A stretch of DNA of 64,000 bases from Firmicutes bacterium UBA6811 (lineage in GTDB: Bacteria; Bacillota; SHA-98; UBA4971). Where the stretch lies: contig DKEX01000096.1 in the NCBI GenBank assembly GCA_002452295.1, forward strand, positions 16,349-80,348. Reading direction: 5' to 3'. The notes beneath the pieces were generated by a model. The model had not been told where the DNA came from. It searched no databases and saw nothing but the letters and a program-made list of their open reading frames with translations. A program made the position numbers and the translations under genes. Positions within the stretch are counted from its first letter, which is position 1; every line of letters starts with the position of its first letter. This document shows, one piece after another, positions 1-64,000 of the stretch.

Positions 1-8
1 TACGCGCC

Positions 9-371
9 GTGCTCGGCGTCGGTGGTGGCACCGCTGGGAACCTGGGCTATGAAGAGACGAAGCGCGACGAGCATGCTCCGAGCCGAGGGTGGGAGGCGGG
101 GTGGGAGACCAGCGCCCTGACGCGCTGCGTGGACGTGGTGGTGCTCGATCCTCCGCGGGCGGGGTGCGGCGGGCACGCGCTTCACGCCGTTGCCCACCTG
201 GAGCCGGACCGAACCGTGTACGTTTCCTGCGACCCCGAGACCCTCGCTCGCGACCTCGCGCTTCTCGCCCGGGCCGGTTACCGAACGGCGTCGGTGCAGC
301 CGGTGGACATGTTCCCCCAGACTGCACACACCGAGGCTGTTGCATTGCTGTTGAGATCCTCCTTGGATTGA
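9..371 (+). CDS. 23S rRNA (uracil-5)-methyltransferase RlmD/RumA family, C-terminal part (5' end lies upstream of the window)
   Basis: The translation carries the SAM-MTase C-terminal motifs VVLDPPRAG and [14 protein letters not shown]. The ORF is open to the window edge. Confidence 0.6.
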
Positions 372-695
372 AGTCCGGGGATTCCTGAAGGCATTAGACT
401 CAAGGCTGGTTGGCAGCCATGTCCGTCCAGAGCATTTCTGTCCGGGTCTCGTCGGTGCTGCCACCTAAGGCCGGCTCAGTGACCCGCCCCGGATGCGTTG
501 GCTTCCCGCAGGAAGGTTGGTCGCACCGGGCGGCGGCCCCGGTAGCCCGCGCTACCGCCAGGCCGATGGGATGCACTCTGGAAACCTTGAAATCTTGCGT
601 GCAGAAGGCGGACTCAAGCTCCCCGTCTCCACAACCGCACACCCTACGTACATAGCTGTGGAATCCGGTGCATTCGGCATGGGAGGCGAACGATT

Positions 696-1310
696 ATGAG
701 GGCATCACACGGAGGGCCTGCCGCCGGGCAGGCGCTGCCGGTCTCGCATCTTGCGAGGCATCCAGCGATCCCGGCGCTCAGGCGCGCGGCCGAGGTGGAC
801 GAGGCCGCACACTATGGTGCAACCTTGATCTTCTTCCTCACGGGCACCATTTATGAACTGCGGGACGTGGTCGCCCGGGCCGCAGCCGCCGGGCAGCAGG
901 TGTTCTGCCACGTGGACCTGCTGCAGGGGATAGGCAAGGACCCGGTAGGTATGAGGTGGATTGCGAGGGAGATCGGCGTGAATGGCATCCTGACGACCAG
1001 GAGCTCACTCATAAAGGCCGCGAAAGACGAGGGCCTCGTGGCGGTGCAGCGTCTTTTCGTGCTGGATTCGGAATCGCTCAGGACAGGGCTTTCGGTGCTT
1101 GCGTCATCCAGGCCCGACGCGGTGGAGATCCTGCCGGCGCTCGTGCTGCCTAACATCATCCACCGACTGCCTCTCGACGCCATATCGCCGTTCATAGCAG
1201 GCGGCCTCGTGGAGACCGCGCCAGAGCTGGAGGCAGTGCTCGCCACGGGTGCCCTTGGCGTGTCCACCAGTAAGAAGGAGCTGTGGGGTTACACGAGAGA
1301 AGTCACGTAG
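696..1310 (+). CDS. glpP: Glycerol-3-phosphate responsive antiterminator GlpP
   Basis: Motifs HVDLLQGI, VQRLFVLDS, DAVEILPA, IAGGLV and a C-terminal STSKKELW match the GlpP family. The GGGAGG RBS sits 9 nt upstream of the ATG. Confidence 0.8.
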   Translation: MRASHGGPAAGQALPVSHLARHPAIPALRRAAEVDEAAHYGATLIFFLTGTIYELRDVVARAAAAGQQVFCHVDLLQGIGKDPVGMRWIAREIGVNGILTTRSSLIKAAKDEGLVAVQRLFVLDSESLRTGLSVLASSRPDAVEILPALVLPNIIHRLPLDAISPFIAGGLVETAPELEAVLATGALGVSTSKKELWGYTREVT

Positions 1311-1418
1311 GGTTGCAGGAGTTCGCAGCTTTTTGATGAATACACATATAGCGAACCAAAGTTGAGGCAGAATCCGCCATAGGTGCGGCGTAAGCTGCTG
1401 ACGTTACGGCGCGGAGAT

Positions 1419-1490
1419 AAGGAGAAGGCCGGAACGGAGAGCGTTGTTTTCCGTTTTGGTGCTTCTCCTTTTATGTTTGGTATGTTTGGC
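1419..1490 (+). terminator. Intrinsic terminator inside the glpA-like leader, the presumed GlpP antitermination target
   Basis: A 9-bp stem AAGGAGAAG...CTTCTCCTT encloses an inner hairpin and is followed by TTTTATGTTT. It lies about 110 nt after the glpP stop and about 380 nt before the glpA-like start. Confidence 0.5.
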
Positions 1491-1873
1491 ACGCATGTGC
1501 GAGTGACAGGTGAGAGTTCCGCTATGCCTGAGTCTGTCGCGTGGCATTGTTCGGGGGGCCACGCAAGCCGGGACGCCGTCAGCCCTAGGCTCACGTTTGC
1601 AGGTTGACGTGGGGTGCGCGCATTGCTCCCGGGCTCAAGTGCGGCTTCGCATGCACCGGGCAGCCGGTTGCGGCGGCCCGGCGGGGCGGGTGCCGGCTGA
1701 GCGCATACTCATACTGGATGAGCAGGCATTACAGGAGAAAAGCGAACCGGGCGGAGTGGACGGGAGATCATGAGAGAGTCCTATCTGCCAGGCCCGTTGC
1801 TCGTTGCTCGTCAGCGCATTACACTTCGCTTGCTGCACGCGCGACGGGGCTTGTTGGAGGCTGGACTTTCTTT

Positions 1874-3598
1874 ATGGAACGGAAGATGGGCGTCGCGGAG
1901 GGATATGGATTGCCGACCAAAACGATGCATGCTGACCTGGCAATCATCGGAGCGGGGGTGGTAGGCGCTGCCGTCGCGAGGGAGCTTGCGCGATACGACT
2001 TGAGGGTGGTGCTCCTCGAGCGCGAGGTGGAGGCGGCGTTCGGTACCAGCAAGGCCAATAGCGGAGTCGTGCACGCGGGCTTCCACTCGACCCCCGGGAC
2101 CCTGAAAGCATCGCTTTGCGTCGAGGGCAACGCCATGTTCGACGATATCGCAGAGGAGCTCGCGGTGCCCTTCAGGCGCAACGGGTTGCTCATGGTGGCG
2201 ATGTCCGCCGACGAGGTCGGCGTGCTCCGCGAGCACTTCGAGCAGGGGTGGCGTAACCGGGTGCCCGGGCTTCGCCTTCTCGACGCGGATGAGGCCCGCA
2301 GGTTGGAGCCGGGGCTTGCGCCGGAGGTTGTGGCGGCGTTGTATGCCCCGACGGGCGGGGTTGTATGCCCGTACCAGCTCACGTTCGCCCTGGTCGAAAA
2401 CGCCGTCGCCAACGGCGTCGCCTTCATGGCCGGCTCGCCGGTCACTTCGATTCACCTCCGGGACGGCCGAATCGCAGCGGTCGAGACGCCGGATACAATC
2501 ATAGAGGCCGCCTGGGTGGTGAATGCCGCGGGGCTCTTCGCGGACCGGATCGCGGCTATGGCAGGGGACGAGTCCTTCGAGATCCGCCCGAGGAAGGGCG
2601 AGGAGTACCTGCTGGACAGGCGCGTCGGCGGCCTCGTCCGGTCCACGATATTCCCGGTGCCGACCGCCGTGTCCAAGGGTATCCTCGTGATCCCGACGGT
2701 GGACGGGAACATCATGGTCGGTCCCACCGCGGAGGATACCCACGACCGCCTGGACTTCGCCACGACACGGGCGGGATTCGAGGCGGTCTTCGCGGCGGCG
2801 CGGCGCATGGTGCCGTCTGTGTCGCCCCGTGACATCATAGCGTCCTTCGCCGGCCTGCGCGCTGCGTCCTCCGAGGACGACTTCATCATAAGGCCATCGC
2901 GGGTGGTGAGGGGCCTTGTCCACGCCGCCGGGATAGAATCCCCCGGCCTGACCGCGGCGCCCGCCATCGCACGGATGGTCGTGGAGATCTTGCGCGAGGA
3001 AGGCCTCGTCGAGATGCGGGCCCGGCGCGCGTTCAACCCTGTTCGCCAAGCTCCCGTCAGGTTTGCGCATCTTTCCAGGGCGGAGCAGGCCAGCCTCATC
3101 GAGATGGACCCCGCATTCGGGCGGATCGTGTGCAGGTGCGAGACGGTGACGGAGGCCGAGGTGGTGGACGCCATCCGGAGGGGCGCGAGGACCGTGGACG
3201 GCGTCAAGCTCAGGACGCGCGCCGGCATGGGCAGGTGCCAGGGCGGCTTCTGCATGCCGAGGGTCATGAAGATCATCTCCCGCGAGCTGGGTATCCCTGT
3301 TGAGCAGGTTACAAAGAGAGGCGGGGGTTCGGTGATCTCGCCGTACCCGGCCAAGGCTCTGCTGAGTGAGAGCGGGTGGGAGGCAGAGGCGGAGTCTGGA
3401 CCTGGGCCGAAGTCTGAACCCGGGGCAGATCCTCGGGCCGGGGACGTTGTCGGGGCTGAACGCGCGACGCCACACCGCGAGGGTCCCAGGGTTGAGGGCG
3501 TGGTCGCGCGCGGGGCCGCAGTCCGGGCTGAGGGTGACGTCGGAGTTAGGGGCGACGTCGGGGCCGGGTTCGGGGCGCGGTCCGCGTCGGGGAGGTAG
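1874..3598 (+). CDS. FAD-dependent glycerol-3-phosphate dehydrogenase/oxidase (GlpA-like) with a C-terminal BFD-like [2Fe-2S] domain and a low-complexity tail
   Basis: The N-terminus has the FAD fold DLAIIGAGVVGAAVAREL. The C-terminus has CRCETVTEAEVVDAIRRG...GMGRCQGGFC (BFD-like). The start ATG 1874 was chosen inside the longer ORF 1604-3598. The tail is Gly/Ala/Arg-rich. Confidence 0.75.
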   Translation: MERKMGVAEGYGLPTKTMHADLAIIGAGVVGAAVARELARYDLRVVLLEREVEAAFGTSKANSGVVHAGFHSTPGTLKASLCVEGNAMFDDIAEELAVPFRRNGLLMVAMSADEVGVLREHFEQGWRNRVPGLRLLDADEARRLEPGLAPEVVAALYAPTGGVVCPYQLTFALVENAVANGVAFMAGSPVTSIHLRDGRIAAVETPDTIIEAAWVVNAAGLFADRIAAMAGDESFEIRPRKGEEYLLDRRVGGLVRSTIFPVPTAVSKGILVIPTVDGNIMVGPTAEDTHDRLDFATTRAGFEAVFAAARRMVPSVSPRDIIASFAGLRAASSEDDFIIRPSRVVRGLVHAAGIESPGLTAAPAIARMVVEILREEGLVEMRARRAFNPVRQAPVRFAHLSRAEQASLIEMDPAFGRIVCRCETVTEAEVVDAIRRGARTVDGVKLRTRAGMGRCQGGFCMPRVMKIISRELGIPVEQVTKRGGGSVISPYPAKALLSESGWEAEAESGPGPKSEPGADPRAGDVVGAERATPHREGPRVEGVVARGAAVRAEGDVGVRGDVGAGFGARSASGR

Positions 3599-3624
3599 GG
3601 CCGTTGGAGGCAGCAGGAAAACGC

Positions 3625-5097
3625 ATGAATGTCGACGTGGCGGTGATCGGTGGGGGTCCGGCAGGCCTTGCAGCGGCTGTGGCCGCGAGGCAGGCCGGGG
3701 CGGGGCGGGTGCTCATCATTGAGCGCGACGTGCGCCCGGGCGGCGTACTCCCGCAATGCATACACACGGGGTTCGGGGTGAAGTGGTTCGGCGAGGAACT
3801 CACGGGTCCCGAGTACGCCGGACGGTTCGTCAAGCAGGCGGCGGACGCAGGCGCCGAGTCCATGCTCGAGACGATGGTCCTCGAGATCACGCGGGACCTT
3901 CGGGTGGTGGCGGTGTCGCCCCGCGACGGACTGGTCATGGTCGAGTGCGGCGCCATCGTGCTCGCCATGGGATGCCGGGAGCGTCCCCGCGGGGCGCTCG
4001 CCATCCCAGGCACGAGGCCGGCGGGGATCTTCACGGCCGGCACGGCCCAGCGACTCGTGAACATCGAGGGTGTCGTGCCGGGGCGGCGGGCGGTCATCCT
4101 GGGGTCTGGCGACGTGGGCCTCATCATGGCGCGGCGGCTCACCCTTGAAGGGGTGAAGGTTGAGGCGGTTGTGGAGATCATGAGCTACGCGGGTGGCCTT
4201 GCCCGGAACATACAGCAGTGCCTCCGCGACTTCGACATCCCGCTCTACCTCGGGCACACCATCTCCAGGATCCACGGGCGCGACAGGCTGGAGGGAGTGA
4301 GCGTGGCCCCTGTTGATGATGCGCGGGTGCCTATCGCTGAGAAGGAGTGGTTCATCCCGTGCGATACGCTGCTCCTGTCGGTCGGGCTCATTCCCGAAAA
4401 CGAGCTTTCGGCGGCGTGTGGCATCGAGCTGGACCCTGCCACCGGGGGCCCCATCGTCACTGACGAGATGGAGACGAGCGTGCCTGGCATCTTCGCCTGC
4501 GGCAACGTGGTGCATGTGCACGACCTCGTTGATCACGTCACGGAGGACGGTATGGTGGCGGGCGAAGCGGCAGCCGCAGCGGCCGCGTCAGCAGCAGCTA
4601 CTGCAGGTGCCACCGCAGTCACCACAGCTGCCGCCGGTGCGATGGCCGGGGCCGAAGGCGGAGCTAGAGCCAAGGGCGGGGCCGGGGCCGGGACTAGGAC
4701 CACAACTATGACCGGGACCGGGGCCGGAGCCAGGCCGGCGCACTACTCAGGGAGAGCGGGCGTGCCGGCAGGAGAGGGCAACGGTGATGGGACCTCTCGC
4801 ATATCCGGCACCCGCACCCTGGGGGAGATTCGCCCGGGGTCCAACGTGAGATACGTGGTCCCTCAGCGCTTCGTGCAGGGCGGCGAGCGCGGCGGGGGCG
4901 GCAGGACACTCACCATATCCCTAAGGCCCAGCGAGCCTGCGGAGAACGTGGTGGTGGAGGTGTCGGCTGCCGGGAAGGTGCTGCGGCGCCAGAGGAAGGA
5001 GAGGGTCCGACCTGGCGAGATGCTGCAGGTGAGCGTCGACAGGCGGACGCTTCCATCCGGTGACGGCGTGGTCACGGTGTCCATAGTGAGTCGGTAG
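3625..5097 (+). CDS. FAD/NAD(P)-binding pyridine nucleotide-disulfide-type oxidoreductase, second subunit of the GlpA-like/DUF1667 three-gene module
   Basis: The N-terminus is VAVIGGGPAGLAAA and a second Rossmann motif is VILGSGDVGLIMARRL. The C-terminal roughly 170 aa is low complexity (Ala/Gly/Thr-rich). The alternative TTG start at 3604 is possible. Confidence 0.7.
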   Translation: MNVDVAVIGGGPAGLAAAVAARQAGAGRVLIIERDVRPGGVLPQCIHTGFGVKWFGEELTGPEYAGRFVKQAADAGAESMLETMVLEITRDLRVVAVSPRDGLVMVECGAIVLAMGCRERPRGALAIPGTRPAGIFTAGTAQRLVNIEGVVPGRRAVILGSGDVGLIMARRLTLEGVKVEAVVEIMSYAGGLARNIQQCLRDFDIPLYLGHTISRIHGRDRLEGVSVAPVDDARVPIAEKEWFIPCDTLLLSVGLIPENELSAACGIELDPATGGPIVTDEMETSVPGIFACGNVVHVHDLVDHVTEDGMVAGEAAAAAAASAAATAGATAVTTAAAGAMAGAEGGARAKGGAGAGTRTTTMTGTGAGARPAHYSGRAGVPAGEGNGDGTSRISGTRTLGEIRPGSNVRYVVPQRFVQGGERGGGGRTLTISLRPSEPAENVVVEVSAAGKVLRRQRKERVRPGEMLQVSVDRRTLPSGDGVVTVSIVSR

Positions 5098-5155
5098 TAT
5101 GCTCCGGAGCGCGTCACCACACTGGCGTAAACTGAGACGGAGGGTGTGATGCTGG

Positions 5156-5515
5156 GTGACCAAGGGCGCTGGTGAGTTCACGGTAACATGCGTTGCGTGC
5201 CCTGTGGGGTGTGAGGTCACGGTTTCAGGCGGCGACGAGGTAAGGGGCAACAGGTGCGACCGCGGGCGCGAATATGCGCTTCTCGAACACCGCGACCCAA
5301 GACGCATTCTGACGTCCACTGTGCGGACAACGTGTCCTGATCTTCCGCTCCTTCCTGTGAGGACTGACCGCCCAATCCCGAAGCGCTTGCTTTTTGAGGC
5401 CGCAAAGCTCCTGGCTACCGAGTGTATCAGCCCGCCCGTGAAAGCCGGCGATGTGGTGGTCCGCGACATCCTCGGGACCGGCGCCTCTGCGGTGGCCACC
5501 GACGACCTCTTTTGA
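5156..5515 (+). CDS. DUF1667 domain protein, small Cys-rich partner of the GlpA-like oxidoreductases
   Basis: It has the CVACPVGCEV...GNRCDRGREYA pattern and the conserved LTSTV...LPV.T...IPK motif. Confidence 0.65.
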   Translation: MTKGAGEFTVTCVACPVGCEVTVSGGDEVRGNRCDRGREYALLEHRDPRRILTSTVRTTCPDLPLLPVRTDRPIPKRLLFEAAKLLATECISPPVKAGDVVVRDILGTGASAVATDDLF

Positions 5516-5551
5516 TTGGACTCCCCTCTGCCGGGTGGTTCAATGACGACA

Positions 5552-5580
5552 TTGACCACCTGGTCAATATATGCTACAAT
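5552..5580 (+). promoter_or_regulatory. Sigma-A type promoter (TTGACC-17-TACAAT) for the ABC transporter operon, overlapped by an imperfect palindrome
   Basis: TTGACC is at 5552-5557 and TACAAT at 5575-5580, with a 17-nt spacer. The inverted repeat GGTGGTTCAATG/CATTGACCACC spans 5534-5560. Confidence 0.5.
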
Positions 5581-5614
5581 GCCCGTGAGACCTGTGAGAG
5601 GGGTGTGAGGCAGC

Positions 5615-6496
5615 GTGTACGCCGTGGAAACGAAGAACCTGACCAAGTACTACGGCAAGTCCCGGGGGATCGTCGATGTAAACCTCCGTCTCGCCGAAGG
5701 CGAGATATTCGGGTTCATCGGCCCTAACGGCGCCGGCAAAACGACGACGATCCGCCTTCTCCTGAACTTCATCTTTCCGACGAGCGGAAGCGCCAGCATA
5801 TTCGGCCTTGACTGCGTCGAGAAGAGCACGGAGATCAAGAGACAGGTCGGTTACCTGCCGGGCGAAGTCAACTACTACGGAGACATGCGCGTGAGAGACC
5901 TTCTTGAATACTCGGGGCGATTCTACGCCAGGGATTGCTCCATAAGGGGCAGGGAGCTTGCCGCTGCGTTCGATCTGAACCTGGACGCCCGCATCGAGGA
6001 CCTGTCGCAGGGTAACAAGAAAAAGGTCGGCATCGTGCAGGCGCTCCTGCATTCGCCGAGGCTCCTCATCCTCGACGAGCCCACCAGCGGCCTGGACCCG
6101 CTGATCCAGAGACGCTTTTTCGATGTGCTGCTGGAGGAGAACAGGAAGGGCGTGACGATATTCTTCTCGTCCCACGTGCTCAACGAGGTGCAGAGGCTCT
6201 GCCATAGAGTGGGGATCATCAAAGAGGGGCGCATCCTGAGGGTGGACGACATCGAGACCATCAGGGCTCAGCAGTTCAAGAAGGTCAGCGTGACCTTCAA
6301 AGCCCCGTCCCAGGAGTTCGCCGTCGGTCTCAAGGGAGTTCGCGATCTTGTCAGGGAGAACGGAACATATCGCTTCCTCTTCGGCGGCGACATGGACCCG
6401 CTCGTCAAAGAGCTAGCAAAGAGAAATGTCGAGAACCTCTGGATCGAGGAGCCGACGCTGGAAGAAGTCTTCATGCATTACTATGAGAAGGAGTGA
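5615..6496 (+). CDS. ABC transporter ATP-binding protein
   Basis: It has Walker A GPNGAGKTT, the signature LSQGNKKKV, Walker B LLILDEP and a GTG start. Confidence 0.85.
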   Translation: MYAVETKNLTKYYGKSRGIVDVNLRLAEGEIFGFIGPNGAGKTTTIRLLLNFIFPTSGSASIFGLDCVEKSTEIKRQVGYLPGEVNYYGDMRVRDLLEYSGRFYARDCSIRGRELAAAFDLNLDARIEDLSQGNKKKVGIVQALLHSPRLLILDEPTSGLDPLIQRRFFDVLLEENRKGVTIFFSSHVLNEVQRLCHRVGIIKEGRILRVDDIETIRAQQFKKVSVTFKAPSQEFAVGLKGVRDLVRENGTYRFLFGGDMDPLVKELAKRNVENLWIEEPTLEEVFMHYYEKE

Positions 6497-6501
6497 GACC
6501 G

Positions 6502-7299
6502 ATGAACGTGCTGCGCCGCGATCTTGTCCGAAACAGGCGGACATTCCTCATCTGGACTGCATCCATCGCGCTTCTCTCCGTCTGGCTGGTTTCCATGTAT
6601 TCTTCGGTGGCAGGGCCAGGAACGAACATCCAGCAGTACGCGGAGCAGTTCCCGGAGTCCTTCAAGAAGGCGTTCGGCCTGGACCGGCTGAGCCTGAACG
6701 ACATCCTTGGCTATTTCGGCACCGAGGTCCACATCATGATAATCCTCTTCGGCAGCATATTCGCCGTTCTTCTGAGCTCGAGCCTCCTGTCGAGGGAGGA
6801 GAACGAGAAGACGATAGAATTCCTGCTCGCCAGGCCCGTGAGCAGGCGGCAGGTGGTGACGGAGAAGCTCTGGGCGTATACAGCTTACGTGCTGCTCTTC
6901 AGCGTAGTCGTGTGGACCGCCTCGTACACCGCGATCCTCATGTCCTACGAGGGAGAATTCGACGCTGCCAGGTTCTGGGCCCTGGCGCTCATGACGACTC
7001 TCGTGCTCCTGACCTTCGCCAACCTTGGGTTCCTCGGGTCTGTGTTCATCACGAGGAACCGCACGGTGTTCTCGGGGGCGCTCGGGCTCGTGCTGGTCGC
7101 GTACGCCCTGCAGGTAGCGGCGGATACCAGCGACAAGCTGGGGTTCTTGAAGTATGTGACGCCCATGAAATGGGCCGGCGCGGCAGATGTGCTGACGAGC
7201 GGCATCAGCGGGACTTACCTCGTGATCATGCTGGCGGTGAACGCCGCCGCGCTCGTCGCGATGTGCGTCATCTATAGCCGGAAGGACATCCTGGTCTGA
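6502..7299 (+). CDS. ABC-2 family transporter permease
   Basis: The protein is multi-TM and hydrophobic. The GAAGGAG RBS is 8 nt upstream of ATG 6502. It is adjacent to the ATPase, with stop and start within a few nt. Confidence 0.7.
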   Translation: MNVLRRDLVRNRRTFLIWTASIALLSVWLVSMYSSVAGPGTNIQQYAEQFPESFKKAFGLDRLSLNDILGYFGTEVHIMIILFGSIFAVLLSSSLLSREENEKTIEFLLARPVSRRQVVTEKLWAYTAYVLLFSVVVWTASYTAILMSYEGEFDAARFWALALMTTLVLLTFANLGFLGSVFITRNRTVFSGALGLVLVAYALQVAADTSDKLGFLKYVTPMKWAGAADVLTSGISGTYLVIMLAVNAAALVAMCVIYSRKDILV

Positions 7300-7605
7300 G
7301 TGTGAGTTCACAGATCCATGGCGGTGTGGAAGGAGCTTCCAGGTTGCCGGTGTCGCACTCGGGGACGGCGCCCCAGGCGAGGCGTCTTGATGGAATAGGG
7401 TCGGGAGCGTTTTGCACCCTCACTCAGTGCTACCCCGAGAATAGCCGGCGGTTGCCATTTTCATCCTGCGATGGTGGCGGCCGTAGGCCGGCATGGAGGC
7501 CTACTTTGTCAGATACGGAATGCCATCCGGTTTGGCGGGTCTGGCGGCCTTGTCTGGTAGGGCGACTCTCGGCCCCGGTGGCCATTGACCGTCCAGTCCC
7601 CGGAG

Positions 7606-7775
7606 GACCCGTGATGTGCGGAACGGGTAAGGCGGAAAGAGTGACGCACGTCATCCTTCCCCTTGCATGCGTGACACAGGGAACGGGCGGGACCCGGACC
7701 CGTGATGTACATCACTGGATGGCTCTCAAAGATGACGTAGGGAACGGTTGATGAGGGACCCGTGACGTACGTCAC
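7606..7775 (+). repeat. Degenerate ~60-bp tandem repeats (about 3 copies) carrying three phased 14-bp palindromes GTGAYGYRCRTCAY and periodic GGAACGG
   Basis: GGAACGG occurs at 7620, 7680 and 7741. The palindromes are GTGACGCACGTCAT (7642-7655), GTGATGTACATCAC (7703-7716, perfect) and GTGACGTACGTCAC (7762-7775, perfect). GGACCCGTGAYGTRC recurs three times. Confidence 0.65.
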
Positions 7776-7896
7776 CCGTCAGCTCAAGTGACGGCACTGC
7801 CAAGAGCTCGATATGTGACAGAGGAGTATCAGGGGGTTAGGGGGTGATCATCTGAAGCAAAAGCCTGATAAGTCCCGCGAGGACCGGAAGCGAAAG

Positions 7897-8499
7897 GTGC
7901 TCGAGGCAGCGATCAAGGAATTCGCCGAAAGGGGCTATGCCGCCGCTTCGACCAACGCCATCGCGAAGGACGCGGGCGTCGCAAAGGGGCTCGTCTTCCA
8001 CCATTTCGGAAGCAAGAAGGACCTGTATCTCGCTGTCCTGGACCACTGTCTCGAGACGCAGACGGACTATTTCATGGCACGGGTGAAGCGTCCCTATCCG
8101 TCCGACATCATCGACCGCGTCGTCGAGTGGGGCGCCGTCAAACTGGAGATGGTGTACCGGTTCCCTCTCATGCATCGTCTCCTCATCACCGCCTTTCTGG
8201 ACATGCCGGCTGAAGTCAAGCCCGAGGTGGACAGGCGGATCCATGCCATCACGGAGAGAAGCTGGAAGCTGTTTTGGGACGGCATCGACCTTTCCCGCCT
8301 AAGAGAAGACACTGACAGGCGCAAGGCCGTTGAGCTGCTCATGGTTGCCATGGACGGCCTGCAACAAAAGTACGTGGAGCAGTACAGGCAGAACCCCGGG
8401 GACCTCATCGCCCGCGCACACGAAGTGTACCAGGAAGTCAGGGAGTACATGGAGATCCTGCGATACGGTCTGTACAAGAGGCCCGATCAGGGCATCTAG
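7897..8499 (+). CDS. TetR/AcrR family transcriptional regulator
   Basis: The HTH is LEAAIKEFAERGYAAASTNAIAKDAGVAKGLVFHHFGSKKDLY. The GTG start at 7897 is uncertain. The in-frame upstream region (7819-7896) has typical TetR N-terminal residues but no canonical start codon. Confidence 0.8.
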   Translation: MLEAAIKEFAERGYAAASTNAIAKDAGVAKGLVFHHFGSKKDLYLAVLDHCLETQTDYFMARVKRPYPSDIIDRVVEWGAVKLEMVYRFPLMHRLLITAFLDMPAEVKPEVDRRIHAITERSWKLFWDGIDLSRLREDTDRRKAVELLMVAMDGLQQKYVEQYRQNPGDLIARAHEVYQEVREYMEILRYGLYKRPDQGI

Positions 8500-8647
8500 T
8501 CCATGCGTCGGCCGGACAAGCGGACACGCTCCGTCAAGAGGGCGCAACGTAGGATCCAGAAGGAAGTCGAGGCGGCCAGGTCCGGCTTTCTAAGCACCGT
8601 CTCGATAGAACCGCACAGATAACTGCCGCATAACTGCCGCATCACTA

Positions 8648-8676
8648 TTGACATCCCCCGCCGCGCACGGTAAGCT
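8648..8676 (+). promoter_or_regulatory. Candidate sigma-A promoter TTGACA-17-TAAGCT, preceded by a tandem 11-bp direct repeat ATAACTGCCGC x2 (8619-8640)
   Basis: The hexamers and spacing were read directly from the sequence. It lies upstream of the TTG-start gene at 8706, which has a strong AGGGGG RBS. Confidence 0.4.
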
Positions 8677-8705
8677 GGTTGCAAACCATTTAGGGGGCGG
8701 CAGCG

Positions 8706-9926
8706 TTGGTCAGCGCAACGATCGAACTTTCAGGTCATATCATTGACTCCCGGATCCTCCCCAGGGTGATGGACGCCATCATGGACCTGGGCGGGGACTT
8801 CCACATCGAGGAGATCAGGGTCGGCAGAACCAAGCTGGACACGAGCTACGCAAGGATCGAGATCAAGGCGCCGACGCCGCAGGTGCTGGACGCCATCGTC
8901 GAAGAGGTGCAGGGCCTCGGTGCGACCGTCGTCGATCAGGACGAAGTGACTCTGGAAGCGGCGGAGCAGGACGGCGTCTTCCCCGAGGGCTTCTATTCCA
9001 CCACGAACCTGGATACCTTCGTGCGGGTGGCGGGGTCGTGGGTCCCCGTGCGCGACATCGAGATGGACTGCGGAATCGTGGTTGACCCCTCGTGCACGCC
9101 CCCGACCGCACGCTGCGTGCCGCTGCATCGCGTGGAAAAGGGCGACCTCCTGGTCGTCGGGTCAAGGGGTGTCAAGGTGGTCCCCCTGGAGAGGGCGAGG
9201 CACCGCGAGATATTCAGCTTCATGGGGAGCGCGGTCTCGAGCGAGAGGCCCAAGGCCCTCGTTGTCGAGGAGATCGCCAGGACCATGAAGGATGTCAGGG
9301 CGCGCGGCAAGAAGATCCTCGCAGTTGCAGGCCCTGCCGTCATTCACACCGGGGCGGGCAAACACCTGTCCGCGCTTATCGAAACTGGGTACATAAACGT
9401 GCTTTTCGCTGGGAACGCCGTGGCGGTCCATGATGTCGAGTGGGCGCTTTACGGCACATCCCTCGGCGTGTACCTCGAGAATGGGGCGGCGGCGTCCGAG
9501 GGCCACGCGCACCACCTGCGGGCCATCAACACCATCCGCAGGCTGGGCGGGCTTCGCGCCGCGGTGGAGGCGGGGGTGCTCAGGAAGGGTGTCATGCACG
9601 CATGTATAACGCACGGCGTGGACTATGTGCTCGCCGGCTCGATCCGCGACGATGGGCCGCTGCCCGACGTCATCACCGATACCGTGAAGGCGCAGGACGG
9701 AATGCGCCGCCGGATCAAGGATGTCGAGCTTGCTCTGATGCTGGCCACGATGCTCCACTCGATCGCCACAGGGAACCTGCTCCCGAGCCGGGTCAAGACG
9801 GTGTGCGTGGACATCAACCCCGCGACCGTGACCAAGCTCGGAGACAGGGGGAGCCTGCAGGCCGTCGGCATCGTGAGCGACGTGGAGTGGTTCCTGAAGG
9901 AGCTTGTGGGACGCCTCGCGAGCTGA
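8706..9926 (+). CDS. TIGR00300 / LOR-SDH-like protein (putative archaeal-type ornithine cyclodeaminase family)
   Basis: It is about 406 aa with an N-terminal small regulatory-like domain and a C-terminal saccharopine-dehydrogenase/LOR-like region (KILAVAGPAVIHTGAG...VLFAGNAVAVHD). The family assignment is from memory. Confidence 0.5.
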   Translation: MVSATIELSGHIIDSRILPRVMDAIMDLGGDFHIEEIRVGRTKLDTSYARIEIKAPTPQVLDAIVEEVQGLGATVVDQDEVTLEAAEQDGVFPEGFYSTTNLDTFVRVAGSWVPVRDIEMDCGIVVDPSCTPPTARCVPLHRVEKGDLLVVGSRGVKVVPLERARHREIFSFMGSAVSSERPKALVVEEIARTMKDVRARGKKILAVAGPAVIHTGAGKHLSALIETGYINVLFAGNAVAVHDVEWALYGTSLGVYLENGAAASEGHAHHLRAINTIRRLGGLRAAVEAGVLRKGVMHACITHGVDYVLAGSIRDDGPLPDVITDTVKAQDGMRRRIKDVELALMLATMLHSIATGNLLPSRVKTVCVDINPATVTKLGDRGSLQAVGIVSDVEWFLKELVGRLAS

Positions 9927-10154
9927 CCGCGTTTCGTCCAGGTACCGCCCGCGCCGAGGGCGCTCGTGTCCGGCGCCTGAAACGCTGAACGTTCGTGCCC
10001 AGGCCCGTGCCAATGCCCATGCCCATCACCGGGACCGGGACTGTGCCCGCGCCTTGCGTCCGTCTCAGTGCGCGTGTGCATGGACATACACCGCGAGTCC
10101 CGCTGGCTGTGGTGGAATGATGTTCGGGCTGGCAACGTACGGTGCAACACACGG

Positions 10155-10183
10155 TTGACAGGCGGGGAAGCATCCAATATACT
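10155..10183 (+). promoter_or_regulatory. Near-consensus sigma-A promoter TTGACA-17-TATACT, about 410 nt upstream of pckA
   Basis: TTGACA is at 10155-10160 and TATACT at 10178-10183. A long leader with hairpins and a T-rich run near 10430-10450 follows. Confidence 0.45.
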
Positions 10184-10594
10184 GAGAAAAAATGCGGGGC
10201 CAGCAGGCCTGAAGATGAAGAAGTCACCTCATCTCCCTGCAGGAGGTGAGGTAGAGGCGCGGCGCGCCATGAATAGGCATCCAGAGAAGGGCATCGCGGA
10301 GGGATGCCGAAAGGGGCCGCCGCCGAAGTCCCGCGCCCGGCCGGGGCGCAGGGCTGGGCCTGCATCGAAGAGGTGCAGGACTGTCACCGGGCATGTCTCC
10401 CTTGACCGCCCGGTGGAGCGCTATCTCACAGGGGGAAGGTGCTTCTTTTTTTCCCAAAAGCAGGTGAGTCGACGAGAAGGAGGGGGCGTGACAAAGTGGC
10501 ACATGATGCAGTCACTCATCGCGCATGGCAATTGGAGGGCCTTGAGAAATGCGGAGGAGACTCAAACGCGCGCCGTGACGCTTTTGCGGCAGAT

Positions 10595-12151
10595 ATGGCA
10601 GGCCTTGGCAGGGCATATGCAGCTTACCACAACCTTGCCGTCCCCAGGCTCATCGAAATGGCGGTCGCCCGCGGCGAGGGCGTGCTCACGAGCACGGGCG
10701 CGTTCAACGTGGTGGGCGGCAGATACACGGGCCGGTCCCCCGACGACAGGTTCATCGTCGACGACCCGAAGACGCGGGACGAGATATGGTGGGGCCCCGT
10801 GAACAGGCCGTTTCCGGAGGATGCGTTTGACAGGCTGCGCTGTCGGGTCGCCAGGCACTTGAAGGACAGGGAGTTGTTCGTGTTTGACGGGTTCGCCGGC
10901 GCGGACCCCGAGTATCGCCTGCCCATCCGCATCATCACCGAGCTTGCCTGGCAGAACGCCTTCGCGCAGCAGGTATTCCTGCGTCCGACCCCCGACGAGC
11001 TTCGGGCGCACGAGCCCCACTTCACGGTGATATCGGCGCCGGGCTTCATGGCCGTCCCCGGGCGCGACGGCACGAGGTCGGAGGCGTTCATTCTCATCAA
11101 CTTCGCACGGAGGCTCATCCTCATCGGCGGCACCCACTATGCCGGCGAGATAAAGAAGTCGGTTTTCAGCGTTATGAACTTCCTGCTGCCGCGTCGAGGC
11201 GTCTTCCCCATGCACTGCTCCGCCAACGTCGGCCCCGCCGGCGACGTTGCGCTGTTTTTCGGCCTGTCCGGCACGGGCAAGACGACGCTCTCCGCCGACC
11301 CGGCGCGCCGCCTCATCGGCGACGACGAGCACGGGTGGTCTGAACGAGGGGTCTTCAACATCGAGGGGGGCTGCTACGCGAAGTGCATCAGGCTCTCGGC
11401 CGAGAGCGAGCCGCTCATATACGAGGCCATCCGCTTCGGGACCGTGCTCGAGAACGTGGCCGTGGACCCGGACACACGCATGCCGGACTTTGCCAGTGAC
11501 GCGCTGACGGAGAACACCAGGGCGGGGTTCCCGGTCAGCTTCATCCCGGGTGCTGTGACGGGCGGCGTGGGCGGGCATCCTGGGGCGATCATCTTCCTTA
11601 CGGCCGACGCGTTCGGGGTATTCCCGCCTGTAGCGCGGCTCACGAGAGAACAGGCCATGTACCACTTCCTCTCCGGCTACACCAGCAAGCTCGCCGGCAC
11701 CGAGCGTGGTGTCACCGCGCCCCAGGCCACGTTCTCGACGTGCTTTGCAGCCCCGTTCCTGCCGCGCCCGCCGGTGGTGTACTCGCGGCTGCTGGGGCAG
11801 AAGGTGGAGGCCCACGACGTGCCGGTATACCTCGTCAACACCGGCTGGATCGGGGGGCCTTATGGAGTGGGTAGCCGGATCAGGATTCGCGATACCCGGG
11901 CGATTGTGTCAGCCGTCCTCGGCGGGGAGATGGAGAAGGTGCCGTCCAGCCCCGACCCGATCCTCGGCTTCGAGGTTCCGGAGGCGTGCCCGGGCGTGCC
12001 GCCGGAGATCATGAGGCCGCGTGCCGCCTGGGCGGACCCGAATGCCTACGACCAACAGGCCGCCGCACTCGCCCGCAAGTTTATCGAGAACTTCAAGCGA
12101 TTCGAGGACGCGCCACCCTCCGTCAGGTCAGCCGGACCCCGGCTGCCGTAG
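10595..12151 (+). CDS. pckA: Phosphoenolpyruvate carboxykinase (ATP)
   Basis: It has the kinase-1a motif [11 protein letters not shown] plus conserved blocks. The length from ATG 10595 is 518 aa. Confidence 0.9.
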
Positions 12152-12407
12152 GCTCCCGCAGTCGCCATAGCTCTACCTGCCTGCGGCCCGCCGCGCCCTG
12201 CCCGACCTGTGCCCGGCGGGCTGTGGTGTGTCTGCGATCTCAGCGACAGGGGAAGGATCTTCGAGAGACGGCAGCGAAACATAGCGATGAGGCCGGGCGA
12301 ATATGGTGGAATGGGAAACGCGGCCCACAGGTCCGCGCCACCAGTCCGCGCGGGGCCGCAGGTTGAGCGTACACTGGGCCGGGCGAGCGGCAGGAGGCGG
12401 GTCTGCC

Positions 12408-13343
12408 ATGAAGAAGAAGGTTGTCGTCCTCGGGATCGTGGGGCTGGCTGTCCTCTCCGTGGTGGCGCTGCTGGAGATGGGACCCCGCCCTGTTGACGGG
12501 GGCTTCGCCTGCGGCCGCCTGGGCCTGCCGGGCAACAAGGTGGCCGTGGTCTACCTCCAGGGGCCCATAGCCGAGGGGCGCCAATCCATGTCAACTTCGG
12601 CCACCATCACGCCGAGGCTGGTGGAGAAGTACCTCGACAAGCTCGAGGCCGACCCCTCTGTCAAAGCGGTCGTCCTCAGGGTGGATAGCCCCGGCGGGTC
12701 GGTGGCCGCCTCACAGGCCATAGCCGGCATGATTGCGGAGTTCTCCAGGCCTGTGGTCGTATCCATGGGCGACATGGCGGCCTCGGGCGGCTACTACATA
12801 TCCGCCCCGGCCGACCGCATCGTGGCGATGCCGGGCACCATGACTGGCTCCATCGGCGTCATCATGAGCATCGTGGACCTGCAGGGGCTCTACGACAAGC
12901 TGGGCATCAACGAGCAGATAGTAAAGTCCGGCAAGCACAAGGACATGTACCGGCGCACCCTCACGCCGGAAGAGCGCACGCTCGTCCAGAACCTGTCGGA
13001 CGCTGCGTACGAGCAGTTCGTGACCGACGTCGCCTTCCACCGGGGGATGACGGTCGACAGGGTGAAAGAGCTTGCCACGGGGGAGCTGTTCCTCGGAAGC
13101 CAGGCGATGGAGCTGGGCCTCGTTGATTCCGTGGGTGACCTCGATGACGCGGTGAACGCCGCCGCCGAGCTTGCCGGGGTCGAGTCGCCGGTGGTGTACG
13201 AGGTGCCGTCGCCCATCTTCTTCGTCAACATCCTGGACCTCATCGGTGAGGTGCGGGGCTTCTTGAGGGCACTGACGCTCACCCCGGAGGAGCGACTTCT
13301 CTGGAGGCTGCGCAACGAACCTGCGCCGGAGCTTCGTTATTAG
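12408..13343 (+). CDS. sppA: Signal peptide peptidase SppA (36K type)
   Basis: There is an N-terminal TM, the catalytic region SMGDMAASGGYYIS, a GGAGG RBS and ATG at 12408. Confidence 0.85.
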   Translation: MKKKVVVLGIVGLAVLSVVALLEMGPRPVDGGFACGRLGLPGNKVAVVYLQGPIAEGRQSMSTSATITPRLVEKYLDKLEADPSVKAVVLRVDSPGGSVAASQAIAGMIAEFSRPVVVSMGDMAASGGYYISAPADRIVAMPGTMTGSIGVIMSIVDLQGLYDKLGINEQIVKSGKHKDMYRRTLTPEERTLVQNLSDAAYEQFVTDVAFHRGMTVDRVKELATGELFLGSQAMELGLVDSVGDLDDAVNAAAELAGVESPVVYEVPSPIFFVNILDLIGEVRGFLRALTLTPEERLLWRLRNEPAPELRY

Positions 13344-13402
13344 GCGGGGCATCAGACCAGGCCCGGGTAGTTCATGCGGTCTGGAGAGGGGGACGGACGG
13401 GT

Positions 13403-14008
13403 ATGCCGGAGGGGATCTTCGACTGGCTGTACGGGGTTATCGCTGGACCGGTTGAGGCGCTTCGCGCCGTGGCCGAGAGGAGGCCCACCGGGTGGGCGCT
13501 TGCAATCGTCGCCGGCCTCGCGGCGCTCTCCTCCACCGCCGGGATGTCACAGGCGGACCTTGGCGCCTTCGGGAGGACGGCGGTCGAGAGGATCGTGCAC
13601 ACGGTGCTCCCCGGCGGGATCATCCTCTCCGCTGTCGTCTATTTCGTCGGCATCGGGATTCTACACCTCGCCGCGCTCCTCTTCGGAGGCAAGGGGACCT
13701 TCGCAGGCCTGTTTTCCGCGGTCGGGTTCGCCCAGTTTCCAGCCATGCTGTCGCTGCCTCTCATGCTCCTCGGGCGGCTCGGCGGGCCTGCGGTGGGGGC
13801 CCTCGCCATAGTGGGGTCGGCGGGGCTGTCTATATGGGTCATCGCCCTCGGCGTCATTGCGCTCAGGGAGGCCCACGGCATGTCCACGGGTGCGGCCATC
13901 GGCACGTGCGTATTCGCCGCGATCATCCCCGTGGCGGTCATCCTGGGCATCATTCTCCTCGTTGCTATGCTCGCGACCATGATCGGAGCGGCCTCCGGCG
14001 CGTTCTAG
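13403..14008 (+). CDS. Yip1-domain integral membrane protein
   Basis: It has five hydrophobic segments and the Yip1/DUF1282-like topology. The assignment is weaker than for the enzymes. Confidence 0.45.
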   Translation: MPEGIFDWLYGVIAGPVEALRAVAERRPTGWALAIVAGLAALSSTAGMSQADLGAFGRTAVERIVHTVLPGGIILSAVVYFVGIGILHLAALLFGGKGTFAGLFSAVGFAQFPAMLSLPLMLLGRLGGPAVGALAIVGSAGLSIWVIALGVIALREAHGMSTGAAIGTCVFAAIIPVAVILGIILLVAMLATMIGAASGAF

Positions 14009-14350
14009 GGAGGCCGCTTCACCTGCCTGATGCCGGCTGCTGCGAGAAAGCGCAGCAGATCGGCGAAACCTCTTGCGTTCGCCTGCGTCAGCGTAGTGTT
14101 TGTGGAGATGTACATGCCCGCCTGGAGCGCGGCCCTGATTCCGCGAACCGTCTCGTCCCAGGCGCCGGCCGAGCGCACTATCGCGTCGTGCACGGCCGGG
14201 TCCGCCGACTCGATGCTCACCTGGATGTAATCCAGGCTCGCCGCCTTCAGCCCGCCCGCAAGCCCCGTAAGCGCCCTGCCGTTCGTGATGAGGCCGGTGA
14301 CGAACTTCTCGGCGTAGCGGACGAGATCCACAAGGTCGCGCCCGGGTGCC
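14008..14350 (-). pseudogene. Radical SAM (SPASM-maturase-like) gene remnant: central core only, lacking the CxxxCxxC N-terminus and the C-terminus
   Basis: The minus-strand translation reads LITNGRAL...YIQVSIESADPAVHD...VRGIRAALQAGMYISTNTTLTQAN. It is flanked by non-homologous sequence and stops directly against the Yip1 gene 3' end. Confidence 0.45.
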
Positions 14351-14665
14351 TGCGCAGGTGCCGCGGCTACAGAATGGACCAAGGGGCGCTCCGCGTCAAG
14401 AGACAGAAGTATGGTTTCTGGCAGGTGAAGGATTTCGAGAGAGAGCAAGGAACACAATATAGAAAGTGGCAGTCGTGCCTGCCTGTCCCCACCCCCAATC
14501 CCGTTCCCGTCCCGGTCCCTGTGCCCGGCGAGGCGAGGTCCATTGCACGCTGGCTTCGTCGCGGCAAGGGCATAGCACGGACATGGCACGGGCGCAGCAT
14601 GGGCGCGACCACGTGGCGGGTGTCAGGGGAACGGGGCGCACAGGCGCGACCTGGAGGGATCGCCC

Positions 14666-17600
14666 GTGAGCCTCAGGTTCATCCTGGGCCGGGCAGGGTC
14701 GGGGAAGACCAGGCTGTGCCTGGATGAGGTGCGCATGGCCCTTCGCCAGGACCCGCACGGCCCCCCCATCATACTCCTTGTCCCGGAGCAGGCCACCTTT
14801 CAGGTGGAGCACGCCCTCGTTAACACCCCTGACCTGCCCGCTTTCATGAGGGCGCAGGTGCTGAGCTTCAAGCGGCTTGCCGGGCGTCTGCTCATGGAGG
14901 TGGGGGGCGGGGCGCGCCGCGACATCGGCGAGCTGGGGAAGCTCATGGTGCTGCGGTCGCTCGTGCGGCGAAGATTCGACGACCTCTCCATCTTCGCCAC
15001 CGGGTCCGGGAAGTATGGATTTGCCAGCTGCCTTGCCGCAACCCTCAGGGAACTCGCGATGTACCGGGTCAGCCCGAAGGACCTTGATGCCAGGGTCGCG
15101 GATCTCGAGGGGGAAGGCCGCGGCAAGACGCCCCTTGCGCTCAAGTTGCGGGATCTTGCCGTCATTGCCCGGGCCTACCAGGATTACCTCGGTGACGAGT
15201 TCCAGGACCCCGATGATCACCTGACCCTCGCCGCTTCGAACATCTCCCAGTCCGCGCTGACGAGGGGCGCCGCTATCTGGGTGGACGGGTTCAGGGGTTT
15301 CACTCCGCAGGAGTGCCTCGTCCTCGAAGCGCTGCTCTCATCGGCAAGCCGCGTGAGCGTGGCGCTCTGCCTCGATCCGGCTGGCATCGGTCGCCCCCCT
15401 GGAGAGACCGACCTCTTCCACCCGACGAGGGAGACCTATGACGACCTCGTCACCCGTGCGCGCAGGCTGGGCGTGGAGGTCGAACCGCCGGTCGTTCTCG
15501 GCACCGACACTGGTGCCGGGGCCGGCAACGGCGCCATGCGCCGAGCGCCCCTCTGCCATCTCGAGCGGGAGTTTGGGTCCAGGCGGCCGACCCTGTTCGA
15601 GGGGGATGCCGGGGGCGTGCGCCTTGTGGCCGCGGCGAACCCGCGCGCAGAGGTGGAGGCCGCATCCCGCGAGATCCTGAGGCTCGCCCGCGAGGAGGGC
15701 ATGAGGTTCCGGGAGATCGGCGTCATAGTGGCCGACCTCGAAACGTACCATGACCTGATACAGCCCGTCTTCAGGGACCACGGCATACCGTTCTTCATCG
15801 ACCGCCGCCGCCCGGTGGGCCACCATCCACTCATAGAACTGGTGCGCTCCGCCCTCGACGTGGTGTGTGATGACTGGGCGTACGATCCCGTGTTCCGCTA
15901 CCTGAAGACGGATCTTGTCCCAGTTTCCAGGAGCGAGGTCGACATCCTCGAGAATTTCGTGCTCGCCCGCGGGATCCGGGGCAGGCGCTGGCTGAACGGC
16001 GAGCGCTGGGAGTACCGGCGCGCTTTCGGCCTGCAGGAGGACACCGTGCCCCGCCCCGGGGACGAGGAGATGACACGCATCGTCAACGAGGCGCGCGAGA
16101 AAGCCACCGCAGCGCTTGGCGCCTTCCATCGTAAGGTTGCAGACAACGGCGAGAGGCCCGTGCGCGACATGGCAAGGGCCCTCTTCGAGCTTCTGGCCGA
16201 GCTTGGTGCGCGCGAGCGGCTGGAGAAGTGGGCCCGGGAGGCGATGGACTCCGGCAACATCGAAGGCGCCCGCGAGCACGAGCAGGTATGGAACGCCGTG
16301 ATGCGCCTTCTCGACGAAGTGGTGGAGGCCCTCGGCGACGAGAACACCGACGCTGTGGGCTTCCGCGAGGTGGTGGAGGCGGGGCTGGAGGAGATGACGC
16401 TGGGGCTCATCCCGCCTGCCCTCGACCAGGTCATCGTGGGGTCGGTGGAGAGGTCCAGGCACCCCGCGCTCCGGGCGGCCTTCGTGCTGGGCGCCACGTA
16501 CGACGCCTTCCCGAGGCGGGTGCCTGAGGACACCATCTTCTCCGACCGGGAGCGGGAAACGCTCAGGGAGATGGGCCTCGCTCTCGCCCCGGACAGCCGC
16601 ATCGCCCAGTTCCACGAGCAGTACAACGTGTATACCGCCCTCACCAGGGCGCGGGAGTGCCTGTGGGTGAGCTATCCCCTGGCAGACGGCGAGGGCCGCG
16701 CGCTCCGGCCGTCCACAGTTATAGCGCAGCTCAGGGCCCTCTTCCCCGGCCTTGTCCAGGGGTTCGCGAGCGGCGATGTGCCGTCCACGCCAGGGGAAGC
16801 CCTTGACGCCATCGCATCCGAGGCGACGGCCGTGGCCATGCTCGTTCGCTACTTCCGGTCCGTTGCGGGGCCGCGCCCCGAGGAGCAGGACAGGTTCTGG
16901 CTGGATCTTTATGAGTGGCTGGTGGAGGACCCGGGGCGTCGTGAGCGGGCGGCGCGCGTCCTGGAAAGCCTCAGATTCACCAATCAGGTGGAGCGGCTCG
17001 ACGACGCGACGGTGCGGGCGCTCTACCCGGATCCCATGCGGACCAGCGTCTCGCGGCTCGAGAGGTTTTCGGCTTGCCCGTTCGCCCACTTCGCCGGCGA
17101 CGCCCTGCGCCTCGCCGAGCGCGAGCTATACCGGCTCGAGCCGCCCGGGATGGGCACGTTCATCCACGAGGCCCTGCGCAGGCTCCTCGATGACCTGGGG
17201 GACGAGCGCAGGCTTGCGGCCATGGGGGACGACGACATATCGGACAGCGTTGCCAGGGTGGTCCAGGAGCTTGCACCTCGCCTCCAGAACGAGATACTGC
17301 GGTCCTCGGCGAGGTATCGCCACATCGAGCAGGTGCTTACCCGGGTCCTGAGGCGGTCAGCAATGATGTTGAGAGAGCACGCGAGCCGCAGCGAGTTCCG
17401 GTCCATCCACCGCGAGGTGGCCTTCGGGCTGGCCCCCGGATGCAGCGACGAGGACGGCGACCTTCCCGGCCTTCGGCTGCAGCTCGAGAACGGGCGGCGC
17501 GTGGAGCTCGTGGGGCGGATAGACCGGGTGGACGTGGCGAAGGCCGGGGATGTGTCCTATCTTCGTGTCATTGACTACAAGAGCAGCCGCCGCACGCTGA

Positions 17601-18196
17601 GGCTGTCCGACGTCTATCACGGCCTTGCCCTGCAGCTTCTCGTGTACCTCGCTGTCGTCGCGGAGCACGCGGAGAAGCTGGCCGATGGCGCTATCTGCCC
17701 GGCCGGCGCCCTCTACTTCCCGGCATCCGATCCTGTCGTGCGGGTAGCGAGACCTGTGGACGACGACGCCCTCGAGAAGGAGAGGAAGCGCCTCCTGAAG
17801 ATGGCCGGGCTCATCATCGGCGATGCGGATGTGGTGAGGCTCATGGACTCGAAATCCGATGGCGGGTCAGATATCGTGCCCGCCGGTATCACGAAGGACG
17901 GGAAAGTCGCACGAGGCGCTGGAAGCAGCGTCATCGACCATGAGAGGTACGCTCTCCTCCACAGGTTCCTCCTGGCGAAGATCAGGGAGCTTGCGTCGCG
18001 GATAGTCGCAGGCGAGGTCGCGGCGCGGCCCTACAGGCGCGGCAGGTCGAGGGCCTGCCGGTGGTGCAGTTTTCGGCCTATCTGCGGCTTCGACATATTG
18101 CTGCCGGGCAACGAGTATCGCGCCGTCACGAGCATCAAGAACGGCGCGCTCTGGACGGCGGTGGAGCAAGAGGTCTCCGGGGGGAGGACATCATGA
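14666..18196 (+). CDS. addB: ATP-dependent helicase/nuclease subunit B (AddB/RexB) with a C-terminal Fe-S nuclease domain
   Basis: The N-terminus has Walker A GRAGSGKT and the C-terminus has CRWCSFRPICG. It is 1176 aa with a GTG start and a GGAGGG RBS. Confidence 0.9.
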   Translation: MSLRFILGRAGSGKTRLCLDEVRMALRQDPHGPPIILLVPEQATFQVEHALVNTPDLPAFMRAQVLSFKRLAGRLLMEVGGGARRDIGELGKLMVLRSLVRRRFDDLSIFATGSGKYGFASCLAATLRELAMYRVSPKDLDARVADLEGEGRGKTPLALKLRDLAVIARAYQDYLGDEFQDPDDHLTLAASNISQSALTRGAAIWVDGFRGFTPQECLVLEALLSSASRVSVALCLDPAGIGRPPGETDLFHPTRETYDDLVTRARRLGVEVEPPVVLGTDTGAGAGNGAMRRAPLCHLEREFGSRRPTLFEGDAGGVRLVAAANPRAEVEAASREILRLAREEGMRFREIGVIVADLETYHDLIQPVFRDHGIPFFIDRRRPVGHHPLIELVRSALDVVCDDWAYDPVFRYLKTDLVPVSRSEVDILENFVLARGIRGRRWLNGERWEYRRAFGLQEDTVPRPGDEEMTRIVNEAREKATAALGAFHRKVADNGERPVRDMARALFELLAELGARERLEKWAREAMDSGNIEGAREHEQVWNAVMRLLDEVVEALGDENTDAVGFREVVEAGLEEMTLGLIPPALDQVIVGSVERSRHPALRAAFVLGATYDAFPRRVPEDTIFSDRERETLREMGLALAPDSRIAQFHEQYNVYTALTRARECLWVSYPLADGEGRALRPSTVIAQLRALFPGLVQGFASGDVPSTPGEALDAIASEATAVAMLVRYFRSVAGPRPEEQDRFWLDLYEWLVEDPGRRERAARVLESLRFTNQVERLDDATVRALYPDPMRTSVSRLERFSACPFAHFAGDALRLAERELYRLEPPGMGTFIHEALRRLLDDLGDERRLAAMGDDDISDSVARVVQELAPRLQNEILRSSARYRHIEQVLTRVLRRSAMMLREHASRSEFRSIHREVAFGLAPGCSDEDGDLPGLRLQLENGRRVELVGRIDRVDVAKAGDVSYLRVIDYKSSRRTLRLSDVYHGLALQLLVYLAVVAEHAEKLADGAICPAGALYFPASDPVVRVARPVDDDALEKERKRLLKMAGLIIGDADVVRLMDSKSDGGSDIVPAGITKDGKVARGAGSSVIDHERYALLHRFLLAKIRELASRIVAGEVAARPYRRGRSRACRWCSFRPICGFDILLPGNEYRAVTSIKNGALWTAVEQEVSGGRTS

Positions 18197-21100
18197 CCAG
18201 CACCACGATCGCCACCACCACCACCACCACCGCGACCACAACTGCGACCGCGGCGGCAAGGGGGGCTTCCATCCCGAGGGAGGCCCCGTGGACAGAGCAG
18301 CAATGGGATGCCATAACCGCAAGAGGATGCGACCTCCTGGTATCGGCGGCCGCCGGAGCCGGCAAGACCGCTGTGCTGGTGAAGCGAGTGATCGGCCGCA
18401 TCACGGATCCCGCACGCCCGCTGGACATCGACAGGCTCCTCGTCGTCACGTTCACCGACGCCGCAGCCGCCGAGATGCGGGAGCGGATCGCCTCCGCCCT
18501 GGACGACCTCATCGCAAAAGACGCCAGGGGGGCGGGCACAAGGCTTGCCCGGCAGCTTGCCCTCGTGAGGAAGGCGGACATCTCCACGATCCACTCGTTC
18601 TGCCACAGGGTCGTGCGCCAGTACTTCTATCGCCTCGGCATCGACCCGGCGTTTCGCGTCATGGACGAGGTGGAGGCGGAGCTTCTCCGCCTCGAGGTGG
18701 CGGACGACCTGTTCGAAAGGTGCTACGCCGACTCCGGGAACGGGAGCGGAAGCGGGGGGTTCATCGAGCTCGTCGACGCATATGGGGGGGACAGCGGCGA
18801 CGAGGCGCTCCGCGACCTCGTGACGGGTATCTACGACTACTCCCGTGGCCGCCCGAGGCCGGAGGCCTGGTTTGGCGAGATCTCGAAAGCGTTCAACATC
18901 GATGCGGGCACGTCCATAAACGAGCTGACGTGGACCCAGATAGCCTTTCGCGGCATCGCTCGGGACCTGGCGAGGGCCCAGCACCTGCTCTTGCAGGCGC
19001 TGGAGCTTTCCGGCGCGCCGGGAGGCCCGGAGGCGTATGTTCGCACGTTGCAGGAGGAGGTTACTGCGTGCTCTGAGATGCGAGGTGTCGCCAAGGTGTG
19101 TGACTTCAGCGCGCTTGCCGGGTTGATGAAGGGGTTCAGGTACGACAGCCTTCCCGGGGTAAGGGCCGGCACCTGCGATGATGCGCTGAAGCAAAGGGTG
19201 AAGGCCCTCCGTGATGAGGCAAAGAAGCTCGTACATGGCATCCGCGATGTGTACTTCTCGCGCCCGGCACAGGACCTCGTAGAGGACCTGCGCAGCGTCG
19301 CCCCGCTCATGCACAAGCTGGTGGAGGTGGTGAGGGCGTTCGCCGCAGGCTACGCCAAGGCGAAGTACGCGCGGAGCCTCGTTGACTTCTCTGACCTCGA
19401 ACACCTGTGCCTTCAGGTGCTCGGGGAGTGGGACGAGGATTCTGGCAGGTTCAGGCCCACGGACGTGGCGCGCGAGCTTGCCGGGCGCTACGACGAGATC
19501 CTGATCGACGAGTACCAGGACATAAACCCTGTGCAGGATGCCATTCTCGGCCTCATCGCAGGCGGCGGCAACACGTTCATGGTCGGCGACGTGAAGCAGA
19601 GTATCTACGGGTTCCGGCTGGCCGAGCCGAAGCTCTTCGCGGAGAAGTGCCACGAGTTCTCCGCCGCGCCCGGGGGTGCCCGGCGCAGGATCGACCTTTC
19701 GAGGAACTTCCGTAGCCGGAGGACGGTCATAGATGCGGTGAACCTCATCTTCCGCCAGGTGCTCTCGGAAGGAGTCGCCAGCATCGAGTATGATCCCGCT
19801 GCAGAGCTCGTGTACGGGGCGGATTACCCGCCGGGGCCGCCCGGTTGCGGCGCTGACGACGCTCCTGTTGAGATCCATATCATCGAGAGAAAGCCCGGCG
19901 TCGCCAGCGTCTCGCACGAGACGCCCGACGGCGGGTCCGTCCCCGCCGACGACGCGGCGGGCGAGGCCGAGGATGACGGGGCGCCGGGCGACGGGAGCGG
20001 GGAAGGGCAGCCGGCCCCCGAGGAGGTGGAGGCGCTCGAGCTGGAGGGCCGCCTCATAGCGGGTCGCATCAATGAGATGGTGAGAGGCGCTCCGGCCCGG
20101 CCCGGCCCGGAGTTCCACGTATACGACCGGGGCCGAAAGGCATACCGTCCGGTGTCCTACCGGGATATCGTCGTGCTCATGAGATCCACGCGGGAGCGGG
20201 CGAGCGTGCTCCTCGAGGTCTTCAGGCAGGCCGACGTGCCTGCCTACGCCGAGCTTGGCACCGGTTACTTCGAGGCAACCGAGGTCGAGGTCATGGTCTC
20301 GCTGCTCCGGGTGATCGACAACCCCATGCAGGACATTCCGCTTGCGGCGGTTCTCCGGTCGCCGGTGTGCGGCCTCTCGGCGGATGACCTGGCGCGCATC
20401 CGGATGTGCGGCCCTGACGGGGACTTCCACGCCGCCCTTCAGGCGGCCCGCTCCTGCACGGACCACGGCGATCTTGCCTCGCGGGTCGGGAAGTTCCTCG
20501 ACGACCTCGACCGCTGGCGGACGCTCGCCAGAAGGTCACCGCTCTCGACTCTCGTCTGGAGCCTCTACCGCGAAACGGGCTACCTGGACTACGTTGGGGG
20601 AATGCCCGGTGGGGCCCAGCGCCAGGCGAACCTCCGGGCGCTCCACGAGCGCGCCCGTCAATTCGACAGGTTCGCACGGCAGGGCCTGTTCAGGTTCATG
20701 CGGTTCATAGACAGGCTGCGCGACGCAGAGGGGGATCTCGGCACCGCCCGGGCGCTGGGCGAGGCCGAGGACGTCGTGAGGATCATGAGCGTCCACAAGA
20801 GCAAGGGCCTCGAGTTTCCCGTGGTCTTCGTGGCCGACCTCGGCAAGAACTTCAACTTCCGCGACCTCTCTGGCGATGTGCTCTTTCACTCTGAAGCAGG
20901 GCTGGGGCCGGTATTCTCGGACCCGGTGCGCAGGGTGAAGCACCCGACCCTCGCCCACCGAGCCACGAGGGAACTTGCGAGGGCCAGGGCGCTCGCCGAG
21001 GAGATGCGCATCCTGTACGTGGCCATGACCCGAGCAAAGGAGCGGCTGGTGCTGGTGGGCTCGGCGCCGGGCCTCGAAAAACAGGCTGCCCGCTGGTGCG

Positions 21101-22284
21101 GGGACGTCTCGCAGTCTGGCTGGGGTCTATCTGAAGACGTCGTGCTCTCGGCCCGCAGCTTCCTCGACTGGGTGGCTAGTGCCGTCGCGAGGCACAGAAG
21201 CGGCTTTCGGATCCGGGAGCTTGCAACGGTGCACGCGGAGCCTTCGGACGCGGCAGTGCGCGACGACCCGGCCTGCTTCGAGGTGAAGGTGTGGGACACG
21301 TCCGACGTGCCGGGGCCAGCCCAGCTATGGAAGGGCGACCGGCACGCCAGCGCCGGCGCCGGCCCGATTCCCGGGGACGAGATGGCCCGGGCGAAGCCGC
21401 TCGGCCGCGAAGTTCCGCCTGAACTCAGGCGTGCGGTTGAGGACCGCCTCGCATGGGCATATCCCCACGCGGCGCTGGCCGGGCGCGCCGCCAAGGCGAC
21501 GTGGTCCGAGATCAAGCGGAGGTTCGAGCCCGGCCGTGACGACGCTGAACCAAGCCGGGAAGACGCGAGCGAGGCACACCCGGCGCCTGCGACCTTCCCG
21601 GAGCAACCCCGTTTCATGCAGCAGTATGCGATCACTCCCGCCGAGCGCGGCCAGGCGACACACCTGGTGCTCCAGCACCTGGACCTCGGCGGCAAGCTCG
21701 ATGTGGCTGGGGTGCGAAGGCACGTGAACGGGATGGTGGAGCGCGACCTCCTCACCCGGGACCTCGCGAGGAGCGTGGACGCAGCGGCCATCGCCGCCTT
21801 CTTCGCAACTCCGCTCGGCAAGCGCCTGGTGGCGATGCGCGACCGCGTCCGGCGCGAGGTGCCATTCTATCTCGGTATTGACGCAGGCGTGGTGTACCCC
21901 GACATCTCCACCGGGGCCGGCGGCTGCGGCTGCGGCCGCGAGCGCGAGCGCGTGGTGGTGCAGGGCATCGTCGACTGCCTCATCGACGAGGGGGACGGGT
22001 TTGTCCTCATCGACTTCAAAACCGACGCAGGGGCGCGGCGCGACCCGGACGCGGCGGCGCGGGCATACTCGGGGCAGATCGCCGTGTACGCCGCGGCTTG
22101 CGAGGCCACGTTCGGACGCCCCGTGAAGGAGGCGTACCTGTACTTCCTTGGTGCCGGGGTCGCTGTCCCGCTTGATTGCCGCGGGGCAGCGCGCCGGCTG
22201 CTACGGAACGACGATGGGACGCCTCCTGATAACGTTGCCGAACCGGTCGATGACTGTCTCGATCTTGATGGTGAAGTCTCCTAG
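18193..22284 (+). CDS. addA: ATP-dependent helicase/nuclease subunit A (AddA), UvrD-like helicase plus C-terminal nuclease, with a poly-Thr N-terminal tract
   Basis: It has the helicase motif AAAGAGKTAVL and the motif DEYQDINPVQ, plus a C-terminal RecB-like nuclease. ATG 18193 overlaps the addB stop. Confidence 0.9.
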   Translation: MTSTTIATTTTTTATTTATAAARGASIPREAPWTEQQWDAITARGCDLLVSAAAGAGKTAVLVKRVIGRITDPARPLDIDRLLVVTFTDAAAAEMRERIASALDDLIAKDARGAGTRLARQLALVRKADISTIHSFCHRVVRQYFYRLGIDPAFRVMDEVEAELLRLEVADDLFERCYADSGNGSGSGGFIELVDAYGGDSGDEALRDLVTGIYDYSRGRPRPEAWFGEISKAFNIDAGTSINELTWTQIAFRGIARDLARAQHLLLQALELSGAPGGPEAYVRTLQEEVTACSEMRGVAKVCDFSALAGLMKGFRYDSLPGVRAGTCDDALKQRVKALRDEAKKLVHGIRDVYFSRPAQDLVEDLRSVAPLMHKLVEVVRAFAAGYAKAKYARSLVDFSDLEHLCLQVLGEWDEDSGRFRPTDVARELAGRYDEILIDEYQDINPVQDAILGLIAGGGNTFMVGDVKQSIYGFRLAEPKLFAEKCHEFSAAPGGARRRIDLSRNFRSRRTVIDAVNLIFRQVLSEGVASIEYDPAAELVYGADYPPGPPGCGADDAPVEIHIIERKPGVASVSHETPDGGSVPADDAAGEAEDDGAPGDGSGEGQPAPEEVEALELEGRLIAGRINEMVRGAPARPGPEFHVYDRGRKAYRPVSYRDIVVLMRSTRERASVLLEVFRQADVPAYAELGTGYFEATEVEVMVSLLRVIDNPMQDIPLAAVLRSPVCGLSADDLARIRMCGPDGDFHAALQAARSCTDHGDLASRVGKFLDDLDRWRTLARRSPLSTLVWSLYRETGYLDYVGGMPGGAQRQANLRALHERARQFDRFARQGLFRFMRFIDRLRDAEGDLGTARALGEAEDVVRIMSVHKSKGLEFPVVFVADLGKNFNFRDLSGDVLFHSEAGLGPVFSDPVRRVKHPTLAHRATRELARARALAEEMRILYVAMTRAKERLVLVGSAPGLEKQAARWCGDVSQSGWGLSEDVVLSARSFLDWVASAVARHRSGFRIRELATVHAEPSDAAVRDDPACFEVKVWDTSDVPGPAQLWKGDRHASAGAGPIPGDEMARAKPLGREVPPELRRAVEDRLAWAYPHAALAGRAAKATWSEIKRRFEPGRDDAEPSREDASEAHPAPATFPEQPRFMQQYAITPAERGQATHLVLQHLDLGGKLDVAGVRRHVNGMVERDLLTRDLARSVDAAAIAAFFATPLGKRLVAMRDRVRREVPFYLGIDAGVVYPDISTGAGGCGCGRERERVVVQGIVDCLIDEGDGFVLIDFKTDAGARRDPDAAARAYSGQIAVYAAACEATFGRPVKEAYLYFLGAGVAVPLDCRGAARRLLRNDDGTPPDNVAEPVDDCLDLDGEVS

Positions 22285-23082
22285 CACCTTGAGCTTGTCG
22301 ATGGAGGACAGGTTCATGAACTGGTGCAAGGTCGTCTCGAGCTGGTTGTAAAGGTCGTCGAGCTCCTCCTCGCGGGCGGTTATGCGCTGGATCTTCTTCT
22401 GAATCTCCTCCCGCATGCGGTGGATCTCGCGTTCCTTCTGGGCGAGCTCCTCGAGGAGTTGCTGCTCGCGATCGAGTTGCCGGTTGATGTCGATCAGCCG
22501 GTCTATGAATCCCTTGAGGTCGAGCATCCCTGAGAGCCGCTTCTCGATGCGCTCCACCCTGGCCGGGAGGGTGAGGAGTTCCTGCATGGGGTCCTGCACT
22601 GTGCGAGCGCGGTCTTCCGCGACCTCGCGGGTCTCCACGGGGGCGGACGTCACGATCCCCCCGGCGCATTCTGTTACTTCAGTGGTCGAGCCGGCAGGGC
22701 CCTGGGATGTGGTTCGTTTGATGACCGTGTAAAACCTGTGGCGAAGTGTAAGATACGGCACCCCGAAGAGGCCGGAAAGCCGCTCCAGTTCCTGCTTGCG
22801 CTCGCCCGGCCGCTTCTCGAGCACCTTCATCAGGAGCTTGTCTTCATACTCGGTGAAAATGTGTCGTTTCCTCCTCTGTCTCGTGGCGCGAGGGGCGTCG
22901 CCCGCTGTCTGGCCAGGTGCGGCGGGGGCGCTCTCCTGGGCGGCGTCCTCGGGCCCGCTTGCCTCGACCTCGGCTGCTACCTGAGTGGCGACCGTCTCCA
23001 GCGTCGCCTGGGTATCCTCATCACTCGCCTCGGCCTCCACCCTGTCACCCCGTACCGTCGCAACCTCTCTCACGCTCTCCAT
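22201..23082 (-). CDS. Myb/SANT-like DNA-binding plus coiled-coil protein, RsfA-like sporulation transcription factor candidate
   Basis: RKRHIFTEYEDKLLMKVLEK...YLTLRHRFYTVIK resembles the RsfA Myb-like region. The C-terminus has heptad coiled-coil character. A GGGAGG RBS is 10 nt upstream of the ATG. The 3' end overlaps the addA 3' end by 84 nt. Confidence 0.4.
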   Translation of the reverse strand: MESVREVATVRGDRVEAEASDEDTQATLETVATQVAAEVEASGPEDAAQESAPAAPGQTAGDAPRATRQRRKRHIFTEYEDKLLMKVLEKRPGERKQELERLSGLFGVPYLTLRHRFYTVIKRTTSQGPAGSTTEVTECAGGIVTSAPVETREVAEDRARTVQDPMQELLTLPARVERIEKRLSGMLDLKGFIDRLIDINRQLDREQQLLEELAQKEREIHRMREEIQKKIQRITAREEELDDLYNQLETTLHQFMNLSSIDKLKVLGDFTIKIETVIDRFGNVIRRRPIVVP

Positions 23083-23507
23083 AACGTCGTACCTCCCGTT
23101 GTGTCGTATTGTCGAACCATGTACGCACCAATGGTTATATACCAGTGGCTCAAGGGCTCAAGCCAGGCCACTCGAAAGAAGCGATTCAGCGGAGCGGCGG
23201 GCGGCCGGGCGGCGGCCTCCCCTGGATGACCGGTATCAGTATGCCTTCTCATACTGGTCCTTATGCCCCATGTTTACACAGTATGCGTTTGAACTCGAGC
23301 CGGGCGAGGCGGGGGGAAGCGTGCTTTCAATACGCTTGCGCCGTCTGGGGAATAATGGTAGCTTGATAGTATCGGAGCCGCAGAGATGGAGGTGGAGCGC
23401 GTGATCCGCGAGCGGCCCCCCGCCACCATCTGGTCCGCCGCTATCAGAGGAGAATGCGGGGGGCTGCCAGGTCTGTACTCATCTGCACCTACATCACTTG
23501 TCTGCAC

Positions 23508-24140
23508 TCATATCCTGTGCGAGGAGACACGGCGCCGTCCGCCGCGTGCGAACCCAACGCCCAGGAACACCATGACGATCATGGCGATGGCGACCTCCGG
23601 CACCATGTAGGTGGCGTTGTATGTTGCCGAGTATGCCCACACGTTTGAGCCTTCCGGAGCGTAGCTTGCGAAGAATATGACTCCGGACAGAAGGTGCATA
23701 AGGAACCTCCCGGCACCGCCCACGACGACGCCCACAAGCGGCAGCCTGGGGAACAGCCCGGCAAGGCCCAGCGCTGCGAAGGCGAGCGGGTAGTCCATCA
23801 GGAACTGAAGCGGGTGCACGACGTAAGGCTCCAGGACGAGCTTCACCATGCCGAGCACGAGGCCAGCCAGGACCCCTGTGCCGGCGCCTCTTCGTAGTGC
23901 CACATAGAAGATGGGGACCATCTCGAGGGAGATGGACCCGCCCTGGGGCATTCGGAACACCCTGATGATGCTGAGCACCGCCGCGAGCGCGACCGTCACG
24001 CCAACCTCGGTCACAACCTGGGCCGGCCCGCGCCCCTCGCTCGCCTGCAGGGGTCTTGTGAGCCTGATGAGGACGGCCAGCAGCACGAGGGCTGCCGCTG
24101 CCTGCGCCACGATCCGCCAGTCAACTCCAACGCCATTCAT
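23508..24140 (-). CDS. thiT: Thiamine transporter ThiT (ECF S-component, YuaJ family)
   Basis: It is a six-TM protein with the ThiT-like block ISLEMVPIFYVALRRG. ATG 24140 has an AAGAGGAGGG RBS and is preceded by a TPP riboswitch. Confidence 0.7.
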   Translation of the reverse strand: MNGVGVDWRIVAQAAAALVLLAVLIRLTRPLQASEGRGPAQVVTEVGVTVALAAVLSIIRVFRMPQGGSISLEMVPIFYVALRRGAGTGVLAGLVLGMVKLVLEPYVVHPLQFLMDYPLAFAALGLAGLFPRLPLVGVVVGGAGRFLMHLLSGVIFFASYAPEGSNVWAYSATYNATYMVPEVAIAMIVMVFLGVGFARGGRRRVSSHRI

Positions 24141-24229
24141 CCGGACACCCTCCTCTTGAGTTGAATGTTTGAGAGATCGGAAATCGCCCGTTCGCGCAAA
24201 TCCCGGGTAGATATGCTCCGGCCGCCCGG

Positions 24230-24281
24230 GCCGGGGAAAACGAAACGGCCGCGGAGCCCGCCCTGAAGTCCACGGCCGTTC
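24230..24281 (-). terminator. Riboswitch expression-platform intrinsic terminator
   Basis: In the minus-strand RNA, AACGGCCGUGGA...UCCGCGGCCGUU forms a 12-bp stem with one G-U pair, followed by UCGUUUUCC. Confidence 0.6.
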
Positions 24282-24297
24282 GGAACTGGTCTTGCGA

Positions 24298-24405
24298 GCC
24301 GCTTCCCTACGCTGGTATTGCCCAGGCGGAGTCACCCGATCAGGTTCGAAGGGTAGGCGCCAGGTGGCACCTTCTCAGCCGCTTTCGCAGCACCCCCAGC
24401 GGACT
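24298..24405 (-). ncRNA. TPP (THI-box) riboswitch
   Basis: The minus-strand sequence GGGGGUGC...GGCUGAGA...ACCCUUCGAACCUGAUC...AAUACCAGCGUAGGGAAGC matches the conserved TPP aptamer core. Confidence 0.8.
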
Positions 24406-24428
24406 TCCGTGTGCACTTTTGCACCTTT

Positions 24429-24458
24429 GTTATACCACGCGGCCATGAATGAGCGCAA
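24429..24458 (-). promoter_or_regulatory. Candidate promoter for the riboswitch-thiT transcript: TTGCGC-18-TATAAC with a TG extension
   Basis: Read on the minus strand. It sits in the short divergent region shared with the 2-hydroxyacid dehydrogenase gene. Confidence 0.35.
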
Positions 24459-24480
24459 GTGGGCGTGGCAAAATAGGGGC

Positions 24481-25479
24481 ATGAAAGTCGCCTTTTTCGA
24501 GGTGGAGAAGTGGGAGAAGGAGAGGTTCCGCGGCCGCCTGCGCCAGGTGGATCCGGTTTTCTTCGGCGACACCGTGCAGGAGGTGTCCCCCGGCGGCTTC
24601 AAGGACGCTGAGGGTCTCTGTATCTTCATATACTCGCACCTTACAAAGGACGTCATTGCGTCCCTGCCCAGTCTCAAGCTCATTGCCACCCGGTCAACGG
24701 GGTTCGACCACATAGACGTGGAGGCATGCAGGAAGCGGAAGATCACCGTCGTCAACGTTCCTTACTATGGAGAGAACACCGTGGCGGAGCACACCTTCGG
24801 CCTCATCCTGTCGCTCGCCCGCAACATCCACAGGGCGTACATGCGCACCATCCACCAGGACTTCTCCCTCGAGGACCTGCAGGGCTTCGATCTCAAGGGC
24901 AAGACCATCGGCGTCATCGGCGCTGGCAGAATAGGGCTGCACGTCATCAGGATCGCCAGGGGGTTCGGCATGGAGGCACTGGCCTACGACGTCAGGCGGG
25001 ACCGGTTCATCGCCGAGATACTGGGGTTCCGGTACGTCCCCATGGACGAGCTTCTGGCGTCATCCGACGTGATCTCGCTGCACGCTCCGTACAACGAGTC
25101 CACGCACCACATCATAGACAGGGACACGCTGGCCAGAGTCAAGCGGGGCGCGCTTCTCATAAACACCGCCCGCGGCGCGCTGGTGGACACCGAGGCCCTC
25201 CTCTGGGCGCTTGACGAGGGCGTCCTGCGCGGCGCGGGCCTGGACGTGCTCGAGGGCGAGGAGCTCATGATGGAGGAGGGATACGTCCTCCGAAAGGAAT
25301 ACTCAACCGACATCCTCCGCACCTTCGTCCGCAACCAGATGCTGCTGCGGCGCGAGGACGTGGTGGTGACCCCGCACAACGCCTTCAACAGCAAGGAGGC
25401 GGCCATGCGCATCATCGAGACCACCGCCGAGAACATCGAGAGGTTCATCGCAGGGCGCCCGCAGAACGTGGTGGTGTAG
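24481..25479 (+). CDS. D-isomer-specific 2-hydroxyacid dehydrogenase (D-lactate/glycerate dehydrogenase family)
   Basis: It begins MKVAFFEVEKWE and has the NAD motif GVIGAGRIGLHV. The catalytic R/E/H context is ARGALVD...VVVTPHNA. Confidence 0.85.
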   Translation: MKVAFFEVEKWEKERFRGRLRQVDPVFFGDTVQEVSPGGFKDAEGLCIFIYSHLTKDVIASLPSLKLIATRSTGFDHIDVEACRKRKITVVNVPYYGENTVAEHTFGLILSLARNIHRAYMRTIHQDFSLEDLQGFDLKGKTIGVIGAGRIGLHVIRIARGFGMEALAYDVRRDRFIAEILGFRYVPMDELLASSDVISLHAPYNESTHHIIDRDTLARVKRGALLINTARGALVDTEALLWALDEGVLRGAGLDVLEGEELMMEEGYVLRKEYSTDILRTFVRNQMLLRREDVVVTPHNAFNSKEAAMRIIETTAENIERFIAGRPQNVVV

Positions 25480-25620
25480 GCGAAAAGCCTGAGCATAGAG
25501 GAGAGCGCCCGGAGCCTGTCGACGCGCCGGGCACGGGCCGGCCCCGTGTGGCCGGCGGGCGTCGCGCGACCGGCCGTGCGCGACCAGCCCCACACGGCTG
25601 GCCCCGCACGGCCGGGAGGG

Positions 25621-26193
25621 TTACTGAGGCTGCGTTCGGTTCCGTGCCGTGCGATAACCGGCGATGATGTCAGCGATCTCGCCGACCGCCTGGTCAACCG
25701 ACCTGTTCACGACGACGTGATCGTAGGACGGGGCGAACGCCAGCTCCTCATCGATCCGCGCAATGCGCGCCTCTAGCTCTTCCGGCTGGCACTCTCCGCG
25801 CATCGCCAGCCTTTCGTACAGCTCCCTCGCCTCGGCGGGCATTATGAAGATCGATACGCACGCAGGCCACGTCTTCACGAATTCCTGTCTACCGTACACA
25901 TCGAGGATTATCACGAAGTCCAGGTCAGACTTCATCGCCGTCGCCACGGCCGCCCTGGGCACGCCGTAGTAGTTACCATAGGTCTTCTTCCACTCGACGA
26001 GCTCGCCGGCGTTGATCATCCTGAGGAACTCCTCCCCGGACACGAAACTATAGTCTTTGCCGTCCACCTCGCCTTCGCGGGGCGCCCGCGTGGTCGCGGT
26101 GGTGAGGCGGGCGAGGTTTGGGACGCGCTGGACCAACTCGCTCACTATCGTGGTCTTGCCAGCGCCGGATGGCGCCGCGATGATGAAGATCAT
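25621..26193 (-). CDS. gmk: Guanylate kinase
   Basis: It has the P-loop APSGAGKTT and the guanylate-kinase blocks TTRAPREGEVDGKDY. Confidence 0.9.
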   Translation of the reverse strand: MIFIIAAPSGAGKTTIVSELVQRVPNLARLTTATTRAPREGEVDGKDYSFVSGEEFLRMINAGELVEWKKTYGNYYGVPRAAVATAMKSDLDFVIILDVYGRQEFVKTWPACVSIFIMPAEARELYERLAMRGECQPEELEARIARIDEELAFAPSYDHVVVNRSVDQAVGEIADIIAGYRTARNRTQPQ

Positions 26194-26303
26194 ATAGGCC
26201 CCCCTTGCAGATGGTGGTCGCTAGCGCGCGAGCCTGGGCACCTGCGCACCGTCTGCAAGAAGGAGTTTCCCTCATCCCGGCGAATTTCCTTCCAGGGTGA
26301 AAC

Positions 26304-26708
26304 ATGATGCATGATCTCATGGAGGGCCTGTACATCACCGCGCTCGGAATGGGCGTGGTTTTCATTGGCCTTGTACTTCTTGCCGTCGCCGTCAGGGTCA
26401 CCGACCTCATCCTGAACCCTCGCAGGGCGCGATGGCCCGCGGCCGGTGGCGTCGTGCCCGCAGCCCGGGCGGTCGCACCTGCGCCCGCCCGCACGGCCGG
26501 CGCGGTTGACGATGAGCTTGTGGCGGCCATCACGGCATGCATGGCGTGTGTCGTGGATGAGCGGGGGGCGGGGGAGGTTAAGCACGTCGGCCTCACGGCC
26601 TCGCTCGTGGCTGCGATAACGGCGGCCATCGTCGCCCGCGAAGAGGCAGGCGGGGGGCCCGGGGCGGGATACATGAGTATCAGGGTACAGAAAGGAGCTC
26701 TCGGATGA
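26304..26708 (+). CDS. oadG: Oxaloacetate decarboxylase gamma-chain-like small membrane subunit (OadG family)
   Basis: There is an N-terminal TM (ITALGMGVVFIGLVLLAV) and a duplicated ELVAAITAAI-type motif. It is the first gene of the decarboxylase cluster. Confidence 0.55.
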   Translation: MMHDLMEGLYITALGMGVVFIGLVLLAVAVRVTDLILNPRRARWPAAGGVVPAARAVAPAPARTAGAVDDELVAAITACMACVVDERGAGEVKHVGLTASLVAAITAAIVAREEAGGGPGAGYMSIRVQKGALG

Positions 26709-27250
26709 GGAAGTTCAAGGTTGTCGTCAACGGAAGGGAGTACGACGTCGAAGTGGTGGAGGTATCCGAAACCACGGAGCCTGCGGCTAATGCAGGGCAG
26801 CACCCGGTCGCGGCGGTCGGCACGGACGGGGTCGGAGTGGCCGCCGCCGGGCCTGGAGTGCCCCAGCGGGTTGCACCTGCGCCCACGCCCGTGCTTATGC
26901 CTGCACCTGAGCCGGCACCGAAGCCTGCTACTGCTCCTCCTGCTGTTCCTGCTGCTGCAGGCGCCGGGGGGGCCATGCCATCGGGAGCGCCGGCAGTGCG
27001 GGCGGGAGCGCTGCCAGATGCGTCGGTCAAGAAGGTGGAGGCGCCGCTGGCTGGCACGATACTGTCGGTCCGGGCCGCGGAGGGAGACCGCGTCAAGGTC
27101 GGAGACGTGCTCGTGACCCTCGAGGCCCTCAAGCTCGAGAACGAGATCGCCTCGCCACACTCTGGAGTCGTGCGCTCCGTTAATGTGAAGCCCGGCGATT
27201 CCGTGCACGCCGGGGCGCTGCTGGTGACCGTTGAAGAGACCGGGTCATAG
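26705..27250 (+). CDS. Biotin carboxyl carrier protein (biotinyl domain) of the Na+-translocating decarboxylase, with an atypical ALKL biotinylation motif
   Basis: A Pro/Ala-rich linker precedes the biotinyl domain GDVLVTLEALKLENEIASPHSGVV. The canonical motif is EAMKM. The Lys codon is at 27131-27133. Confidence 0.75.
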   Translation: MRKFKVVVNGREYDVEVVEVSETTEPAANAGQHPVAAVGTDGVGVAAAGPGVPQRVAPAPTPVLMPAPEPAPKPATAPPAVPAAAGAGGAMPSGAPAVRAGALPDASVKKVEAPLAGTILSVRAAEGDRVKVGDVLVTLEALKLENEIASPHSGVVRSVNVKPGDSVHAGALLVTVEETGS

Positions 27251-27257
27251 ATGAGGG

Positions 27258-28379
27258 ATGCTGCACATGCTTTCGAAGGTCGGCGAGTTCATCGCGTCTA
27301 CCGGGTTTGCGCGCCTCTCGCTCCCGGAGATCGTCATGATAGCCGTGGCGGGCACCCTGTTCTACCTTGCTATCAGGAAAAGGTACGAGCCCCTGCTGCT
27401 TGTCCCGATAGGCTTCGGGATGCTCCTCGCGAACCTTCCCGGGGCCGGCCTCATGGAGAGCGGAGGTTTGCTTCACCATCTGTACCAGGGTGTCAAGCTG
27501 GGGATTTATCCGCCGCTCATCTTCCTCGGGATCGGAGCGCTCACTGACTTCGGCCCCCTGATCGCAAACCCCTTCAGCATGCTCCTTGGCGCCGCAGCGC
27601 AGATAGGCATATTTACCACCTTTCTCGGTGCCATCAAGCTGGGCTTCGCCCTGCCGGAGGCGGCGTCCATCGGCATCATCGGCGGGGCCGATGGCCCGAC
27701 AGCCATCTTTCTCACGTCGAAGCTGGCTCCGCACCTTCTGGGACCGGTAGCCGTGGCGGCCTACTCGTACATGGCGCTCGTTCCAATCATCCAGCCGCCC
27801 ATCATGAAGGCACTGACCACGCCCGCGGAGAGGCGCGTGGCAATGCAACAGCTCAGGCCCGTATCAAAGCGCGAGAGGATCGTCTTCCCGATAGTCGTGT
27901 CCGTGCTTGCCATTCTCCTCGTGCCTTCCGCCGGCGCGCTCATCGGCTCCCTGATGCTGGGCAATCTCCTCCGCGAGTGCGGCGTCACGGACAGGCTGTC
28001 AAAGACAGCGCAGAACGAGCTCATCAACATGGTCACCATATTCCTGGGGGTCACCGTGGGCGCGACGGCGAGCGCCGAAGCGTTCCTGCGTGCCGAAACC
28101 CTGGAGATCCTGACCCTCGGTCTTGTAGCTTTCGCGGCAAGCACGGCGGGGGGAGTGCTCTTCGGCAAGCTCATGTGCACCGCGACGCGCGGCAGGGTGA
28201 ATCCTTTGATAGGCTCGGCCGGGGTGTCGGCGGTGCCCATGGCGGCACGCGTTTCGCAGAAGGTGGGCCAGGAGGCGGACCCGGGGAACTTCCTGCTCAT
28301 GCACGCCATGGGCCCGAACGTGGCGGGGGTCATAGGCTCCGCCCTGGCCGCAGGCGTGTTGCTCGCCGTTCTGGGATGA
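27258..28379 (+). CDS. oadB: Oxaloacetate decarboxylase beta subunit (Na+ pump, OadB/GcdB/MmdB family)
   Basis: It is a multi-TM protein. Motifs [17 protein letters not shown] and [10 protein letters not shown] are characteristic of the family. Confidence 0.9.
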
Positions 28380-28471
28380 GCGTTTGCCTGGCACCGTTTT
28401 CCGCCGCCCGTCACAGGGCGTTTTACCGCCCATCACACGGCGGGCCAAAACCGATTGAGGGGGTTGTTGAC

Positions 28472-29866
28472 ATGCGCGAGATTCCCGTCGGGGGCGCAGC
28501 AAGCCGCCAGGCTGCCGCAAGGCGTGTCACGATCACGGAGACAGCGTTCCGCGACGCCCACCAGTCGCTCCTTGCGACCAGGATGAAGACCGACGACATG
28601 CTGGCGATAGCCGAGAAGGTCGATGAAGTCGGCTATTTCTCTCTGGAGGTGTGGGGCGGAGCGACATTCGACACGTGCCTGCGCTACCTCGATGAGGACC
28701 CTTGGGACCGGCTCCGGGCGCTGAAGGCGAGGATCAGGAAGACGCCCCTTCAGATGCTGCTCCGGGGCCAGAATCTGGTGGGATACCACCACTACCCCGA
28801 CGATGTGGTAGACGCGTTCGTCACGCATGCCGTCGAGTGTGGCATAGACATCATGCGCATCTTCGACGCGCTCAATGACGTGCGAAACATGGAGAAGCCC
28901 ATGGAGGCGGCGAAGAGGGAGGGGGCACGCGTGCAAGCGTGCGTCGTGTACACGCTGAGCCCCGTCCACGACATCGAGCATTATGTCACCACCTCGAAAA
29001 CCCTCGAGAACATGGGCGCCGACTCCGTATGCATCAAGGACATGGCCGGTCTCATCGCGCCGTACGCCGCGTATGACCTGGTCAGGCGGATGAAGGAGAC
29101 GCTTTCGGTGCCGGTTCAGCTTCACAGCCACTACACCAGCGGGATGGCGTCCATGGCTTACCTCAAGGCGATCGAGGCAGGCGTGGACTGCGTGGACACG
29201 GCCATCTCCGCGCTTGCCCTCGGCACGAGTCAGCCTCCGACCGAGACAATGGTGGCGGCACTGCGAGGCACGCCATACGACACCATGCTGGACCTCGGGG
29301 CGCTTGCGGAGATCAACGCCCACTTCGCCCGCATAAAGCCGAATTACCAGAAGGTGGCCGCTCCCGTCATCGTCAACGCCGAGGCGCTTCGCTGGCAGAT
29401 CCCCGGAGGCATGCTCTCGAACCTGCGCGCCCAGCTCTCGAGCCAGGGCATGCTGGACAAGCTCGACGCGGTGCTCGCCGAGGTGCCGAGGGTCCGCGAG
29501 GAGATGGGGTACCCGCCTCTCGTCACCCCGATGAGCCAGATAGTTGGCACGCAGGCGGTGCTCAACGTGGCGACGGGCGAGAGGTATGGCGTGAAGTCGC
29601 GCGAGATCAAGGATTACGTGCGAGGGCTTTATGGAAGGCCGCCCGCTCCCATCTCGGACGAGGTTCGGAAGATGGTCATCGGGGATGAGGAGGTCGTCAC
29701 GATAAGACCCGCCGACCTCCTGGAGCCGGAACTCGAGAAAGCGCGCGAGGCGGTGAAGGACTACACCGAGAAGGACGAGGACGTGCTGACCTACATCATG
29801 TTCCCCGAGGTCGCGATGGATTTCTTCCGGAAGCGGGCGGGGAAGGGCGACGGGAGTCCCGTCTGA
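28472..29866 (+). CDS. oadA: Oxaloacetate decarboxylase alpha subunit / pyruvate carboxylase subunit B-type carboxyltransferase (no fused biotin domain)
   Basis: It has the HMGL-like TIM barrel VTITETAFRDAHQSL and the PYC_OADA conserved region. The GAGGGGG RBS is 8 nt upstream of ATG 28472. Confidence 0.85.
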   Translation: MREIPVGGAASRQAAARRVTITETAFRDAHQSLLATRMKTDDMLAIAEKVDEVGYFSLEVWGGATFDTCLRYLDEDPWDRLRALKARIRKTPLQMLLRGQNLVGYHHYPDDVVDAFVTHAVECGIDIMRIFDALNDVRNMEKPMEAAKREGARVQACVVYTLSPVHDIEHYVTTSKTLENMGADSVCIKDMAGLIAPYAAYDLVRRMKETLSVPVQLHSHYTSGMASMAYLKAIEAGVDCVDTAISALALGTSQPPTETMVAALRGTPYDTMLDLGALAEINAHFARIKPNYQKVAAPVIVNAEALRWQIPGGMLSNLRAQLSSQGMLDKLDAVLAEVPRVREEMGYPPLVTPMSQIVGTQAVLNVATGERYGVKSREIKDYVRGLYGRPPAPISDEVRKMVIGDEEVVTIRPADLLEPELEKAREAVKDYTEKDEDVLTYIMFPEVAMDFFRKRAGKGDGSPV

Positions 29867-29894
29867 TTGCCCAGGCGATCTCAGAGGGGAGCGA

Positions 29895-31712
29895 GTGCTA
29901 ATGTGGGAAATCGCCGGACGCCGACCTCTCCACGAGGTTAGCCGCGAGCTCGTGGCGACCGCCATGGGGCGGGAGCCTGCGGACGTGGTCATCCGCGGGG
30001 CGCATCTGGTGAACGTGAACACCGCCGAGATCCACGACGGCGTGGACGTCGCGGTGCGTCTCGGCCGGGTGGCTCTGGTTGGGGACGCATCGCGTTGCGT
30101 AGGCGATGGCACGCGCATCATCGAATCTGGCCAGTTCTACCTGGCCCCCGGGTTCATTGACGGGCACGTCCACGTCGAGAGCAGCATGGTCACTGTGGGC
30201 GAGTTCGCGAGGGCCGTCGTGCCCTGCGGCACCACGGCAATATTCATGGACCCGCACGAGATCGCGAACGTGCTGGGCGTGGAGGGCGTTCGCCTCATGC
30301 TCGAGGAGGGGCGGGGCCTGCCGCTCAAGGTCTTCGCCACGATGCCGTCGTGCGTTCCGGCAGCGCCCGGGTTCGAAGACGCTGGCGCCGCCATCGGGCC
30401 CGACGACATCCGGGAGGCTATGACATGGCCCGGGGTGGCGGGTCTCGGTGAGATGATGAACTTCCCGGGAGTGCTCGCTGGCGACGAGGCCGTCCACAGG
30501 GAGATCGAGGAGACCCTGAAGGCAGGCAAGGTCGTCACCGGACACTACTCCGTCCCGGACACGGGGCCAGACCTTTCGGCGTACGTGGCAGCGGGGGTCG
30601 CATCGGATCATGAGTCCACGCGCCCGGAGGATGCCCTTGCCAAGCTGCGCCTGGGCATGTACGCAAAGCTGCGCGAGGGATCGGCGTGGCGGGACATCAA
30701 GGCCACCATGAAGAGCTACACCGAGACCGCGATAGACCCCAGGCACATCGTGCTCGTGACAGACGATGCGCATCCAGACACCCTCATCTCCCTGGGGCAC
30801 GTGAACCACGTGGTGAGGCGGGCCATAGAGGAGGGGGTGCCGCCGGTGCGGGCTATCCAGATGGCCACCATCAACGTGGCAGAGTGCTTCAGGATGAGCC
30901 AGGACATCGGCAGCATCGCGCCGGGCAGGGCGGCGGACATCCTTTTCATCCGAGATCTCGCAGACCCGCGCCCCGAGATGGTGATGGCCGACGGCAAGAT
31001 CGCGGCCGAGGGCGGGCGAATGGCCGTCGATATCCCGGCATTCAGATACCCTGAGGCCGCGACGCGCTCCGTGCGCCTTGCCAGGCGCCTCGAGGCCGGG
31101 GACTTCCGCATCAAGGCCCCGGGCGGGGGCGGCGGGGCCGGGCGCGCCGCCCGCGTGCGGGTCATCGAGGTCATCGAGGGCAGCGCCGTAACAAGGCATG
31201 TGGAGATCGATCTTCCGGTTGATGATGCCGGCGAGGTGGGCGCGTCGCGCGAAAAGGACGTGGCGAAGGTCGCGGTCATAGAGCGCCACAGGGCGTCGAG
31301 GAGCATGGCCGTGGGCCTCGTGCGTGGTTTCGGGCTCGCGGATGGGGCCGTCGCGTCCACGGTGGCCCACGACAGCCACAACCTCCTCGTGGTGGGCATG
31401 GACAGTCGCGACATGGCCGTGGCCGCCAACGCCCTTGCAGATGCGGGCGGCGGGATGGTGGCAGTGCGGGGCGGCGAGGTGCTCGCCATCCTGCCCCTGC
31501 CCATCGCGGGCCTTATGTCTGACGAGCCGGTGGAGAGGGTCAAGGCCGGGGTCGAGGACCTCGCTCGGGCCTGGAGGATGCTGGGCTGCACCATGGCCTC
31601 GCCTTTCATGACCATGGCGCTAGTTGCTCTGCCCGTAATCCCCGAGCTTCGCATTACCAACCGGGGGATCGTTGACGTGCTCCGGTTCAGGTTCGTGGAC
31701 CTGTTCGTGTAG
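29895..31712 (+). CDS. ade: Adenine deaminase
   Basis: It has the amidohydrolase metal site GFIDGHVHVESS and is 605 aa. The alternative ATG at 29901 is possible. Confidence 0.85.
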   Translation: MLMWEIAGRRPLHEVSRELVATAMGREPADVVIRGAHLVNVNTAEIHDGVDVAVRLGRVALVGDASRCVGDGTRIIESGQFYLAPGFIDGHVHVESSMVTVGEFARAVVPCGTTAIFMDPHEIANVLGVEGVRLMLEEGRGLPLKVFATMPSCVPAAPGFEDAGAAIGPDDIREAMTWPGVAGLGEMMNFPGVLAGDEAVHREIEETLKAGKVVTGHYSVPDTGPDLSAYVAAGVASDHESTRPEDALAKLRLGMYAKLREGSAWRDIKATMKSYTETAIDPRHIVLVTDDAHPDTLISLGHVNHVVRRAIEEGVPPVRAIQMATINVAECFRMSQDIGSIAPGRAADILFIRDLADPRPEMVMADGKIAAEGGRMAVDIPAFRYPEAATRSVRLARRLEAGDFRIKAPGGGGGAGRAARVRVIEVIEGSAVTRHVEIDLPVDDAGEVGASREKDVAKVAVIERHRASRSMAVGLVRGFGLADGAVASTVAHDSHNLLVVGMDSRDMAVAANALADAGGGMVAVRGGEVLAILPLPIAGLMSDEPVERVKAGVEDLARAWRMLGCTMASPFMTMALVALPVIPELRITNRGIVDVLRFRFVDLFV

Positions 31713-31882
31713 GGCGTGGCGCAGGGCGGGAAGGGAGACGGCCATGCGCCACGAAAGAGCATCCAACCGGCCGGGATGACCGGTTTGAAATGAGCACCGG
31801 CAGGTGCGCGAGGTCGACGAAGCCAGGTGGTGAAAGGCCACCCGGCTTTCAACGCATCGTCTCTGTTCCGGAGGCTGCTCCC

Positions 31883-32578
31883 CTACTGCGGCATCTGGAA
31901 CATCCCCGAGAACTGGCTGCCGAGGTGCACGCCGCCCGCTGATATGCCCACGATGATCAGCCAGAGCACCAGCGTTGCCACGAAGGACTTCGGCGGTTTG
32001 ACGTTCCACAGCCTGGCGAGGGCTATGGTGCTCAGTGCTATATAGATGAGGCCGAACACGTTTACGCTGTTCAGCACGACCCCGAGCGGCGTGGCCGCCT
32101 GTTCAGGAGAAAGGCCCATCCCGAGGCCAAGCGTGACCGCGTGCCCCGTGGTGACCATGGCGACGGCCGTGACGATGCCGGCGAGCACCTGCGTGACGTT
32201 AAGGTAACCTGAGACGGCCAGGCTCTGGAAGAACGTCGCTCTCGCGCCGAGGAGCGACCCCACGCCCATGAACACCAGGGCGCGAATGGGCCACCAGATG
32301 AACAGGCTGATAAGCGCCCCGATGACGCCGCTCGCCACTATAACGGCGTGGGGAGGCATGGGGACTCCCGCCGGAGTTGTCTCCGGGAGGCTGCCGAGGG
32401 TTGAAAGGACGGTCACGACTGCGAGTGCCCCGCTGATGAGGATGAAGATCACCGGCCCCGCGGCGTCAGGCTTGCGGACTATGTCGTCGAACGTGGCGCC
32501 AGGGTCGATGATCGCACCCGCCATGCGCGCGATAAGGCCTTTCCGGGGCTCGACACCACCATTTGTCATGTCAAACAT
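31883..32578 (-). CDS. Yip1-domain integral membrane protein (second Yip1-like paralog in the window)
   Basis: It has five to six hydrophobic segments and an N-terminal cytoplasmic region with a DIV motif. Confidence 0.45.
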   Translation of the reverse strand: MFDMTNGGVEPRKGLIARMAGAIIDPGATFDDIVRKPDAAGPVIFILISGALAVVTVLSTLGSLPETTPAGVPMPPHAVIVASGVIGALISLFIWWPIRALVFMGVGSLLGARATFFQSLAVSGYLNVTQVLAGIVTAVAMVTTGHAVTLGLGMGLSPEQAATPLGVVLNSVNVFGLIYIALSTIALARLWNVKPPKSFVATLVLWLIIVGISAGGVHLGSQFSGMFQMPQ

Positions 32579-32869
32579 CTCTCCCTTGCTTCCGGCTGGC
32601 CGATGTGCGGCCTACACTTGCAATGTATTCCTCGAAAGCCGAACTCTTTCCTTCATGTTTGACGCTACCTGCCCCTCGCTTATTCGAACCATTTGCAGGC
32701 CTCAAGCCCGCGCCTGATAGCGGGCGTTAAGAGTCCTTTTCGAGGTCGCGGGGCAGGTGCGCAGGATGTGAGAGGTCAGGGGAGAAGACAACATCATGCG
32801 CGGCGAATAAGTTCGGAAGGGGCGTCGTCAAAACACAATGGGTAAACGGCGCTGGCCGAAGGGAGTGTC

Positions 32870-34330
32870 TTGAGGTTGTCAGGCAAGCGAAAAACGATCC
32901 TGGTTGTGGTGGGCCTCGTGGCGATCGTGGTTGCAACGATAGTTAGCAGCAAGATCGTGGGCGGGAGGAAGCCCAGCTACACAGTGGACACCGTCAAGGT
33001 GGAGCCCAGGGAGCTTCGGGTAACCGTGTCGGCGCCGGGCACGGTCGAGCCCATCTCCACAGTGGAAGCAAGGGCCCGGGTGACCGGGCGCGTGGCGGAT
33101 GTCCTGGTGAAAGAGGGCGACGTGGTGAGAGAGAGGCAGGAGATCGCCCGGCTCGACCAGTCGGATATCCTCGCCCGACTGCAGCAGGCGAAAGCGGCCG
33201 TGGCATCCGCCGAGGCGGACCTCGCACAGCTTGGTGGCCCGACCTTCGGGGAAGCGGAGAAGCCCCTTGAAGAGCAGCAAGCCGAGGCGCAGCTTGCCGC
33301 CGCGAGGGCCCGGCTGGCCGAAACGAAGCGCGGGCCGTCCGAGGCCCAGGTGGCCCAGGCCCAGGCCCAGCTCACCCAGGCAGAGACCGCCCTTACGGAT
33401 GCCGAGAGGAACCTCGAGGCGATGGAGGCCCTCTATAAGGAGGGGGCGGTGGCAAAGGCAGCGGTCGACGAGGCGAGGGCGAGGCTGACCAACGCGAGGG
33501 CAGGGCACGAATCGGCGAGAAAGCAGTATGAGACGCTGCTTGCATCGCCCACCAGCGAGCAGGTGAAGATGGCCGAAGCCCAGGTGAGGGAGGCCGAGAT
33601 CGCCCTCGCCATGGCGCGTGAGCGCGAAGTCTCGAAACACAAGGCCAGGCAGGCCGCAAGAGCCCGTCTCGAGCAGGCCAAGGGGAACCTGTCTCTCACC
33701 TGGGCCGAGCTTGCCGGCGCGTCCATCACCGCGCCTGCCGCTGGAACCGTGATAAGCGTGCCTGTCAAGAGGGGAGCCGTGGTGACCGACGGGATGCCGG
33801 TGGCGACCCTGGCGCGGCCAGGCGGCGTGAGGGTGAGGGCGCGTGTAGACGAGACCGACATCGTCGCGGTTGTTGCCGAGGGCCACCAGGTTACCTTCAC
33901 CACGGATGCCATCGCCGGCACTGAGTTTACCGGCAAGGTCGCCGAGATCGCTCCCGCCGCGGTCGCCGACGGCACCATTCCCAGGTTTTCGGTGCTCATC
34001 GATGTGGACGGCGCCCCGGCACAGCTTCTGCCCGGGATGAGCGCCGATGTGGAGATCGTGACCTACGCGAACCCGAACGCCCTCATTGTCCCGCTCCAGG
34101 CGATCCTGGAGCGGGACGGGAAGAAGGTCGTGTTCGTGCTAGACGCTGAAACCTCTACTGCGAAGACGGTCCAGGTAGCGATCGGCCGGGAGAGCCTCAT
34201 GGATGCCGAGGTGCTGGAGGGGCTCAGGGCGGGCGATGAGGTGGTGGTCGGGGATGCGGCGGTCCTCAAGAAGCTGGAGGACAACGACCTCGTGAAGCGC
34301 AGCGAGCAGAAGAAGGGTGAGAAGAAGTGA
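32870..34330 (+). CDS. HlyD-family periplasmic adaptor / membrane fusion protein (YknX/MacA-like) with a long coiled coil
   Basis: There is an N-terminal TM and an extended alpha-helical coiled-coil (AQ/AE-rich). The C-terminus has beta-barrel and MP domains. It is followed by ABC ATPase and permease genes. Confidence 0.75.
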
Positions 34331-35025
34331 TCGTCGTGCAGGATGTCGAGAAGGTATACCGCACCGGCACGGTGGAGGTGGCTGCGCTGCGCGGGGTGTC
34401 CCTCGAGGTCAAGGCCGGCGAGTTCGTCTCCATCATGGGTCCGTCCGGCTCGGGAAAGTCCACGCTCATGAACATCCTGGGGTGTCTTGACAGGCCCACG
34501 CGCGGAACCTACCGCCTTGACGGAAGGCTCGTGAGCGACCTTTCCGACGATGAACTCGCCGAGGTCAGAAACAGGAAGATAGGCTTCGTGTTTCAGATCT
34601 TCAACCTGCTCCCCCGGGCGACAGCCCTCGATAACGTGGAACTGCCTCTGATATACGCGGGGGCTCCTCCTGCCGAGCGCAGGCGGAGGGCGCTGGAGGC
34701 GCTGGAGGCTGTGGGCCTCGGGGAACGGACCAGGCACAGGCCGAGCGAGCTCTCTGGTGGCCAGGCCCAGAGGGTGGCCATCGCGCGGGCGCTCGTCACT
34801 GCGCCCGCCATCATACTGGCGGACGAGCCCACCGGCAACCTCGACAGCAAGGCCGGCGAGGAGATCATCCGCATGCTCGAGGGCCTGAACGAGCGGGGCA
34901 TGACGATCGTGGTGGTCACCCACGACCCCGACATTGCGACGCACACCGACCGCGTGATCCGGATAAGGGACGGCAGGGTCGCGGACGGCGACGGCGCCGG
35001 GGAAAGGGAGGGGGACGGAACTTGA
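34327..35025 (+). CDS. ABC transporter ATP-binding protein (MacB/YknY-like)
   Basis: It has [24 protein letters not shown] and [11 protein letters not shown]. The start overlaps the upstream stop. Confidence 0.9.
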
Positions 35026-36218
35026 GCCTCTATGAGTGCATCAGGCTGGCCCTTGGCAGCCTGCGCGCCAACAAGATGCGGTCGGCCCTGACCCTGCTCG
35101 GCATCGTCATCGGAATCGCCTCCGTGATCACGATGATGTCCATGGGCGAGGGCGCAAGGAAGCTCGTGACAGGCGAGTTCGTGGGCATGGGCGCGAACCT
35201 CATATTCGTACAGCAGGACTACACCCGCCAGGACGTCATCTGGGGCCACATGAAGCCGCTCACGATCGAGGATGCCGACGCCATACGGAAAGCGTGCTCT
35301 GCCGTAACCGATGTCAGCGTCACCAAGGTGGGGCCGGCCACAGTGAAATACGGCACGACCCGTCAGAACGTCAACGCCACATTCACCGACGACGGCCTTT
35401 CTTCGACACAGGGCGGGACGATTGCAGAGGGAAGAACCCTCAGTGAAATTGATGTCAGAGCCCGCCGCCCTGTCGCCGTGCTCGGCGGAGGACTTGCCCG
35501 AAAGCTGTTCGATGGAGGAAGCGGCGTCGGCGAGAAGGTCAAGATAAACGGGATCTCCTTCGTCGTGGTTGGTGTGATGAAGGAGCAGGGGAGAACGATC
35601 TTCCGGGACAATACCGCAGACATGTCGGTATACCTTCCGATAAGCCACGCCCGTCGAATGACCGGGAACGATGACGTTGCCGCGCTCACGGCCGAGGCCG
35701 TGGACGTGGCCCATGTCAGGCAGGCGACCGACCAGATCAATGCCGTCCTGGCGCGAAAGTACGGCGAAAACCCGCCGTTCATGGTCATCAGCAGCTCAAC
35801 GATTCTGAAATCTGCAGAGACCGTCACGAGCATATTCACTGTAATACTTGCCGGCATAGGCAGCATATCGCTGCTGGTCGGCGGCATAGGCGTGATGAAC
35901 ATCATGCTGGTGTCGGTGACCGAGAGAACACGCGAGATCGGCATAAGGAAGGCGGTGGGAGGCAAGAGGGGAGACGTCCTGAGGCAATTCATCGTCGAGG
36001 CCGTGGCGCTGTGCCTTGTGGGAGGGGCCGTCGGCACTCTCCTCGGAAGCGGCGGCGCCGCGCTCGTGGCGAAGCTGGCGAAATGGCCGACCTACGTGTC
36101 GCCGCTGGCGGTGTTCGTGGCGTTCTCCTCTGCGACCGTCGTGGGGGTGGTCTTCGGGGTGTACCCCGCCTACAAGGCCGCGAATCTCGACCCCATCGAG
36201 GCCCTTCGATATGAATAG
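35022..36218 (+). CDS. ABC transporter permease, FtsX/MacB-type (YknZ-like)
   Basis: It has an N-terminal TM, a large extracytoplasmic MacB_PCD-like domain, and a C-terminal FtsX four-TM bundle. Confidence 0.85.
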
Positions 36219-36390
36219 AAACCAACGGAGGTTCCTGTAACCAGTCGCAGGTTTTGGAGATTCGGCGCCCGACGTGTCGGTCGATTGTTTCGGGGCGGGT
36301 ACAATTTCCGTCAGGTTCTCCCCATGCCCCTGTGGTATCATCCTCGCGGGATAGCCGCAGGCGGTGACACGCGAAAAGGGGGAACGGCGA

Positions 36391-39039
36391 ATGGCGAAAC
36401 GCACCATGCACCGGGCTTTCGGCGATACCATGAACCTGGGAGGCACACGCGAAAGGGCGGCCACTGGTCCCGGCTCGGATGAGCCCGTGGTACGCAGGAT
36501 GCACGTCTCAAGGGGCCGGACGCGTAACCGGCGATCCCTGCCCTTACGGGGTGGCGGCGGGAGCGGAGCCGGTGGGGGCAGGCGAGCCTGCGCCTCCTGG
36601 TCTGGAGCTGTCTCGCCCGAGTCTGTCATCTCCAGCGTCGTCGGGTTTCTTCTCGGCAGGGCGACCTTGCTGGGTGCAGCTTCGCCGTTTGGCATCGCCT
36701 ACCTTGCGAAGGTGGCTTCATCGAGGAGCGACGCAGTGCTTCTGACGGCCGCCGGGGTCTTTCTGGGCATGGCAGGGCCGGTCCTGAACACGCGTACGAT
36801 CTGGCCGGCGCTCCCGGTGGTCCTCATCGCCGCCGCATGCCACGCCATGTCAGAACGGATCAAGGCAAGGCCTATCCTTCTGCCTGCCGTCGTCTTCTCG
36901 CTCGGGTTTGTGGTTCCCGCGGCCGTAAAGGCCCTCATGCACGTGTCAGCGTTTTCGCTCCCGGTAGCTGCCCTGGAAGCCGTCATCGGCACGCTCGTCG
37001 CAGCCATGCTCGCCTGGGGTGGCGCCCACCAGGGGAGCCCGGCATTTCCCCGACAAGACGCCGTCGGCCTGGAGGAGATCGCCTCCTTCGGCCTGCTCTG
37101 CGCCGGGATGACCATGGGCCTCGCGGGGATCGAGTTTCGCGGGGTGCCTGCTGGCGCGGTGGCGGCCGGCCTTGCGACCATCGCCATGGCGTTTGCGGGG
37201 GGCGGCGCCCCGGGGGCAGTGTGCGGGGCATTGATGGGCCTCTCGTGCGCCGTGTCCGGGCAGGGACCGACCCCCATCGTGGGGGCGTACGCCATAGGAG
37301 GGTTTGCCGCGGGGGCGCTCCGCCATTACGGCAAGATCGCCGCCGCAGCGGGGTTCTTCGCCGGAGCCGGGCTTCTGGTGTTCCAGGTGGCGACGGGCGC
37401 CGAGGTGCCTGCGTTCATGGGGCAGATCGCCACGTCGGGCGTCGCGTTCATGTTCATTCCCCGCAAGTACCTGTACAGGGTGAGGAGGCTGCTTCCGTCG
37501 ATCCCCAACAGGCCGGCGGACGGAGATGCCCACGCCCGGCGGGTGCAGGAACTCCTCTCGAGGAAGCTCCGCGACTTCTCGAAGGTCTTTGATGAGCTGT
37601 CCTCGATGCTAAGGCAGGCTCCCTACGACCCCGAACTTGCGGAGCGGGCCGATGTGGCGTACATCCTTCACCGGGTGGCGTCGTCATCGTGCAGTCGTTG
37701 CCGGTCATACCTCTTCTGCTGGCAGGACGCTTTCCACAGGACGTTCCGCGATGTGCTGAACCTGGTCGCCCTGGCCGAGATCAAAGGGACCGTGGACCCG
37801 TCCGAGGTCAAGGGGCAGTTGCGACGGCGGTGCATCGATATTCCGGGGCTGGTTGCGGCGGTGAACGGCACCACGGGCGGCTACCGTCAGAACCTGACGT
37901 ATTCGAAGCGGCTCGCGGAGGGCCGCCAGATGCTGTCAGGGCAGTTGCAGGGGGTCTCCACCATCCTTCAGGGGCTCGGCGAGGACGTCTGGCAGAGCGT
38001 CGAGTTCGAGACATGCTCCGAGGAGAAGATCGCGAGGGAGCTTTCACGCTTTGGTCTCGGGGTCCCCGAGGTGAGCGTGGTGGCCGGGAACAGGGGCCGG
38101 CTGGATGTGACGATCAAGAAGGGCGCATGCTGCGGCGATGAGGAGTGCCGGAAGGCCATCGCCCCGCTTGTGTCGCGGCTTCTCGGCCGCGACATGGAGG
38201 CGTCGAGAGTTCGGTGCGGGGCCAGGGGCGGATTTCCCACGTGCGAGGTGCTTCTCTCGCAATCGCGGGTCTATGGCGTGGCCACAGCCGTGAGCGTGCT
38301 CGCAAGGGACGGCGGGGCCGTGTCCGGGGACACGCACTCGGTGCTCGAGCTCGCTGACGGCAGGATGGTGTTCGTGCTCAGCGACGGTATGGGCGCAGGC
38401 GAGACCGCCGCCGTCGAAAGCTCCACGGCGGTCAGCATGCTCGAGAGGCTCCTCGAGGCGGGGTTCGACGACGAGTTCGCCGTAAAGACCGTGAACCTCA
38501 TCCTGCTCCTCCGGTCTCCAGGCGAAACCTTCGCCACGCTGGACGTGGTCACGGTGGACCTTGGCACGGGCAACGCCCAGTTCATAAAGGTCGGCTCGCC
38601 TCCAAGCTTCATAAGGACCAGCAAGGGTGTGAAGGTGATCGAATCGGCAACGCTACCCGCCGGGATCTTCGATGTAATAGAGGTGGAGAAGACCCACATG
38701 AAACTCGGCGACGGTGATGTCCTCGTGATGGTGAGCGACGGCGTGCTGAACTCCGTGGAGCACCCGCAGGGAAGGGAGGAGTGGCTCCGACTGGCGCTCT
38801 CGCGCCTGTCGTCGGAGCAACCCGACGAGATCGCCCGCCTTATCCTCGATAGATCCCGGCAGTATGGTAAGGGCCGGCCGGCCGACGACATGACGGTGCT
38901 GGTTGGCCGCGTGTACCGCCGTTTCGCTGAGAGAAGGGCTCGGCGCAATTCCGGCTCCCCGGACCGTGCGGCCCGATGGGTCGCGGGAGGGGCACCCCAG
39001 GGCGGCCGGGTCGTCGTTCCGGTGAAGGTGAAGGCATAG
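36391..39039 (+). CDS. spoIIE: Stage II sporulation protein E (SpoIIE), polytopic membrane domain plus C-terminal PP2C phosphatase
   Basis: It has about 10 TM segments, then a PP2C domain (VLSDGMGAGETAAVESS...VMVSDGV). The AAAGGGGGA RBS is 8 nt upstream of ATG 36391. Confidence 0.85.
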   Translation: MAKRTMHRAFGDTMNLGGTRERAATGPGSDEPVVRRMHVSRGRTRNRRSLPLRGGGGSGAGGGRRACASWSGAVSPESVISSVVGFLLGRATLLGAASPFGIAYLAKVASSRSDAVLLTAAGVFLGMAGPVLNTRTIWPALPVVLIAAACHAMSERIKARPILLPAVVFSLGFVVPAAVKALMHVSAFSLPVAALEAVIGTLVAAMLAWGGAHQGSPAFPRQDAVGLEEIASFGLLCAGMTMGLAGIEFRGVPAGAVAAGLATIAMAFAGGGAPGAVCGALMGLSCAVSGQGPTPIVGAYAIGGFAAGALRHYGKIAAAAGFFAGAGLLVFQVATGAEVPAFMGQIATSGVAFMFIPRKYLYRVRRLLPSIPNRPADGDAHARRVQELLSRKLRDFSKVFDELSSMLRQAPYDPELAERADVAYILHRVASSSCSRCRSYLFCWQDAFHRTFRDVLNLVALAEIKGTVDPSEVKGQLRRRCIDIPGLVAAVNGTTGGYRQNLTYSKRLAEGRQMLSGQLQGVSTILQGLGEDVWQSVEFETCSEEKIARELSRFGLGVPEVSVVAGNRGRLDVTIKKGACCGDEECRKAIAPLVSRLLGRDMEASRVRCGARGGFPTCEVLLSQSRVYGVATAVSVLARDGGAVSGDTHSVLELADGRMVFVLSDGMGAGETAAVESSTAVSMLERLLEAGFDDEFAVKTVNLILLLRSPGETFATLDVVTVDLGTGNAQFIKVGSPPSFIRTSKGVKVIESATLPAGIFDVIEVEKTHMKLGDGDVLVMVSDGVLNSVEHPQGREEWLRLALSRLSSEQPDEIARLILDRSRQYGKGRPADDMTVLVGRVYRRFAERRARRNSGSPDRAARWVAGGAPQGGRVVVPVKVKA

Positions 39040-39111
39040 CTGCCGTGGATATGGTATAATCGCCCTGAGAGGAGCGTGCCCGGCTAGCCGGCAGATCTGG
39101 GTGGCATCGCA

Positions 39112-40761
39112 GTGAGCGGAACGGGCTTCATCGAGAAGGTAAGGTCCGCCATAAGGCGGCATGAGATGGCAAGACCGGGGGACAGGGTCCTCGTCGGTGT
39201 TTCCGGCGGGCCCGACTCGGTCGCGCTTTTGTACGCCCTTTGGGCTCTATCAAGGGAGCTTCAGGTTTCCCTCCACGTCGGGCACCTGAACCACATGCTC
39301 CGCGGTGCGGCTGCTGACGAGGACGCCGCGTACGTGCGAGATATCGCTGGCCGCCTTGGCGTTCCGGTGACCATCGAATCCAGGGATGCCGCGACCCATG
39401 CCCGGGAGAACCGGATGTCCGTCGAGCTTGCCGCGAGAGAGATCCGCTACGACTTCTACTTCCGCGTCGCGAAGGCTGTGGGGGCTGCCAGGGTGGCCCT
39501 CGGTCACCACGCGGGAGATCAGGCGGAGACGGTGCTTCTGAGGCTCATTCGCGGCACCGGTACCACGGGGCTCGGGGGGATCCCGCCGGTTCGCCCCCTG
39601 GCGGCCGGTGGAGATGTAGACAGCGCCCCTGTCATCATCCGCCCCCTCATCGATGCAACCAGGCAAGAGATCGAGGGCTACTGCCGGGAAAACGGCCTGA
39701 ATCCCAGGGTGGACGCGTCGAACCTCACCTCCGTATACGCGAGGAACAGGGTAAGGCACGAGCTTGTGCCGCTTCTTGAACGCCACTACAACCCGCGCAT
39801 CATCCAGAGCATCGCGAGGACGGCCGAGCTCGTCAGGGAGGATGACTCGTTCATCTCCGGCGAGGTCCGGCGGAGGATGGAGCGTATCGTGCGCGAGAGG
39901 TCGCGTTGGTGCGTGGCCCTTGCCATCGAACCGCTCCTTGCCGAGCCCCCCGCCATCCAGCGGCGCGTGGTGCGGCAGGCTGTCGCGCTTGTTGCGCGCG
40001 GTGCCGAGGATGTTGAGTTCGAGCACGTGGAGATGGTGCTCGAACTTGCACGCGGCGGCCTTGTGGGTGCGAGCGCAGATCTGCCCCGGGGAGTCCGGGC
40101 GAGGAAGACCTGCCGCTGGCCCGACGACGGCTTTCGACCTGGGGCCAGGCCCGAGCCCGAGCTTGTTCTTGATCTCGAGTTCGCTCCCGGGCCTGAGCCA
40201 GGGCCTGAGCCCGGGTCTATGCCTGACTCTGGGTGGGGTTTTGAGCCTGGGCCCGGGTCCCTGCGCGGGGAGGACCGGTGTGGCGGGGCGCAGGGCATCA
40301 GCCCGCCGGAGCGCTTCGAGCGAAGGCTTATCGTGCCCGGCACCACCTCCGTCCCTGAGCTCGGGGTGGTCGTGGAGGCCGAGGCGCTCGAAGCGGGCGA
40401 GGCCCGGGGCATCGCAGCCGATGCCGTCCGCCGGCCAGGCGTGGGCGAGGCTTACTTCGACCTCGACGGCCTGGGGCCGGAGGATCTCATCGTGAGAACG
40501 AGGCGTGAAGGTGACAGGATTGCGCCTTTTGGCATGGACGGCCACAAGAAGCTGAAGGAGCTTCTCATCGACGAGAAGATCCCCAGGAACATGCGGGATC
40601 GCATTCCCGTTATAGTAGCGGGGAGGGAGGTCCTGTGGGTCGCGGGCGTCCGGCGGAGCGATCTTGCAAGGGTGACCCCGGCCACGCGCCGGGTGCTCCA
40701 CCTTGTGGTGCGGCATAGCGGGCAAGACCGCGCGCGAGGCGGGGGCGGCCGCGTCGGTTGA
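39112..40761 (+). CDS. tilS: tRNA(Ile)-lysidine synthetase
   Basis: It has the PP-loop VGVSGGPDSVALL. The C-terminal domain carries a Pro-rich insertion. Confidence 0.85.
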   Translation: MSGTGFIEKVRSAIRRHEMARPGDRVLVGVSGGPDSVALLYALWALSRELQVSLHVGHLNHMLRGAAADEDAAYVRDIAGRLGVPVTIESRDAATHARENRMSVELAAREIRYDFYFRVAKAVGAARVALGHHAGDQAETVLLRLIRGTGTTGLGGIPPVRPLAAGGDVDSAPVIIRPLIDATRQEIEGYCRENGLNPRVDASNLTSVYARNRVRHELVPLLERHYNPRIIQSIARTAELVREDDSFISGEVRRRMERIVRERSRWCVALAIEPLLAEPPAIQRRVVRQAVALVARGAEDVEFEHVEMVLELARGGLVGASADLPRGVRARKTCRWPDDGFRPGARPEPELVLDLEFAPGPEPGPEPGSMPDSGWGFEPGPGSLRGEDRCGGAQGISPPERFERRLIVPGTTSVPELGVVVEAEALEAGEARGIAADAVRRPGVGEAYFDLDGLGPEDLIVRTRREGDRIAPFGMDGHKKLKELLIDEKIPRNMRDRIPVIVAGREVLWVAGVRRSDLARVTPATRRVLHLVVRHSGQDRARGGGGRVG

Positions 40762-40787
40762 GATTAGGGGGGGCCCTGTGCTATAAT
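40758..40787 (+). promoter_or_regulatory. Strong sigma-A promoter TTGAGA-18-TATAAT with an extended TG, upstream of ftsH
   Basis: TTGAGA is at 40758-40763 and TATAAT at 40782-40787, with TG at 40779-40780. Confidence 0.6.
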
Positions 40788-40845
40788 GTGCTTGCGTATG
40801 ACGCGGGTTTCTGAATCCTTGGTCCTCATCAGGGAATCTGCGAGA

Positions 40846-40886
40846 CCCGGGCGCCCGGGCAGGCCGGGCGCCGGGCGCCGGGCGCG
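40846..40886 (+). repeat. GC-rich tandem heptamer (CCGGGCG)n, about 5 copies, in the ftsH 5' UTR
   Basis: There are three perfect tandem CCGGGCG units at 40864-40884 plus two degenerate units at 40846-40863. Confidence 0.6.
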
Positions 40887-40913
40887 TGGTGATGACCAGT
40901 GGGAGGAGATCAA

Positions 40914-42875
40914 TTGAACAGAGCACTACGAACGCTCGGGCTATGGCTCCTGCTCGGCCTGATGACCGTGTCCATCGCCAGCAGCTTCTACGGTCAGAGG
41001 GAGGAGCCCAGGAAGGTCAGCCTGAGCACATTTATGGCCAAGCTCGACGCAGGCAGTGTGTCGCAGCTTCATATTATCGGGAACGACAAGGTGGAGGGCC
41101 GGTTTACCGACGGCACTGACTTCGAGACTTACGTGCCGGACATCAGCCTTGTCACCGACAAGCTGAAGAACGCCCAGGGGCCGCTTGCCCGGATCGAGGT
41201 CACGGCCGACCCGAAACCTGGGCCGCCGTGGTGGTACACTATCCTGCCCCAGGTGATATCCATCCTGTTCTTTGTGGGCCTGTGGCTCTTCATCCTCAAC
41301 CAGATGCAGGGTGGCGGCAACAAGGCGCTGTCGTTCGGCAAGAGCAGGGCGCGGCTCCACGTGGAGGAGCGGGGCAAGACCACCTTTGCTGACGTGGCCG
41401 GCGTTGACGAGGCCAAGGAGGAGCTTGCCGAGATAGTCGAGTTCCTGAAGCACCCGAAGAAGTTCGTGGACCTTGGCGCGAAGATACCCAGGGGCGTGCT
41501 CCTCGTGGGACCTCCTGGAACCGGCAAGACGCTCCTCGGCCGCGCCATCGCGGGCGAGGCCGGCGTGCCGTTCTTCATCATAAGCGGCTCCGACTTCGTG
41601 GAGATGTTCGTGGGCGTCGGGGCGGCGAGGGTGAGAGACCTCTTCGAGCAGGCCAAGAAGAGCGCGCCGTGCATCGTGTTCATCGACGAGATCGACGCCG
41701 TTGGCAGACAGCGCGGCGCAGGCCTTGGAGGCGGACACGACGAGAGGGAGCAGACCCTGAACCAGCTCCTCGTCGAGATGGACGGGTTCGAGCCGAATTC
41801 CGGCATAATCCTGCTTGCCGCGACCAACAGGCCCGACGTTCTGGACCCGGCGCTTCTCAGGCCGGGCAGGTTCGACCGGCAGGTCGTCGTGGATATGCCG
41901 GACCTTGCCGGCAGGGAAGCCATCCTGAAGGTGCATGCGAGGAGCAAGCCTCTCGGGCCGGACGTCAACCTGAGGGCGCTCGCCCAGAGGACGCCGGGGT
42001 TCACCGGCGCGGACCTGGAGAACCTTCTCAACGAGGCCGCCATCCTGGCGGCGCGGCGGGGCAAGCGGAAGGTGACCATGTCCGAATGCGACGAGGCTAT
42101 CGACCGCGTGGTGGCCGGCCCCCAGAAGAAGGGGCGGGTCATCAGCGAGCGCGAGAAGAACCTTGTGGCGTTTCATGAGGGCGGGCACGCGCTTGCAGCG
42201 AAGCTGCTGCCACACGCCAACCCGGTGCAGAAGGTGTCGATAATCCCCCGCGGGAGGATGGGCGGGTACACGCTGATGCTCCCGGAGGAGGACCGGCACT
42301 TCCTAACGAGGTCGGAGATCCTCGACGAGGTCGCGGTGGGCCTGGCAGGGCGCGTGGCCGAGGAGATCATGCTCGGCGAGATATCCACCGGGGCCGAGAA
42401 CGATCTCAACGGGATCACCAAGGCCGTGCGCAGGATGGTCACGGAATATGGCATGAGCGAGAAGCTGGGGCCGCTCACGTTCGGCAGGAGACACGAGGAC
42501 ACCGTGTTCCTCGGCCGCGATCTCGCCCACGACCGCGACTACAGCGAGGAAGTGGCTGCAGCCATCGACCGCGAGGTGCGGCGGATCGTTGACGAATGCT
42601 ACGGCAGGGCGAAGAAGCTTATCGCCGGCAACAAGGATAAGCTGGTGAGGCTGGCGAACGCGCTCAAGGAGAAGGAAACTATCGAGGGAGCCGAGCTCGA
42701 TGCGATCCTGTCCGAGGAGGCGTCCACGGAGGAGGGCGATGCCGGAGAGAAGGCACCCGCCGCCGCAGCCGTAACCCTCGATGACCAGGGCGGCGCATCT
42801 GAGCAGGCTGGCGGCGTCAAGGGTCGCGTACCCTCGAGGCCTCCCAAGCTGGCCGAGAGCCCAGGTAGGGCCTAG
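40914..42875 (+). CDS. ftsH: ATP-dependent zinc metalloprotease FtsH
   Basis: It has the AAA Walker [12 protein letters not shown] and the zinc site HEGGHA. The TTG start at 40914 follows a GGGAGGAG RBS. Confidence 0.9.
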
Positions 42876-42953
42876 GATCGTCCGGGCCAGGCGCCTCCCC
42901 GCTGGCGGCGGGGGCACCTGGCCCGTTCCAATCTCATGGGAGGGTGAGGACCT

Positions 42954-44615
42954 GTGGCAGAGGTGATTCGGGCCCCAAGGGGCCGGGAGCTGTCGTGCAA
43001 GGGATGGCAGCAGGAGGCTGCCATGCGGATGCTCATGAATAACCTTGACCCGGAGGTGGCGGAGAAACCGGAGGAACTCGTGGTGTACGGCGGGCGCGGC
43101 AAGGCGGCGCGCAACTGGGACACCTTCCACGCGATAGTTGACTCGCTCAGGCGCCTCGAGGACGACGAGACCCTCCTGGTGCAGTCCGGCAAACCAGTTG
43201 GCGTGTTCCGGACACACCGGCTCGCCCCGAGGGTGCTCATCTCCAACTCCATGCTCGTGCCCGCGTGGGCGACCTGGGACAAGTTCTGGGAGCTCGAGGC
43301 GAAAGGTCTCACCATGTACGGCCAGATGACGGCCGGAAGCTGGATATACATAGGCACGCAGGGGATCCTTCAGGGGACCTACGAGACGCTGGCGGAGGCC
43401 GCCCGCCAGCACTTCGGCGGCAGCCTCGCCGGGAGGCTCGCGCTCACGGCCGGGCTCGGCGGCATGGGAGGCGCCCAGCCTCTCGCCGTTACCATGAACG
43501 GCGGCGTGCTCATCGCCGTGGAGGTGGACGAGGAACGCATCAGGCGGCGGCTGGCGACCAAATACTGCGACGTCATGGCAGAGAGCATCGACGAGGCCAT
43601 GGCCCTTGCCCGTAAGGCGCTGGAGAAGAAGGAGGCCCTGTCCATCGCTCTCCTCGGGAACGCCGCCGAAACGCATCCGGAGTTCGTGCGGCGCGGGATC
43701 ATCCCCGACATCGTCACCGACCAGACGTCCGCCCACGACCCGCTGGGCGGATACATCCCGACGGGGCTATCGCTGTCGGAGGCGGCGGATCTTCGAAAGC
43801 GCGACCCGAAGGAGTACATAGATCGCGCCATGAAGTCCATGGCCACGCAGGTCGAGGCCATGCTCGAGATGAAGAGGCGCGGGGCGGTGGTCTTCGACTA
43901 CGGCAATAACATCAGGCAGCAGGCGTTCAACGCCGGTGTGAAGGATGCCTTCAGCTACCCCGGGTTTGTGCCTGCCTACATACGTCCGCTTTTCTGCGAG
44001 GGCAAGGGGCCGTTCAGGTGGGTGGCGCTGTCCGGTGACCCGGAGGATATCTACAGGACCGACGAGGTGGTGCTCGGCGAGTTTCCCGACAACGAGCGCC
44101 TCGCAAGATGGATCCGGATGGCCCGCGAGAAGGTGCAGTTCCAGGGGCTGCCAGCCAGGATATGCTGGCTTGGCTACGGCGAGAGGGCGAGGTTCGGTAA
44201 GGTCATAAACGAGCTTGTGAGGCGCGGCGAGATTTCGGCCCCCATCGTCATCGGCCGCGACCACCTCGACACGGGCTCGGTGGCCTCGCCAAACCGCGAG
44301 ACCGAGAGCATGCGCGATGGGAGCGACGCCATCGCCGACTGGCCCATCCTGAATGCCCTGCTCAACGCGGTGTCCGGCGCCTCGTGGGTGTCTGTCCACC
44401 ATGGTGGTGGCGTTGGGATCGGTTACTCAATCCACGCTGGCATGGTGGTGGTCGCCGACGGCACCGAGGACGCCGACTGGCGGCTCGAGCACGTGCTCAC
44501 GACGGACCCCGGGTCAGGCATCGTCCGCCATGCCGACGCCGGCTACGAGAAGGCCATCGAGACCGCGCGTAAGCATGGGATCAGGATACCGATGCTCCCA
44601 GAGGGGCGATCGTGA
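42954..44615 (+). CDS. hutU: Urocanate hydratase
   Basis: It is a full-length 553-aa urocanase with the NAD-binding GGMGGAQP motif. No other hut genes are adjacent. Confidence 0.9.
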
Positions 44616-44736
44616 CACCCGCCTGACATCGCGCGTCCCGCCCGAAGCAAGGGAAAGCTGGGTGTGGCGAAAACAAGGGGCCACGTCGAGGCCGGACGAA
44701 GAGCGCGATTTCGCCCGGCCTCGTTACGCTGGATCG

Positions 44737-46659
44737 TTAGACTGTAAAGGATCCCACCAGCTTTCGGAGGTCCGCTGCCAGCTCTGCGAGGCGGCTCGCA
44801 GAGCTGGTCATTTCGGCGACCGCTGCCGCCATTTCTTCAGTGGAGGTCGAGACCTGTTCTGCCGAGGCTGCCGTTTGGGCCGAGACCGAGGCCACGGCCT
44901 CCACGGCCTTTCGGACTTCCTCGCTTGCTGCAGCCATCTCCTCGGTCGCGGCTGTGTTCTCCTCGGTTATGCTGGCTGTACTCTCGATAGCCTTGATGGC
45001 CTGCGAGCTATGGGACGCCATCTCCTGTACCAGCACCGCGATGTTTTCGACCTCCGACGCGACGTGTGCGACGGCGTCCATTATGTCCGAAAGCGCCTGG
45101 CCCGCCTCTCCGGCGAGGGCGTTGCCGCCTGCCGCGTCGGCGGCCGTCACCTCCATGGACCTGTCGGCCGCCCCGGCGCTCTGTTGCATCTTGCTGACAA
45201 TGGCAGCGATTTCCTTGGTGGCCTCACTGGACCTCGTTGCGAGCTTGCCAACCTCGTCGGCGACCACAGCGAACCCCCTGCCGTGTTCGCCGGCCCTGGC
45301 TGCTTCTATCGCAGCATTCAGGGCGAGAAGGTTGGTCTGCTCGGCTATTTCGTCGATGACCTCAACGATGTTTCCGATCCTTGTGGAGTCCTCCCCAAGC
45401 TGGCCAGTGGCTCTTGCTGCCTCGCCAGTGAGGTCCGCGATCCTCCTCATGCTGACTATCGCCTTGCCCACGGCTTCCTTCCCGGAGAGAGCCGTGGCAC
45501 GCATGCCGTCAAACGCCCGGACAAGGGAATCCGCGCTCTTCGCCACCGCATCGATAGCGCTTACCATCTGCGAGACAGTGTTGCTTGCCTCCGTCACCGA
45601 CGCGACCTGGTCCTCGGCGCCCCTCGCTATCTGGTTTATGGCTTCGCCCAGTTGATTCATGGTCCTGTGGGTGTCATGGGCGCGGCGGGTCTGCTCTGCT
45701 GCTCCGCCGGCCACGTTCTGCATGATCCCGGTGATCTGGGTGGTCGAATCGTTCGCATCGGCGGCATTCTTCGCCAGGCTCTCGCCTGTTGAGGCAAGCT
45801 CGCGCGAAGACTCCCCGATCCGCGTGACTAGAGTCCTCAGGTTTCCAACCATGTCCGCGAACGCCCGAGACAGGACGGCGATTTCGTCGCGACTCCTGAC
45901 TGTGGGGACTTGTTGCGCGAGATTCCCTTTGGCGATCTCCGAAGCCACCCTCGTCAGCCTTGAAACCGGGCGGGTGATGCTCCACGTGATGGTGATTCCT
46001 GTAACCAGCCCTGCGAGGATGGCGATTGCCAGCCCTCCGAAGAGGATCATCCTGACCCGGTCGCTCTCGCTCCTGGCTGATGATACCTGCTTTGCGTGTT
46101 CCTTGCTGATAGAATCGATCCACTGGTCCGCGGCGGCGCTCAGCCTTGCGATGAGCGGCAGCCCCTCGGTGCGGATGAACTCGATGGCCTTCTCAGAGTC
46201 ACCAGCCTGGACCAGCATTTTGGCGATGTTCGCACGCGATCCGAAGCTGGTGTTGGCGTCGCCGAGTTCCTGGAGGTACCCTGCCATGCTGGTCTCGTCA
46301 GGCATCACGATGAGTATGTTGCGGATCTCCGCCTTGGAGGTCTCGTCCGCTGCTTCAAAGTCCTTGAGCGCCTGTTCGTCCTGGCTAAGCGCGTACGAAA
46401 GGATCGTCGCAGCTTTCTTCCACGTGGCGATTCGGAGGCTGTCGATGTGCTTCTGCAAAGGCACGCCGGACTCCAGAATCTGCGAGTACAGGCGCTCCTG
46501 CGCATGAATGCCTCGAATGCCGAGATAGGCTACAGCACCCATCAGGATCAGAAGCAACACGACCATGCCCATGATCTTCGACCCTATGCCCGACCGCAGT
46601 GCAAACCTCGGTCGCCAGAGTCCTGACAGGCGTTGGGCGAAGGCAAACCTGCTTCTCAT
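44737..46659 (-). CDS. Methyl-accepting chemotaxis protein (periplasmic sensor domain, HAMP, MCP signalling domain)
   Basis: It has two TMs flanking a ~190-aa periplasmic domain, a HAMP domain, and the conserved MCP hairpin region ([35 protein letters not shown]). Confidence 0.85.
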
Positions 46660-46933
46660 AGGACCGCCTCCAGGTACGTAGTCTAGTGCGGAGGATGGAT
46701 CGAGTTGCCTGCCCGACCATTATCCGACACTGAAAGGGAAAATTCGCCATACTTCGCCGATCTCCTCCCGAAGACGCTGTTTGGAGGGGCAAAGCATCTC
46801 CCATGTCCTTCAGCAGGCGCAGGTCACGTCGAACTCCATGTTTGCAGAAGCGAGGGGTTCGCCTCGCCACCAGACGCTTTGCCATCAATTGTGGGTGGCT
46901 GTGAGCAGGATTGGCATAGGATGGCAGTTGCCA

Positions 46934-46962
46934 TTGCTTTCCCCTGGAGACTATGGTACAAT
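46934..46962 (+). promoter_or_regulatory. Candidate promoter TTGCTT-17-TGgTACAAT for the GGDEF gene, abutted by the palindrome ATGGCAgtTGCCAT (46921-46934)
   Basis: The hexamers and inverted repeat were read directly from the sequence. A ~260-nt leader leads to ATG 47220. Confidence 0.4.
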
Positions 46963-47219
46963 ACATACACAAGGGAGTCGCGCGTATTTCGGGGGTTGTT
47001 TCCACAGGCCTATAGCAGCAAGGACGGCCACACGCATTCCTGAACGACGTGGGTGGCGTGACACGTCGTCGCCATGGCCGTTGTGTGCATCGACCCGGCC
47101 GCGAGCGCTTTCGAGCGCGCCGTCGAACTCCCCGAGGTTGCATTGGGGCGAGGGTGGGAGACGTGACCCGGGAGAGACCTGCACATCCAGGCGTATTCAC
47201 GGGGCGTAACACGCCGATC

Positions 47220-48299
47220 ATGGACAACCTGTGGCTGTCGGCGGTTGTCGCGTGCATACTGCTTGGCGTCGCGTTCTTCGATGAGATCGAATGGCAGCCC
47301 GGGTCCTTTCCCGGGGCGCTCGCGGTGGCCGGGCTGGTCTACGGCTGGCTGAAACGCGTGATAGCGACCGCGGCACGAGGGCACGGGCTGTTGCTGGGCA
47401 TCCTGCTCACGGGCGCGGACATCGTGTTCATCGGAGCGACGATATACGTATCAGGCGGACCTGCAAGCCCATTCTGGCCCCTGTTTGCCCTGCCGATACT
47501 CGCGACCACGCTGAGGTTCGGGCTCAGGATGGGGCTCACGGCGACCGTCGTGGCATGCGGCCTCTCCCTTGCCGTGCTGGCAGCCGGGAGGTTCGCGCAC
47601 GGGCTTTCGGGGCTGAACCTCCTGAGGTTCATGTTCATGATCGCCATGTTCCTGCTTTTCAGCTTCTTCTTCGGCACCCTGGTGGAGGAGGAGAAGAAGC
47701 TACGTCAGGATATCCTCGCGCTCTCGAGAACCGACCCACTCACCGGGATCTACAACCACCGCTACCTCCTCGACGTCCTTCAGAGCGAGACCAGGCGAGC
47801 CGCCAGATATGGCGAGCCGCTGGCTGTGAGCATGATAGACCTGGATCTCTTCAAGAGCGTCAACGACACCTTCGGGCATCTCGTGGGAGACAGGATCCTC
47901 ATTCAAATGGTGGACACGCTGAAAACCACGTTTCGGGCCACCGACCACCTGGCCCGCTATGGAGGCGATGAGATAGTCGCGGTGATGCCGAAGGCGGCGC
48001 GCGAAGACGCCCTCGCCGCACTGGGAAGGGCCAGGGAGAGGATCGCGGGAGCGACCTTTTCAGGGCCGAACGGCCAGAGCCTGCGGATCACGATAAGCGC
48101 TGGAGCGGCCGTGTTTCCCGACCACGGCGGCGATGCCCTTACCCTCCTCGACATGGCTGACCGGGCGATGTACGTGGCGAAGAACTCCGGTGGCAACCGC
48201 GTTCAGTTCTATGACCCTTCCCTCTCCGATACCTCTGATGAGACGGCCCTCGAAGTTGCCTCGACCGCAGACCCGCGTCCAGAGCCGTCGATGACTTGA
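47220..48299 (+). CDS. Diguanylate cyclase (N-terminal 5-6 TM sensor domain plus GGDEF domain)
   Basis: It has an N-terminal polytopic membrane domain and a GGDEF active site RYGGDEIV with RxxD context. Confidence 0.85.
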   Translation: MDNLWLSAVVACILLGVAFFDEIEWQPGSFPGALAVAGLVYGWLKRVIATAARGHGLLLGILLTGADIVFIGATIYVSGGPASPFWPLFALPILATTLRFGLRMGLTATVVACGLSLAVLAAGRFAHGLSGLNLLRFMFMIAMFLLFSFFFGTLVEEEKKLRQDILALSRTDPLTGIYNHRYLLDVLQSETRRAARYGEPLAVSMIDLDLFKSVNDTFGHLVGDRILIQMVDTLKTTFRATDHLARYGGDEIVAVMPKAAREDALAALGRARERIAGATFSGPNGQSLRITISAGAAVFPDHGGDALTLLDMADRAMYVAKNSGGNRVQFYDPSLSDTSDETALEVASTADPRPEPSMT

Positions 48300-48360
48300 A
48301 CGTCACGGGAGGAGTTCCCGGGCGTCTGACGAAACTACACAGCAAAAGCGAAGAAGGAGG

Positions 48361-48852
48361 GTGGATGCCTTGGAGAAGGTCCTGCTAGTGGAGCACGAGA
48401 AGTGTACAGCGTGCCGCATCTGTGAGCTCGTGTGCTCGGCGAAACATGCGGGGGCGTTCAACCCCGCGAAGGCGCGGATCACCGTGGCGACGTTTCTCGA
48501 GGACAACTTCTTCTTCCCGCTCACATGCCAGCATTGTGAGGAGCCTCTCTGTCAGGATGTGTGTCCCACCGGTGCCATATCGAGACACCCTGAGACCGCG
48601 GCCGTCATCATCGACGATGCGAAGTGCATCGGGTGCAGAATGTGCCAGGCCGCATGCCCCTTCGGTGCCGTCTCCTACTCCCCGTCGGAAGACAAGGTGG
48701 TGAAGTGCGATCTGTGCGGCGGCGAGCCTGAGTGCGTGCTGTTCTGCCCGTGGGATGCGATCAAGTATACTAAGGCCGACGACGCTGCGTTGCGCAGGCG
48801 CAAAGCTGTGGGCGAGAAGCTCAAGAAGGCCCTGCAGGAGGTGAAGGTGTGA
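48361..48852 (+). CDS. Polyferredoxin with four [4Fe-4S] cluster motifs, AOR electron-transfer subunit (AorA-like)
   Basis: It has four CxxCxxCxxxCP-type motifs ([52 protein letters not shown]). It is immediately upstream of the AOR gene. The start codon is uncertain. Confidence 0.8.
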
Positions 48853-50657
48853 TGTACGGCTGGGTAGGAAAGACGCTTCGGGTCAACCTCAACGACAGGT
48901 CCGCAGCCGTCGAGGATCTGTGCCCTGAACTCGCCGAGAAGTACCTTGGAGCGAGGGGCCTGGGCACCAAGATCCTCTATGACGAGCTTGTGCCCGGTGT
49001 AGACCCCCTCGGCCCGGACAACAAGATCATCTTCGCCACCGGGCCTCTCACCGGAACAGCCGCCACGTCGGCCGGTCGGTACAACGTTATCACGAAATCG
49101 CCGCTCACGGGGTTTATCGCCGCATCCAACTCCGGTGGGTATTTCCCCGCGGAGATGAAGTACGCCGGGTTTGACGCCATCATCGTGGAGGGCGCTGCAG
49201 ACGAGCCGGTGTACATCTGGGTCCATGACGGCAAGGCCGAGATTCGGGCCGCAAAACACGTCTGGGGCAAGAACACCGCCCAGACCACCGATATCCTGAT
49301 CGGGGAGACTCACCCCGACGCGAAAGTCGCATGCATCGGCCCCGCCGGTGAGAGACTCGTGCTCTTTTCGTGCGTGGTGAACGAGAAGGGCCGCGCCGCC
49401 GGACGATCAGGGGTCGGCGCCGTCATGGGCTCCAAGAACCTGAAGGCCATCGTGGTGAGGGGCACAGGCGACGTGAAGGTGGCAGACCAGGCGAAGTTCA
49501 GGGAGGCGGTGCTGGCGGCCCTCAAGAAGATCAAGGAGGCGCCTGTTACCTCGCAGGGCCTCCCAACGTACGGGACAGCCGTTCTTGTGAACGTCATCAA
49601 CCAGCACGGAGCGTTCCCGACGCGCAACTTCCAGACAGGCGTGTTCGAGGGCGCCGAGAAGATATCCGGCGAGGCCCTTGCCGCCAAGTTTCTCGTGAGA
49701 AAGCGCGCGTGTTTCGGGTGCCCCATCGCCTGCGGGCGGCCGAGCGCCGTGAGGAGCGGCAAGTACCAGGGCGCGGGCGAAGGCCCCGAGTACGAGACCA
49801 TCTGGGCGCTGGGCGCGACCTGTGCCGTCGATGACCTCGAGGCCATAACCAAGGCCAACTACCTGTGTAACGAGCTTGGCCTCGACCCCATAACCATGGG
49901 CTCTACCATAGCGTGCGCCATGGAGCTATATGAGAAGGGGTATCTCCCGGAGAGCGCAACTGATATCCCGCTCAGGTTCGGCGACGCCGACGCCATGGTC
50001 GAGGCGACGCGCAAGACCGCCTACCGGGAGGGCATCGGTGACCTGCTCGCGAAGGGTTCGTACCGGCTCGCCGCGGAGTTCGGCCATCCCGAGCTATCCA
50101 TGAGCGCAAAGAAACAGGAGTACCCGGCGTACGATCCGCGTGGCGCGAAGGGCATCGGGCTCAACTATGCCACTTCTAACAGGGGCGGCTGCCACGTTAG
50201 GGGCTACACGATCTCGCCGGAGATCCTCGGTGTCCCGGAGAAGATAGACCCACTCTCCAAGGACGGGAAAGCCGCCTGGGTCAAGGCATTTCAGGACGTA
50301 ACCTCCCTTGTGGACTCGGTCGGCATGTGCCTGTTCACCACCTTCGCACTGGGCGCGCCCGACGTGGCGAGTATGCTCGAGCCTGCGACGGGGATCGGGT
50401 TCCCCACTGAGAAGGCGCTACTCGCGGGCGAGCGCATCTGGAACCTCGAGCGCCTCTTCAACCTGAGAGAGGGGCTCACGAAAGACGACGATACTCTGGC
50501 TCCGAGGCTGCTCACCGAGCCAATGCCGGAGGGGCCCGCCGCCGGGCAGGTGGTGGAGCTTGCCGACATGCTGGCGGACTATTACCGAGCCAGGGGCTGG
50601 ACTGACGATGGCAAGCCTTCGACGGAGACCCTGGACCGGCTCGAGCTCGCTGGCTGA
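48852..50657 (+). CDS. Tungsten-containing aldehyde:ferredoxin oxidoreductase (AOR family)
   Basis: It begins [14 protein letters not shown] (AOR N-terminal domain). It has pterin/W-binding blocks and Cys ligands for the [4Fe-4S]. It is 602 aa. Confidence 0.9.
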
Positions 50658-50713
50658 CACCCGCACGTCGGGTGCTGAGGGGCTGGCGCGAAGGGAGGGG
50701 GCGCCTTCTGCGG

Positions 50714-50986
50714 GTGCGGTTCTTCTTCTTCGTGAAAGAGGCGGCGGGTGAGGACGAGGTCTTCATCCCCGCGGAGGCGGCCCCCGACCTCGAGGCGCTC
50801 ATCCAGGTGTTGGTGGGGCGGTTTGGCGAGAGGTTTGCTCGCGAGGTGCTCACGAGCGACGGCGAGGTCCGGCGCGATGTCAACATCCTCGTGAACGGTC
50901 GTAACGTCCAGTTTCTGGCCGGGCCTGACACCAGGCTGAAGGACGAGGACACCGTGAGCTTTCTCTCGGCGGTCGCCGGCGGGTGA
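50714..50986 (+). CDS. MoaD/ThiS-family small sulfur-carrier-like protein ending in Gly-Gly (AorD-like)
   Basis: It is a ~90-aa beta-grasp-like sequence with a C-terminal ...AVAGG stop. The GTG start at 50714 follows a GGGAGGGGG RBS. Confidence 0.5.
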   Translation: MRFFFFVKEAAGEDEVFIPAEAAPDLEALIQVLVGRFGERFAREVLTSDGEVRRDVNILVNGRNVQFLAGPDTRLKDEDTVSFLSAVAGG

Positions 50987-51167
50987 CCAGGCGGCCGCCC
51001 GGTCCGGACCTGCCCGGACCGGGCCGGAGCCGATGTCCCGTCAGGTGGCGGAGCTGTGTCCCGGGGGCTGCGCGGCACCGGCGCAGTCGTAGCTGCAGGC
51101 AAAGGCATTGCCCGTGTACAAGCGCTGATGTCTGCGTTCGGATGGGCATACGTTGGGGGGAAGTCCT

Positions 51168-52427
51168 ATGAAGTACGTGATCCTTGGAAACGGCCCGGCG
51201 GGCGTGAGCGCCCTCGTAGCCATCCGGGAGCTGGACCCGGCCGGGGAGATCACGGTGGTGTCGCCGGAGACCTGGCGCTACTACTCAAAGATCCTCCTGA
51301 CCCGCTGGATCGCGGGAAAGGTGCGGTTCCCCAATCTCTTCCTGGCCGGCGAGGGCTTCTATGACCGCAACGGCGTGAAGACCCTGTTCGGGGTGGCCGC
51401 GACCCGCATCGACCCGGAGAGGCCGGTGGTCGAGCTCTCTAACAGGCAGCGACTGGATTACGACAGACTGCTCCTGGCGATGGGAAGCTCTCCTCAGGTG
51501 CCTGACATCCGCGGCATAAGGCTTCCCGGCGTCCACTATCTGAGGACGTTCGACGATGCGGAACGGATCGCCCTGGCCGCACCGTCGGCCCGACGGGCTG
51601 TGGTGATAGGGGGCGGCCTCGTCAGCCTCAAGACCGCGGAGGGGCTCCTCGCGCGGGGCCTCGAGGTATGGGTGGTCGTGTCGTCCGATAGGCTGCTATC
51701 GCAGATCACCGCGCCGGAGGATTCCGAGGCGGTGCTCCGGATCTTCCAGGGGCCGCCCGGGCTTCACATCGTCCTGGGGTGCGATGTCAGCGAGCTCGAG
51801 GGCAGGGGGCGGGTCGAGGAGGCTCACCTCAGCACGGGTGAGAGGGTCGAGTGCGACATCGTCGTGGTCGGCAAGGGCGTCACGCCGAACATCCTCGTCA
51901 CGCGCGGCACCGGGATCGCCACGGCGCGCGGGGTCATCGTCGACGGCAGGATGCAGACCAGCGTTCCCGGGATATACGCAGCCGGCGACATTGCCGAGTG
52001 TTACGACATCGCCCGCGGGAAGGCCGCCCTCAACGCGCTCTGGTCGAGCGCCGTGTGGCAGGGCAGGGTGGCGGGTTACAACATGGCGGGGCGGGATGTG
52101 TCATACGCCGGTGACGTGGCCCTGAACTCCGTCACGTTCGGCGGCGGGTGCGTTGTGGCCCTGGGGCGGCCCCGCCCCGAGGCAGGCGACGAGGTGCACA
52201 CGTTGGCCGGCAAGGGCGGCGGCGAATACGCGCGGCTCGTGTTCCGCGACGGCCGGCTTGTGGGGGCCGTGCTCACCGGACGCGCGGTGGAGACGGCCGG
52301 GGTGCTTCGCAGCCTCATCGTGCGGCAGGCCGACGCGACTCCGATCATGGACAGGCTGCTGGGCGGCAGGACGTCATACCCCAGGATTCTGAATCTGAAG
52401 CTGTCGGTGTCAGGGATTGCTTCCTGA
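51168..52427 (+). CDS. FAD-dependent NAD(P)H oxidoreductase (pyridine nucleotide-disulfide family, ferredoxin/rubredoxin reductase-like; AorC-like)
   Basis: The FAD site is YVILGNGPAGVSA and the NAD site is AVVIGGGLVSLKTAEGL, with IYAAGDIAE. Confidence 0.75.
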   Translation: MKYVILGNGPAGVSALVAIRELDPAGEITVVSPETWRYYSKILLTRWIAGKVRFPNLFLAGEGFYDRNGVKTLFGVAATRIDPERPVVELSNRQRLDYDRLLLAMGSSPQVPDIRGIRLPGVHYLRTFDDAERIALAAPSARRAVVIGGGLVSLKTAEGLLARGLEVWVVVSSDRLLSQITAPEDSEAVLRIFQGPPGLHIVLGCDVSELEGRGRVEEAHLSTGERVECDIVVVGKGVTPNILVTRGTGIATARGVIVDGRMQTSVPGIYAAGDIAECYDIARGKAALNALWSSAVWQGRVAGYNMAGRDVSYAGDVALNSVTFGGGCVVALGRPRPEAGDEVHTLAGKGGGEYARLVFRDGRLVGAVLTGRAVETAGVLRSLIVRQADATPIMDRLLGGRTSYPRILNLKLSVSGIAS

Positions 52428-52541
52428 CACCGGGTTCCCCTCATGTCCTTTCACTCTTGCGCGTGTCCGCTGCGGGTCACTCGATCAAGCAGACCTGTTG
52501 TGGCGGGGCCGGATGCGGCCTGCCACAGGAATGCTGGGAAT

Positions 52542-52760
52542 CTAGACGGCCTCCACCCGCTTGACCTCGGGCACCTCTTCCTTGAGCGCCCGCTCAACGC
52601 CGTTCTTCAGGGTCATCATGGACATCGGGCACCCGACGCACGCGCCCGTCAGCCTCACCTTCACCACGCCATCGTCGACGCTGACGAGCTCGACGTCGCC
52701 GCCGTGGGCCTGTAAAGCGAACCTGATCTTCTCCAGCGCCTTCTCGATCTTTTCCTGCAA
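52542..52760 (-). CDS. NifU-like Fe-S cluster scaffold/carrier domain protein (Nfu)
   Basis: It is 72 aa with the conserved CVGCPMS motif. Confidence 0.75.
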   Translation of the reverse strand: MQEKIEKALEKIRFALQAHGGDVELVSVDDGVVKVRLTGACVGCPMSMMTLKNGVERALKEEVPEVKRVEAV

Positions 52761-53015
52761 CGCTTACGCCTCCCCGGTCGAAGTTCTGGGACCATGCTGT
52801 CTTCAAGATTATACACCGTAAGTATGGCGCAAGTCGAGCAGACGAATTCAGGCGAGGACCAAGGCATGGCGATGCGAGAGCGCGCCTGCGGCGGCACGTT
52901 CCGGTGACGTCGCAGGCACGCCTCGGGCTTCAGCGGCGCGGGGCGCAGCGCCGGTTGGCCTCCCGGTCATCCGGCGCTGCCTATGCAGGTGATCCTCAGG
53001 GCGTGGGGAGAGGAC

Positions 53016-53942
53016 TCACGTTATCTGGATTTCCACGCTCAGCCTGACGCCCGTCCCGGTGTTGACCGCTGTGACGGTGTATACACCCGGCCGGACCGGC
53101 ACCCCTTCGTTCGTCGTCTGGTTCCAGGTCTGAAGGAAGATCATGTTCCCGCCGGGCGGCAGCGTGACCCGCTCTATCGCAAACGTGAAGAACTTCCCCG
53201 CCGACCAGCGCCATATCTCCCTCGTGTCGCGGGTGACGATGAAATCAAACCTCTGGCTGGACCGGTACGTGATCGTCACAGGGCTTGTGGTGACGTTGGT
53301 CTTCGTCAGGCTCATGCGCACAGGCTCGCCCCGGGCATAGCTGACCTTGTTCACCATGAACGTGTGCCGCAGGCCGTCTTGCACCACAGAGACCTGGTTC
53401 ACCCCGGTCACGGGTGCCGGTGGCGTCGGTGGAGGCCCAGGGGGTACTGGAGGCCCGGGTGGCACGGGCGGCGTCGGCACCGGCGGCGCTGGCGGAGGCG
53501 GCGGAGACGGCACGGGAGGCGGCGTGACTGGCGGTCCGGGCGGCACCACGGGTGGTGGAGGCGGCGGCAACGGCGTCGGGATCACGATGGTCGGCCTTAT
53601 CGGCACGAGCAGCACCTGTCCGACGACGATGAAGTCCGGGTTCGGAATGCGGTTTATGGCCGCAAGCACTTCCACGGTGGTCCCGAACCTCGCGGCTATC
53701 TCCGCGAGCGTGTCGCCTGGCTGGACGATGTATAGACGAAAACCAACCGGCACCGCGATGGGCGGGGGGGGCGACGGGGTCACCGGCGGCGCCGCCGGCA
53801 CGGGAATCTGGAGCACCTGTCCGACGAAGATCACGTCGGGATTCGCGATGTTGTTAGCCTCAACAATCGCCTCGACCGTGGTGCCGAACCTCTCCGCAAT
53901 GAGAGCAAGGGTGTCGCCAGGCTGGACTATATACGTGATCAT
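53016..53942 (-). CDS. Cell-wall-binding protein: two LysM domains, a Pro-rich linker, and a C-terminal BsuPI (intracellular proteinase inhibitor) domain
   Basis: The LysM repeats are YIVQPGDTLALIAERFGTTVEAIVEANNI and YIVQPGDTLAEIAARFGTTVEVLAAIN. The C-terminus has ...SSQRFDFIV...IWRWSAGKFF...PPGG...W...PGVYTV. The RBS is GGGAGGGA. Confidence 0.65.
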   Translation of the reverse strand: MITYIVQPGDTLALIAERFGTTVEAIVEANNIANPDVIFVGQVLQIPVPAAPPVTPSPPPPIAVPVGFRLYIVQPGDTLAEIAARFGTTVEVLAAINRIPNPDFIVVGQVLLVPIRPTIVIPTPLPPPPPPVVPPGPPVTPPPVPSPPPPPAPPVPTPPVPPGPPVPPGPPPTPPAPVTGVNQVSVVQDGLRHTFMVNKVSYARGEPVRMSLTKTNVTTSPVTITYRSSQRFDFIVTRDTREIWRWSAGKFFTFAIERVTLPPGGNMIFLQTWNQTTNEGVPVRPGVYTVTAVNTGTGVRLSVEIQIT

Positions 53943-54419
53943 GGCAATTCCCTCCCGGCGTCGTATGCCCTGAACCGGGATCACCCGGTGCGAGGGCCGA
54001 CAATTCCTCACAACATGTTATTCTATGTGCAGCACGGTGTTGCCTGTTGCCCGGCCATAGAGCGGGGAACCGACCTGATGTCCCCTTAAAGGAATACACG
54101 CAAGAGAGTCGAACAAAGAGCGTAGAGGAACCTGACATCACCCGGGCGCAACACGCATAGACCAGAGTATGGTCGGTTTGCCTGCGGGCCGGATGTCGTC
54201 GAGGGGCTCCGCCGGGACCGTGCCGGGGTCGTATCGCCGAACCTGCCCCAGGGGCCGAGGGAAGGCAGGGTTGCGCCCCCGGGGCACCTGATACGTGCGC
54301 CTGGCGCAAGACCCATTGGGAGCGTGCGACCCCTTGCAGGTGCGAACCCGTAGTCCAGTGCCAGCTACCCCTGGAGATGCGTCAGCGATCCCTGGGGTTG
54401 TGCTCAAAGGAGGCAGCGC

Positions 54420-55391
54420 GTGCCCCTGTTCGAGAGATTGCGAGAGCTCCCGGGACCCGTGCGCGCCGCCGCCGTGCTTCTCATGGGGGCGGGGGCGGTG
54501 TGTCTCGCGCTCTCGGCTGTTGCCGGAGAGCTCAAGGGGGAAGTCTGTCTCCATAGGGGCGCCCGCCTCGTGCAAACGGGGGGCGGTCCCTGGGGCCGAA
54601 CGCCGGCGACCGTGGATGCACTAGGAGCGCGGCCGGCCGCACTTGCGTCGGCGCCACCACCGGCACCCGCGACGCTGCGGGGGCTCGAGCAAGGATCTCT
54701 TCCGTCAGTATCAGCACCGGCACCAGCGCCAGCGCCGGCACCAGCACAGGCCGCTGTTCCGGCAACTGTCTCCGGCGATGTCCTGGATCGTATCCGTGCG
54801 GCCAGGACCCCAGTTCTTGAGCAAGAGGTTCTCGAGATCGCACGCGCCTCGGTAGCCGCTGCGGTTGCCGGTGACGGCGCAGAGGGGCGGCACCGGGCAG
54901 CGGTCTTCCCGGTGCGGACGCCGGGCGGCCTTCCTCGGGACGATGGCAGCGGCAGGGCCGTCCTCACGGCACCCGCTGGAGTGTTCGTCGCGCTCATCCT
55001 CGATGGCAGGGTGAGCGGGTGCATGGGCACCGTCTATCCGATGGAGGCGTCGCTCGCCGAGGAGATCGCAAGCGCGGCGCGGATGGCGGCTACGTCGGAC
55101 CCGCGTCGCCTGCCCGTGCGACCGGAGGAAGTGGCTCGGCTCGAGTACTGCGTGTCGGTGGTCGGCAGGGTGAGGCGGCACGACCCCGCGGTGCCGGTGA
55201 ACCCGCGAATCCAGGGCGTCATTGTAAGGGCGAACGGGAGGGCTGGCGTGATCCTGCCCGGCGAGGCCAGGACGGGCGCATACGAGATGGCCTGGGCGAA
55301 GCGCGAGGCCGGCGTGGGTCCAGGTGAGCACTATGAGCTATACGTCTTCGAGACGGAGCGATTCGGGAAGGCCCTGCCTTTGAGAAGGTAG
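54420..55391 (+). CDS. AMMECR1-domain protein with an N-terminal signal/TM segment and an Ala/Pro-rich linker
   Basis: There is an N-terminal hydrophobic segment AAVLLMGAGAVCLALSAV, a PAPAPAPA linker, and a C-terminal AMMECR1 core with GVFVALILDGRVSGCMG. Confidence 0.7.
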   Translation: MPLFERLRELPGPVRAAAVLLMGAGAVCLALSAVAGELKGEVCLHRGARLVQTGGGPWGRTPATVDALGARPAALASAPPPAPATLRGLEQGSLPSVSAPAPAPAPAPAQAAVPATVSGDVLDRIRAARTPVLEQEVLEIARASVAAAVAGDGAEGRHRAAVFPVRTPGGLPRDDGSGRAVLTAPAGVFVALILDGRVSGCMGTVYPMEASLAEEIASAARMAATSDPRRLPVRPEEVARLEYCVSVVGRVRRHDPAVPVNPRIQGVIVRANGRAGVILPGEARTGAYEMAWAKREAGVGPGEHYELYVFETERFGKALPLRR

Positions 55392-55410
55392 GCGAAGGAG
55401 GTAGGCGGCT

Positions 55411-58400
55411 GTGAAACCTCGTATCGCGCGATCGATACCTTACGCGGTTGCGGCGCTCGCGGCGGCTGCGGCGCTCGCGTTTCTCGCAAGGCCGCTTTCT
55501 GCAGATAGCGCCGATAAGGGTTACCTTTACATGTATACGGAGGAGAGGGTATGGGCGCCTTCCGAGCACCCGTCCGTGATAGTCCGAGGTCGGAGCGCGA
55601 CGCGGATTGACTTCACAGTGTGGAGGTTCAACCCCATCACGCAATACCAGGCGCGTGGGTCGCTGCACTCGGCCGCGGAGGCCCTACCTCAGGGCGGGGC
55701 GGTGCTGGTGAAGAGGCTCACGGAGTATCCGCGCCCGAACAAGCGGGGTGGGGACTACACTTTGAGGGTGCCCGTGCCTGCCGACAGGGTCGCGGGCTAC
55801 GTCGTGAAGGCGCGCGACAGCCACGGCCGCGAGGACACCACGTGGATCCTCGTGACCGACCTCGGCCTCGTGACGAAGCAGGCGCAGGATAAGCTCCTCG
55901 TGTACGCCCACACCTTTGGCAAGGACGCGCCGTGCGCGGGCGCGAAGGTCGCCGTGTACAGCGAGGGCAAGGAGGTCGGAAGCGGAACCACAGGGGGCGA
56001 TGGCCTGTGGGTGCTGAACGCCCCGGGCCTTGCAAAGGGCCTTTCGGTGGTCGGGACGGCAGGCGAGAGCTTCGCCCAGGTGACCTCGTCCTACTACTGG
56101 GAGGACTCCCGCTACAAGGCGTACATCTACACCGACAGGCCCGTATACCGGCCGGGCCAGCGGGTGTTCTTCAAGGGCATCCTCCGCGACGAGGACGGCG
56201 GAGACTACAAGGTGCTCGCGGGCGAGCCCGTCCGCGTGGAGGTGCGTGACGCGCGCGACGCGTGCATCTACAAGACCGAGGCCACGACGAACAGCTTCGG
56301 CTCATTCACCGGCGATCTCGTGCTCGGGGACGAGCCGGCGCTCGGCGTTTGCCGGGTGCTCGCCACGGTGAGGGGGAGCACGCACTCGGGCGCGTTCAAG
56401 GTGGCGGAGTACCGCAAGCCCGAGTACCAGGTGCAGGTGGAAGTGCCGAAGACCACGTACGTGGCGGGCGACGAGGTCCCGGTGAGCGTGAAGGCCGCCT
56501 ACTACTTCGGCGCGCCAGTCCCAGGTGCAAAGGTCAAATACGCCGCGTACTCCCAGCCGCACTACTTCTCGTACTACTCCTTCGAGGACCTTGGTTACTA
56601 TCCGGTCGGCGACGAGGACTTCGGGTACTACGGCGAGCTTGTGGCGTCCGGCGAAGGCGTGACGGACTCAAGTGGGCGCATGTCGTTCGCCATCAAGACG
56701 CAAAAGGCGGACACGACGAGGAAGATGTTCATCGAAGCGGTCGTGACCGACGAGAGCAGGCGCGAGGTCACGGGCAGAACCTCGGTGATCGTGGCGCGGG
56801 GGCTGTTCGACGTGAGCGTGCAGCCGGCGGCCTACGTGGTGGAGCCGGGCAAGCCTGCCACCGTGCGGGTGAAGGCCGAGACCATAGAGGGCAAGCCGCT
56901 TGCCGTGCGGCTCGAGTGGCAGGCCGTGCGCCGGACATGGGAGAACAAGAAGGCCAGGCGGTGGAAGGAGGCGTCGGGCGCGCTGCGCACGGCGGCCGAC
57001 GGGACGGGGAGCTTTGAGTTCACGCCGCGCGAGGAAGGGTCCTACGTGGTGGAGGTCGCCGGGACCGACGAACGCGGCAACCGGATCGTCTCCGAAGCGT
57101 ATCTCTGGGTCACGAGCGGAGCGAGCCGCTGGGCGAGTTACGGCGGCACCGAGATAGAGATCGTGGCCGACAAGGACGTGTACGAGATCGGGGACACGGC
57201 GAAGATCCTCGTGAACACCACGCTCGACGACGCGTGGGCGGTGGTGACGGTCGAGGGGCGCGACCTTGCCTCGCACGGGGTGGTCCACATCATGGGCCAC
57301 ACGAGGCTGTTCGAGGTCCCCATCACCCGGGAGCACCTTCCGAACGCGTTCTTCACCGTGACGATAGTCCGCGGGAAGAGGCTCTTCTCCAGGGAGAAGA
57401 CCATCTATGTGTCGACGAAGGACAACTACCTGAACGTGGCGATCATTCCGAACAAGGAGACCTACGGTCCCGGCGACAAGGCTACCTATGTGGTGAAGAC
57501 GACGGATGCGGCGGGCCGCCCGGTGCAGTCCGAGGTGTCGCTGGGGGTCGTGGACGCATCCATATACGCGATCCAGCCGGAGATGGCGCCCGACATAAAG
57601 AAGGCGTTCTACGGGTCCATCTGGAACAGGGTGGTCACGAGCTATTCGTTCCCGGAGTGGTATTACGGAGGTGCCGACAAAGTCGGCGGGTCGGCGGACG
57701 TGAGGAGGAAGTTCGAGGACACGGCCTTCTGGAATCCCACCATCGTGACGGACCGAAACGGCACCGGGAAGATCGAGTTCGTCATGCCGGATAACCTCAC
57801 GACGTGGCGGGCGACCGCGAGGGCCCACACCCTCAAGACCCAGGTGGGGTCGGCGACTCGAGACGTGGTGACGACCAAGGACCTCGTCGTGAGGCTTGCG
57901 ACGCCGCGCTTGTTCACGCTGGGCGACCGGACGGCGGTCTCGACGATCGTCCACAACTACACCGGGCGCAAGATTAAGGCGAAGATCACTCTCAAGGCCG
58001 AGGGTGTCACGCTGAAAGATGCGGGCGAGCGCGAGGTGGAGCTTGGCCCCATGGGCCAGGCCTCGCTCGACTGGAAGGTTGAGTGCGGCGAGGTCGGAGT
58101 CGCACGCTTTGCGGCGTCGGCCCAGGCTGACGTCGGACGGGCGCGGGACGCGCTTGAAATGGGCGTGCCGGTGCTGCCCTTCGGTAGGCGGCACGAGCGA
58201 CACGAGGCTGGCGAGGTGGGCGGCGATGCCGCTAGCGGCGCAGGGGCCGGGAAGGCGCTCGTCAGGTTCGATGTGCCAGAGGACGCGCTGCCTGGCACGG
58301 TCGACGTGAAGGTGCGGCTCGCGCCATCGGTTGCGGCCGCGGCCCTGGGGGCTCTCGAATACCTGGCGTCGTTCCCGTACGGGTGTGTGGAGCAGACCAT

Positions 58401-60531
58401 GAACTCCTTCCTGCCCGACGTGGTGGTGGCCTGGACGCTAAAGGATCTCGGGGTGGAGGCGCCGCCTGAAGTCGAGCAGGACCTGCCGAGGATGGTCTCG
58501 GCGGGCCTCGCGAGGCTCTACCGCTACCAGCACTACGACGGAGGATGGGGCTGGTGGGAGTACGACCAGACGGACCCGAGGATGACCGCTTACGTGGTAT
58601 ACGGCCTCGACCTTGCGCGGAAGGCGGGGTTCGAGGTGGACGGCCAGGTGCTCGCGCGAGGGAAGAGAGCGCTTGTCGAGCTTGCTGGTAGGCCGCGCGA
58701 CGTGGACGACCTCGTATACAAGCTCTACGTCATGTCCGAGGTGGGCGAGAGGAGCCTTGCGAGGCTCGACGAGATGGTGGCGAGGCGGCTCGAGCTTTCC
58801 GAATACTCGCTTGCGCTCCTCGTGCTTACTCTCGACAACGTGGGCCGGGCCGATGATGCCAGGGAGGTGCTCCAGGATCTCCTGGCGTCGGCGCGGGGCG
58901 ACGACATGCTCACCTACTGGGACGCGCCGGAGGGCGAGCGGTACTGGGCGGACAACCGCGTGGAGACCACGGCGTACGCGCTCATGGCGATGCTTGCGGT
59001 GGACCCCGGGAACGAGAAGGTCCCGGGAGCGGTGAGGTGGCTTGCGGACGCGCGGCAGGGCAAGGCATGGTTCTCAACCAAGGACACCGCCGTGGCCGTG
59101 TTCGCGCTGGCGGAGTACCTGAAGCTACGCGACGAGGTCGCGCCGAACTACACCGCTACCGTCAGCATCAACGGAAAAGATGTCAAGAAGGTGCATTTCA
59201 CCAGAAAGGACGTCTTCGGGAAGGAGATCGAGGTCAGCATAGACGCGCGCGACCTTGCGCGCGGGCAGAATGAGATCACCATCGCGAAGGACGGCGGGAA
59301 GGGCAGGCTGTACTACACGTTCTCTTGTGAGTACTACACGGCTGCGGACTCCGTGGCGCCCGAAGGGCAGGGCCTCGCGGTGACCCGGGGCTACTACCGG
59401 AGGGCCCCGGCGCCGGCCGCTGCCGGGCGCGAGAGGCGCGAGGACGGAAAGACGCGCGGCGGTGAGGAGAAGCCGGAGTACGTGTACGAACCCGTGACCG
59501 GCGCTGTGAAGCCGGGCGAGGAGATATACGTTCGCATAAACATCAAGGCCGATAGCCCGTATACCTATATGATCATCGAAGATCCGCTCCCGTCGGGCTT
59601 CGAGACTTCGGATGAGCCGATCGACGTCTATAGCTGGCACTTCTCGTACGGCAGGAAGGAGGTCCGCGACGAGAAGGTGGCCTTCTTCAGCGGCTACCTG
59701 AAGGAGGGCGAAGACGAGATCGTGTACCCCATACGAGCTGAGCGGCCCGGGGATTACCGGGTCATGCCGACGCGGGTGTGGGGCATGTACTCGCCTGACG
59801 TCTTCGGCCAGTCGGCAAGCTCGGAGATCTCCTGCAGGGAGCCGGTGCTTGCGAGCTTCTCCACGACGCTCAAGGACCCGGAGGAGAGCCGCAACTACAA
59901 CGTTGCGCTGGCTGCGGCCGCCATCGACGGAGTCGTGCTCCAGCCGGGCGAGGAGTTCTCCTTCGACCGGGTCGTAGGGCCGAGGCTCGCGGAGGCCGGC
60001 TACAGGAATGCGCGGGTGATCTCCGGAGGCAAGAGCGTGCCGGGGATCGGCGGAGGGGTATGCCAGGTGTCGACGACCCTCTACAACGTGGCTCTCCTCG
60101 CCGGGCTCGAGATCGTCGAGCGCCACCCGCACTCAAGGCCGGTTGGGTACGTCCCGCCCGGGCTTGATGCTACGGTGGCCGAAGGCCAGTACGATCTCAG
60201 GTTCCGGAACACGCTTGGGGTGCCGCTGACGCTGGGCGCCCGCGTGGACGGGAACAGGTTGCTGATGGAGGCGCGGGCGCCTCTCGCGGAGGCCCCGGAG
60301 GTGCGCGTGACCACTGAGGTCCAGGGGACCGAGAGGCCGAGGCTCATCGGCGGGGTCGGTGCGGGCACCACGGGCGCTGTGGCCGAGCCGGGGGGGCCTG
60401 CCTACGGAGGCGAGAGCGGCATCCGCGTTGCAGTGTGGAGGAGTTTTTCCTCAGGCGGCGAAGCCACAAAGGAGCTGGTATCCGAGGATTATTACAAGCC
60501 GGTGCACGCGGTGGCCTCGTCGGTGCGGTAG
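55411..60531 (+). CDS. Secreted alpha-2-macroglobulin family protein with intact thioester (GCVEQ), fused to a C-terminal VanW domain
   Basis: It has a signal peptide and multiple MG domains. The thioester FPYGCVEQTMNSF is at about aa 990. The C-terminal VanW block is GGKSVPGIGGGVCQVSTTLYNVALLAG. It is 1706 aa. Confidence 0.8.
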   Translation: MKPRIARSIPYAVAALAAAAALAFLARPLSADSADKGYLYMYTEERVWAPSEHPSVIVRGRSATRIDFTVWRFNPITQYQARGSLHSAAEALPQGGAVLVKRLTEYPRPNKRGGDYTLRVPVPADRVAGYVVKARDSHGREDTTWILVTDLGLVTKQAQDKLLVYAHTFGKDAPCAGAKVAVYSEGKEVGSGTTGGDGLWVLNAPGLAKGLSVVGTAGESFAQVTSSYYWEDSRYKAYIYTDRPVYRPGQRVFFKGILRDEDGGDYKVLAGEPVRVEVRDARDACIYKTEATTNSFGSFTGDLVLGDEPALGVCRVLATVRGSTHSGAFKVAEYRKPEYQVQVEVPKTTYVAGDEVPVSVKAAYYFGAPVPGAKVKYAAYSQPHYFSYYSFEDLGYYPVGDEDFGYYGELVASGEGVTDSSGRMSFAIKTQKADTTRKMFIEAVVTDESRREVTGRTSVIVARGLFDVSVQPAAYVVEPGKPATVRVKAETIEGKPLAVRLEWQAVRRTWENKKARRWKEASGALRTAADGTGSFEFTPREEGSYVVEVAGTDERGNRIVSEAYLWVTSGASRWASYGGTEIEIVADKDVYEIGDTAKILVNTTLDDAWAVVTVEGRDLASHGVVHIMGHTRLFEVPITREHLPNAFFTVTIVRGKRLFSREKTIYVSTKDNYLNVAIIPNKETYGPGDKATYVVKTTDAAGRPVQSEVSLGVVDASIYAIQPEMAPDIKKAFYGSIWNRVVTSYSFPEWYYGGADKVGGSADVRRKFEDTAFWNPTIVTDRNGTGKIEFVMPDNLTTWRATARAHTLKTQVGSATRDVVTTKDLVVRLATPRLFTLGDRTAVSTIVHNYTGRKIKAKITLKAEGVTLKDAGEREVELGPMGQASLDWKVECGEVGVARFAASAQADVGRARDALEMGVPVLPFGRRHERHEAGEVGGDAASGAGAGKALVRFDVPEDALPGTVDVKVRLAPSVAAAALGALEYLASFPYGCVEQTMNSFLPDVVVAWTLKDLGVEAPPEVEQDLPRMVSAGLARLYRYQHYDGGWGWWEYDQTDPRMTAYVVYGLDLARKAGFEVDGQVLARGKRALVELAGRPRDVDDLVYKLYVMSEVGERSLARLDEMVARRLELSEYSLALLVLTLDNVGRADDAREVLQDLLASARGDDMLTYWDAPEGERYWADNRVETTAYALMAMLAVDPGNEKVPGAVRWLADARQGKAWFSTKDTAVAVFALAEYLKLRDEVAPNYTATVSINGKDVKKVHFTRKDVFGKEIEVSIDARDLARGQNEITIAKDGGKGRLYYTFSCEYYTAADSVAPEGQGLAVTRGYYRRAPAPAAAGRERREDGKTRGGEEKPEYVYEPVTGAVKPGEEIYVRINIKADSPYTYMIIEDPLPSGFETSDEPIDVYSWHFSYGRKEVRDEKVAFFSGYLKEGEDEIVYPIRAERPGDYRVMPTRVWGMYSPDVFGQSASSEISCREPVLASFSTTLKDPEESRNYNVALAAAAIDGVVLQPGEEFSFDRVVGPRLAEAGYRNARVISGGKSVPGIGGGVCQVSTTLYNVALLAGLEIVERHPHSRPVGYVPPGLDATVAEGQYDLRFRNTLGVPLTLGARVDGNRLLMEARAPLAEAPEVRVTTEVQGTERPRLIGGVGAGTTGAVAEPGGPAYGGESGIRVAVWRSFSSGGEATKELVSEDYYKPVHAVASSVR

Positions 60532-60659
60532 GCGCGGTGGAAAGACACGGTGCTCTGTGTCACGAACCTCCGAGCTCATCCGGCCGGGGAGGCTGATGAG
60601 CTGTCAAAGCCCGCTTGCGACATCCTTGATTCCTGACAGCGTGAGACGGAGGGAGTTGC

Positions 60660-62066
60660 TTGGCTGAGCAGGCCACGAGCATAGGGCTGCGCAAGGCTCC
60701 CCCGACGCCGGATGCGGCGCCGGGGGATGCTGTTGCTATAAGGCGCAAGGTTGTCCAGTTGTCGCTACCCGTATTCGCCGAGGTCGTGCTGCAGACGTTG
60801 ACGCAGGTCGTGGACATGGCCATGGTCGGGCGGCTGGGCGCAAGCGCGATTGCGGCGGTGGGCCTGAGCATGCAGCCGCTCTTTCTGGGGCAGGGCGTGT
60901 TCATGGGGCTGTCCGTGGGCACGACCGCCCTTGTGGCGAGGTTCACGGGGGCGGGGGACCGGCGGATGGCCGGGCGCACGAACCACCAGTCTCTCCTGGT
61001 ATCGACGGCTCTGGCGCTGGTGATGTGCGCCGCTGCGTACGTGTATGCCCGCGATATCGTGACCCTGATGGGCGCCGAGCCCGATGTGGTTGCCCTGGGC
61101 ACGTCATATCTGAGGTACCTGGTGCCGGGGTTCGCGATGCTTCTCGCCACGATGACCGTGGGAGGGGCGTTGCGGGGGGCCGGCGACACGACCACGCCCA
61201 TGAAGATCAACGTGCTGGTGAACCTCGTCAACGTGGCGGGAAACTACATGCTCATCTTCGGGCATTTCGGGTTCCCGGCGCTCGGGATCGATGGGGCGGC
61301 CATCGCCACGACCGTATCGAGGATGATCGGCGGCGTCCTCTTCCTGTGGGCGGCCTGGCGCAGCGGCTCCCCCGTCGCGCTGCCACGGCTTCGCCTGGCG
61401 GCCTGCTTCAGGATTGATACCGCCGTCGTTGGGCGGGTGCTCAGGATAGGCGTGCCGGCGATCCTCGAGAGGCTCGTCATAAGCTCCGGGATGCTCGTGT
61501 ACATCAGAGCAGTAGCCGGGCTGGGAACGGTCGTGTACGCTGCCCACAACATAGCCAACAACGCCGAGTCGCTGTCCTTCATGCCAGGCCTTGCGTTTGC
61601 CACGGCCGCCACCGCCCTGGTCGGCCAGGGCCTTGGCGCTGGAAGGCCCGACGTTGCTGAGCGAAGCGCCAGGGAGGCACTGAAGCTGGGGCTTGCCGTG
61701 ATGGGCACGATGGCGCTGGTGTTCCTTGCGGTGCCGCAGTATCTCATGATGATTTACACGTCCGACCCCGAGATAATCAGGCTGGGGTCCATTGCGCTCC
61801 GGGTGATCTCTTTCGGGCAGGTGCCGATGGGCACGGCGTTCATTTTCTCCGGCGCCCTGCGCGGAGCGGGCGACACGCGGTCAGTGCTCTACGTCACGGC
61901 CTTCGCGGTGTGGGTGGTCAGGCTCAGCGCTACCTACCTGCTTGTGGTGGTAGGCGGGCTCGGTCTCTTCGGCGCGTGGCTCGCCATGGTGGCGGACTGG
62001 CTCGTGCGCGGCGGCTATGTATGGCACCGGTTCAGGGCGGGCAGGTGGAAGCAGCTACAGGTGTAA
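60660..62066 (+). CDS. MATE family efflux transporter
   Basis: It has 12 TMs and the MATE signature (LPVFAEVVLQTLTQVVDMAMVGRLG...GALRGAGDT twice). Confidence 0.85.
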   Translation: MAEQATSIGLRKAPPTPDAAPGDAVAIRRKVVQLSLPVFAEVVLQTLTQVVDMAMVGRLGASAIAAVGLSMQPLFLGQGVFMGLSVGTTALVARFTGAGDRRMAGRTNHQSLLVSTALALVMCAAAYVYARDIVTLMGAEPDVVALGTSYLRYLVPGFAMLLATMTVGGALRGAGDTTTPMKINVLVNLVNVAGNYMLIFGHFGFPALGIDGAAIATTVSRMIGGVLFLWAAWRSGSPVALPRLRLAACFRIDTAVVGRVLRIGVPAILERLVISSGMLVYIRAVAGLGTVVYAAHNIANNAESLSFMPGLAFATAATALVGQGLGAGRPDVAERSAREALKLGLAVMGTMALVFLAVPQYLMMIYTSDPEIIRLGSIALRVISFGQVPMGTAFIFSGALRGAGDTRSVLYVTAFAVWVVRLSATYLLVVVGGLGLFGAWLAMVADWLVRGGYVWHRFRAGRWKQLQV

Positions 62067-62217
62067 CGGTGCTTTCTCGCCGTCCTGGCGGTTGCGCCTG
62101 GGTTATGTGCCCTTCCGGCACGGTTATCGCGTATGTGTGATAGCTCCGGGGTTTCTCCTGCTGGCGGCGCCGGGAGCCATCACATGATGAAAACTGAGCT
62201 AGCAGTATCCCTGCGGG

Positions 62218-62347
62218 AATATCGCATATATGCGATATTGGCAGATCGCCTGTGCAGATCGCCTGTGCTGGTGGTCCTCGCCGCCGTCGAACGAGGAAAA
62301 CGAGGCTACCATTGTCTCTGCGGAACTATCGCATACATGCAATATCG
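62218..62347 (+). repeat. Two copies of a palindromic element, plus a 13-bp tandem direct repeat, upstream of the MATE remnant
   Basis: AATATCGCATATATGCGATATT is a perfect 22-bp palindrome at 62218-62239. The related ACTATCGCATACATGCAATATCG is at 62324-62347. The direct repeat GCAGATCGCCTGT x2 is at 62241-62266. Confidence 0.6.
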
Positions 62348-62543
62348 CCCAGGTTCTACATGCCGGATGACGCCGGGCGCACTACCGGCCGACAGGGGCA
62401 GCGCGCGCCGTCGGGCAACTCTGCTATTGCGGTGCCTGCTGTGCGAGTTCACTCCCTGCCCCGCTTGGCTCCCCGCGATGTCCGCCTTCCTGGACCCGCT
62501 GTGTGCGATCATGTTTATTTGACGGTGCGACGGAGGAACAGGA

Positions 62544-63125
62544 ATGACAACATCCGCTGCGATTTCACACCCACTGCCTGAGAAGGCCGAGATCGACCGC
62601 GAGATACGCAGGCTTGCGTGGCCCGCCATCGCCGAGATGTTGCTCCACATGTTCGTGTGGGCTGTGGACACCGCCATGGTGGGCCGCCTCGGCGCCAGGG
62701 GGGCCGACCGGGCGGTGCAGGTGGGCTACAGGTCGCTGCGCTACTCGGTGGCGGTCATGGGAAGCGTTGCCCTGGCGTTCCTCCTGGTCGCGGGCTTGAT
62801 TATCAGGATGTTCACGAACGATGCGGAGGTCATCCGGATCGGGTCGGTGTGCCTGCGGATAGCCGCCTTCGAGCAGGTGTTCATCGGCATAACCGACACC
62901 CTGTGCGGCTGGCTCCGCGGCGCCGGGGACACCCGCACCGCGCTTCGCATAACCGCCGCGGGCACCTAGCTCGTCCGCATGCCCGTCGTCGTGCTCGCCA
63001 TCTACGTCCTTCACCTCGGGCTTCCGGCCGTCTGGGTCATAACCTGCCTCGACTGGGCCGTCCGCTCCGTCCTTGCAGCGAGACACTTCCGCCCCGGCAG
63101 GTGGCAGGAGGTGAAAGTTCATCGA
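62544..63125 (+). pseudogene. MATE transporter remnant (paralog of 60660-62066) with an internal deletion and an in-frame stop
   Basis: The N-terminal ~55 aa (LAWPAIAEMLLHMFVWAVDTAMVGRLGA) join directly to a C-terminal-half-like sequence (FTNDAEVIRIGSVCLRIAAFEQVFIGI...WLRGAGDTRTAL). An in-frame TAG at 62967-62969 interrupts it, after which the reading frame continues as ...VWVITCLDWAVRSVLAARHFRPGRWQE. Confidence 0.55.
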
Positions 63126-64000
63126 GTATCACCCATGCTCCGTTGGCGGGCTCCGGGCGCATGGGCGCCATGGGAGTCAGAAAATGGCATCGGCTGCTGC
63201 ACGCGTCCAGGTTTGACGCATAGCGGTCCGTATGATAGAATAAGAATTACCAAAAACCAAAACGGCCGATGAGGACCAGCCGATCCGCTTGAACGCTGAA
63301 TTCCCATCTGTGGGAAGCGGGGGACCCAACTCTTGGGGCTAATCCCGGCGGTCGGGGCCTGTGGGCCGCGTGTCGGGGAGACGCATCATACCCGTTGTGC
63401 TTCTCCCGCATGACACGCGCCGCACCCGCAGCGCACCGCCCCGGGACGGGTCAGACTCTTTCGATCCGAGCCCGTCAGCTAACCTCGTAAGCGTGGGAAG
63501 AGGAGGTGGGTTGGGTGGAAGCCTTTCGACCATGGCATGGACGGTCCATGTCCGTCGATTGTGGCTTCACCCAGGGAAGACCCACCCTGGGTGATTTGCT
63601 TCCCTCTCCCTCTGCCACTTCGTTGTCCTTCCTCAGCGGATGGTGTGAAACGGCCGCAACCGCCGCAAGGCGCAGGTAACGCAACACGTGGGCGCGACGA
63701 GTCCATGCGCCCATGTGGGCCCGCGTCGGCCCCGCGCTCAGCTTACCCTGCGTCGTGCGAGTTGCACTGACGAGAACGGCGATCCGGTTCGAGCCGCCGG
63801 CCACGCGCCGCGCGCGCGAGAACACCGGTTGTCGCCCCCGGGCATTGCATTGCCCGAAAGACGCAACAGGGCGGCGGTTTGTGCCCGCGGTGCGGCTTCC
63901 GCTCGAGAGGCGGAACTCATGCAACGGAGCGGCGTCTGGTCCTCGGCGAAAGAGCGAGGAGGGAACGAGATGAGGTTCGAAAACAGGTTCTCAGTGCTGG

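Follow-up and report, generated by a model that had tools for sequence, protein, structure and literature searches.

The region at positions 48361-52427 of the window (the whole 64,000-nt stretch of DNA that was analysed) carries four co-directional genes on the plus strand, encoding a polyferredoxin, an aldehyde oxidoreductase (AOR), a MoaD/ThiS-like protein and an FAD/NAD(P) oxidoreductase, with a NifU-like gene behind them:

48370..48852, plus strand: aorA (worS), polyferredoxin subunit of 160 aa for electron transfer, with four [4Fe-4S] motifs
48852..50657, plus strand: aorB (worL), 601-aa putative tungstopterin catalytic subunit of the AOR family
50714..50986, plus strand: MoaD/ThiS-like gene (aorD, or "worX"), 90 aa, ending in Gly-Gly
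51168..52427, plus strand: aorC (worN), 419-aa predicted FAD-containing NAD(P)-binding subunit
52542-52760, minus strand: NifU-like gene (PF01106, 4.7e-32)

All four plus-strand genes had matching Pfam domains and stood in the order given in the preliminary description, whose coordinates were those of the longest open reading frames. The starts used here follow the public gene annotation of an identical MAG contig and the positions of ribosome binding sites. The aorA gene starts at TTG 48370 (160 aa in the public gene call) rather than at GTG 48361 of the longest frame, and its ribosome binding site GAAGGAGG at 48352-48359 ends 10 nt upstream of this TTG. The aorB start, ATG 48852, shares 1 nt with the aorA stop (TGATG), by which the two genes are translationally coupled. 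The MoaD-like gene starts at GTG 50714 (90 aa; longest frame from 50672) and aorC at ATG 51168 (419 aa; longest frame from TTG 51153). The 181-nt gap between the two, a spacer that is not conserved, leaves room for separate transcription of aorC. The NifU-like gene, previously described as divergent, does follow aorC but is convergent with it, tail to tail across a 114-nt spacer, and its synteny is confined to close relatives. The proposed Firmicutes-like host agreed with the presence of SpoIIE in the window and with the nearest relatives, which are uncultured Bacillota MAGs; identical genes are present in GCA_002441185.1. No tungstate transporter (tupABC), moa or moe genes were present among the open reading frames of the 64-kb window, and a search for a Moco/Wco riboswitch found none.

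AorB matched AFOR_N (1.2e-83) and AFOR_C (5.9e-157), both over the full length. Its bit scores against solved structures were 819 for 9mqx_D, 722 for 1aor, 678 for 9g7j and 647 for 8c0z_A, while outside the AOR group they reached 324 for FOR, 228 for BamB and 223 for WOR5. The identity was 61% to WorL of Acetomicrobium mobile, 56% to the AOR of P. furiosus (PfAOR) and 54% to Aromatoleum AorB. Checked against the published list of tungstopterin-site and cluster residues (PMC13328260, PMC10413684), AorB retains T242, E315, Y427 and H448, equivalent to T243/E313/Y427/H448 of PfAOR, and all four [4Fe-4S] ligands, Cys287/290/294/493 (C288/291/295/494 in PfAOR), while the residues of the Fe-bridge in the PfAOR dimer, Glu332 and His383, are replaced by Lys334 and Val383.

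A neighbor-joining tree of 80 genomic AorB homologues and four solved references grouped AorB into a clade of 23 members, with bootstrap 94; Moorella thermoacetica, Neomoorella and Thermanaeromonas are among them. Every untruncated locus of this clade encodes AorA and AorC, and the order A-B-MoaD-C was kept in 19 out of 19 such loci, while loci lacking the small subunit grouped with the P. furiosus enzyme (1aor) and 9g7j. Over 25 loci the identities of the subunits co-varied, with r = 0.97 for B versus C and 0.99 for B versus A. AorB belongs to the AOR sensu stricto (clade 87) and, within it, to the Moorella-type lineage. The phylogenetic check proposed in the preliminary description thus separated it from the ferredoxin-only AORs and put it among AorA/AorC-encoding relatives. 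A Class I ferredoxin-only AOR of the PfAOR type was rejected, with aorA present, the Fe-bridge residues absent and the aorA-less loci clustering elsewhere; so was membership in the Aromatoleum AorB subclade, 8c0z_A falling outside the 23-member clade at 54% identity. Loci of the BF and N types are interleaved in the AorB tree. The assignment of the "N" architecture therefore relies on gene context and not on AorB sequence alone, because AorB is nearer to A. mobile WorL and PfAOR than to Aromatoleum AorB. Among the 80 related loci, a NuoE-like cluster was found at 31 and a 2Fe-2S cluster at 30, while the untruncated members of the 23-sequence clade all lacked a detected Bfu-type neighbour.

AorA matched Fer4_11 and other Pfam families (E 4.6e-17) and contains 16 Cys, arranged as four CxxCxx(xx)Cxxx C(P) motifs, which suffices for four [4Fe-4S] clusters. 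Its best solved matches were A. mobile WorS (9mqx_E; 5e-38, 134 bits) and Aromatoleum AorA (8c0z_C; 8e-35). The C-terminal tail past the last Cys-Pro comprises 33 residues, compared to 31 in Aromatoleum and 27 in A. mobile, and lines up with the helical parts of 8c0z_C and 9mqx_E, with weak sequence likeness. The tail is as long as in the two homologues that form filaments, and by analogy a chain of (AorAB)n units with a single AorC at its end is plausible.

AorC matched Pyr_redox_2 (IPR023753; 5.6e-51), with GxGxxG motifs at residues 7-12 (FAD) and 146-151 (NAD(P)); the Pfam search and the model indicated one FAD and no Fe-S domain. The best solved sequence match was Aromatoleum AorC (8c0z_E; 1e-54 over residues 6-401), the next best reaching 4e-35, and the identity to 8c0z_E in a global alignment was 37%. 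The AlphaFold model (pLDDT 91.8) likewise had 8c0z_E as its top Foldseek match (TM 0.88, rmsd 2.5 A), although many ferredoxin reductases scored nearly as high by fold. The suggested comparison of the FAD subunit with AorC thus favored this relationship by sequence and fold, together with the conserved synteny. The FAD contacts named for the Aromatoleum protein, Arg41 and Gln294, correspond to Lys41 and Trp292 here. Residues 36-48, ETWRYYSKILLTR, contain no Cys; CoA-disulfide reductases and NADH oxidases carry their redox Cys in this part of the sequence. A protein 100% identical to AorC (P0001) occurs in public MAGs, where it is labelled either "NAD(P)/FAD-dependent oxidoreductase" or "nitrite reductase large subunit". 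Two further candidates proved to be related but not orthologous: PadH of the NADH-dependent phenylglyoxylate dehydrogenase (278 bits against an NCBIfam cut-off of 475) and PadI (95 bits against 700, N-terminal third only).

The MoaD-like protein matched Pfam ThiS (8.8e-12), ends in ...SAVAGG and passed NCBIfam TIGR01687 "MoaD family protein" (moaD_arch) with 59.4 bits at a cut-off of 49.5, in line with its earlier description as a MoaD/ThiS-like protein ending in GG. It stayed under the cut-offs for SAMP1 (51 versus 60 bits) and for the bacterial MoaD equivalog (17.8 versus 66); the best PDB match was 2m19, "molybdopterin converting factor subunit 1" (2.4e-07). Homologues adjoin the AOR in 45 + 20 of the 80 loci, and 63 out of 66 AOR-linked homologues have the C-terminal GG. 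The window reading frames that were scanned yielded neither a MoaE nor a ThiF gene; a ThiF-like gene lies beside the AOR in 11 other loci. Most likely, the protein is a dedicated sulfur carrier or a tungsten-cofactor maturation factor, and presumably not an enzyme subunit.

The operon is intact and most probably of the Class III WOR ("type N", clade-87) kind, with AFOR_N and AFOR_C, the active-site residues, a four-cluster small subunit and an AorC homologue all present. For each of the three subunits, the best or second-best homologue among solved proteins comes from the AOR nanowire complexes 8c0z and 9mqx. Judged from sequence, the four genes very probably make up a single operon that encodes a cytoplasmic tungsten aldehyde oxidoreductase with three subunits, of the AorABC/WorLSN kind, plus a cofactor-maturation protein. 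The preliminary description had likened the module to Aromatoleum AorABC; this stands for the three homologous subunits and for AorC, which is nearest to 8c0z_E, but not for AorB, which is of the Moorella type and lies outside the Aromatoleum subclade. By analogy with the solved Aromatoleum and Acetomicrobium complexes, a hydrated aldehyde would be oxidized to the carboxylic acid at the tungsten-bis-pyranopterin site of AorB with the help of Glu315, Tyr427 and His448. Two electrons would then pass through the AorB cluster (Cys287/290/294/493) to the four clusters of AorA and further to the FAD of AorC, where a pyridine nucleotide would be reduced. The use of tungsten, the formation of complex and filament, and the acceptor specificity are all predicted. 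The physiological role is likely a broad-range aldehyde detoxification or oxidation, while acid reduction would be possible with low-potential donors only.

The closest counterparts are the operons of Moorella thermoacetica AOR ("carboxylic acid reductase", AOR_Mt) and its Neomoorella and Thermanaeromonas orthologues, which have the same order aorA-aorB-moaD-like-aorC, with identities of 68-69% for AorB, 57-63% for AorA and 39-48% for AorC. They share with the window the AorB clade (bootstrap 94), the Val-Ser-Ser signature of AorC and the length of the AorA tail. However, the window locus belongs to a distinct, deeper sub-branch comprising uncultured high-GC Bacillota MAGs only (80-91% AorB identity), and its AorC is fairly diverged, below 50% identity. 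The Aromatoleum aromaticum AorABC (8c0z, Aor(AB)nC nanowire) resembles the window operon in its three homologous subunits, whose cofactor-binding motifs are the same, in the C-terminal tail of AorA, in the AorC fold (TM 0.88) and in having a MoaD-like gene. In contrast to the window, where the MoaD-like gene precedes aorC, the Aromatoleum order is aorABCDE, in which two MoaD-like genes follow aorC (PMC6365974). Its AorB is 54% identical and outside the window clade, its AorC is 37% identical with Glu171 instead of Val171, and its host is a denitrifying betaproteobacterium as opposed to an anaerobic-digester-type Bacillota MAG. The third relative, the Class IV bifurcating WorABCSL of A. mobile (9mqx), showed the highest similarity in AorB (61%, 819 bits) and AorA (134 bits), and its WorS and the window AorA both appear to have a C-terminal helix, but it possesses a WorABC (Bfu) module in place of which the window has the AorC-type flavoprotein.

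The nucleotide-site beta2 strand of AorC ends in Val171-Ser-Ser-Asp-Arg, with Val171 aligned to Glu171 of Aromatoleum AorC (Glu-Met-Gly there versus Val-Ser-Ser here), and the Moorella-clade AorC homologues have the same Val-Ser-Ser and no Glu. The Aromatoleum AorC with Glu171 uses NAD+ and not NADP+ (PMC6365974, PMC9295118). The Moorella enzyme has NADPH oxidoreductase activity according to the title of Strobl 1992 (via PMC6365974); that this enzyme, purified in 1992, is the product of the homologous operon is an assumption, also from PMC6365974. Because Glu171 is absent, as in the Moorella homologues, NADP(H) is the likelier partner and NADP+ (or dual NAD(P)+) the predicted acceptor, on the strength of one lost acidic residue and an analogy. 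A complex of the AorABC type that is strictly NAD+-specific, like the Aromatoleum enzyme, is possible though clearly less favored: the sole biochemically characterised Class III WOR takes NAD+ only (PMC6365974), and Arg175 and the GxGxxG motif are common to both AorC proteins. However, Arg175 does not discriminate NAD from NADP, since it is common with the NAD-specific enzyme; moreover, strict NAD+ use is opposed by the Val and the following Ser-Ser in place of the acidic residue, and by the Moorella homologues with this pattern, NADPH oxidoreductase activity having been reported for the Moorella enzyme. Two structural neighbours of the AorC model in Foldseek, BphA4 and LbNOX, reportedly had their specificity switched by mutations (E175/T176R/Q177G and D177A/A178R/M179S, respectively) in a segment that presumably corresponds to Val-Ser-Ser of AorC.

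A ferredoxin-linked two-subunit AorAB (Class II WorLS), next to which the flavoprotein is an unrelated neighbour, is improbable. It would fit the non-conserved 181-nt spacer and the MoaD-like gene that part aorB from aorC, the generic Pyr_redox_2 fold with ferredoxin reductases nearly equal by fold, and the public annotations of AorC. On the other hand, Aromatoleum AorC leads the next solved protein by 20 orders of magnitude in sequence matching, aorC lies downstream of aorB in every untruncated clade member even where AorC identity is down to 39-48%, and AorC co-varies with AorB (r = 0.97). The nearest non-AOR flavoprotein relatives also adjoin a polyferredoxin, of the CooF type: in the CooS-CooF-FAD/NAD(P) oxidoreductase CODH clusters (for example in Desulfosporosinus acidiphilus) the flavoprotein is 38-44% identical to the window AorC, as close as Aromatoleum AorC, and is likewise paired with an AorA-like Fer4_11 polyferredoxin, while catalysis there is by a Ni-CODH of the Prismane family and not by a tungstopterin AOR. 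Pairing with an AorA-like partner therefore looks like a family trait of this flavoprotein. As an unrelated neighbour, it could be a rubredoxin/ferredoxin reductase or a nitrite-reductase-like protein.

For the three-subunit AorABC-type enzyme, a two-ended nanowire, with the AorC cap exchanging with NADP(H) and the free (AorAB)n end with ferredoxin, is highly unlikely; if true, it would let uncultured digester Bacillota reduce carboxylic acids with both NADPH and reduced ferredoxin, coupled without Bfu, or divide the electrons of an aldehyde between two acceptors. It is more probable that most "Class III WORs", the one in the window included, are NADP-linked and not, as they are now tabulated, NAD-linked. 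Highly unlikely, too, is an electron-bifurcating AOR passing aldehyde electrons to ferredoxin and NAD(P)+ at once, as WorABCSL of A. mobile or E. limosum: AorB and AorA are closest by sequence to the bifurcating 9mqx (819 and 134 bits) and the AorB tree mixes BF-type with N-type loci, but the known bifurcating WORs require a BfuABC (NuoE/NuoF/HydA-like) module (PMC12318220), which was absent from the called genes, by their Pfam domains, up to 10 kb on either side of the operon and from the larger window reading frames scanned, while the Bfu label occurs at 29 of 80 related loci, beside worSL; AorC, with its one FAD, lacks an Fe-S domain, the homologue of it that has been characterised does not bifurcate, and aldehyde oxidation with NAD(P)+ is by itself strongly exergonic. 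From the earlier wording "NAD(P)-coupled or possibly bifurcating", the NAD(P) link was retained, with NADP likelier, while nothing supports bifurcation because no BfuABC genes were detected next to the operon.

Loci of the WorL-WorS-WorN architecture that have a ThiS-like gene alongside are already in published catalogues, with type N making up 26% of 444 clade-87 WORs (PMC12318220) and Class III WorLSN counting 179 members (PMC13328260), and the Moorella operon of the same order has been known for decades. The window locus adds a well-defined, deep-branching sub-lineage of high-GC uncultured Bacillota to a class with one characterised member. The comparison suggests that the NAD-determining Glu is missing from the Moorella-type lineage, as it is from several other AOR-linked flavoproteins, and that NADP may be used instead, which bears on the description of the class (now "NAD+") and on biocatalysis with these enzymes, for acid reduction or cofactor recycling. 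The literature gives no settled quaternary structure for the Moorella enzyme (PMC12096430); since the AorA tail is present in the Moorella-type enzymes, these may form nanowires too, contrary to a recent review statement.

The open reading frames between 44 and 57 kb of the window were listed and scanned against Pfam and NCBIfam, with start positions taken from gene calls in public assemblies and from recognizable ribosome-binding sites. The listing and both scans confirmed the four co-directional plus-strand genes of the preliminary description (polyferredoxin, AOR, MoaD-like protein ending in Gly-Gly and FAD/NAD oxidoreductase), which are placed among their neighbors as follows:

44737-46659, minus strand: methyl-accepting chemotaxis protein, upstream of aorA
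47049-48299, plus strand: GGDEF diguanylate cyclase, immediately upstream of aorA
start TTG 48370, plus strand: aorA, polyferredoxin of 160/163 aa (Fer4_11 and related families)
start ATG 48852, plus strand: aorB, AOR catalytic subunit of 601/602 aa, overlapping the aorA stop by 1 base (AFOR_N 1.2e-83 and AFOR_C 5.9e-157, both full-length)
start GTG 50714, plus strand: MoaD-like gene of the ThiS/MoaD family, C-terminus ...SAVAGG
start ATG 51168, plus strand: aorC, flavoprotein of 419/424 aa (Pyr_redox_2 5.6e-51)
52542-52760, minus strand: NifU-domain gene, 72 aa

The NifU-like gene, previously described as divergent, is instead convergent with aorC, from which a 114-nt spacer separates it. The attribution to a Firmicutes-like organism held, a Bacillota origin being confirmed by SpoIIE, TilS and FtsH in the window and by the nearest relatives. 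The G+C content of the window was 60-69%. Public assemblies, including the NCBI MAG GCA_002441185.1, contained an AorC homolog (P0001) with 100% identity and an identical gene neighborhood of the operon.

Among solved structures, AorB matched in descending order WorL of Acetomicrobium mobile (9mqx_D, 819 bits), the Pyrococcus furiosus AOR (PfAOR; 1aor, 722 bits), 9g7j (678 bits), Aromatoleum AorB (8c0z_A, 647 bits), Haloferax WOR83 (434 bits), FOR (324 bits), BamB (228 bits) and WOR5 (223 bits), and the NCBIfam GAPOR model scored only 41 bits. Because of this ranking and the low GAPOR score, AorB is classified by its sequence as an AOR sensu stricto (WOR clade 87) and not as a FOR, GAPOR, WOR5 or BamB type. 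When AorB was aligned with the four solved enzymes nearest to it, all four cluster cysteines were kept, as were Thr243, Glu313, Tyr427 and His448 of PfAOR, the last three of which correspond to Glu331, Tyr443 and His464 in the Aromatoleum subunit; in place of Glu332 and His383, which form the Fe bridge specific to PfAOR, the window protein has Lys and Val.

The polyferredoxin AorA has 16 cysteines in four motifs, and among solved structures it was closest to two subunits of nanowires, A. mobile WorS (5e-38) and Aromatoleum AorA (8e-35). Both alignments extend through the C-terminal helix of these proteins, which mediates filament formation (PMC10413684, PMC12318220), and a tail of 33 residues follows the last Cys-Pro in the window AorA, compared with 31 in Aromatoleum AorA and 27 in A. 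mobile WorS. A 32-residue tail was also present in the Moorella homologs (positions 5521-5994 of locus L018 from M. thermoacetica DSM 21394, and the other Moorella/Neomoorella loci). This is at odds with a review describing AorA_Mt as lacking a C-terminal extension and, hence, as not forming filaments (PMC12096430).

For AorC, the best solved match was Aromatoleum AorC (8c0z_E, 1e-54 over residues 6-401; 37% identity in a global alignment), followed by the next solved protein at 4e-35. The same chain was the top Foldseek match (TM 0.88, rmsd 2.5 Å, 407 columns) of an AlphaFold model (pLDDT 91.8, from a 42-sequence alignment), with the general ferredoxin-reductase fold scoring nearly equal. PadH, a related subunit of phenylglyoxylate dehydrogenase, gave the highest NCBIfam score, 278 bits against a cut-off of 475, and PadI was also below cut-off, so that membership in either family was rejected. 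The active-site Cys of CoA-disulfide reductases and NADH oxidases is located in the N-terminal segment, and it is missing from this segment of AorC, so that such an assignment was rejected.

The AOR protein was scanned against 185,579 species-representative genomes, giving 415 relatives, and the neighborhoods of the best 80 loci were analyzed by tblastn with the window proteins and by clustering of all neighboring ORFs. An aorA homolog was directly upstream of the AOR gene in 75 of these best 80 of 415 loci; a Gly-Gly MoaD-like gene followed it in 45 and preceded it in 20, an aorC-like gene followed it in 26, and NuoE-like plus 2Fe-2S genes of the type found in the Bfu module of bifurcating WORs were downstream in about 30. 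A neighbor-joining tree was built from 600 columns with 100 bootstrap replicates; its four PDB references were copied from HMMER alignments and are short of a few terminal residues. In this tree, the window AorB fell into a 23-member clade with bootstrap 94, together with uncultured Bacillota MAGs (80-91% identity) and with Moorella thermoacetica, M. mulderi, Neomoorella spp. and Thermanaeromonas (68-69%). It did not cluster with ferredoxin-only AORs; the loci without a small subunit grouped with PfAOR and 9g7j, and Aromatoleum AorB formed a long branch outside the window's clade. When the tree and tblastn results were combined, the order aorA-aorB-moaD-like-aorC was found in all 19 clade loci not cut by a contig end. 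Across 25 loci, the identity of AorA (r = 0.99) and AorC (r = 0.97) to the window proteins tracked that of AorB, as expected of proteins that evolve together. The reading of the operon as an AorABC-type three-subunit AOR, including an AorC-like flavoprotein in conserved synteny, is thus supported by sequence, fold, synteny and phylogeny.

This architecture is a published one. Within clade 87, "type N" (WorSL with an FAD/NAD(P) subunit) makes up 26% of 444 sequences (PMC12318220), and "Class III WorLSN" comprises 179 proteins in nine clades with the Aromatoleum enzyme as the sole characterized member (PMC13328260). AOR_Mt of Moorella has long been recognized as a three-subunit relative that branches between the AOR groups termed "bacterial" and "archaeal" (PMC6365974, PMC12096430), a placement reproduced in our tree. 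The window operon belongs to the Moorella-type lineage and not to the Aromatoleum subclade. By analogy with the characterized relatives, its enzyme is predicted to use tungsten and to form a complex, and may form filaments.

The MoaD-like protein passed the NCBIfam model TIGR01687 "MoaD family protein" (59.4 bits, cut-off 49.5), aligned with archaeal-type MoaD and SAMP proteins, and had 2m19, "molybdopterin converting factor subunit 1," as its best match (2.4e-07). It resembles Aromatoleum aorD/aorE (PMC6365974) and the ThiS-like "WorX", listed in the 2026 classification with the function "unknown, predicted pterin biosynthesis" (PMC13328260). The Gly-Gly terminus was present in 63 of 66 AOR-linked homologs, which adjoin the AOR gene regardless of the output module (N-type, BF-type or no small subunit). 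The protein is best read as a putative sulfur carrier for cofactor maturation, linked to the catalytic subunit, rather than as an enzyme subunit.

The suggestion that the enzyme might be electron-bifurcating gained no support. Known bifurcating WORs carry WorABC (BfuABC) (PMC12318220, PMC13328260), while no Bfu-type domains were detected in the genes called within 10 kb on either side of the operon or in the larger window ORFs scanned, and AorC has no Fe-S domain, which makes bifurcation very improbable.

A testable refinement concerns the acceptor, which may be NADP rather than NAD. The Aromatoleum AOR reduces NAD+ and not NADP+ (PMC6365974, PMC9295118). When the AOR-linked flavoproteins were aligned, the end of beta2 of the nucleotide-binding Rossmann domain (strand residues 166-170 in the AorC model) reads V-V-E171-M-G-D-R in Aromatoleum, V-V-V171-S-S-D-R in the window AorC and V-V-S-S-G-R in the Moorella clade; Arg175 is common to the window AorC and the NAD-specific Aromatoleum enzyme and does not distinguish the two specificities. 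In the fold of AorC, acceptance of NADP classically depends on the loss of the acidic residue at position 171. The specificity-switch mutants of BphA4 and LbNOX, both among the Foldseek structural neighbors of the AorC model, reportedly target the same segment. A 1992 report on an enzyme purified from Moorella, as cited in PMC6365974 and PMC10221389, names NADPH oxidoreductase activity in its title, and this protein is assumed to be a product of the same operon family. Based on the lost acidic residue, the switch mutants and the 1992 report, NADP(H) or dual specificity is somewhat favored for AorC. Among 27 AOR-linked flavoproteins (AorC homologs in L001-L079), the Glu was kept only in Aromatoleum AorC and L023, and four (L062, L066, L075, L079) had Arg one position after the Glu site. 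Many "Class III WORs" may be NADP-linked, in contrast to the NAD+ dependence tabulated for the class.

Outside AOR loci, the closest relatives of AorC (38-44% identity) were located in CODH-type clusters (L084 3499-7263, L085 5001-8560, L086 1630-3972). P0059 and P0019 of Desulfosporosinus acidiphilus adjoin a CooF-like Fer4_11 polyferredoxin and a Prismane/CooS gene, and P0027, on a short contig without a CooF/CooS call, adjoins a CbiA/ParA-family (CooC-like) gene and a Crp-type regulator. From these neighbors, a polyferredoxin with an FAD/NAD(P) reductase looks like an output module common to W-AOR and Ni-CODH.

The stop of the GGDEF gene, which has the same orientation as aorA, precedes the aorA start by about 70 nt; a promoter scan gave no convincing sigma-70 promoter directly upstream of aorA, and terminator-like matches were at chance level (4 against 3.3 expected). 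Synteny of the chemotaxis and GGDEF genes extends to the closest MAGs (L001-L005, L037) and not to Moorella. Since synteny of the NifU-like, LysM/BsuPI and AMMECR1 neighbors is limited to the closest MAGs (L001-L009) and is missing from Moorella-type loci, these genes were rejected as a functional part of the AOR module and treated as genome synteny. No tungstate transporter, moa/moe or other cofactor-biosynthesis genes were found among the 28 Pfam-scanned ORFs of the window.

A 13-bp hairpin with perfect pairing (GGTCCGG...CCGGACC region) is present in the GC-rich 181-nt moaD-aorC spacer (50987-51167, plus strand). An RNA element was rejected here, the whole spacer folding no more stably than its shuffles (z = -0.55) and neither length nor sequence being conserved in eight relatives. 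Scanned against Rfam at gathering thresholds, the whole window showed no Moco/Wco riboswitch and no other regulatory RNA close to the operon, the only matches, all away from it, being a TPP riboswitch barely over its gathering score (24287-24407, minus strand, 57.1 bits), a c-di-AMP riboswitch close to the window's end (63284-63507, plus strand, 77.5 bits) and a lysine riboswitch (RF00168, 10244-10431, plus strand, 116.7 bits). The lysine riboswitch follows a LOR/SDH-ArgZ-like gene (8706-9926) and directly precedes a PEP carboxykinase ORF with a full PEPCK_ATP domain (10439-12151); given the usual targets of lysine riboswitches, pckA is an unusual one. Finally, positions 55411-60531 (plus strand) encode a 1706-aa bacterial alpha-2-macroglobulin-like protein with bMG3, MG2, A2M, TED and bMG10 domains and a C-terminal VanW, which is present as two genes in another assembly of the same organism.

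Follow-up and report, generated by a model that had tools for sequence, protein, structure and literature searches.

The locus under study lies in a window, here the whole 64-kb stretch of DNA analysed, and is formed by two closely spaced genes on the forward strand, the first specifying an AMMECR1-family protein of 323 aa that is predicted to be exported and membrane-tethered (54420..55391, +; GTG start, stop codon included), and the second a secreted thioester alpha-2-macroglobulin (A2M) of 1706 aa with a C-terminal VanW (LD-transpeptidase-type) fusion (55411..60531, +; Pfam). The genes neighbouring AMMECR1 in the window encode a LysM-BsuPI protein, this A2M::VanW protein and MatE. The LysM-BsuPI gene is divergently oriented (53016..54011, −), and its product was found by Pfam to comprise two LysM domains (E=2.3e-35), a Pro-rich linker and a BsuPI proteinase-inhibitor domain (E=2.9e-25); it also adjoins AMMECR1 in Bacillota relatives (at 13 loci by tblastn, and as neighbour family c3 at 11 loci) and may represent an associated component of the module described below. 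Ribosome-binding sites were read from the sequence for both forward genes, AAAGGAGG at 54406..54413 (+), 6 nt 5′ of the GTG of AMMECR1, and GAAGGAGG at 55394..55401 (+) for A2M::VanW. The AMMECR1 gene had been assigned an end at 55411 and a gap of 20 nt to its neighbour by the first-pass annotation; the open reading frame in fact ends at 55391, position 55411 is where its neighbour begins, and the two are separated on the same strand (+) by 19 nt. A gap of this size leaves no room for a terminator, a terminator scan between the two genes yielded no terminator-like site, and the two genes are probably co-transcribed. A promoter/terminator scan, and an Rfam scan of the 400-nt region upstream of AMMECR1, returned nothing above background.

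The hydrophobic signal or transmembrane segment proposed for the AMMECR1 protein was confirmed at residues 16-36 (54465..54527, +), where it may act as a signal-anchor or a signal peptide; it is preceded by Arg-rich residues 1-15, reaches a Kyte-Doolittle 19-mer mean of 2.27, falls within a helix (residues 12-42) of the AlphaFold model, and a hydrophobic N-terminus followed by a variable linker is found in 28/28 close homologues. That the true start lies upstream of this segment is indicated by conservation of the GTG and its ribosome-binding site in three relatives (L001, L002 and L005) and of the N-terminal peptide, which is kept at the amino-acid level among close homologues, while no ribosome-binding site precedes the in-frame starts further downstream (codons 51 and 65). 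The segment is followed by an Ala/Pro-rich linker (residues 43-118; 54546..54773, +), which includes PAPAPAPAPA, is disordered in the AlphaFold model (pLDDT <50), shows many gaps and no conservation in alignment A1, and differs between homologues in both length and sequence. With the helix ending at residue 42 and the domain beginning at 119, the linker is about 75 aa long and not about 100 aa as first estimated. The window protein's hydrophobic segment has balanced flanking charges, of about +1 at either end, and the topology assigned to the protein therefore draws on the pattern of the family and not just on its own sequence. Taken together, these features support the prediction that the window protein is a membrane-tethered, outward-facing version of a normally cytoplasmic protein.

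The linker is followed by the AMMECR1 domain (residues 119-320; 54774..55379, +), modelled by AlphaFold as the two-lobed AMMECR1 fold with a pLDDT mostly >90, falling to 57-66 over residues ~150-180. The earlier assignment of an AMMECR1 core behind the linker thus stands, as the quoted core sequence GVFVALILDGRVSGCMG is present and Pfam model PF01871 matches residues 179-315 over profile positions 24-168 (E=1.7e-22; 80.2 bits against a cutoff of 25). AMMECR1 proteins are conserved from archaea to human, where mutation of the gene causes developmental disease, and crystal structures of the family include PH0010 (1VAJ), MM0484 (1ZQ7) and ST0229 (1WSC); we know of no biochemical activity assigned to any AMMECR1 protein. 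A motif RGChG, in which the Cys is absolutely conserved, and also a DxRa motif have been described for the family (PMC2034487). In the window protein these correspond to SGC(201)MG, with the Cys201 codon at 55020-55022, and to D227-x-R229, to which a subfamily motif, LPGE(282)A, is added. D227-P-R229 is invariant in the 28 close homologues, and the aromatic position of DxRa is occupied by Arg, His or Tyr in the exported AMMECR1 subfamily. Across 52 diverse exported members, C201, G203, G266, L279 and E282 are invariant columns, and as Cys201 is the sole invariant Cys a structural disulfide is unlikely. In the first motif the window protein retains the Cys and Gly of S199-G-C201-M-G and has Ser in place of the Arg that is kept in at least 90% of relatives, owing to which the window copy may be less active.

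Exported AMMECR1 proteins were found to be far from rare, so that of the first-pass view of an exported copy of a cytoplasmic protein the export signal is upheld and the implied rarity is not: they constitute a large subfamily with an invariant Cys and an LPxE motif of its own. A signal peptide or anchor was present in all complete subfamily members examined, with clearly cleavable signal peptides of the classical type in distant homologues (such as MRKLILVAFCMSALAFAPALA followed by HSEP), and an N-terminal hydrophobic segment occurs in ~60/150 of the best cluster representatives, the top-ranked ones included. The LPxE motif is carried by 118/121 AMMECR1 proteins with a hydrophobic N-terminus, as compared to 1/43 in the class with a long N-terminal extension (LigB/Memo-AMMECR1 fusions), the single exception, P0009, being an exported-family member with an over-extended open reading frame. 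The metagenome scan was run with an 18-sequence subset (A3), the 52 sequences of alignment A2 being too varied to yield a search pattern. One fusion protein combines an exported AMMECR1 with an AhpC/TSA redoxin and a polysaccharide deacetylase, an arrangement which fits a thiol that needs to stay reduced and a wall-polysaccharide substrate. Three "AMMECR1" open reading frames of 560-618 aa (L032, L041 and L053) proved to be Arg/Gly/Pro-rich shadow frames over a real SpoIID gene, the real AMMECR1 proteins at these loci beginning at a signal peptide ~45 residues before the domain, and these were consequently not counted as SpoIID-AMMECR1 fusions.

The adjacent, same-strand gene had been read as a secreted A2M-VanW protein, and this reading is corroborated by a signal peptide and by the Pfam domains MG2, bMG3, A2M_BRD, A2M, TED_complement, bMG10 and VanW. 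The domain set, together with the CxEQ motif, here GCVEQ at residues 991-995 (58381..58395, +), identifies it as a type I (thioester) bacterial alpha-2-macroglobulin, and GCxEQ is retained in all linked full-length A2Ms of related loci except L018. Its signal peptide, MKPRIARSIPYAVAALAAAAALAFLARPLSA followed by DS, is free of Cys and therefore has no lipobox. The VanW domain (residues 1494-1620; 59890..60270, +; PF04294, E=3e-49) contains a putative catalytic Cys1551 in GGGVCQVS (nt 60061-60063) and a His and Asp in HPHS...GLDAT, and these three residues are conserved in 19/19 aligned module VanW sequences; an apparent loss of the Cys from L016, L017 and L019, suggested by a regular-expression search, was rejected when alignment revealed GGGICxLSS with the Cys present. 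VanW domains act as LD-transpeptidases, for which a Cys is essential and a Cys-His-Asp triad has been proposed (PMC11348318), and Bollinger et al. observed activity in 3/7 of the non-C. difficile VanW proteins they assayed (PMC11348318). The Cys, His and Asp of the module VanW occupy the proposed triad positions of C. difficile Ldt4 and Ldt5 (PMC11348318). Unlike stand-alone VanW proteins, however, module VanW proteins are either short (223-270 aa, consisting of a signal peptide or lipobox plus VanW) or fused to A2M, and are devoid of PG_binding_4 and G5 domains. Judged from these residues, both the A2M and the VanW partner appear to be active.

The two genes had been proposed to form a unit whose conservation should be checked in related genomes. 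The AMMECR1/A2M pairing holds and was found to be kept well beyond close relatives, from Bacillota through Vampirovibrio, cyanobacteria, Armatimonadota and Myxococcota to Acidobacteriota; what is conserved, however, is a set of three, as VanW belongs to it too, in the window in the form of a fusion with A2M. This trio recurs in at least five bacterial phyla and is apparently undescribed, as our literature search retrieved no paper linking AMMECR1 to bacterial A2M and nothing relevant on SpoIID with macroglobulin or on macroglobulin with VanW. In a count limited to genome loci with enough downstream DNA, A2M lies directly downstream of AMMECR1 in 17/17, and the two adjoin wherever testable in Bacillota, Vampirovibrio, cyanobacterial and Armatimonadota contigs. 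VanW-AMMECR1-A2M operons were present in 6/6 distant members looked up, a Myxococcales and an Acidobacteriota contig among them, and the genes around these operons are unrelated; VanW overlaps AMMECR1 in 5/5 of the distant contigs with DNA available, and in 3/5 there is a 4-nt overlap at both junctions. Local HMM maps distinguished the gene orders AMME-A2M::VanW, membrane protein-PBPtp-SpoIID-AMME-A2M-VanW and VanW-AMME-A2M. We define the module by an exported LPxE-type AMMECR1 gene whose same-strand neighbours encode a thioester A2M and a VanW domain. The window contains such a module and, with 12 Bacillota genome loci, represents the fused A2M::VanW form; A2M and VanW are unfused in a Clostridia locus (L066), and diderm-type modules were found at L016-L019, L021, L023, L042, L046, L055/56 and L058-L063. 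Some clusters additionally contain a polytopic membrane protein along with SpoIID and a PBP-type transpeptidase, two genes that fit a role in the cell wall and are fused into one at L063. The polytopic membrane proteins gave no family match against Pfam and NCBIfam, and the two versions of the protein share one weak motif only (E=0.04). The linkage of AMMECR1 and A2M is not obligatory in either direction: exported AMMECR1 is found beside PBPtp-SpoIID with no A2M within the flanks (≤10 kb) at L032, L040, L041 and L053/54, and between trpB and coaX at L043, L045, L047, L049 and L052, and 2/3 short VanW genes looked up lie beside A2M and a polytopic membrane protein and are without an adjacent AMMECR1. 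Synechococcus PCC 7002, in which A2573 is an A2M, may offer a model host should this gene belong to such a cluster.

The explanation that we favour, and which we hold to be rather probable, is that the AMMECR1 protein serves as an extracytoplasmic, thiol-dependent partner in a wall module combining a protease trap with peptidoglycan cross-linking. The signal-anchor would hold the AMMECR1-fold protein on the outer face of the cytoplasmic membrane, from where the flexible Ala/Pro linker of ~75 residues would let the domain reach into the wall compartment, and the gene, presumably co-transcribed and probably translationally linked with A2M::VanW, would be part of the Bacillota version of a three-part envelope module of VanW, exported AMMECR1 and A2M. 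In this module A2M would trap proteases that reach the wall, and VanW, through its Cys-His-Asp triad, would form or mend 3-3 cross-links in the peptidoglycan or else anchor the trap to it. The exposed Cys201 of AMMECR1, together with D227, R229 and the subfamily-specific E282, would form a thiol-dependent enzyme or a substrate-handling partner, whose substrate may be a peptidoglycan stem peptide or the acyl intermediates of VanW or A2M. The export signal, the fold, the conservation of motifs, the intact state of the thioester and the VanW triad, and the linkage of the genes in several phyla are direct observations; co-transcription and physical interaction of the module proteins are inferred, and above all the proposed chemistry of the AMMECR1 domain is an extrapolation from motif conservation and gene context.

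A rather unlikely alternative is that the AMMECR1 domain is a non-catalytic tether or scaffold which binds A2M and/or VanW and keeps the non-lipidated A2M near the membrane, much as accessory Mag proteins stabilise MagD in Pseudomonas, its conserved Cys being a ligand-binding or redox-sensing residue and no nucleophile. Such a role would suit the plain A2M signal peptide without a lipobox Cys set against an AMMECR1 protein with a membrane anchor and long linker, the persistence of an intact AMMECR1 gene in the window despite the lost motif Arg (S199), and the gene overlaps, which suggest stoichiometric co-production. In diderm lineages, however, the signal peptide of AMMECR1 is cleavable and an anchor is absent, so tethering cannot be its general role, and the retention of Cys201, D227, R229 and E282 across >50 members of 25-40% identity has the look of an active site, just as the redoxin fusion suggests a reactive thiol. 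We regard it as improbable that AMMECR1 is a maturation or maintenance factor that forms, protects or re-forms the Cys-Gln thioester of A2M, or keeps the TED cysteine reduced: its gene does lie nearly always immediately upstream of, and often overlaps, that of A2M, and all linked full-length A2Ms but that of L018 have GCxEQ, but exported AMMECR1 also occurs with PBPtp-SpoIID (no A2M in flanks of ≤10 kb) or by itself, and in A2M/C3-family proteins the thioester arises during folding with no need of helper proteins, recombinant ECAM of E. coli being thioester-competent. An independent envelope function, with A2M adjacency reflecting shared regulation or inherited gene order and no joint mechanism, draws on the loci with no A2M nearby (L025, L037, L039, L043 and L049) and on the A2M-VanW pairs without adjacent AMMECR1; it is made very improbable by adjacency in at least five phyla among unrelated flanks, by the shuffled position of VanW and by the 4-nt double overlaps in 3/5 operons, and the scarcity of A2M genes in genomes leaves a negligible likelihood that they would adjoin AMMECR1 by accident at dozens of independent loci. 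That the protein is in truth cytoplasmic, through a mis-called start or a helix inserted with the C-terminal domain inside, and represents a membrane-anchored AmmeMemoRadiSam-type protein, is scarcely credible, for against the balanced charges and the identity of the best named model, NCBIfam AmmeMemoSam_A (system protein A, TIGR04335; profile positions 28-135 of 175), stand the score of that model, 68.8 bits against a cutoff of 99, a tblastn search of the 64-kb window with seven LigB/Memo N-domains that gave no significant match, the conserved start and ribosome-binding site, homologues with clear positive-inside N-termini or cleavable signal peptides, and partner proteins that are all secreted.

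The exported AMMECR1 subfamily lies beyond the cytoplasm, where SAM, ATP and RNA are out of reach, and is tightly linked to two proteins of thioester or thioacyl chemistry, A2M and VanW, and to peptidoglycan enzymes; this location and linkage reduce the range of plausible reactions to thiol catalysis that needs no cofactor and acts on peptides or on the wall. The exported subfamily also opens simple in vitro tests of AMMECR1 chemistry. A bolder proposal, which we consider rather unlikely, is that exported LPxE-type AMMECR1 proteins represent a new class of extracytoplasmic cysteine-dependent enzyme which would act on stem peptides, or would, together with VanW, transfer the activated A2M-protease adduct onto peptidoglycan, in a third type of bacterial A2M system. 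Were AMMECR1 to be such a cysteine-dependent enzyme, it would provide the first tractable biochemical handle on the AMMECR1 fold and bear on the human AMMECR1 disease gene.

The module appears to constitute a third genomic context for bacterial alpha-2-macroglobulins, besides yfhM-pbpC and the mag operon. In the yfhM (ECAM)-pbpC operon of E. coli a thioester A2M is encoded beside PBP1c, a peptidoglycan synthase, a pairing that points to wall repair working alongside defence against proteases. The window locus resembles it in the genetic coupling of a thioester A2M, with the same domain set, to a peptidoglycan cross-linking enzyme; the partner enzyme, however, is a VanW-type LD-transpeptidase fused to A2M and not PBP1c, the A2M is not a lipoprotein as YfhM is, adjacency to pbpC is absent, and the consistently linked exported AMMECR1 gene has no E. 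coli counterpart. The idea of a protease trap plus wall repair is thereby widened to LD-transpeptidases and to Bacillota. The magABCDEF operon of Pseudomonas aeruginosa is reported to encode the A2M homologue MagD and several envelope accessory proteins (PMC5764988), and the module is alike in that A2M is encoded together with envelope accessory proteins. The two differ in that MagD is without a thioester, whereas the window A2M has GCVEQ, and in their accessories: no homologues of the Mag accessory proteins were seen, those of the module being AMMECR1 and VanW, joined in some clusters by SpoIID, a PBP transpeptidase domain and the polytopic membrane protein.

The AMMECR1 gene (54420-55391, forward strand, GTG start, 323 aa) ends 19 nt before a gene for a 1706-aa A2M::VanW protein (55411-60531) with a plain signal peptide devoid of a lipobox cysteine, a complete bacterial A2M domain complement and VanW at its C-terminus, and no terminator-like site was found between the two genes in the window. 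The pairing, which the first-pass annotation had read as a possible envelope-associated operon, is kept in other genomes: a genome scan by family-specific peptide patterns established 20 loci, and A2M directly follows AMMECR1 in all 17 with enough downstream DNA. Arrangement maps, obtained with locally built HMMs over all reading frames of 58 loci and the window, placed AMMECR1 before an A2M::VanW fusion both in the window and in 12 genome loci of Bacillota (L001-L003 and L005-L013, of which L006, labelled Betaproteobacteria, is probably misbinned), while the order polytopic membrane protein, PBP-type transpeptidase domain, SpoIID, AMMECR1, A2M, VanW was observed in Vampirovibrio, cyanobacterial and Armatimonadota genomes and several metagenome contigs, and the order VanW-AMMECR1-A2M in other metagenome contigs. 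Six distant members were looked up, among them a Myxococcales MAG, a UBA4820 (Acidobacteriota) contig and a contig of 1.39 Mb; each belongs to a VanW-AMMECR1-A2M operon, and the genes around these operons are unrelated. The VanW and AMMECR1 genes overlap in each of the five contigs with DNA, and in three of these both junctions overlap by 4 nt (ATGA). A Clostridia MAG carries AMMECR1, A2M and VanW as three separate genes, which makes the A2M::VanW fusion of the window one form of a common module. The thioester motif (GCVEQ, residues 991-995 in the window) is found in nearly all full-length A2Ms linked to AMMECR1, and the VanW Cys, His and Asp, present in the window domain (E=3e-49; Cys1551), occur in 19 of 19 aligned sequences. 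A 2024 study (PMC11348318) established VanW domains as LD-transpeptidases whose conserved cysteine is essential, and both partners of the module look active as judged from their sequences. At least five phyla encode exported AMMECR1 together with a thioester A2M and a VanW domain.

Export was evaluated across the family. Among 5.8 billion proteins, the search recovered 28 close clusters, all of 215-340 aa and, where the source was named, from Bacillota/Firmicutes MAGs; the hydrophobic segment, linker and AMMECR1 core described in the first-pass annotation recur in every one, the segment being preceded by basic residues and the linker varying in length and sequence up to the well-conserved domain, which starts at GD(V/A)LDRLR. 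Distant relatives from Vampirovibrio, a Coleofasciculaceae cyanobacterium, Obscuribacterales, Armatimonadota and gut Firmicutes carry textbook cleavable signal peptides (for example LRRGWLVAFIFCLAAWPGAVWA, cleaved before ETV), and every complete homologue of the metagenome loci has an upstream signal or anchor. Export is a trait of this AMMECR1 group, and the window protein is targeted outside the cytoplasm, its topology resting on the family pattern because the charges on either side of its hydrophobic segment are balanced.

An AMMECR1 profile search of 1.84 billion cluster representatives (E≤0.001) yielded 7,777 proteins; about 60 of the best 150 are of 190-300 aa with an N-terminal hydrophobic signal, concentrated at the top ranks, and the lower ranks hold either 170-180-aa cytoplasmic forms or fusions of LigB/Memo to AMMECR1 (about 470 aa). 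Of 121 proteins with a hydrophobic N-terminus, 118 have an LPxE motif (E282 in the window protein), and among 43 with long N-terminal extensions (the LigB/Memo fusion class) it was found only in P0009, whose over-extended ORF belongs to the exported family; the archaeal structure 1ZQ7 has LLPQVA at the aligned stretch. C201, G203, G266, L279 and E282 are invariant across 52 diverse exported members, and no cysteine other than Cys201 is invariant, which favours a functional thiol over a structural disulfide. The window protein retains the AMMECR1 fold and the proposed catalytic Cys and Asp/Arg, and has gained a subfamily-specific Glu. Codon 199 of the window gene (55014-55016) is AGC, encoding Ser where at least 90% of relatives, including P0001 (88% identical), have the Arg of RGCxG; a single base change to CGC would give Arg back. 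Balaji and Aravind (PMC2034487) proposed the same Cys as catalytic in cytoplasmic AMMECR1, where it would modify RNA bases together with a radical-SAM partner; that context is absent for the window protein, as the 64-kb window holds no LigB/Memo homologue and the protein scores under the AmmeMemoSam_A cutoff. A non-catalytic tether would be consistent with the membrane anchor and the non-lipidated A2M; however, AMMECR1 forms in diderm lineages are soluble and periplasmic, and the conservation of AMMECR1 residues resembles an active site.

The linkage to A2M is strong but not obligatory, as AMMECR1 loci without A2M and A2M-VanW pairs without AMMECR1 were both encountered. AMMECR1 follows the PBP-type transpeptidase and SpoIID genes, with no A2M in the fetched flanks (up to 10 kb), in L032, L040, L041 and L053/54; in five metagenome contigs (L043, L045, L047, L049, L052) a membrane-anchored AMMECR1 with a long linker is flanked by trpB and a type III pantothenate kinase gene, with no A2M, VanW or SpoIID nearby, and a few AMMECR1 loci have no recognisable partner genes. 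Reverse look-up of three short VanW proteins placed one in the trio and two in A2M-VanW pairs lacking an adjacent AMMECR1; ahead of each of these pairs an uncharacterised polytopic membrane protein (470-520 aa) is encoded. Such proteins (about 470-520 aa; L064 1655-3226, L065 1904-3322, L023 5283-6755, L017 16177-17724) are repeatedly found beside A2M-VanW and matched no Pfam or NCBIfam family, and their two versions have one weak motif in common (E=0.04) and nothing else; in L064 and L065 the protein sits where AMMECR1 stands elsewhere. The tight adjacency of AMMECR1 and A2M would also suit an A2M maturation factor, yet AMMECR1 loci without A2M speak against this, and thioesters of A2M-family proteins are known to form without helper proteins. 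Coincidental adjacency is for practical purposes excluded by its conservation despite shuffled gene order and unrelated flanks, and a cytoplasmic AMMECR1 domain is contradicted by the conserved start and the family-wide signals.

The association of AMMECR1 with peptidoglycan enzymes is at least as close as that with A2M. The extra conserved cluster genes encode SpoIID/LytB (TIGR02669, E=4.7e-40) and a transpeptidase domain of PBP2-like type (about 300 aa), fused in a 661-aa gene directly after the VanW-AMMECR1-A2M operon of L063 (14319-16304) and separate genes in the other clusters. P0154 (594 aa), the sole multi-domain exported AMMECR1 seen among the representatives, combines a signal peptide, AMMECR1, an AhpC/TSA redoxin and a polysaccharide deacetylase; this single case fits a thiol that has to be kept reduced outside the cytoplasm and a wall-polysaccharide substrate. 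We consider it quite likely that AMMECR1 is exported and serves as a functional partner within an envelope module. The window protein would remain anchored in the membrane, as most Bacillota homologues have no convincing signal-peptidase site and AlphaFold models one continuous helix, and the Ala/Pro linker may let the domain reach the wall and act there with the secreted A2M::VanW protein. In this scheme the task of A2M would be to capture invading proteases and that of VanW to cross-link or repair peptidoglycan, or else to attach the A2M trap to it, and AMMECR1 might be a thiol-dependent enzyme or a substrate-handling partner on stem peptides or acyl intermediates, a catalytic role specifically on peptidoglycan or acyl intermediates being rather doubtful.

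The closest known systems are the cytoplasmic AMMECR1/AmmeMemoRadiSam family, the E. coli yfhM-pbpC operon, the Pseudomonas mag operon and the VanW LD-transpeptidases; the module joins known domains in a combination that we could not find described, and full-text searches for AMMECR1, SpoIID or VanW together with macroglobulin found nothing relevant. NCBIfam has no model specific to exported AMMECR1, and the source annotations of these proteins read solely "AMMECR1 domain-containing protein". We rate two things as new, an AMMECR1 clade that is exported and a third kind of genomic setting in which bacterial A2M occurs. We know of no activity for AMMECR1, and in the setting of this module, cofactor-free thiol chemistry that acts on wall or peptide substrates can be tested directly.

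Upstream of and divergent from AMMECR1, a gene on the reverse strand (53016-54011), its position kept in Bacillota relatives, encodes two LysM domains joined by a long Pro-rich linker to a BsuPI domain (intracellular proteinase inhibitor); these domains and the conserved position suggest that a second wall-binding protease inhibitor adjoins the A2M module. The protein has no signal peptide if Met24 is the start, and its LysM domains score slightly under the SafA/ExsA spore-coat model. Aldehyde:ferredoxin oxidoreductase and pyridine-nucleotide-disulfide oxidoreductase genes (48849-52427, forward strand), in the same order in most Bacillota relatives, lie further upstream and suggest an anaerobic lifestyle of the source organism. 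Downstream of A2M::VanW are a MatE transporter gene and a second MatE paralogue (62544-63122, forward strand) that looks like a remnant: against a 456-aa gene of L001 (17944-19314) it aligns, in a single frame, over residues 1-52 and 307-456, and it lacks about 255 codons.

What the first reader, a model, noticed from the sequence alone, without database searches (positions are those of the whole stretch)
55411..60531. Secreted thioester alpha-2-macroglobulin fused to a VanW domain
The 1706-aa ORF has a signal peptide, a bacterial A2M MG-domain series and an intact CxEQ thioester (FPYGCVEQTMNSF). Its last ~140 aa form a clear VanW domain (GGKSVPGIGGGVCQVSTTLYNVALLAGLEIVERHPHSRP...). Bacterial A2Ms are usually lipoproteins paired with PBP1c, and VanW domains usually occur with PG-binding domains. 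An A2M-VanW fusion in a Firmicutes-like genome is not an architecture I recognise as described. It suggests a cell-envelope protease trap tethered to, or acting on, peptidoglycan.
Basis: partly seen in the sequence, partly recalled or inferred. Interest (0 to 1): 0.7.

Follow-up and report, generated by a model that had tools for sequence, protein, structure and literature searches.

The report
Protease trap fused to wall cross-linker
This is one real gene in which a bacterial alpha-2-macroglobulin protease trap is joined to a VanW-type cell-wall cross-linking enzyme, and the same two proteins are encoded side by side in at least five bacterial phyla, a pairing I found in no paper.

Summary
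ORF 55411-60531 (+) encodes 1706 aa: a signal peptide, the bacterial A2M domain series with an intact CVEQ thioester (C992), then MG10 joined without a linker to a VanW domain (Pfam E 3e-49) and an 86-aa beta-rich tail.

VanW is now known as an LD-transpeptidase catalytic domain (PMC11348318). Its only family-wide conserved Cys and His, plus Asp (C1551, H1574, D1586), are intact here. VanW is also the best-conserved domain among the 14 fusion orthologues.

The fusion is rare. Only 2 of 1.84 billion representative proteins span MG10 and VanW, both from one Bacillota lineage. The split form is widespread. A separate short VanW gene lies beside the A2M gene in a sister Bacillota lineage, Armatimonadota, Omnitrophota, Melainabacteria and Desulfuromonadales. 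An AMMECR1-like gene with a signal peptide or membrane anchor often sits upstream, as it does in the window. No pbpC is adjacent.

The gene is therefore a Rosetta-stone fusion of an A2M/LD-transpeptidase module I found undescribed. It parallels the known A2M-PBP1c pairing.

The mechanism is inferred, not shown. I propose that the trap is held on peptidoglycan and coupled to 3-3 cross-linking. Covalent anchoring of the trap to peptidoglycan is the main rival.

The parts
54420..55391 (+). Upstream gene: AMMECR1-like protein with an N-terminal membrane anchor and a Pro/Ala-rich linker. The longest ORF is given; the true start is uncertain. Its stop lies 19 nt before the A2M-VanW start. It is a probable third component of the module.
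   Evidence: Pfam AMMECR1, 80 bits against a cutoff of 25, at aa 179-315. A hydrophobic helix AAAVLLMGAGAVCLALSAVAG follows an Arg-rich N-terminus. Homologues with a signal peptide or anchor lie directly upstream of the A2M in L001-L004, L007, L043, L046, L074, L077, L079, L080 and L082.
55394..55402 (+). Shine-Dalgarno-like GAAGGAGGT, 8 nt before the GTG start.
   Evidence: Read directly from the sequence.
55411..60531 (+). A2M-VanW fusion gene, 1706 aa, including the stop codon.
55411..55509 (+). N-terminal signal sequence (aa 1-33, MKPRIARSIPYAVAALAAAAALAFLARPLSADS). It has no lipobox Cys. Whether it is cleaved or acts as a signal anchor is undecided.
   Evidence: The hydrophobic core is conserved in the orthologues.
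55852..56784 (+). N-terminal macroglobulin domains: bMG3, MG2 and MG3/bMG5.
   Evidence: Pfam.
57154..57570 (+). A2M bait-region domain (Pfam A2M_BRD, aa 582-720).
   Evidence: Pfam, E 4.9e-19.
57640..57720 (+). Probable bait segment (aa 744-770, SYSFPEWYYGGADKVGGSADVRRKFED). It is assigned by position only.
   Evidence: It lies between Pfam A2M_BRD and A2M. The ECAM bait R923-L942 maps upstream of the stretch that aligns to window aa 812. It is a short, conserved segment, so this assignment is tentative.
57721..57993 (+). Pfam A2M domain (aa 771-861).
   Evidence: Pfam, E 2.9e-21.
58333..59130 (+). Thioester domain (TED, about aa 975-1240).
   Evidence: Pfam TED_complement, E 1.6e-24. It aligns to ECAM and Sa-A2M TED.
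58384..58395 (+). Thioester motif C992-V-E-Q995.
   Evidence: C[VLT]EQ is kept in all 14 fusion orthologues and in the split outgroup.
59374..59799 (+). C-terminal macroglobulin domain bMG10/CTMG (aa 1322-1463). This is the domain that shields the thioester in Sa-A2M.
   Evidence: Pfam bMG10, E 4.2e-20. The AF2 model matches the C-terminal MG of ECAM 4ziu and Sa-A2M 4u48 by Foldseek. The role of CTMG comes from PMC4498604.
59800..59889 (+). Fusion junction (aa 1464-1493). There is no flexible linker. 'PVLASFSTT' corresponds to the first residues after the membrane anchor and linker of stand-alone A2M-linked VanW proteins.
   Evidence: Alignment with the L002 split pair and with P0122, P0215 and P0127.
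59890..60270 (+). VanW LD-transpeptidase-type catalytic domain (aa 1494-1620). C1551 is at nt 60061-60063, H1574 at 60130-60132 and D1586 at 60166-60168.
   Evidence: Pfam VanW, E 3e-49. C1551 (0.99), H1574 (1.00) and D1586 (0.99) are the family-wide conserved Cys, His and Asp in 136 VanW domains. It is the most conserved domain among the fusion orthologues.
60271..60528 (+). Beta-rich C-terminal tail (aa 1621-1706), homologous to the tail of stand-alone VanW proteins. There is no Pfam G5 hit in this protein.
   Evidence: AF2 strands with pLDDT 94-98, except for one loop. Y1695 is conserved in 95% of VanW proteins. There is no Pfam hit even at E 10.
53016..54011 (-). Divergently oriented neighbour: a LysM-LysM-Pro-rich-BsuPI (protease inhibitor family) protein with no signal peptide. 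It is conserved next to the module in relatives. Whether it belongs to the module is uncertain.
   Evidence: Pfam LysM x2 plus BsuPI, translation, and the same gene in L003.

Best explanation
What it is: a single, genuine gene for a secreted envelope-defence protein with two reactive centres.
- The first about 1460 residues are a thioester-bearing bacterial alpha-2-macroglobulin. A protease that cuts the bait frees the thioester domain from the MG10 lock and becomes covalently trapped.
- MG10 is fused, without a linker, to a VanW-type LD-transpeptidase domain. Its Cys1551 would attack the mDAP3-D-Ala4 bond of peptidoglycan tetrapeptide stems and form a thioacyl intermediate.

How it arose (shown by comparison): two adjacent, tightly coupled genes, A2M followed by a short membrane-anchored VanW, fused. 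The intergenic region and the VanW anchor and linker were lost. That two-gene pair is a conserved module in several phyla. It is often preceded by an AMMECR1-like protein with a signal peptide or anchor.

How it most likely works (inferred):
- VanW and MG10 form a fixed complex.
- Through its VanW active site the complex engages the sacculus, which keeps the trap at the wall.
- It makes 3-3 cross-links where proteases or peptidases attack.
- This makes it the functional counterpart of the A2M-PBP1c 'defence plus repair' pair of Proteobacteria.

What is firm: the architecture, the intact motifs, the fusion history and the conserved gene linkage. What is inference: LD-transpeptidase activity, peptidoglycan engagement and the coupling of the two activities.
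For: Architecture and motifs:
- The thioester is retained in all orthologues.
- The triad C1551/H1574/D1586 matches the only family-wide conserved Cys, His and Asp.
- VanW has the highest conservation of any domain among the fusion orthologues, 0.80.
- VanW is an LD-transpeptidase domain with an essential Cys (PMC11348318; review PMC12729407).

Fusion history:
- The outgroup L002 has an A2M that ends right after MG10. The next gene is a VanW with its own TM helix and Gly-rich linker. Its mature part aligns with the window C-terminus. L086 shows the same arrangement.

Conserved linkage:
- A VanW ORF lies beside the A2M on the same strand in 11 of 80 species-representative A2M loci from Armatimonadota, Omnitrophota, Melainabacteria, Desulfuromonadales and an unclassified bacterium.
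- All 4 short VanW proteins sampled from the VanW side sit immediately downstream of an A2M.
- None of 3 longer VanW proteins, two with PG_binding_4 and one without, is A2M-linked.
- Partner type tracks the A2M tree.

Fixed complex:
- The junction has no linker.
- The AF2 model of MG10+VanW has pLDDT 89.7 and pTM 0.82.

Precedent:
- Type I A2M is encoded with PBP1c, and a defence/repair duo has been proposed (PMC5764988 and PMC4498604).
- In the 80 loci, the alternative partner is DUF1175, which also matches NlpC/P60 (a family known, from my own knowledge, for peptidoglycan peptidases). It is mutually exclusive with VanW.
Against: - No biochemical data exist for any A2M-linked VanW.
- Four of seven foreign VanW proteins tested by Bollinger et al. 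showed no LD-transpeptidase activity in their assay.
- A2M-linked VanW proteins lack the PG_binding_4 domain of the proven cross-linking enzymes Ldt4 and Ldt5.
- The model gives no coordinates, so I could not check the triad geometry or the MG10-VanW interface.
- pTM from a shallow alignment of close orthologues could be inflated.
- The cell-envelope type of the host and its peptidoglycan chemistry (mDAP or Lys, amount of 3-3 links) are unknown.
- The 'repair' role of PBP1c, on which the analogy rests, is itself only a hypothesis.
Confidence: 0.5

Rival explanations
1. Dedicated anchoring enzyme. The VanW domain does not cross-link glycan strands. Instead it covalently attaches the A2M itself to a peptidoglycan stem peptide, as YkuD LDTs attach Lpp, OutB or outer-membrane proteins. 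This would replace the lipid anchor of ECAM. In split systems the VanW attaches its neighbour A2M in trans; in the fusion it acts in cis or between molecules.
For: - YkuD-type LDTs do exactly this for other envelope proteins.
- The A2M has no lipobox or other wall-retention domain.
- A2M-linked VanW proteins are minimal and PG4-less, and their genes abut or overlap the A2M gene.
- The linkage is specific to one VanW subset.
Against: - No conserved acceptor motif is seen at the C-terminus of VanW-linked A2Ms. There is no terminal Lys or Arg pattern.
- Nothing obvious is conserved at the predicted mature N-terminus.
- No VanW enzyme is known to anchor proteins.
- A rigid 1:1 fusion is not what one expects for an enzyme that acts once on a substrate.
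Confidence: 0.25
2. Structural or regulatory partner. VanW serves as a docking, anchor or regulatory subunit for the A2M, as MagA, MagB and MagF do for MagD. For example it could hold MG10, tune the thioester lock or localise the trap. Any enzymatic activity would be secondary, or directed at a non-peptidoglycan substrate.
For: - Type II A2M MagD needs operon partners for stability and membrane localisation, and it binds MagA and MagF. By size and COG these correspond to DUF1175/YfaT.
- DUF1175 and VanW are mutually exclusive A2M partners in the sampled loci.
- Split VanW proteins carry the membrane anchor.
- VanW is fused to the very domain that locks the thioester.
Against: - The catalytic Cys, His and Asp are strictly kept in every fused and linked copy.
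- VanW is the most conserved part of the protein, which argues for catalysis.
- In the fusion the VanW anchor has been lost, so anchoring cannot be its only role.
Confidence: 0.15
3. Artefact. Two adjacent genes were merged by a sequencing or assembly frameshift, or by loss of a stop codon in a single MAG.
For: The sister lineage has two separate, overlapping genes.
Against: - Fourteen 90%-identity clusters at 56-100% identity, from independent NCBI, ENA, JGI and Logan assemblies, share one continuous frame and a conserved junction.
- The VanW TM and linker segment is cleanly absent rather than frameshifted.
Confidence: 0.02

Closest known systems
E. coli ECAM (YfhM) / Salmonella Sa-A2M with PBP1c (Type I bacterial A2M operon)
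   Same: - Thioester CxEQ, MG series, bait-region domain, TED and C-terminal MG.
- Sequence and fold matches to 5a42, 4ziq and 4u48.
- It is genetically coupled to a peptidoglycan transpeptidase.
   Different: - It has no lipobox, so it is not a lipoprotein.
- No pbpC is adjacent.
- The partner is an unrelated cysteine LD-transpeptidase-type domain (VanW) rather than a class A PBP.
- Here the partner is fused to MG10 in the same polypeptide.
- Only about 20% identity over MG10.
P. aeruginosa MagD / E. coli YfaS (Type II A2M, mag/yfa operon with DUF1175, DUF2138, DUF2300, DUF2135)
   Same: - It is an A2M that works with dedicated operon-encoded partners.
- One partner class, DUF1175 (which also matches NlpC/P60), abuts the A2M gene in many relatives of the window protein. 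It is mutually exclusive there with VanW.
   Different: - The window protein has the thioester that Type II lacks.
- None of the mag accessory families is present.
- Its partners are VanW and AMMECR1.
C. difficile Ldt4 / Ldt5 (VanW-type LD-transpeptidases)
   Same: - A VanW catalytic domain with the conserved Cys-His-Asp.
- A beta-rich tail in the position of the G5 or partial G5 domain.
   Different: - No N-terminal TM helix of its own and no PG_binding_4 domain.
- It is attached to a 1460-aa A2M.
- It scores far below the NCBIfam VanW equivalog cutoff (69 against 365 bits).
- Its activity is untested.
E. coli LdtA/B/C-Lpp, Dickeya Ldt-OutB and Brucella/Coxiella Ldt-OMP attachment systems (YkuD LDTs that anchor proteins to peptidoglycan)
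   Same: An LD-transpeptidase functionally tied to a specific envelope protein. This offers a mechanism for wall retention of the A2M.
   Different: - Different catalytic fold (YkuD against VanW).
- Those enzymes are not encoded next to, or fused with, their protein substrate.
- No Lpp-like terminal acceptor motif was found in the A2M.

Membership tests
Bacterial thioester alpha-2-macroglobulin (Type I, ECAM/Sa-A2M-like) | MG-domain series, bait-region domain, TED and C-terminal MG10 in canonical order | tested here: met
   Pfam bMG3, MG2, MG3/bMG5, A2M_BRD, A2M, TED_complement and bMG10 are all above their gathering scores. phmmer matches ECAM and Sa-A2M chains. The MG10 model matches 4ziu and 4u48.
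Bacterial thioester alpha-2-macroglobulin (Type I, ECAM/Sa-A2M-like) | CxEQ thioester motif | tested here: met
   C992-V-E-Q995 is conserved as C[VLT]EQ in all 14 orthologues and in the outgroup.
Bacterial thioester alpha-2-macroglobulin (Type I, ECAM/Sa-A2M-like) | Lipoprotein signal peptide (lipobox Cys) giving inner-membrane anchoring | tested here: not met
   The signal sequence MKPRIARSIPYAVAALAAAAALAFLARPLSADS contains no Cys. The orthologues likewise have none.
Bacterial thioester alpha-2-macroglobulin (Type I, ECAM/Sa-A2M-like) | Operon with pbpC (PBP1c) | tested here: not met
   The neighbours are AMMECR1 and MatE. A class A PBP lies within 10 kb in only 6 of 80 related loci, and only one of those directly abuts the A2M.
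Bacterial thioester alpha-2-macroglobulin (Type I, ECAM/Sa-A2M-like) | CTMG lock motifs (RDDR, ExMY) that shield the thioester | tested here: inconclusive
   The window has EVRDEK (D1420 invariant) and WGMY (M1459 and Y1460 invariant) at corresponding places in MG10. Equivalence was not verified structurally.
Bacterial thioester alpha-2-macroglobulin (Type I, ECAM/Sa-A2M-like) | Bait cleavage leading to covalent protease trapping | not testable with these tools
   This needs biochemistry. The bait position (aa ~744-770) is assigned by position only.
VanW-type LD-transpeptidase (PF04294; Ldt4/Ldt5-like) | VanW domain above the Pfam gathering score | tested here: met
   166.3 bits against a cutoff of 27, covering profile positions 2-128 of 130.
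VanW-type LD-transpeptidase (PF04294; Ldt4/Ldt5-like) | Conserved catalytic Cys-His-Asp | tested here: met
   C1551 (0.99), H1574 (1.00) and D1586 (0.99) are the only Cys and His, and one of two Asp, conserved in at least 90% of 136 VanW domains. They are invariant in the fusion orthologues. The triad concept comes from PMC11348318.
VanW-type LD-transpeptidase (PF04294; Ldt4/Ldt5-like) | LD-transpeptidase / carboxypeptidase activity on tetrapeptide stems | not testable with these tools
   Only 5 VanW proteins have shown activity: Ldt4, Ldt5 and three foreign ones. Four others were negative or uninterpretable.
VanW-type LD-transpeptidase (PF04294; Ldt4/Ldt5-like) | Own membrane anchor plus PG_binding_4 domain (typical of about half the family, not strictly defining) | tested here: not met
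   There is no PG_binding_4 hit. The anchor present in the split homologue L002 is absent from the fusion.
Glycopeptide-resistance accessory protein VanW (NCBIfam NF033128 equivalog) | Score above the equivalog cutoff | tested here: not met
   69 bits against a cutoff of 365. This is not the van-cluster VanW.
Type II bacterial A2M (MagD/YfaS) system | No thioester; operon with DUF1175, DUF2138, DUF2300 and DUF2135 | tested here: not met
   The thioester is present. None of these families is among the window neighbours. DUF1175 partners occur only in other A2M clades.
AMMECR1 family (upstream gene 54420-55391) | AMMECR1 domain above the gathering score, with the conserved G-C-x-G motif | tested here: met
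   80.2 bits against a cutoff of 25. The motif reads RVSGCMGTVYP. An N-terminal anchor or signal peptide is present in all 13 A2M-adjacent homologues. From my own knowledge, that is atypical for this usually cytoplasmic family.

The most novel reading that the evidence does not exclude
The A2M, VanW and AMMECR1-like proteins form a three-part envelope-immunity machine in which the two reactive centres are mechanically coupled. VanW is rigidly attached to MG10, the domain that releases the thioester domain on bait cleavage. Protease attack would therefore switch the LD-transpeptidase on, or expose it. The enzyme would then either staple the loaded trap covalently to peptidoglycan or locally reinforce the wall with 3-3 cross-links. 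If so, this would be the first VanW enzyme that acts on or with a protein partner. It would also give the first functional context for an AMMECR1 domain outside the cytoplasm. It would imply that the PBP1c, DUF1175 and VanW partners of bacterial A2Ms all serve one common purpose centred on peptidoglycan stem peptides.
Probability: 0.2. Interest if true: 0.8.

Novelty: new variant of a known kind. Interest (0 to 1): 0.62.

Why it matters
[quoted passage not shown] Why the thioester type is encoded with a peptidoglycan synthase (PBP1c) has remained a hypothesis ('defence plus repair').

Here an unrelated peptidoglycan transpeptidase family, VanW, has independently become the partner of thioester A2Ms in several non-proteobacterial phyla. 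In one lineage it is physically fused to the domain that locks the thioester. A gene fusion of this kind is classic evidence that two proteins act together. It therefore strengthens the A2M-peptidoglycan link and makes it directly testable with a single recombinant protein.

The finding also does three other things:
- It defines a specific, PG4-less VanW subfamily whose function, unknown for most VanW proteins, can be probed.
- It gives an AMMECR1-like protein with a signal peptide or anchor a concrete genomic context.
- It suggests that A2M partner families (PBP1c, DUF1175/NlpC-P60-like, VanW) are interchangeable solutions to one task.

Tried and rejected
- **Lipobox comparison.** I compared VanW-linked and unlinked A2Ms from stop-to-stop ORFs. 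Start codons in these GC-rich loci were too uncertain, so the comparison was inconclusive and dropped.
- **Acceptor motif.** I looked for an Lpp-like terminal motif in VanW-linked A2Ms and found none. Curiously, many unlinked Acidobacteriota A2Ms end in '...EVK'.
- **Bait region.** I first took the indel-rich Gly/Ala stretch at aa 925-950 for the bait. Mapping ECAM's bait R923-L942 through the ECAM alignment puts the bait upstream, at about aa 744-770, so I withdrew that reading.
- **G5 identity of the tail.** There is no Pfam hit even at E 10.
- **Solved VanW structure.** None was found by sequence or by Foldseek. Only MG10 matched.
- **pbpC.** It is absent from the window and rare around related A2Ms.
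- **Independent fusions elsewhere.** None appeared among the top hits of an exhaustive search of 1.84 billion representatives.
- **Literature.** Searches for VanW plus macroglobulin and for AMMECR1 plus macroglobulin found nothing relevant. The AMMECR1/periplasm search was uninformative.
- **Promoter and terminator scan.** Nothing above shuffled expectation around the gene.
- **VanW-only protein search.** It oddly did not list the fusion proteins themselves. The fusion census therefore rests.
Full report
**1. The observation**

The window has an uninterrupted ORF at 55411-60531 (+) of 1706 codons. A strong Shine-Dalgarno sequence (GAAGGAGG, 55394-55402) precedes the GTG start. Thirteen full-length orthologues start at the aligned position.

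Pfam places the domains in canonical bacterial A2M order:
- bMG3, aa 148-222
- MG2, aa 236-331
- MG3/bMG5, aa 333-458
- A2M_BRD, aa 582-720
- A2M, aa 771-861
- TED
- bMG10, aa 1322-1463
- VanW, aa 1494-1620 (166 bits against a gathering score of 27)

The thioester motif is C992-VEQ. The N-terminus is a classical positively charged, then hydrophobic, signal sequence without a lipobox cysteine. After VanW comes an 86-aa tail with no Pfam match. The only correction is that VanW is not the last 140 aa. The VanW-homologous unit is about the last 240 aa.

The region is about 66% GC. The window carries SpoIIE, AddAB and FtsH, and the orthologues are labelled Firmicutes, Bacillota or Clostridia MAGs. 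The host is therefore a GC-rich Bacillota organism with sporulation genes.

**2. What VanW means now**

Bollinger et al. (PNAS 2024, PMC11348318) showed that VanW is a second, structurally novel LD-transpeptidase catalytic domain. [quoted passage not shown] A 2025 review (PMC12729407) confirms this. It notes that some VanW proteins show no such activity and that their roles are unknown.

In an alignment of 136 VanW domains, three window residues stand out. C1551 is the only Cys and H1574 the only His conserved in at least 90% of the sequences. D1586 is one of two such Asp; D1595 is the other.

All are invariant in the 14 fusion orthologues. VanW is the most conserved domain of the whole protein among those orthologues, at 0.80 mean identity against 0.61-0.79 for the A2M domains. 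The protein scores far below the NCBIfam equivalog for the van-cluster VanW (69 against 365 bits), so it is not a glycopeptide-resistance gene.

**3. How common is the fusion?**

A full-length search found A2M plus VanW in one polypeptide in 14 clusters only (P0001-P0014). They are 56-100% identical and 1666-1747 aa long. Where NCBI or nr names them they are 'VanW family protein' or 'hypothetical protein', and one JGI record calls its copy a YfaS (alpha-2-macroglobulin family) protein.

An exhaustive phmmer search with aa 1305-1706 (MG10+VanW) covered 1.84 billion 50%-identity representatives. It returned only two proteins that cover both parts. One is P0005, the representative of this clade. 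The other is P0241, an 839-aa fragment at 64% identity. All other top hits match VanW alone or MG10 alone. The fusion therefore arose once, in one narrow Bacillota lineage. It is present in databases, but I found it in no paper.

**4. The fusion is the joined form of a conserved gene pair**

The nearest non-fused relative is P0015, at 47% identity (locus L002). It ends just after MG10. The next gene is a VanW protein with its own Lys/Arg-rich N-terminus, a TM helix and a Gly-rich linker. Its mature part, 'VVVASFSTALEE...GGGICQVSTTLYNVALLAG...ERHHHSRPVGYVP', aligns residue for residue with the window C-terminus. A second Bacillota genome, L086, has the same split arrangement. In the fusion the stop codon, anchor and linker are gone, and MG10 runs straight into 'PVLASFSTT'.

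Beyond Bacillota, I scanned 80 species-representative A2M loci. I then searched them with a VanW HMM. Eleven have a separate 223-325-aa VanW ORF on the same strand next to the A2M:
- Downstream, usually abutting or overlapping the A2M ORF: six Armatimonadota loci, one Omnitrophota and one Obscuribacterales (Melainabacteria).
- Upstream: two Desulfuromonadales (one Geobacter) and one unclassified bacterium.

Eight of the 54 loci with at least 900 nt on both flanks are positive. So are all six Armatimonadota loci with enough downstream sequence.

Approaching from the VanW side gave the same answer. All four short VanW proteins that I picked from the VanW-domain search lie directly downstream of an A2M of 1554-1649 aa. 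Three longer VanW proteins used as controls are not A2M-linked; two carry PG_binding_4, and one of those sits next to YceG.

In a rough NJ tree, most A2M-linked VanW proteins form one large clade of 243-297-aa, PG4-less proteins. The Bacillota fused and split copies group together. An NJ tree of the A2Ms shows that partner type follows A2M phylogeny.

VanW is scarce outside Gram-positive bacteria. Repeated same-strand adjacency in five phyla therefore cannot be chance.

**5. Other components**

The gene immediately upstream in the window (54420-55391, stop 19 nt before the A2M start) is an AMMECR1-domain protein. It has an N-terminal hydrophobic anchor and a Pro/Ala-rich linker.

A jackhmmer search of all fetched loci found homologues directly upstream of the A2M in these loci:
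- the four Bacillota loci
- both Desulfuromonadales loci, in the order VanW-AMMECR1-A2M
- L046
- Obscuribacterales, Omnitrophota, a cyanobacterium and an Armatimonadia contig
- a spirochaete, which has no VanW

Every one has a signal peptide or anchor. An AMMECR1 domain outside the cytoplasm is unusual; I state that from my own knowledge of the family. I found no paper linking AMMECR1 with bacterial A2M.

In most Armatimonadota the upstream slot is instead taken by a 470-530-aa polytopic membrane protein without a Pfam match.

A divergently oriented LysM-LysM-BsuPI gene (53016-54011, minus strand; no signal peptide) is also conserved beside the module in relatives. I cannot say whether it belongs to the module.

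**6. Relation to known A2M systems**

The literature recognises two systems (PMC5764988, PMC4498604):
- Type I: thioester, lipoprotein, operon with pbpC, with a proposed 'protease defence plus wall repair' role.
- Type II: no thioester, six-gene mag/yfa operon.

The window protein matches ECAM and Sa-A2M in sequence and in the MG10 fold. It lacks the lipobox. It also lacks pbpC. A phmmer search with E. coli PbpC found a class A PBP within 10 kb in only 6 of the 80 loci, and only one of those directly abuts the A2M.

A Pfam census of the ORFs flanking the 80 A2Ms gave DUF1175 as the commonest neighbour, in 27. Seventeen of the scanned neighbours also match NlpC/P60. DUF1175 is the family of E. 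coli YfaT, the gene next to yfaS. By size and COG it corresponds to MagA and MagF, which bind MagD. Across the 80 loci DUF1175 and VanW never co-occur.

Thioester A2Ms of this broad family thus come with one of several alternative partners. Two of them, PBP1c and VanW, belong to families that work on peptidoglycan stem peptides; NlpC/P60 enzymes also do, from my own knowledge, and DUF1175 resembles them. This recurring theme is the strongest argument that the VanW partner acts at the wall together with the A2M.

**7. Structure**

I built an AF2 model of aa 1305-1706 from an alignment of fusion orthologues, A2Ms and VanW proteins. It is confident: mean pLDDT 89.7 and pTM 0.82. The VanW core and tail are at 94-98. 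The low-confidence stretches are the first residues, a variable insertion within MG10 and a loop in the tail.

The high pTM for a two-domain construct, together with the missing linker, suggests a fixed MG10-VanW arrangement. I had no coordinates with which to inspect the interface or the triad. Foldseek against the PDB matched only the MG10 part, to ECAM 4ziu/5a42 and Sa-A2M 4u48. This is consistent with VanW having no solved relative.

In Sa-A2M and ECAM the C-terminal MG domain shields the thioester, and it is where the cleaved bait re-binds. VanW is therefore attached to the mechanically decisive domain.

**8. Mechanism and its rivals**

Shown:
- One gene with two intact reactive centres.
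- An origin by fusion of adjacent genes.
- Conserved linkage across phyla.

Inferred, and my best account (about 0.5):
- The A2M traps proteases that reach the wall zone.
- VanW, fixed on MG10, engages tetrapeptide stems through a C1551 thioacyl intermediate.
- This keeps the trap on the sacculus and adds 3-3 cross-links where damage occurs.
- The protein is thus the counterpart of A2M-PBP1c.

Rivals:
- VanW is a dedicated anchoring enzyme that staples the A2M to peptidoglycan as YkuD LDTs do for Lpp, OutB or outer-membrane proteins (0.25). I found no acceptor motif for this.
- VanW is mainly a docking or regulatory subunit, like the Mag partners (0.15). The strictly conserved triad argues against this.
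- The fusion is an assembly artefact (0.02). Fourteen independent clusters exclude this.

The most novel reading not excluded is that bait cleavage switches the LD-transpeptidase on. This would couple protease sensing to wall stapling or reinforcement.

**9. Verdict**

- The fusion itself is a narrow-lineage variant that is already in databases under an uninformative name.
- It reveals an A2M/VanW (plus AMMECR1-like) envelope module spanning several phyla that I could not find described.
- I rate it a new variant of a known kind (A2M paired with a peptidoglycan transpeptidase), with interest 0.62.

Noticed in passing
window 53016-54011 (-): A LysM-LysM-proline-rich-BsuPI (protease inhibitor family) protein that starts directly with a LysM domain and has no signal peptide. 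It is conserved next to the A2M module in L003, with positional counterparts in L001 and L004. It could be a second wall-associated protease inhibitor, perhaps tied to the spore or mother cell.
   Followed up: partly
window 10244-10431 (+) and ORF 10439-12151 (+): A lysine riboswitch (116.7 bits) sits directly upstream of an ATP-dependent PEP carboxykinase ORF. From my own knowledge, that is an unusual target for this riboswitch class.
   Followed up: no
window 63284-63507 (+); window 24287-24407 (-): A c-di-AMP (ydaO/yuaA) riboswitch lies near the window end, and a TPP riboswitch lies on the minus strand. I did not examine their downstream genes.
   Followed up: no
L012, L016-L020, L028, L029, L031, L038, L061, L065 (C-termini of A2M ORFs): Many Acidobacteriota A2Ms end in a C-terminal Lys ('...EVK', '...TVK'). 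This recalls the terminal Lys through which Lpp is attached to peptidoglycan. Most of these loci also have a DUF1175 (NlpC/P60-like) gene directly upstream of the A2M and an unannotated ORF of about 250-270 aa abutting its end.
   Followed up: partly
L088 1655-3226, L013 7692-9287, L089 1467-2969, L090 1934-3343: In Armatimonadota-type loci, a 470-530-aa polytopic membrane protein with no Pfam match lies directly upstream of A2M-VanW and overlaps its start. It takes the slot held by AMMECR1 in other phyla.
   Followed up: partly
L074 8225-8818 with A2M 8822-14215 (Spirochaetes MAG): An AMMECR1-like gene with a signal peptide lies upstream of an A2M, but no VanW was detected in the roughly 24-kb locus. 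This shows that the AMMECR1-A2M link can exist without VanW.
   Followed up: no
L089 11590-16795 (-): A second, very large A2M (over 2093 aa) is encoded on the opposite strand a few kb from the A2M-VanW pair.
   Followed up: no
P0004: One fusion orthologue (78% identity) is labelled 'Betaproteobacteria bacterium' MAG, while the other named orthologues are Firmicutes, Bacillota or Clostridia. It is probably a mis-binned contig.
   Followed up: no
window aa 925-950 (nt ~58183-58260) and aa 1321-1365 (nt ~59371-59505): These two stretches are the most variable among the fusion orthologues. The first, before TED, carries Gly/Ala-rich insertions of up to about 25 aa in P0002 and P0003 and a longer one in the outgroup P0015. 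The second is an Arg/Glu/Gly-rich stretch within MG10. Neither is the bait, and their roles are unknown.
   Followed up: partly

Follow-up and report, generated by a model that had tools for sequence, protein, structure and literature searches.

Full-length transporters of the MATE family (PF01554 / TIGR00797; NorM, DinF and YeeO-type) carry two MatE domains over approximately 450 aa, score above a curated cutoff and form a 12-helix fold. Operators of efflux-pump repressors of the TetR/QacR and MarR types are dyad-symmetric sites that overlap the regulated gene's promoter or start, are accompanied by an adjacent regulator gene or recur at other targets, and are conserved in orthologous loci. 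Unitary pseudogenes, which may arise by deletion between short direct repeats combined with nonsense mutation, are recognized by real disabling lesions and by an intact orthologue that close relatives carry at the same position. Intergenic repeat families such as MIRU, REP and BIME form near-identical, dispersed copies with hairpin-capable dyads.

Here we compare with these systems a locus in a 64,000-nucleotide stretch (the window) of contig DKEX01000096.1 from Firmicutes bacterium UBA6811, where an intact MATE gene (MATE-A) is followed by a palindrome-bearing spacer and a truncated MATE-like frame (MATE-B, or B). We consider it very probable that B is a recently inactivated orthologue of an old partner MATE gene and that the palindromes are a lineage-specific repeat, most likely with no role in controlling B.

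Results

MATE-A (60660-62066, plus strand) encodes a 468 aa protein with two Pfam MatE domains (220 bits). On TIGR00797, whose cutoff is 147.4 bits, this protein reaches 314.7 bits and the intact B of the related genome L035 reaches 275.8 bits. MATE-A and the intact B orthologues are both full-length family members with two MatE domains, and neither MATE-A nor intact B reaches the NCBIfam equivalog cutoffs (NorM, YeeO, DinF, others). Orthologues of MATE-A, 82-95% identical, are present in six related genomes, and the dN/dS of MATE-A relative to that of L035 is 0.06, which points to strong purifying selection.

An earlier note, made from the sequence alone, had described a second MATE-like frame from 62544 that keeps only the two ends of a MATE protein and contains an in-frame TAG and a GALRGAGDT-type motif. 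This description holds in full. The remnant (62544-63122, plus strand) comprises 193 codons, whose counterparts in the intact 456-aa orthologue are codons 1-51 and 315-456. Residues 1-51 match the MATE N-terminus, residues 43-192 align with residues 318-468 of the MATE-A product (41% identity over 151 aa, E 4e-34) and the LRGAGDT motif is found. The remnant shares 85-87% amino acid and 87-91% nucleotide identity with the B genes of L035, L041 and L042. Pfam recognizes a single partial MatE stretch in the remnant (63 bits, profile positions 47-151 of 161). The remnant descends from a full-length MATE gene but, without 263 of 456 residues and with TAG in frame, cannot form the 12-helix fold, and it is a member of the family by descent only.

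Several distinct lesions separate the remnant from its intact counterparts. The missing codons correspond to an in-frame deletion of 789 bp (263 codons) whose junction lies at 62686-62699 (plus strand) within the direct repeat GCCTCGGCGC(C). Intact orthologues read ...GGCCGCCTCGGCGC... at the N-terminal and ...CAGAGCCTCGGCGCC... at the C-terminal site of the deletion, the window reads GGCCGCCTCGGCGCCAGGGGGGCC at the junction, and the junction sequence and flanking direct repeats were confirmed in four intact orthologues. The repeat, approximately 10 bp long, encodes the "LGA" motif of both protein halves; it is present twice because a 'VG.(.)LGA' motif is encoded in each of the two pseudo-symmetric MATE halves. 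At codon 142 (62967-62969, plus strand), the nonsense codon TAG replaces a TGG (Trp) found in all orthologues, and the column is W in the six intact orthologues as well as in P0001 and P0002. The ancestral stop codon TGA has become CGA (63123-63125, plus strand), so that the frame continues to a TGA at 63270-63272, and in the alignment homology to relatives stops at the ancestral stop codon. Upstream of the remnant, which retains its ATG and a GGAGGA ribosome-binding site, lies a vestigial promoter-like element, TGGACC-17 nt-TTTATT (62491-62519, plus strand), predicted by consensus only. Relatives carry TGGACC-17-TATACT in a conserved block at the aligned position, and the window has T instead of A as the second base of the -10 hexamer.

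The region downstream of the ancestral stop codon holds a different unit. A c-di-AMP (ydaO-type) riboswitch aptamer (63284-63507, plus strand; Rfam RF00379) was detected with 77.5 bits against a gathering score of 38 (E 2e-17, model positions 1-134 of 134), followed by a terminator-like hairpin at 63567-63594 with a T-rich tail to approximately 63604. The predicted promoter-like site at 63213-63241 (plus strand; TTGACG-17-TAGAAT, 10/12 matches, upstream TG) would serve this riboswitch unit and does not belong to the MATE remnant.

A collapsed assembly or a base-call error could in principle mimic a deletion and a stop codon, the source being a metagenome assembly, and several contigs break within MATE-A near 61400. 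However, eight other contigs carry the allele across 61400-64000. In seven of them this region is 99.96-100% identical to the window, barring 8 N calls in L049, and in the eighth, the strain variant L047, it matches at 99.67% up to 63204 and then diverges. These contigs derive from SRR5324010, SRR5323240, SRR13427963, GCA_002441185.1, three JGI metagenomes and a second ENA assembly. The 789-bp deletion, TGG>TAG and TGA>CGA are thus identical in nine contigs from independent datasets, and a k=141 assembly cannot be collapsed by a 10-bp repeat. Because the allele recurs across different runs, assemblers and projects, an artefact is ruled out for practical purposes, and with it the sequencing error that the earlier note had named as a possible source of the second copy's lesions.

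Six related genomes (L035, L036, L037, L039/L040, L041 and L042) share the gene order A2M/VanW, A (443-469 aa), an intact 456-aa B and a class II ribonucleotide reductase. In every one of these genomes, too, the identity between A and B is only approximately 40-42%. At the nucleotide level, blastn of A against the region from B onward gave a best match of 70 nt at 71%, with no significant similarity. The more distant relatives L033, L034 and L005 have a B-type MATE alone at this position, and B is therefore a long-resident gene, not a copy of A. Since A and an intact B occur together in six out of six related genomes, the pair itself is ancient, and what is recent is the decay of B alone. By these comparisons A and B are ancient paralogues, not the product of a fresh duplication. 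The earlier note's recent tandem duplication has to be given up, as the copies lack high nucleotide identity and the second is present in all six close relatives; the decay it noticed is real and recent, but it did not befall a copy of A. A metagenome scan for further MATE-A relatives returned none closer than 56% identity, and no spacer comparisons were therefore added.

Another relative, L002, retains a 172-aa C-terminal ORF. A short ancestral form common to L002 and the window was considered and rejected: the L002 deletion differs (approximately codons 120-265, out of frame), as does its nonsense codon, and the two therefore share no common short form. The locus as a whole is a rearrangement hot spot: L035/L041, the window and the strain variant L047 carry different cargo between B and the reductase gene.

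The retained B segments have a pairwise dN/dS of 0.17-0.19. Branch-wide, the value for the remnant (~0.2) is well under 1, which speaks against a dead gene; it reflects either very recent inactivation or some constraint left on the retained segments. Substitutions specific to the window number 13 non-synonymous to 6 synonymous (small counts) versus 8:11, 5:8 and 4:2 in intact lineages, or 17:21 when pooled, a difference that is only suggestive. Seven changes in the window fall at the 116 columns invariant in the six intact orthologues, among them S>W beside the LRGAGD motif; elsewhere, the number of invariant-column changes was 0-4 in L035, L041, L036, L042 and L039 and 18 in L037, the most divergent orthologue. 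Taken at face value, these counts suggest that the lineage-specific substitutions of B are skewed toward amino-acid changes.

The spacer between A and B (62067-62543, 477 bp) is less GC-rich than its surroundings. Its first ~415 bp are lineage-specific and its last ~60 bp are homologous to relatives. In relatives the spacers are 33, 51, 132, 134 and 407 bp long and mutually unrelated in sequence, save for these last ~60 bp before the B ATG. As described previously, the spacer contains a perfect 22-bp dyad, AATATCGCATATATGCGATATT (copy 1; 62218-62239), and a 13-bp tandem duplication, GCAGATCGCCTGT x2.2 (62241-62268; Tandem Repeats Finder, 100% matches). The reported near-copy of the dyad is also present, as ACTATCGCATACATGCAATATC (copy 2; 62325-62346), which starts 107 bp after copy 1, is 18/22 identical to it in register and has 2 mismatches to the 18-mer core. 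There are, however, three palindromes and not two: a degenerate copy overlooked earlier, GTTATCGCGTATGTGTGATAGC (copy 0; 62123-62144, 3 mismatches to the core), precedes the perfect one by 95 bp. Each of the three belongs to one of a set of diverged tandem units of approximately 95-107 bp (unit 0, ~62064-62158; unit 1, 62159-62265; unit 2, 62266-~62372), and the 107-bp spacing exceeds the 95-bp spacing because of the 13-bp duplication. Over 80 nt, units 1 and 2 share 71% identity. The unit 0 dyad is conserved at 15/22 positions versus near-random flanks, and of the three copies only the central one is a good dyad. With up to 3 mismatches, the 18-mer core has 3 matches versus 0.01 expected (100 shuffles). 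The centre-to-centre spacings of 95 and 107 bp correspond to 9.0 and 10.2 helical turns, near whole numbers.

Searches for the array elsewhere were negative. The motif was not found in L035-L042 with up to 5 mismatches, the array was not found in any relative with an intact B, and 71 kb of the genome held no further palindrome copy or second spacer unit, so that the proposed search for additional genomic sites yielded none in that span. Pfam gave no match on all spacer ORFs and frames (E<=1), and Rfam (E<=1, 59500-64000) returned only the c-di-AMP riboswitch and nothing in the spacer. Similarly, no match was obtained by blastn searches of plasmids and phages with the spacer, by a viral contig scan for the palindrome, by a metagenome scan with the extended dyad plus flank or by a full-text literature search for the motif. 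A scan of 185,579 species genomes (596 Gb), in which the host species' own genome is not represented, with TATCGCATAYATGCGATA gave 27 matches in unrelated taxa, approximately as expected by chance, with perfect palindromes and the asymmetric variant at 21:6. Their contexts are mixed, from terminator-like long hairpins to promoters of Gp49/HigB-like, ArsR and DUF6471 genes, and no common regulator can be inferred from them. To our knowledge, the dyad matches neither the NrdR box, LexA and Zur consensus sequences nor other operator consensus sequences. In folding, unit 0 does better on the plus strand and unit 2 on the minus strand. A strand-specific RNA hairpin element is not supported, since on neither strand are the dyad substitutions consistently compatible with wobble pairing.

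The array has the dyad symmetry of an operator (one perfect 22-bp palindrome and two degenerate copies), but its position, surroundings and conservation do not support such a role at the pumps. The dyad centres lie approximately 155, 262 and 357 bp upstream of the predicted -35-like TGGACC at 62491, so that the array ends up 145-370 bp before B's conserved promoter-like element and clear of the predicted promoters and starts. A promoter scan found no sigma-70-type site at the dyads, and no helix-turn-helix regulator gene is encoded within ~10 kb on either side. Neither an adjacent regulator (~10 kb) nor the motif at other targets (71 kb) was present, nor was the motif conserved in the orthologous loci of L035-L042. 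There is thus no evidence of operator action by the palindromes, which are confined to this lineage.

Discussion

The data are best explained by recent loss of an old gene. In this clade of uncultured Bacillota, MATE-A is normally followed directly by an intact 456-aa B. On this account, codons 52-314 were lost in one in-frame event at the ~10-bp repeat GCCTCGGCGC, most likely through replication slippage or short-homology illegitimate recombination. B was further hit by TGG>TAG at codon 142, TGA>CGA and damage to the -10-like hexamer, and MATE-A presumably performs the transport function alone. The spacer is hypervariable filler in this clade. In the present lineage a ~95-bp unit with an AT-rich dyad was tandemly triplicated and then diverged, with a later 13-bp slippage duplication lengthening one unit.

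Other readings of the locus deserve consideration. The one originally proposed, that MATE-A was recently duplicated, that the copy is decaying and that the palindromes are MarR/TetR-type operators of the pumps, draws on the tandem, same-strand arrangement of the genes, the disabling lesions and dyads that are symmetric like many operators. We regard it as extremely improbable: A and B are ~40% identical and without DNA similarity, six genomes keep an intact pair at the same divergence, the flanking ~10 kb encode no regulator, and the dyads are missing from all relatives with a live B and stand 145-370 bp away from the promoter-like block. It is also highly unlikely that the remnant still functions, alone or by modulating MATE-A, as a 141-aa small membrane protein or as a TAG read-through product. 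The in-frame deletion, the retained ATG and GGAGGA site, the dN/dS of ~0.2 in the retained parts and the C-terminal ORF of L002 would fit such a role. Seven changes at invariant columns including S>W do not, nor do the nonsense codon, the loss of the stop and the damage to the -10-like hexamer; the L002 lesions are different ones, and the low dN/dS would equally follow from recent inactivation. Further scenarios, in which a newly acquired binding array or small tandem element uncoupled B from A and so triggered its decay, or in which the remnant is a small membrane protein that modulates MATE-A, seem to us very unlikely.

For the palindromes themselves, we favor a lineage-specific repeat most likely without control of B and at most a candidate binding array, although the perfect 22-bp dyad and the better preservation of the unit 0 dyad than of its flanks hint at constraint and speak against a purely neutral repeat. 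A functional array of three phased sites for a dimeric DNA-binding protein, with cooperative binding or looping and possibly affecting the 3' end of A or serving as a new promoter, would explain this preservation, the spacings near whole helical turns and the 3 copies versus 0.01 expected. Each dyad also has TGnGATATT-like extended -10 sequences on both strands, and in unrelated genomes the 18-mer is often found in promoters beside small regulator or toxin genes (Gp49/HigB-like, ArsR, DUF6471). We nevertheless find such an array unlikely, given that no cognate regulator is nearby, no other site occurs in 71 kb, no relative conserves it, the promoter scan detected no sigma-70-type site there, no copy but the central one is a good dyad, and the 27 matches in 596 Gb are near chance, many of them being long hairpins or terminators in unrelated taxa. 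Alternatively, the ~415-bp segment could be what is left of a small mobile or repeat element (for instance a hairpin-bearing MITE/PATE-like or REP-like unit), inserted behind A and then amplified in place. Its lineage specificity, with unrelated filler in the spacers of relatives, its lower GC content and the rearrangement-prone locus would agree with such an origin, which we still hold to be quite unlikely: 71 kb contain no second copy, plasmids, phages and viral contigs gave no match, terminal inverted repeats or a target duplication are not definable and no transposase remnant was found. A repeat without control of B remains our preferred account of the spacer.

The locus offers a clean, datable case of gene loss through a short-repeat deletion, next to a paralogue that remains under strong selection, and the A-B pair provides no evidence for recent gene amplification. 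For annotation, what several public assemblies call a 141-aa 'MatE' ORF is a fragment of a pseudogene. The internal symmetry of the protein is a neat and unsurprising source of the microhomology. The spacer array is a local curiosity that would gain interest only with a binding protein or further copies.

How, then, does this locus compare with described systems? Similar to the operators of efflux-pump repressors (TetR/QacR- and MarR-type), the spacer presents a perfect 22-bp dyad, AT-rich in a GC-rich genome and near a pump gene. In contrast to those operators, it has no adjacent regulator gene and no promoter overlap, and its sites are spaced ~100 bp apart in tandem units that are not conserved in orthologous loci. 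The closest likeness of the array is to MIRU-type tandem units and to REP/BIME, with which it shares ~95-bp tandem units between same-strand genes, each with a hairpin-capable dyad. Unlike these families it is known from one locus, with copies ~70% identical rather than near-identical and no dispersed copies in 71 kb, and by eye the dyad flanks contain no REP-like GTAG head. Finally, B resembles other unitary pseudogenes formed by short-direct-repeat deletion and nonsense mutation in its repeat endpoints, its point lesions and the intact orthologues of close relatives. It departs from the typical case in that its deletion is in frame and in that the microhomology comes from the protein's own pseudo-symmetry, the LGA motif being present in both lobes.

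An old pair of MATE genes and the recent loss of its second member

MATE-A (60660-62066) is an intact transporter gene of 468 aa, as first described, with two Pfam MatE domains, a TIGR00797 score of 314.7 bits (cutoff 147.4) and a dN/dS of 0.06 relative to L035, one of the two closest relatives. After a 477-bp spacer, the remnant of a second gene, MATE-B, starts at 62544. Its MATE-like ends, internal deletion and in-frame TAG (62967-62969) were all recovered: the first ~51 residues align with the MATE N-terminus, and residues 43-192 match residues 318-468 of the MATE-A product with 41% identity (E 4e-34, protein alignment). Nine contigs carry a call for the exact 141-aa product; they come from two ENA assemblies, three SRA runs assembled by Logan, the MAG GCA_002441185.1 and three JGI metagenomes. 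Over 61400-64000 they match the window with 99.96-100% nucleotide identity, N calls in one contig and the divergence of the strain variant L047 past 63204 aside, and this stretch includes the deletion junction, the TAG and all spacer repeats (three palindromes and a 13-bp repeat). An assembly or sequencing artefact was thus ruled out.

The earlier note took the remnant for a decaying product of a recent tandem duplication of MATE-A. With the remnant as query, a word-based protein search returned only fragments (P0001 and P0002, 59-68% identity), while MATE-A as query retrieved close relatives (82-95%). In 6/6 relatives examined, the order was an alpha-2-macroglobulin/VanW (A2M/VanW) gene, MATE-A, an intact 456-aa MATE-B and a class II ribonucleotide reductase gene. 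The C-terminal 150 residues of the remnant are 85-87% identical to the relatives' MATE-B (87-91% in nucleotides) and its first 52 residues 77%, and MATE-A and MATE-B share 40-42% identity in each genome. It follows that the two genes are paralogues in a long-established, conserved tandem, of which only the loss of MATE-B is recent and confined to this lineage; the decay stands, but the duplication origin does not. More distant relatives, seen at the P0001 and P0002 loci (L002, L005, L033 and L034), carry a single MATE gene between the A2M/VanW and reductase genes, which is MATE-B-like (53-76% identity) rather than MATE-A-like (31-49%).

Lesions and substitutions in MATE-B

In a gap-free alignment, the remnant corresponds to codons 1-51 and 315-456 of the intact gene and lacks exactly 263 codons (789 bp). 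Intact orthologues read ...GTGGGCCGCCTCGGCGC... (VGRLGA) at the left break and ...GGACAGAGCCTCGGCGCC... (VGQSLGA) at the right break, and the window reads GTGGGCCGCCTCGGCGCCAGGGGG; this places the junction within a direct repeat of roughly 10 bp, derived from a motif found in both lobes of MATE proteins, at which slippage or short-homology recombination would have produced the deletion. Further lesions are TGG>TAG at codon 142, where every orthologue has Trp, and a change of the ancestral stop (63123-63125) from TGA to CGA. Seventeen nucleotides past a conserved TGGACC, within the one block of the spacer that is conserved in relatives, their -10-like TATACT is TTTATT in the window, the promoter being predicted from consensus only. 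The remnant is a textbook pseudogene generated by short-repeat deletion.

The substitution pattern, though based on small numbers, is consistent with constraint having been lifted recently. The retained parts show a dN/dS of 0.17-0.19 (against L035, L041 and L042), compared with 0.08-0.16 for intact pairs within the clade, except 0.28 for the nearly identical L035/L041. Splitting the distances by hand among the window, L035 and L042 assigned about 0.21 to the window branch and about 0.15 to the other two. Non-synonymous to synonymous changes are 13:6 among those unique to the window and 8:11, 5:8 and 4:2 in intact lineages. Seven window changes hit columns that are the same in all six intact orthologues (116 in total); leaving out one orthologue at a time gave 0-4 for L035, L041, L036, L042 and L039 and 18 for the most divergent, L037.

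MATE-B is also a pseudogene in a more distant Bacillota MAG, GCA_013178415.1 (L002 7543-8519), with different lesions: about codons 120-265 are deleted out of frame, and a CAG has become TAG. A shared first hit is formally possible, given that the larger window deletion would have erased the L002 lesions. However, divergence between the window and L002 by codon position (25%, 17%, 54%) places most of the separation under protein-level selection and, since the lesions also differ, the losses are probably independent, this transporter probably having been lost in parallel in L002. The broken L002 form, seen in three datasets, adjoins a PIN/MazE pair, not MATE-A.

The palindrome array in the spacer

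Upstream of MATE-B we found the reported perfect 22-bp palindrome (62218-62239), its near-copy (62325-62346) and the 13-bp tandem repeat (62241-62268), together with a degenerate third palindrome previously overlooked (62123-62144). Each palindrome sits in one of three tandem units that are about 95-107 bp long and have diverged, the middle and last sharing 71% identity over 80 nt, and the 13-bp duplication accounts for the difference between the 95-bp and 107-bp spacings. The 18-mer core has three matches, against 0.01 expected by chance. Spacers in relatives measure 33, 51, 132, 134 or 407 bp and align with that of the window only over the last ~60 bp before the MATE-B ATG; the ~415 bp in which the palindromes lie occur in this lineage only.

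The palindromes had been proposed as regulator operators. Their perfect central dyad, a first-unit dyad kept far better than its flanks and spacings near whole helical turns are why protein binding is retained as a rival, if an improbable one. We found no regulator gene within about 10 kb of the spacer, the palindromes are absent from all relatives compared even at up to 5 mismatches, and the segment has no copy in the other 71 kb at hand for this genome and no match in plasmids, phages or viral contigs. The ~415-bp segment matched neither Pfam nor Rfam, and RNA folding gave no consistent strand preference of the dyads. In 596 Gb of reference genomes the core occurs 27 times, about the chance number, in unrelated taxa; its surroundings vary between terminator-like hairpins and the promoters of small genes for toxins or regulators, and no common binding protein could be inferred. 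We therefore read the array as a lineage-specific tandem repeat without a role as operator of MATE-B. Two contigs of one Saccharibacteria MAG, CAYIGA01 (L014 930 and L027 4776), both carry the 18-bp palindrome, and its flanks are similar on the two (CTTTATCGCATATATGCGATAAAGT); in that genome it is a candidate repeated operator or element, and it is unrelated to the window.

Genomic surroundings

Genes within about 10 kb encode ThiS, a pyridine nucleotide-disulphide oxidoreductase-family protein (Pyr_redox_2), NifU, a LysM protein, AMMECR1, A2M/VanW, an opine-dehydrogenase-like protein, a B12-binding protein, an MntA/HepT-like pair and the reductase. The A2M/VanW frame (55411-60531, 1706 aa), conserved ahead of the MATE genes in every relative, has a bacterial alpha-2-macroglobulin architecture (MG2, A2M, TED, bMG10) fused to a C-terminal VanW domain. 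Inside MATE-A, contigs of four independent assemblies end at about 61400-61415 and a co-occurring strain variant, L047 (ENA ERZ27315056), has six clustered substitutions at 61418-61451, which suggests a strain-variable or recombined patch. The same variant matches the window to 63204 and continues with unrelated sequence (L047 3662-3876) ending in an ORF start (MDGAETKLLVGRDFTEAELELI...); 63204/63205, about 80 bp past the old MATE-B stop codon, is therefore a strain-level rearrangement breakpoint.

Beyond it, a block of ~5 kb (63213-63604, continuing past the window as L001 13311-17162) carries a promoter-like site (63213-63241), a c-di-AMP (ydaO-type) riboswitch (63284-63507, 77.5 bits) and a terminator-like hairpin (63567-63594), then an opine-dehydrogenase-like gene (366 aa, start 63970), a 561-aa B12-binding-domain protein and the MntA/HepT-like pair, an unusual cargo for this riboswitch. 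None of the six relatives has the block, and it therefore looks like an insertion. In L035 (8208-9146) and L041 (8207-9145), the interval between MATE-B and the reductase gene instead holds a 312-aa GNAT acetyltransferase gene, and in other relatives nothing; this interval is a hot spot for insertions. In L036 (~8050-8100) and L037 (~7870-7950), the reductase gene is preceded by repeated inverted motifs of the type CCACAA...TTGTG(T/G); seen by eye in the alignment, they are reminiscent of NrdR boxes.

Comparison with known systems

The spacer dyads resemble repressor operators in symmetry only and differ from them in position, adjacent regulator and conservation, failing all three tests. MATE-A and intact MATE-B, which reached no equivalog-level assignment in the family profile search, are ordinary MATE family members. 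Overall, the finding is an ordinary one.
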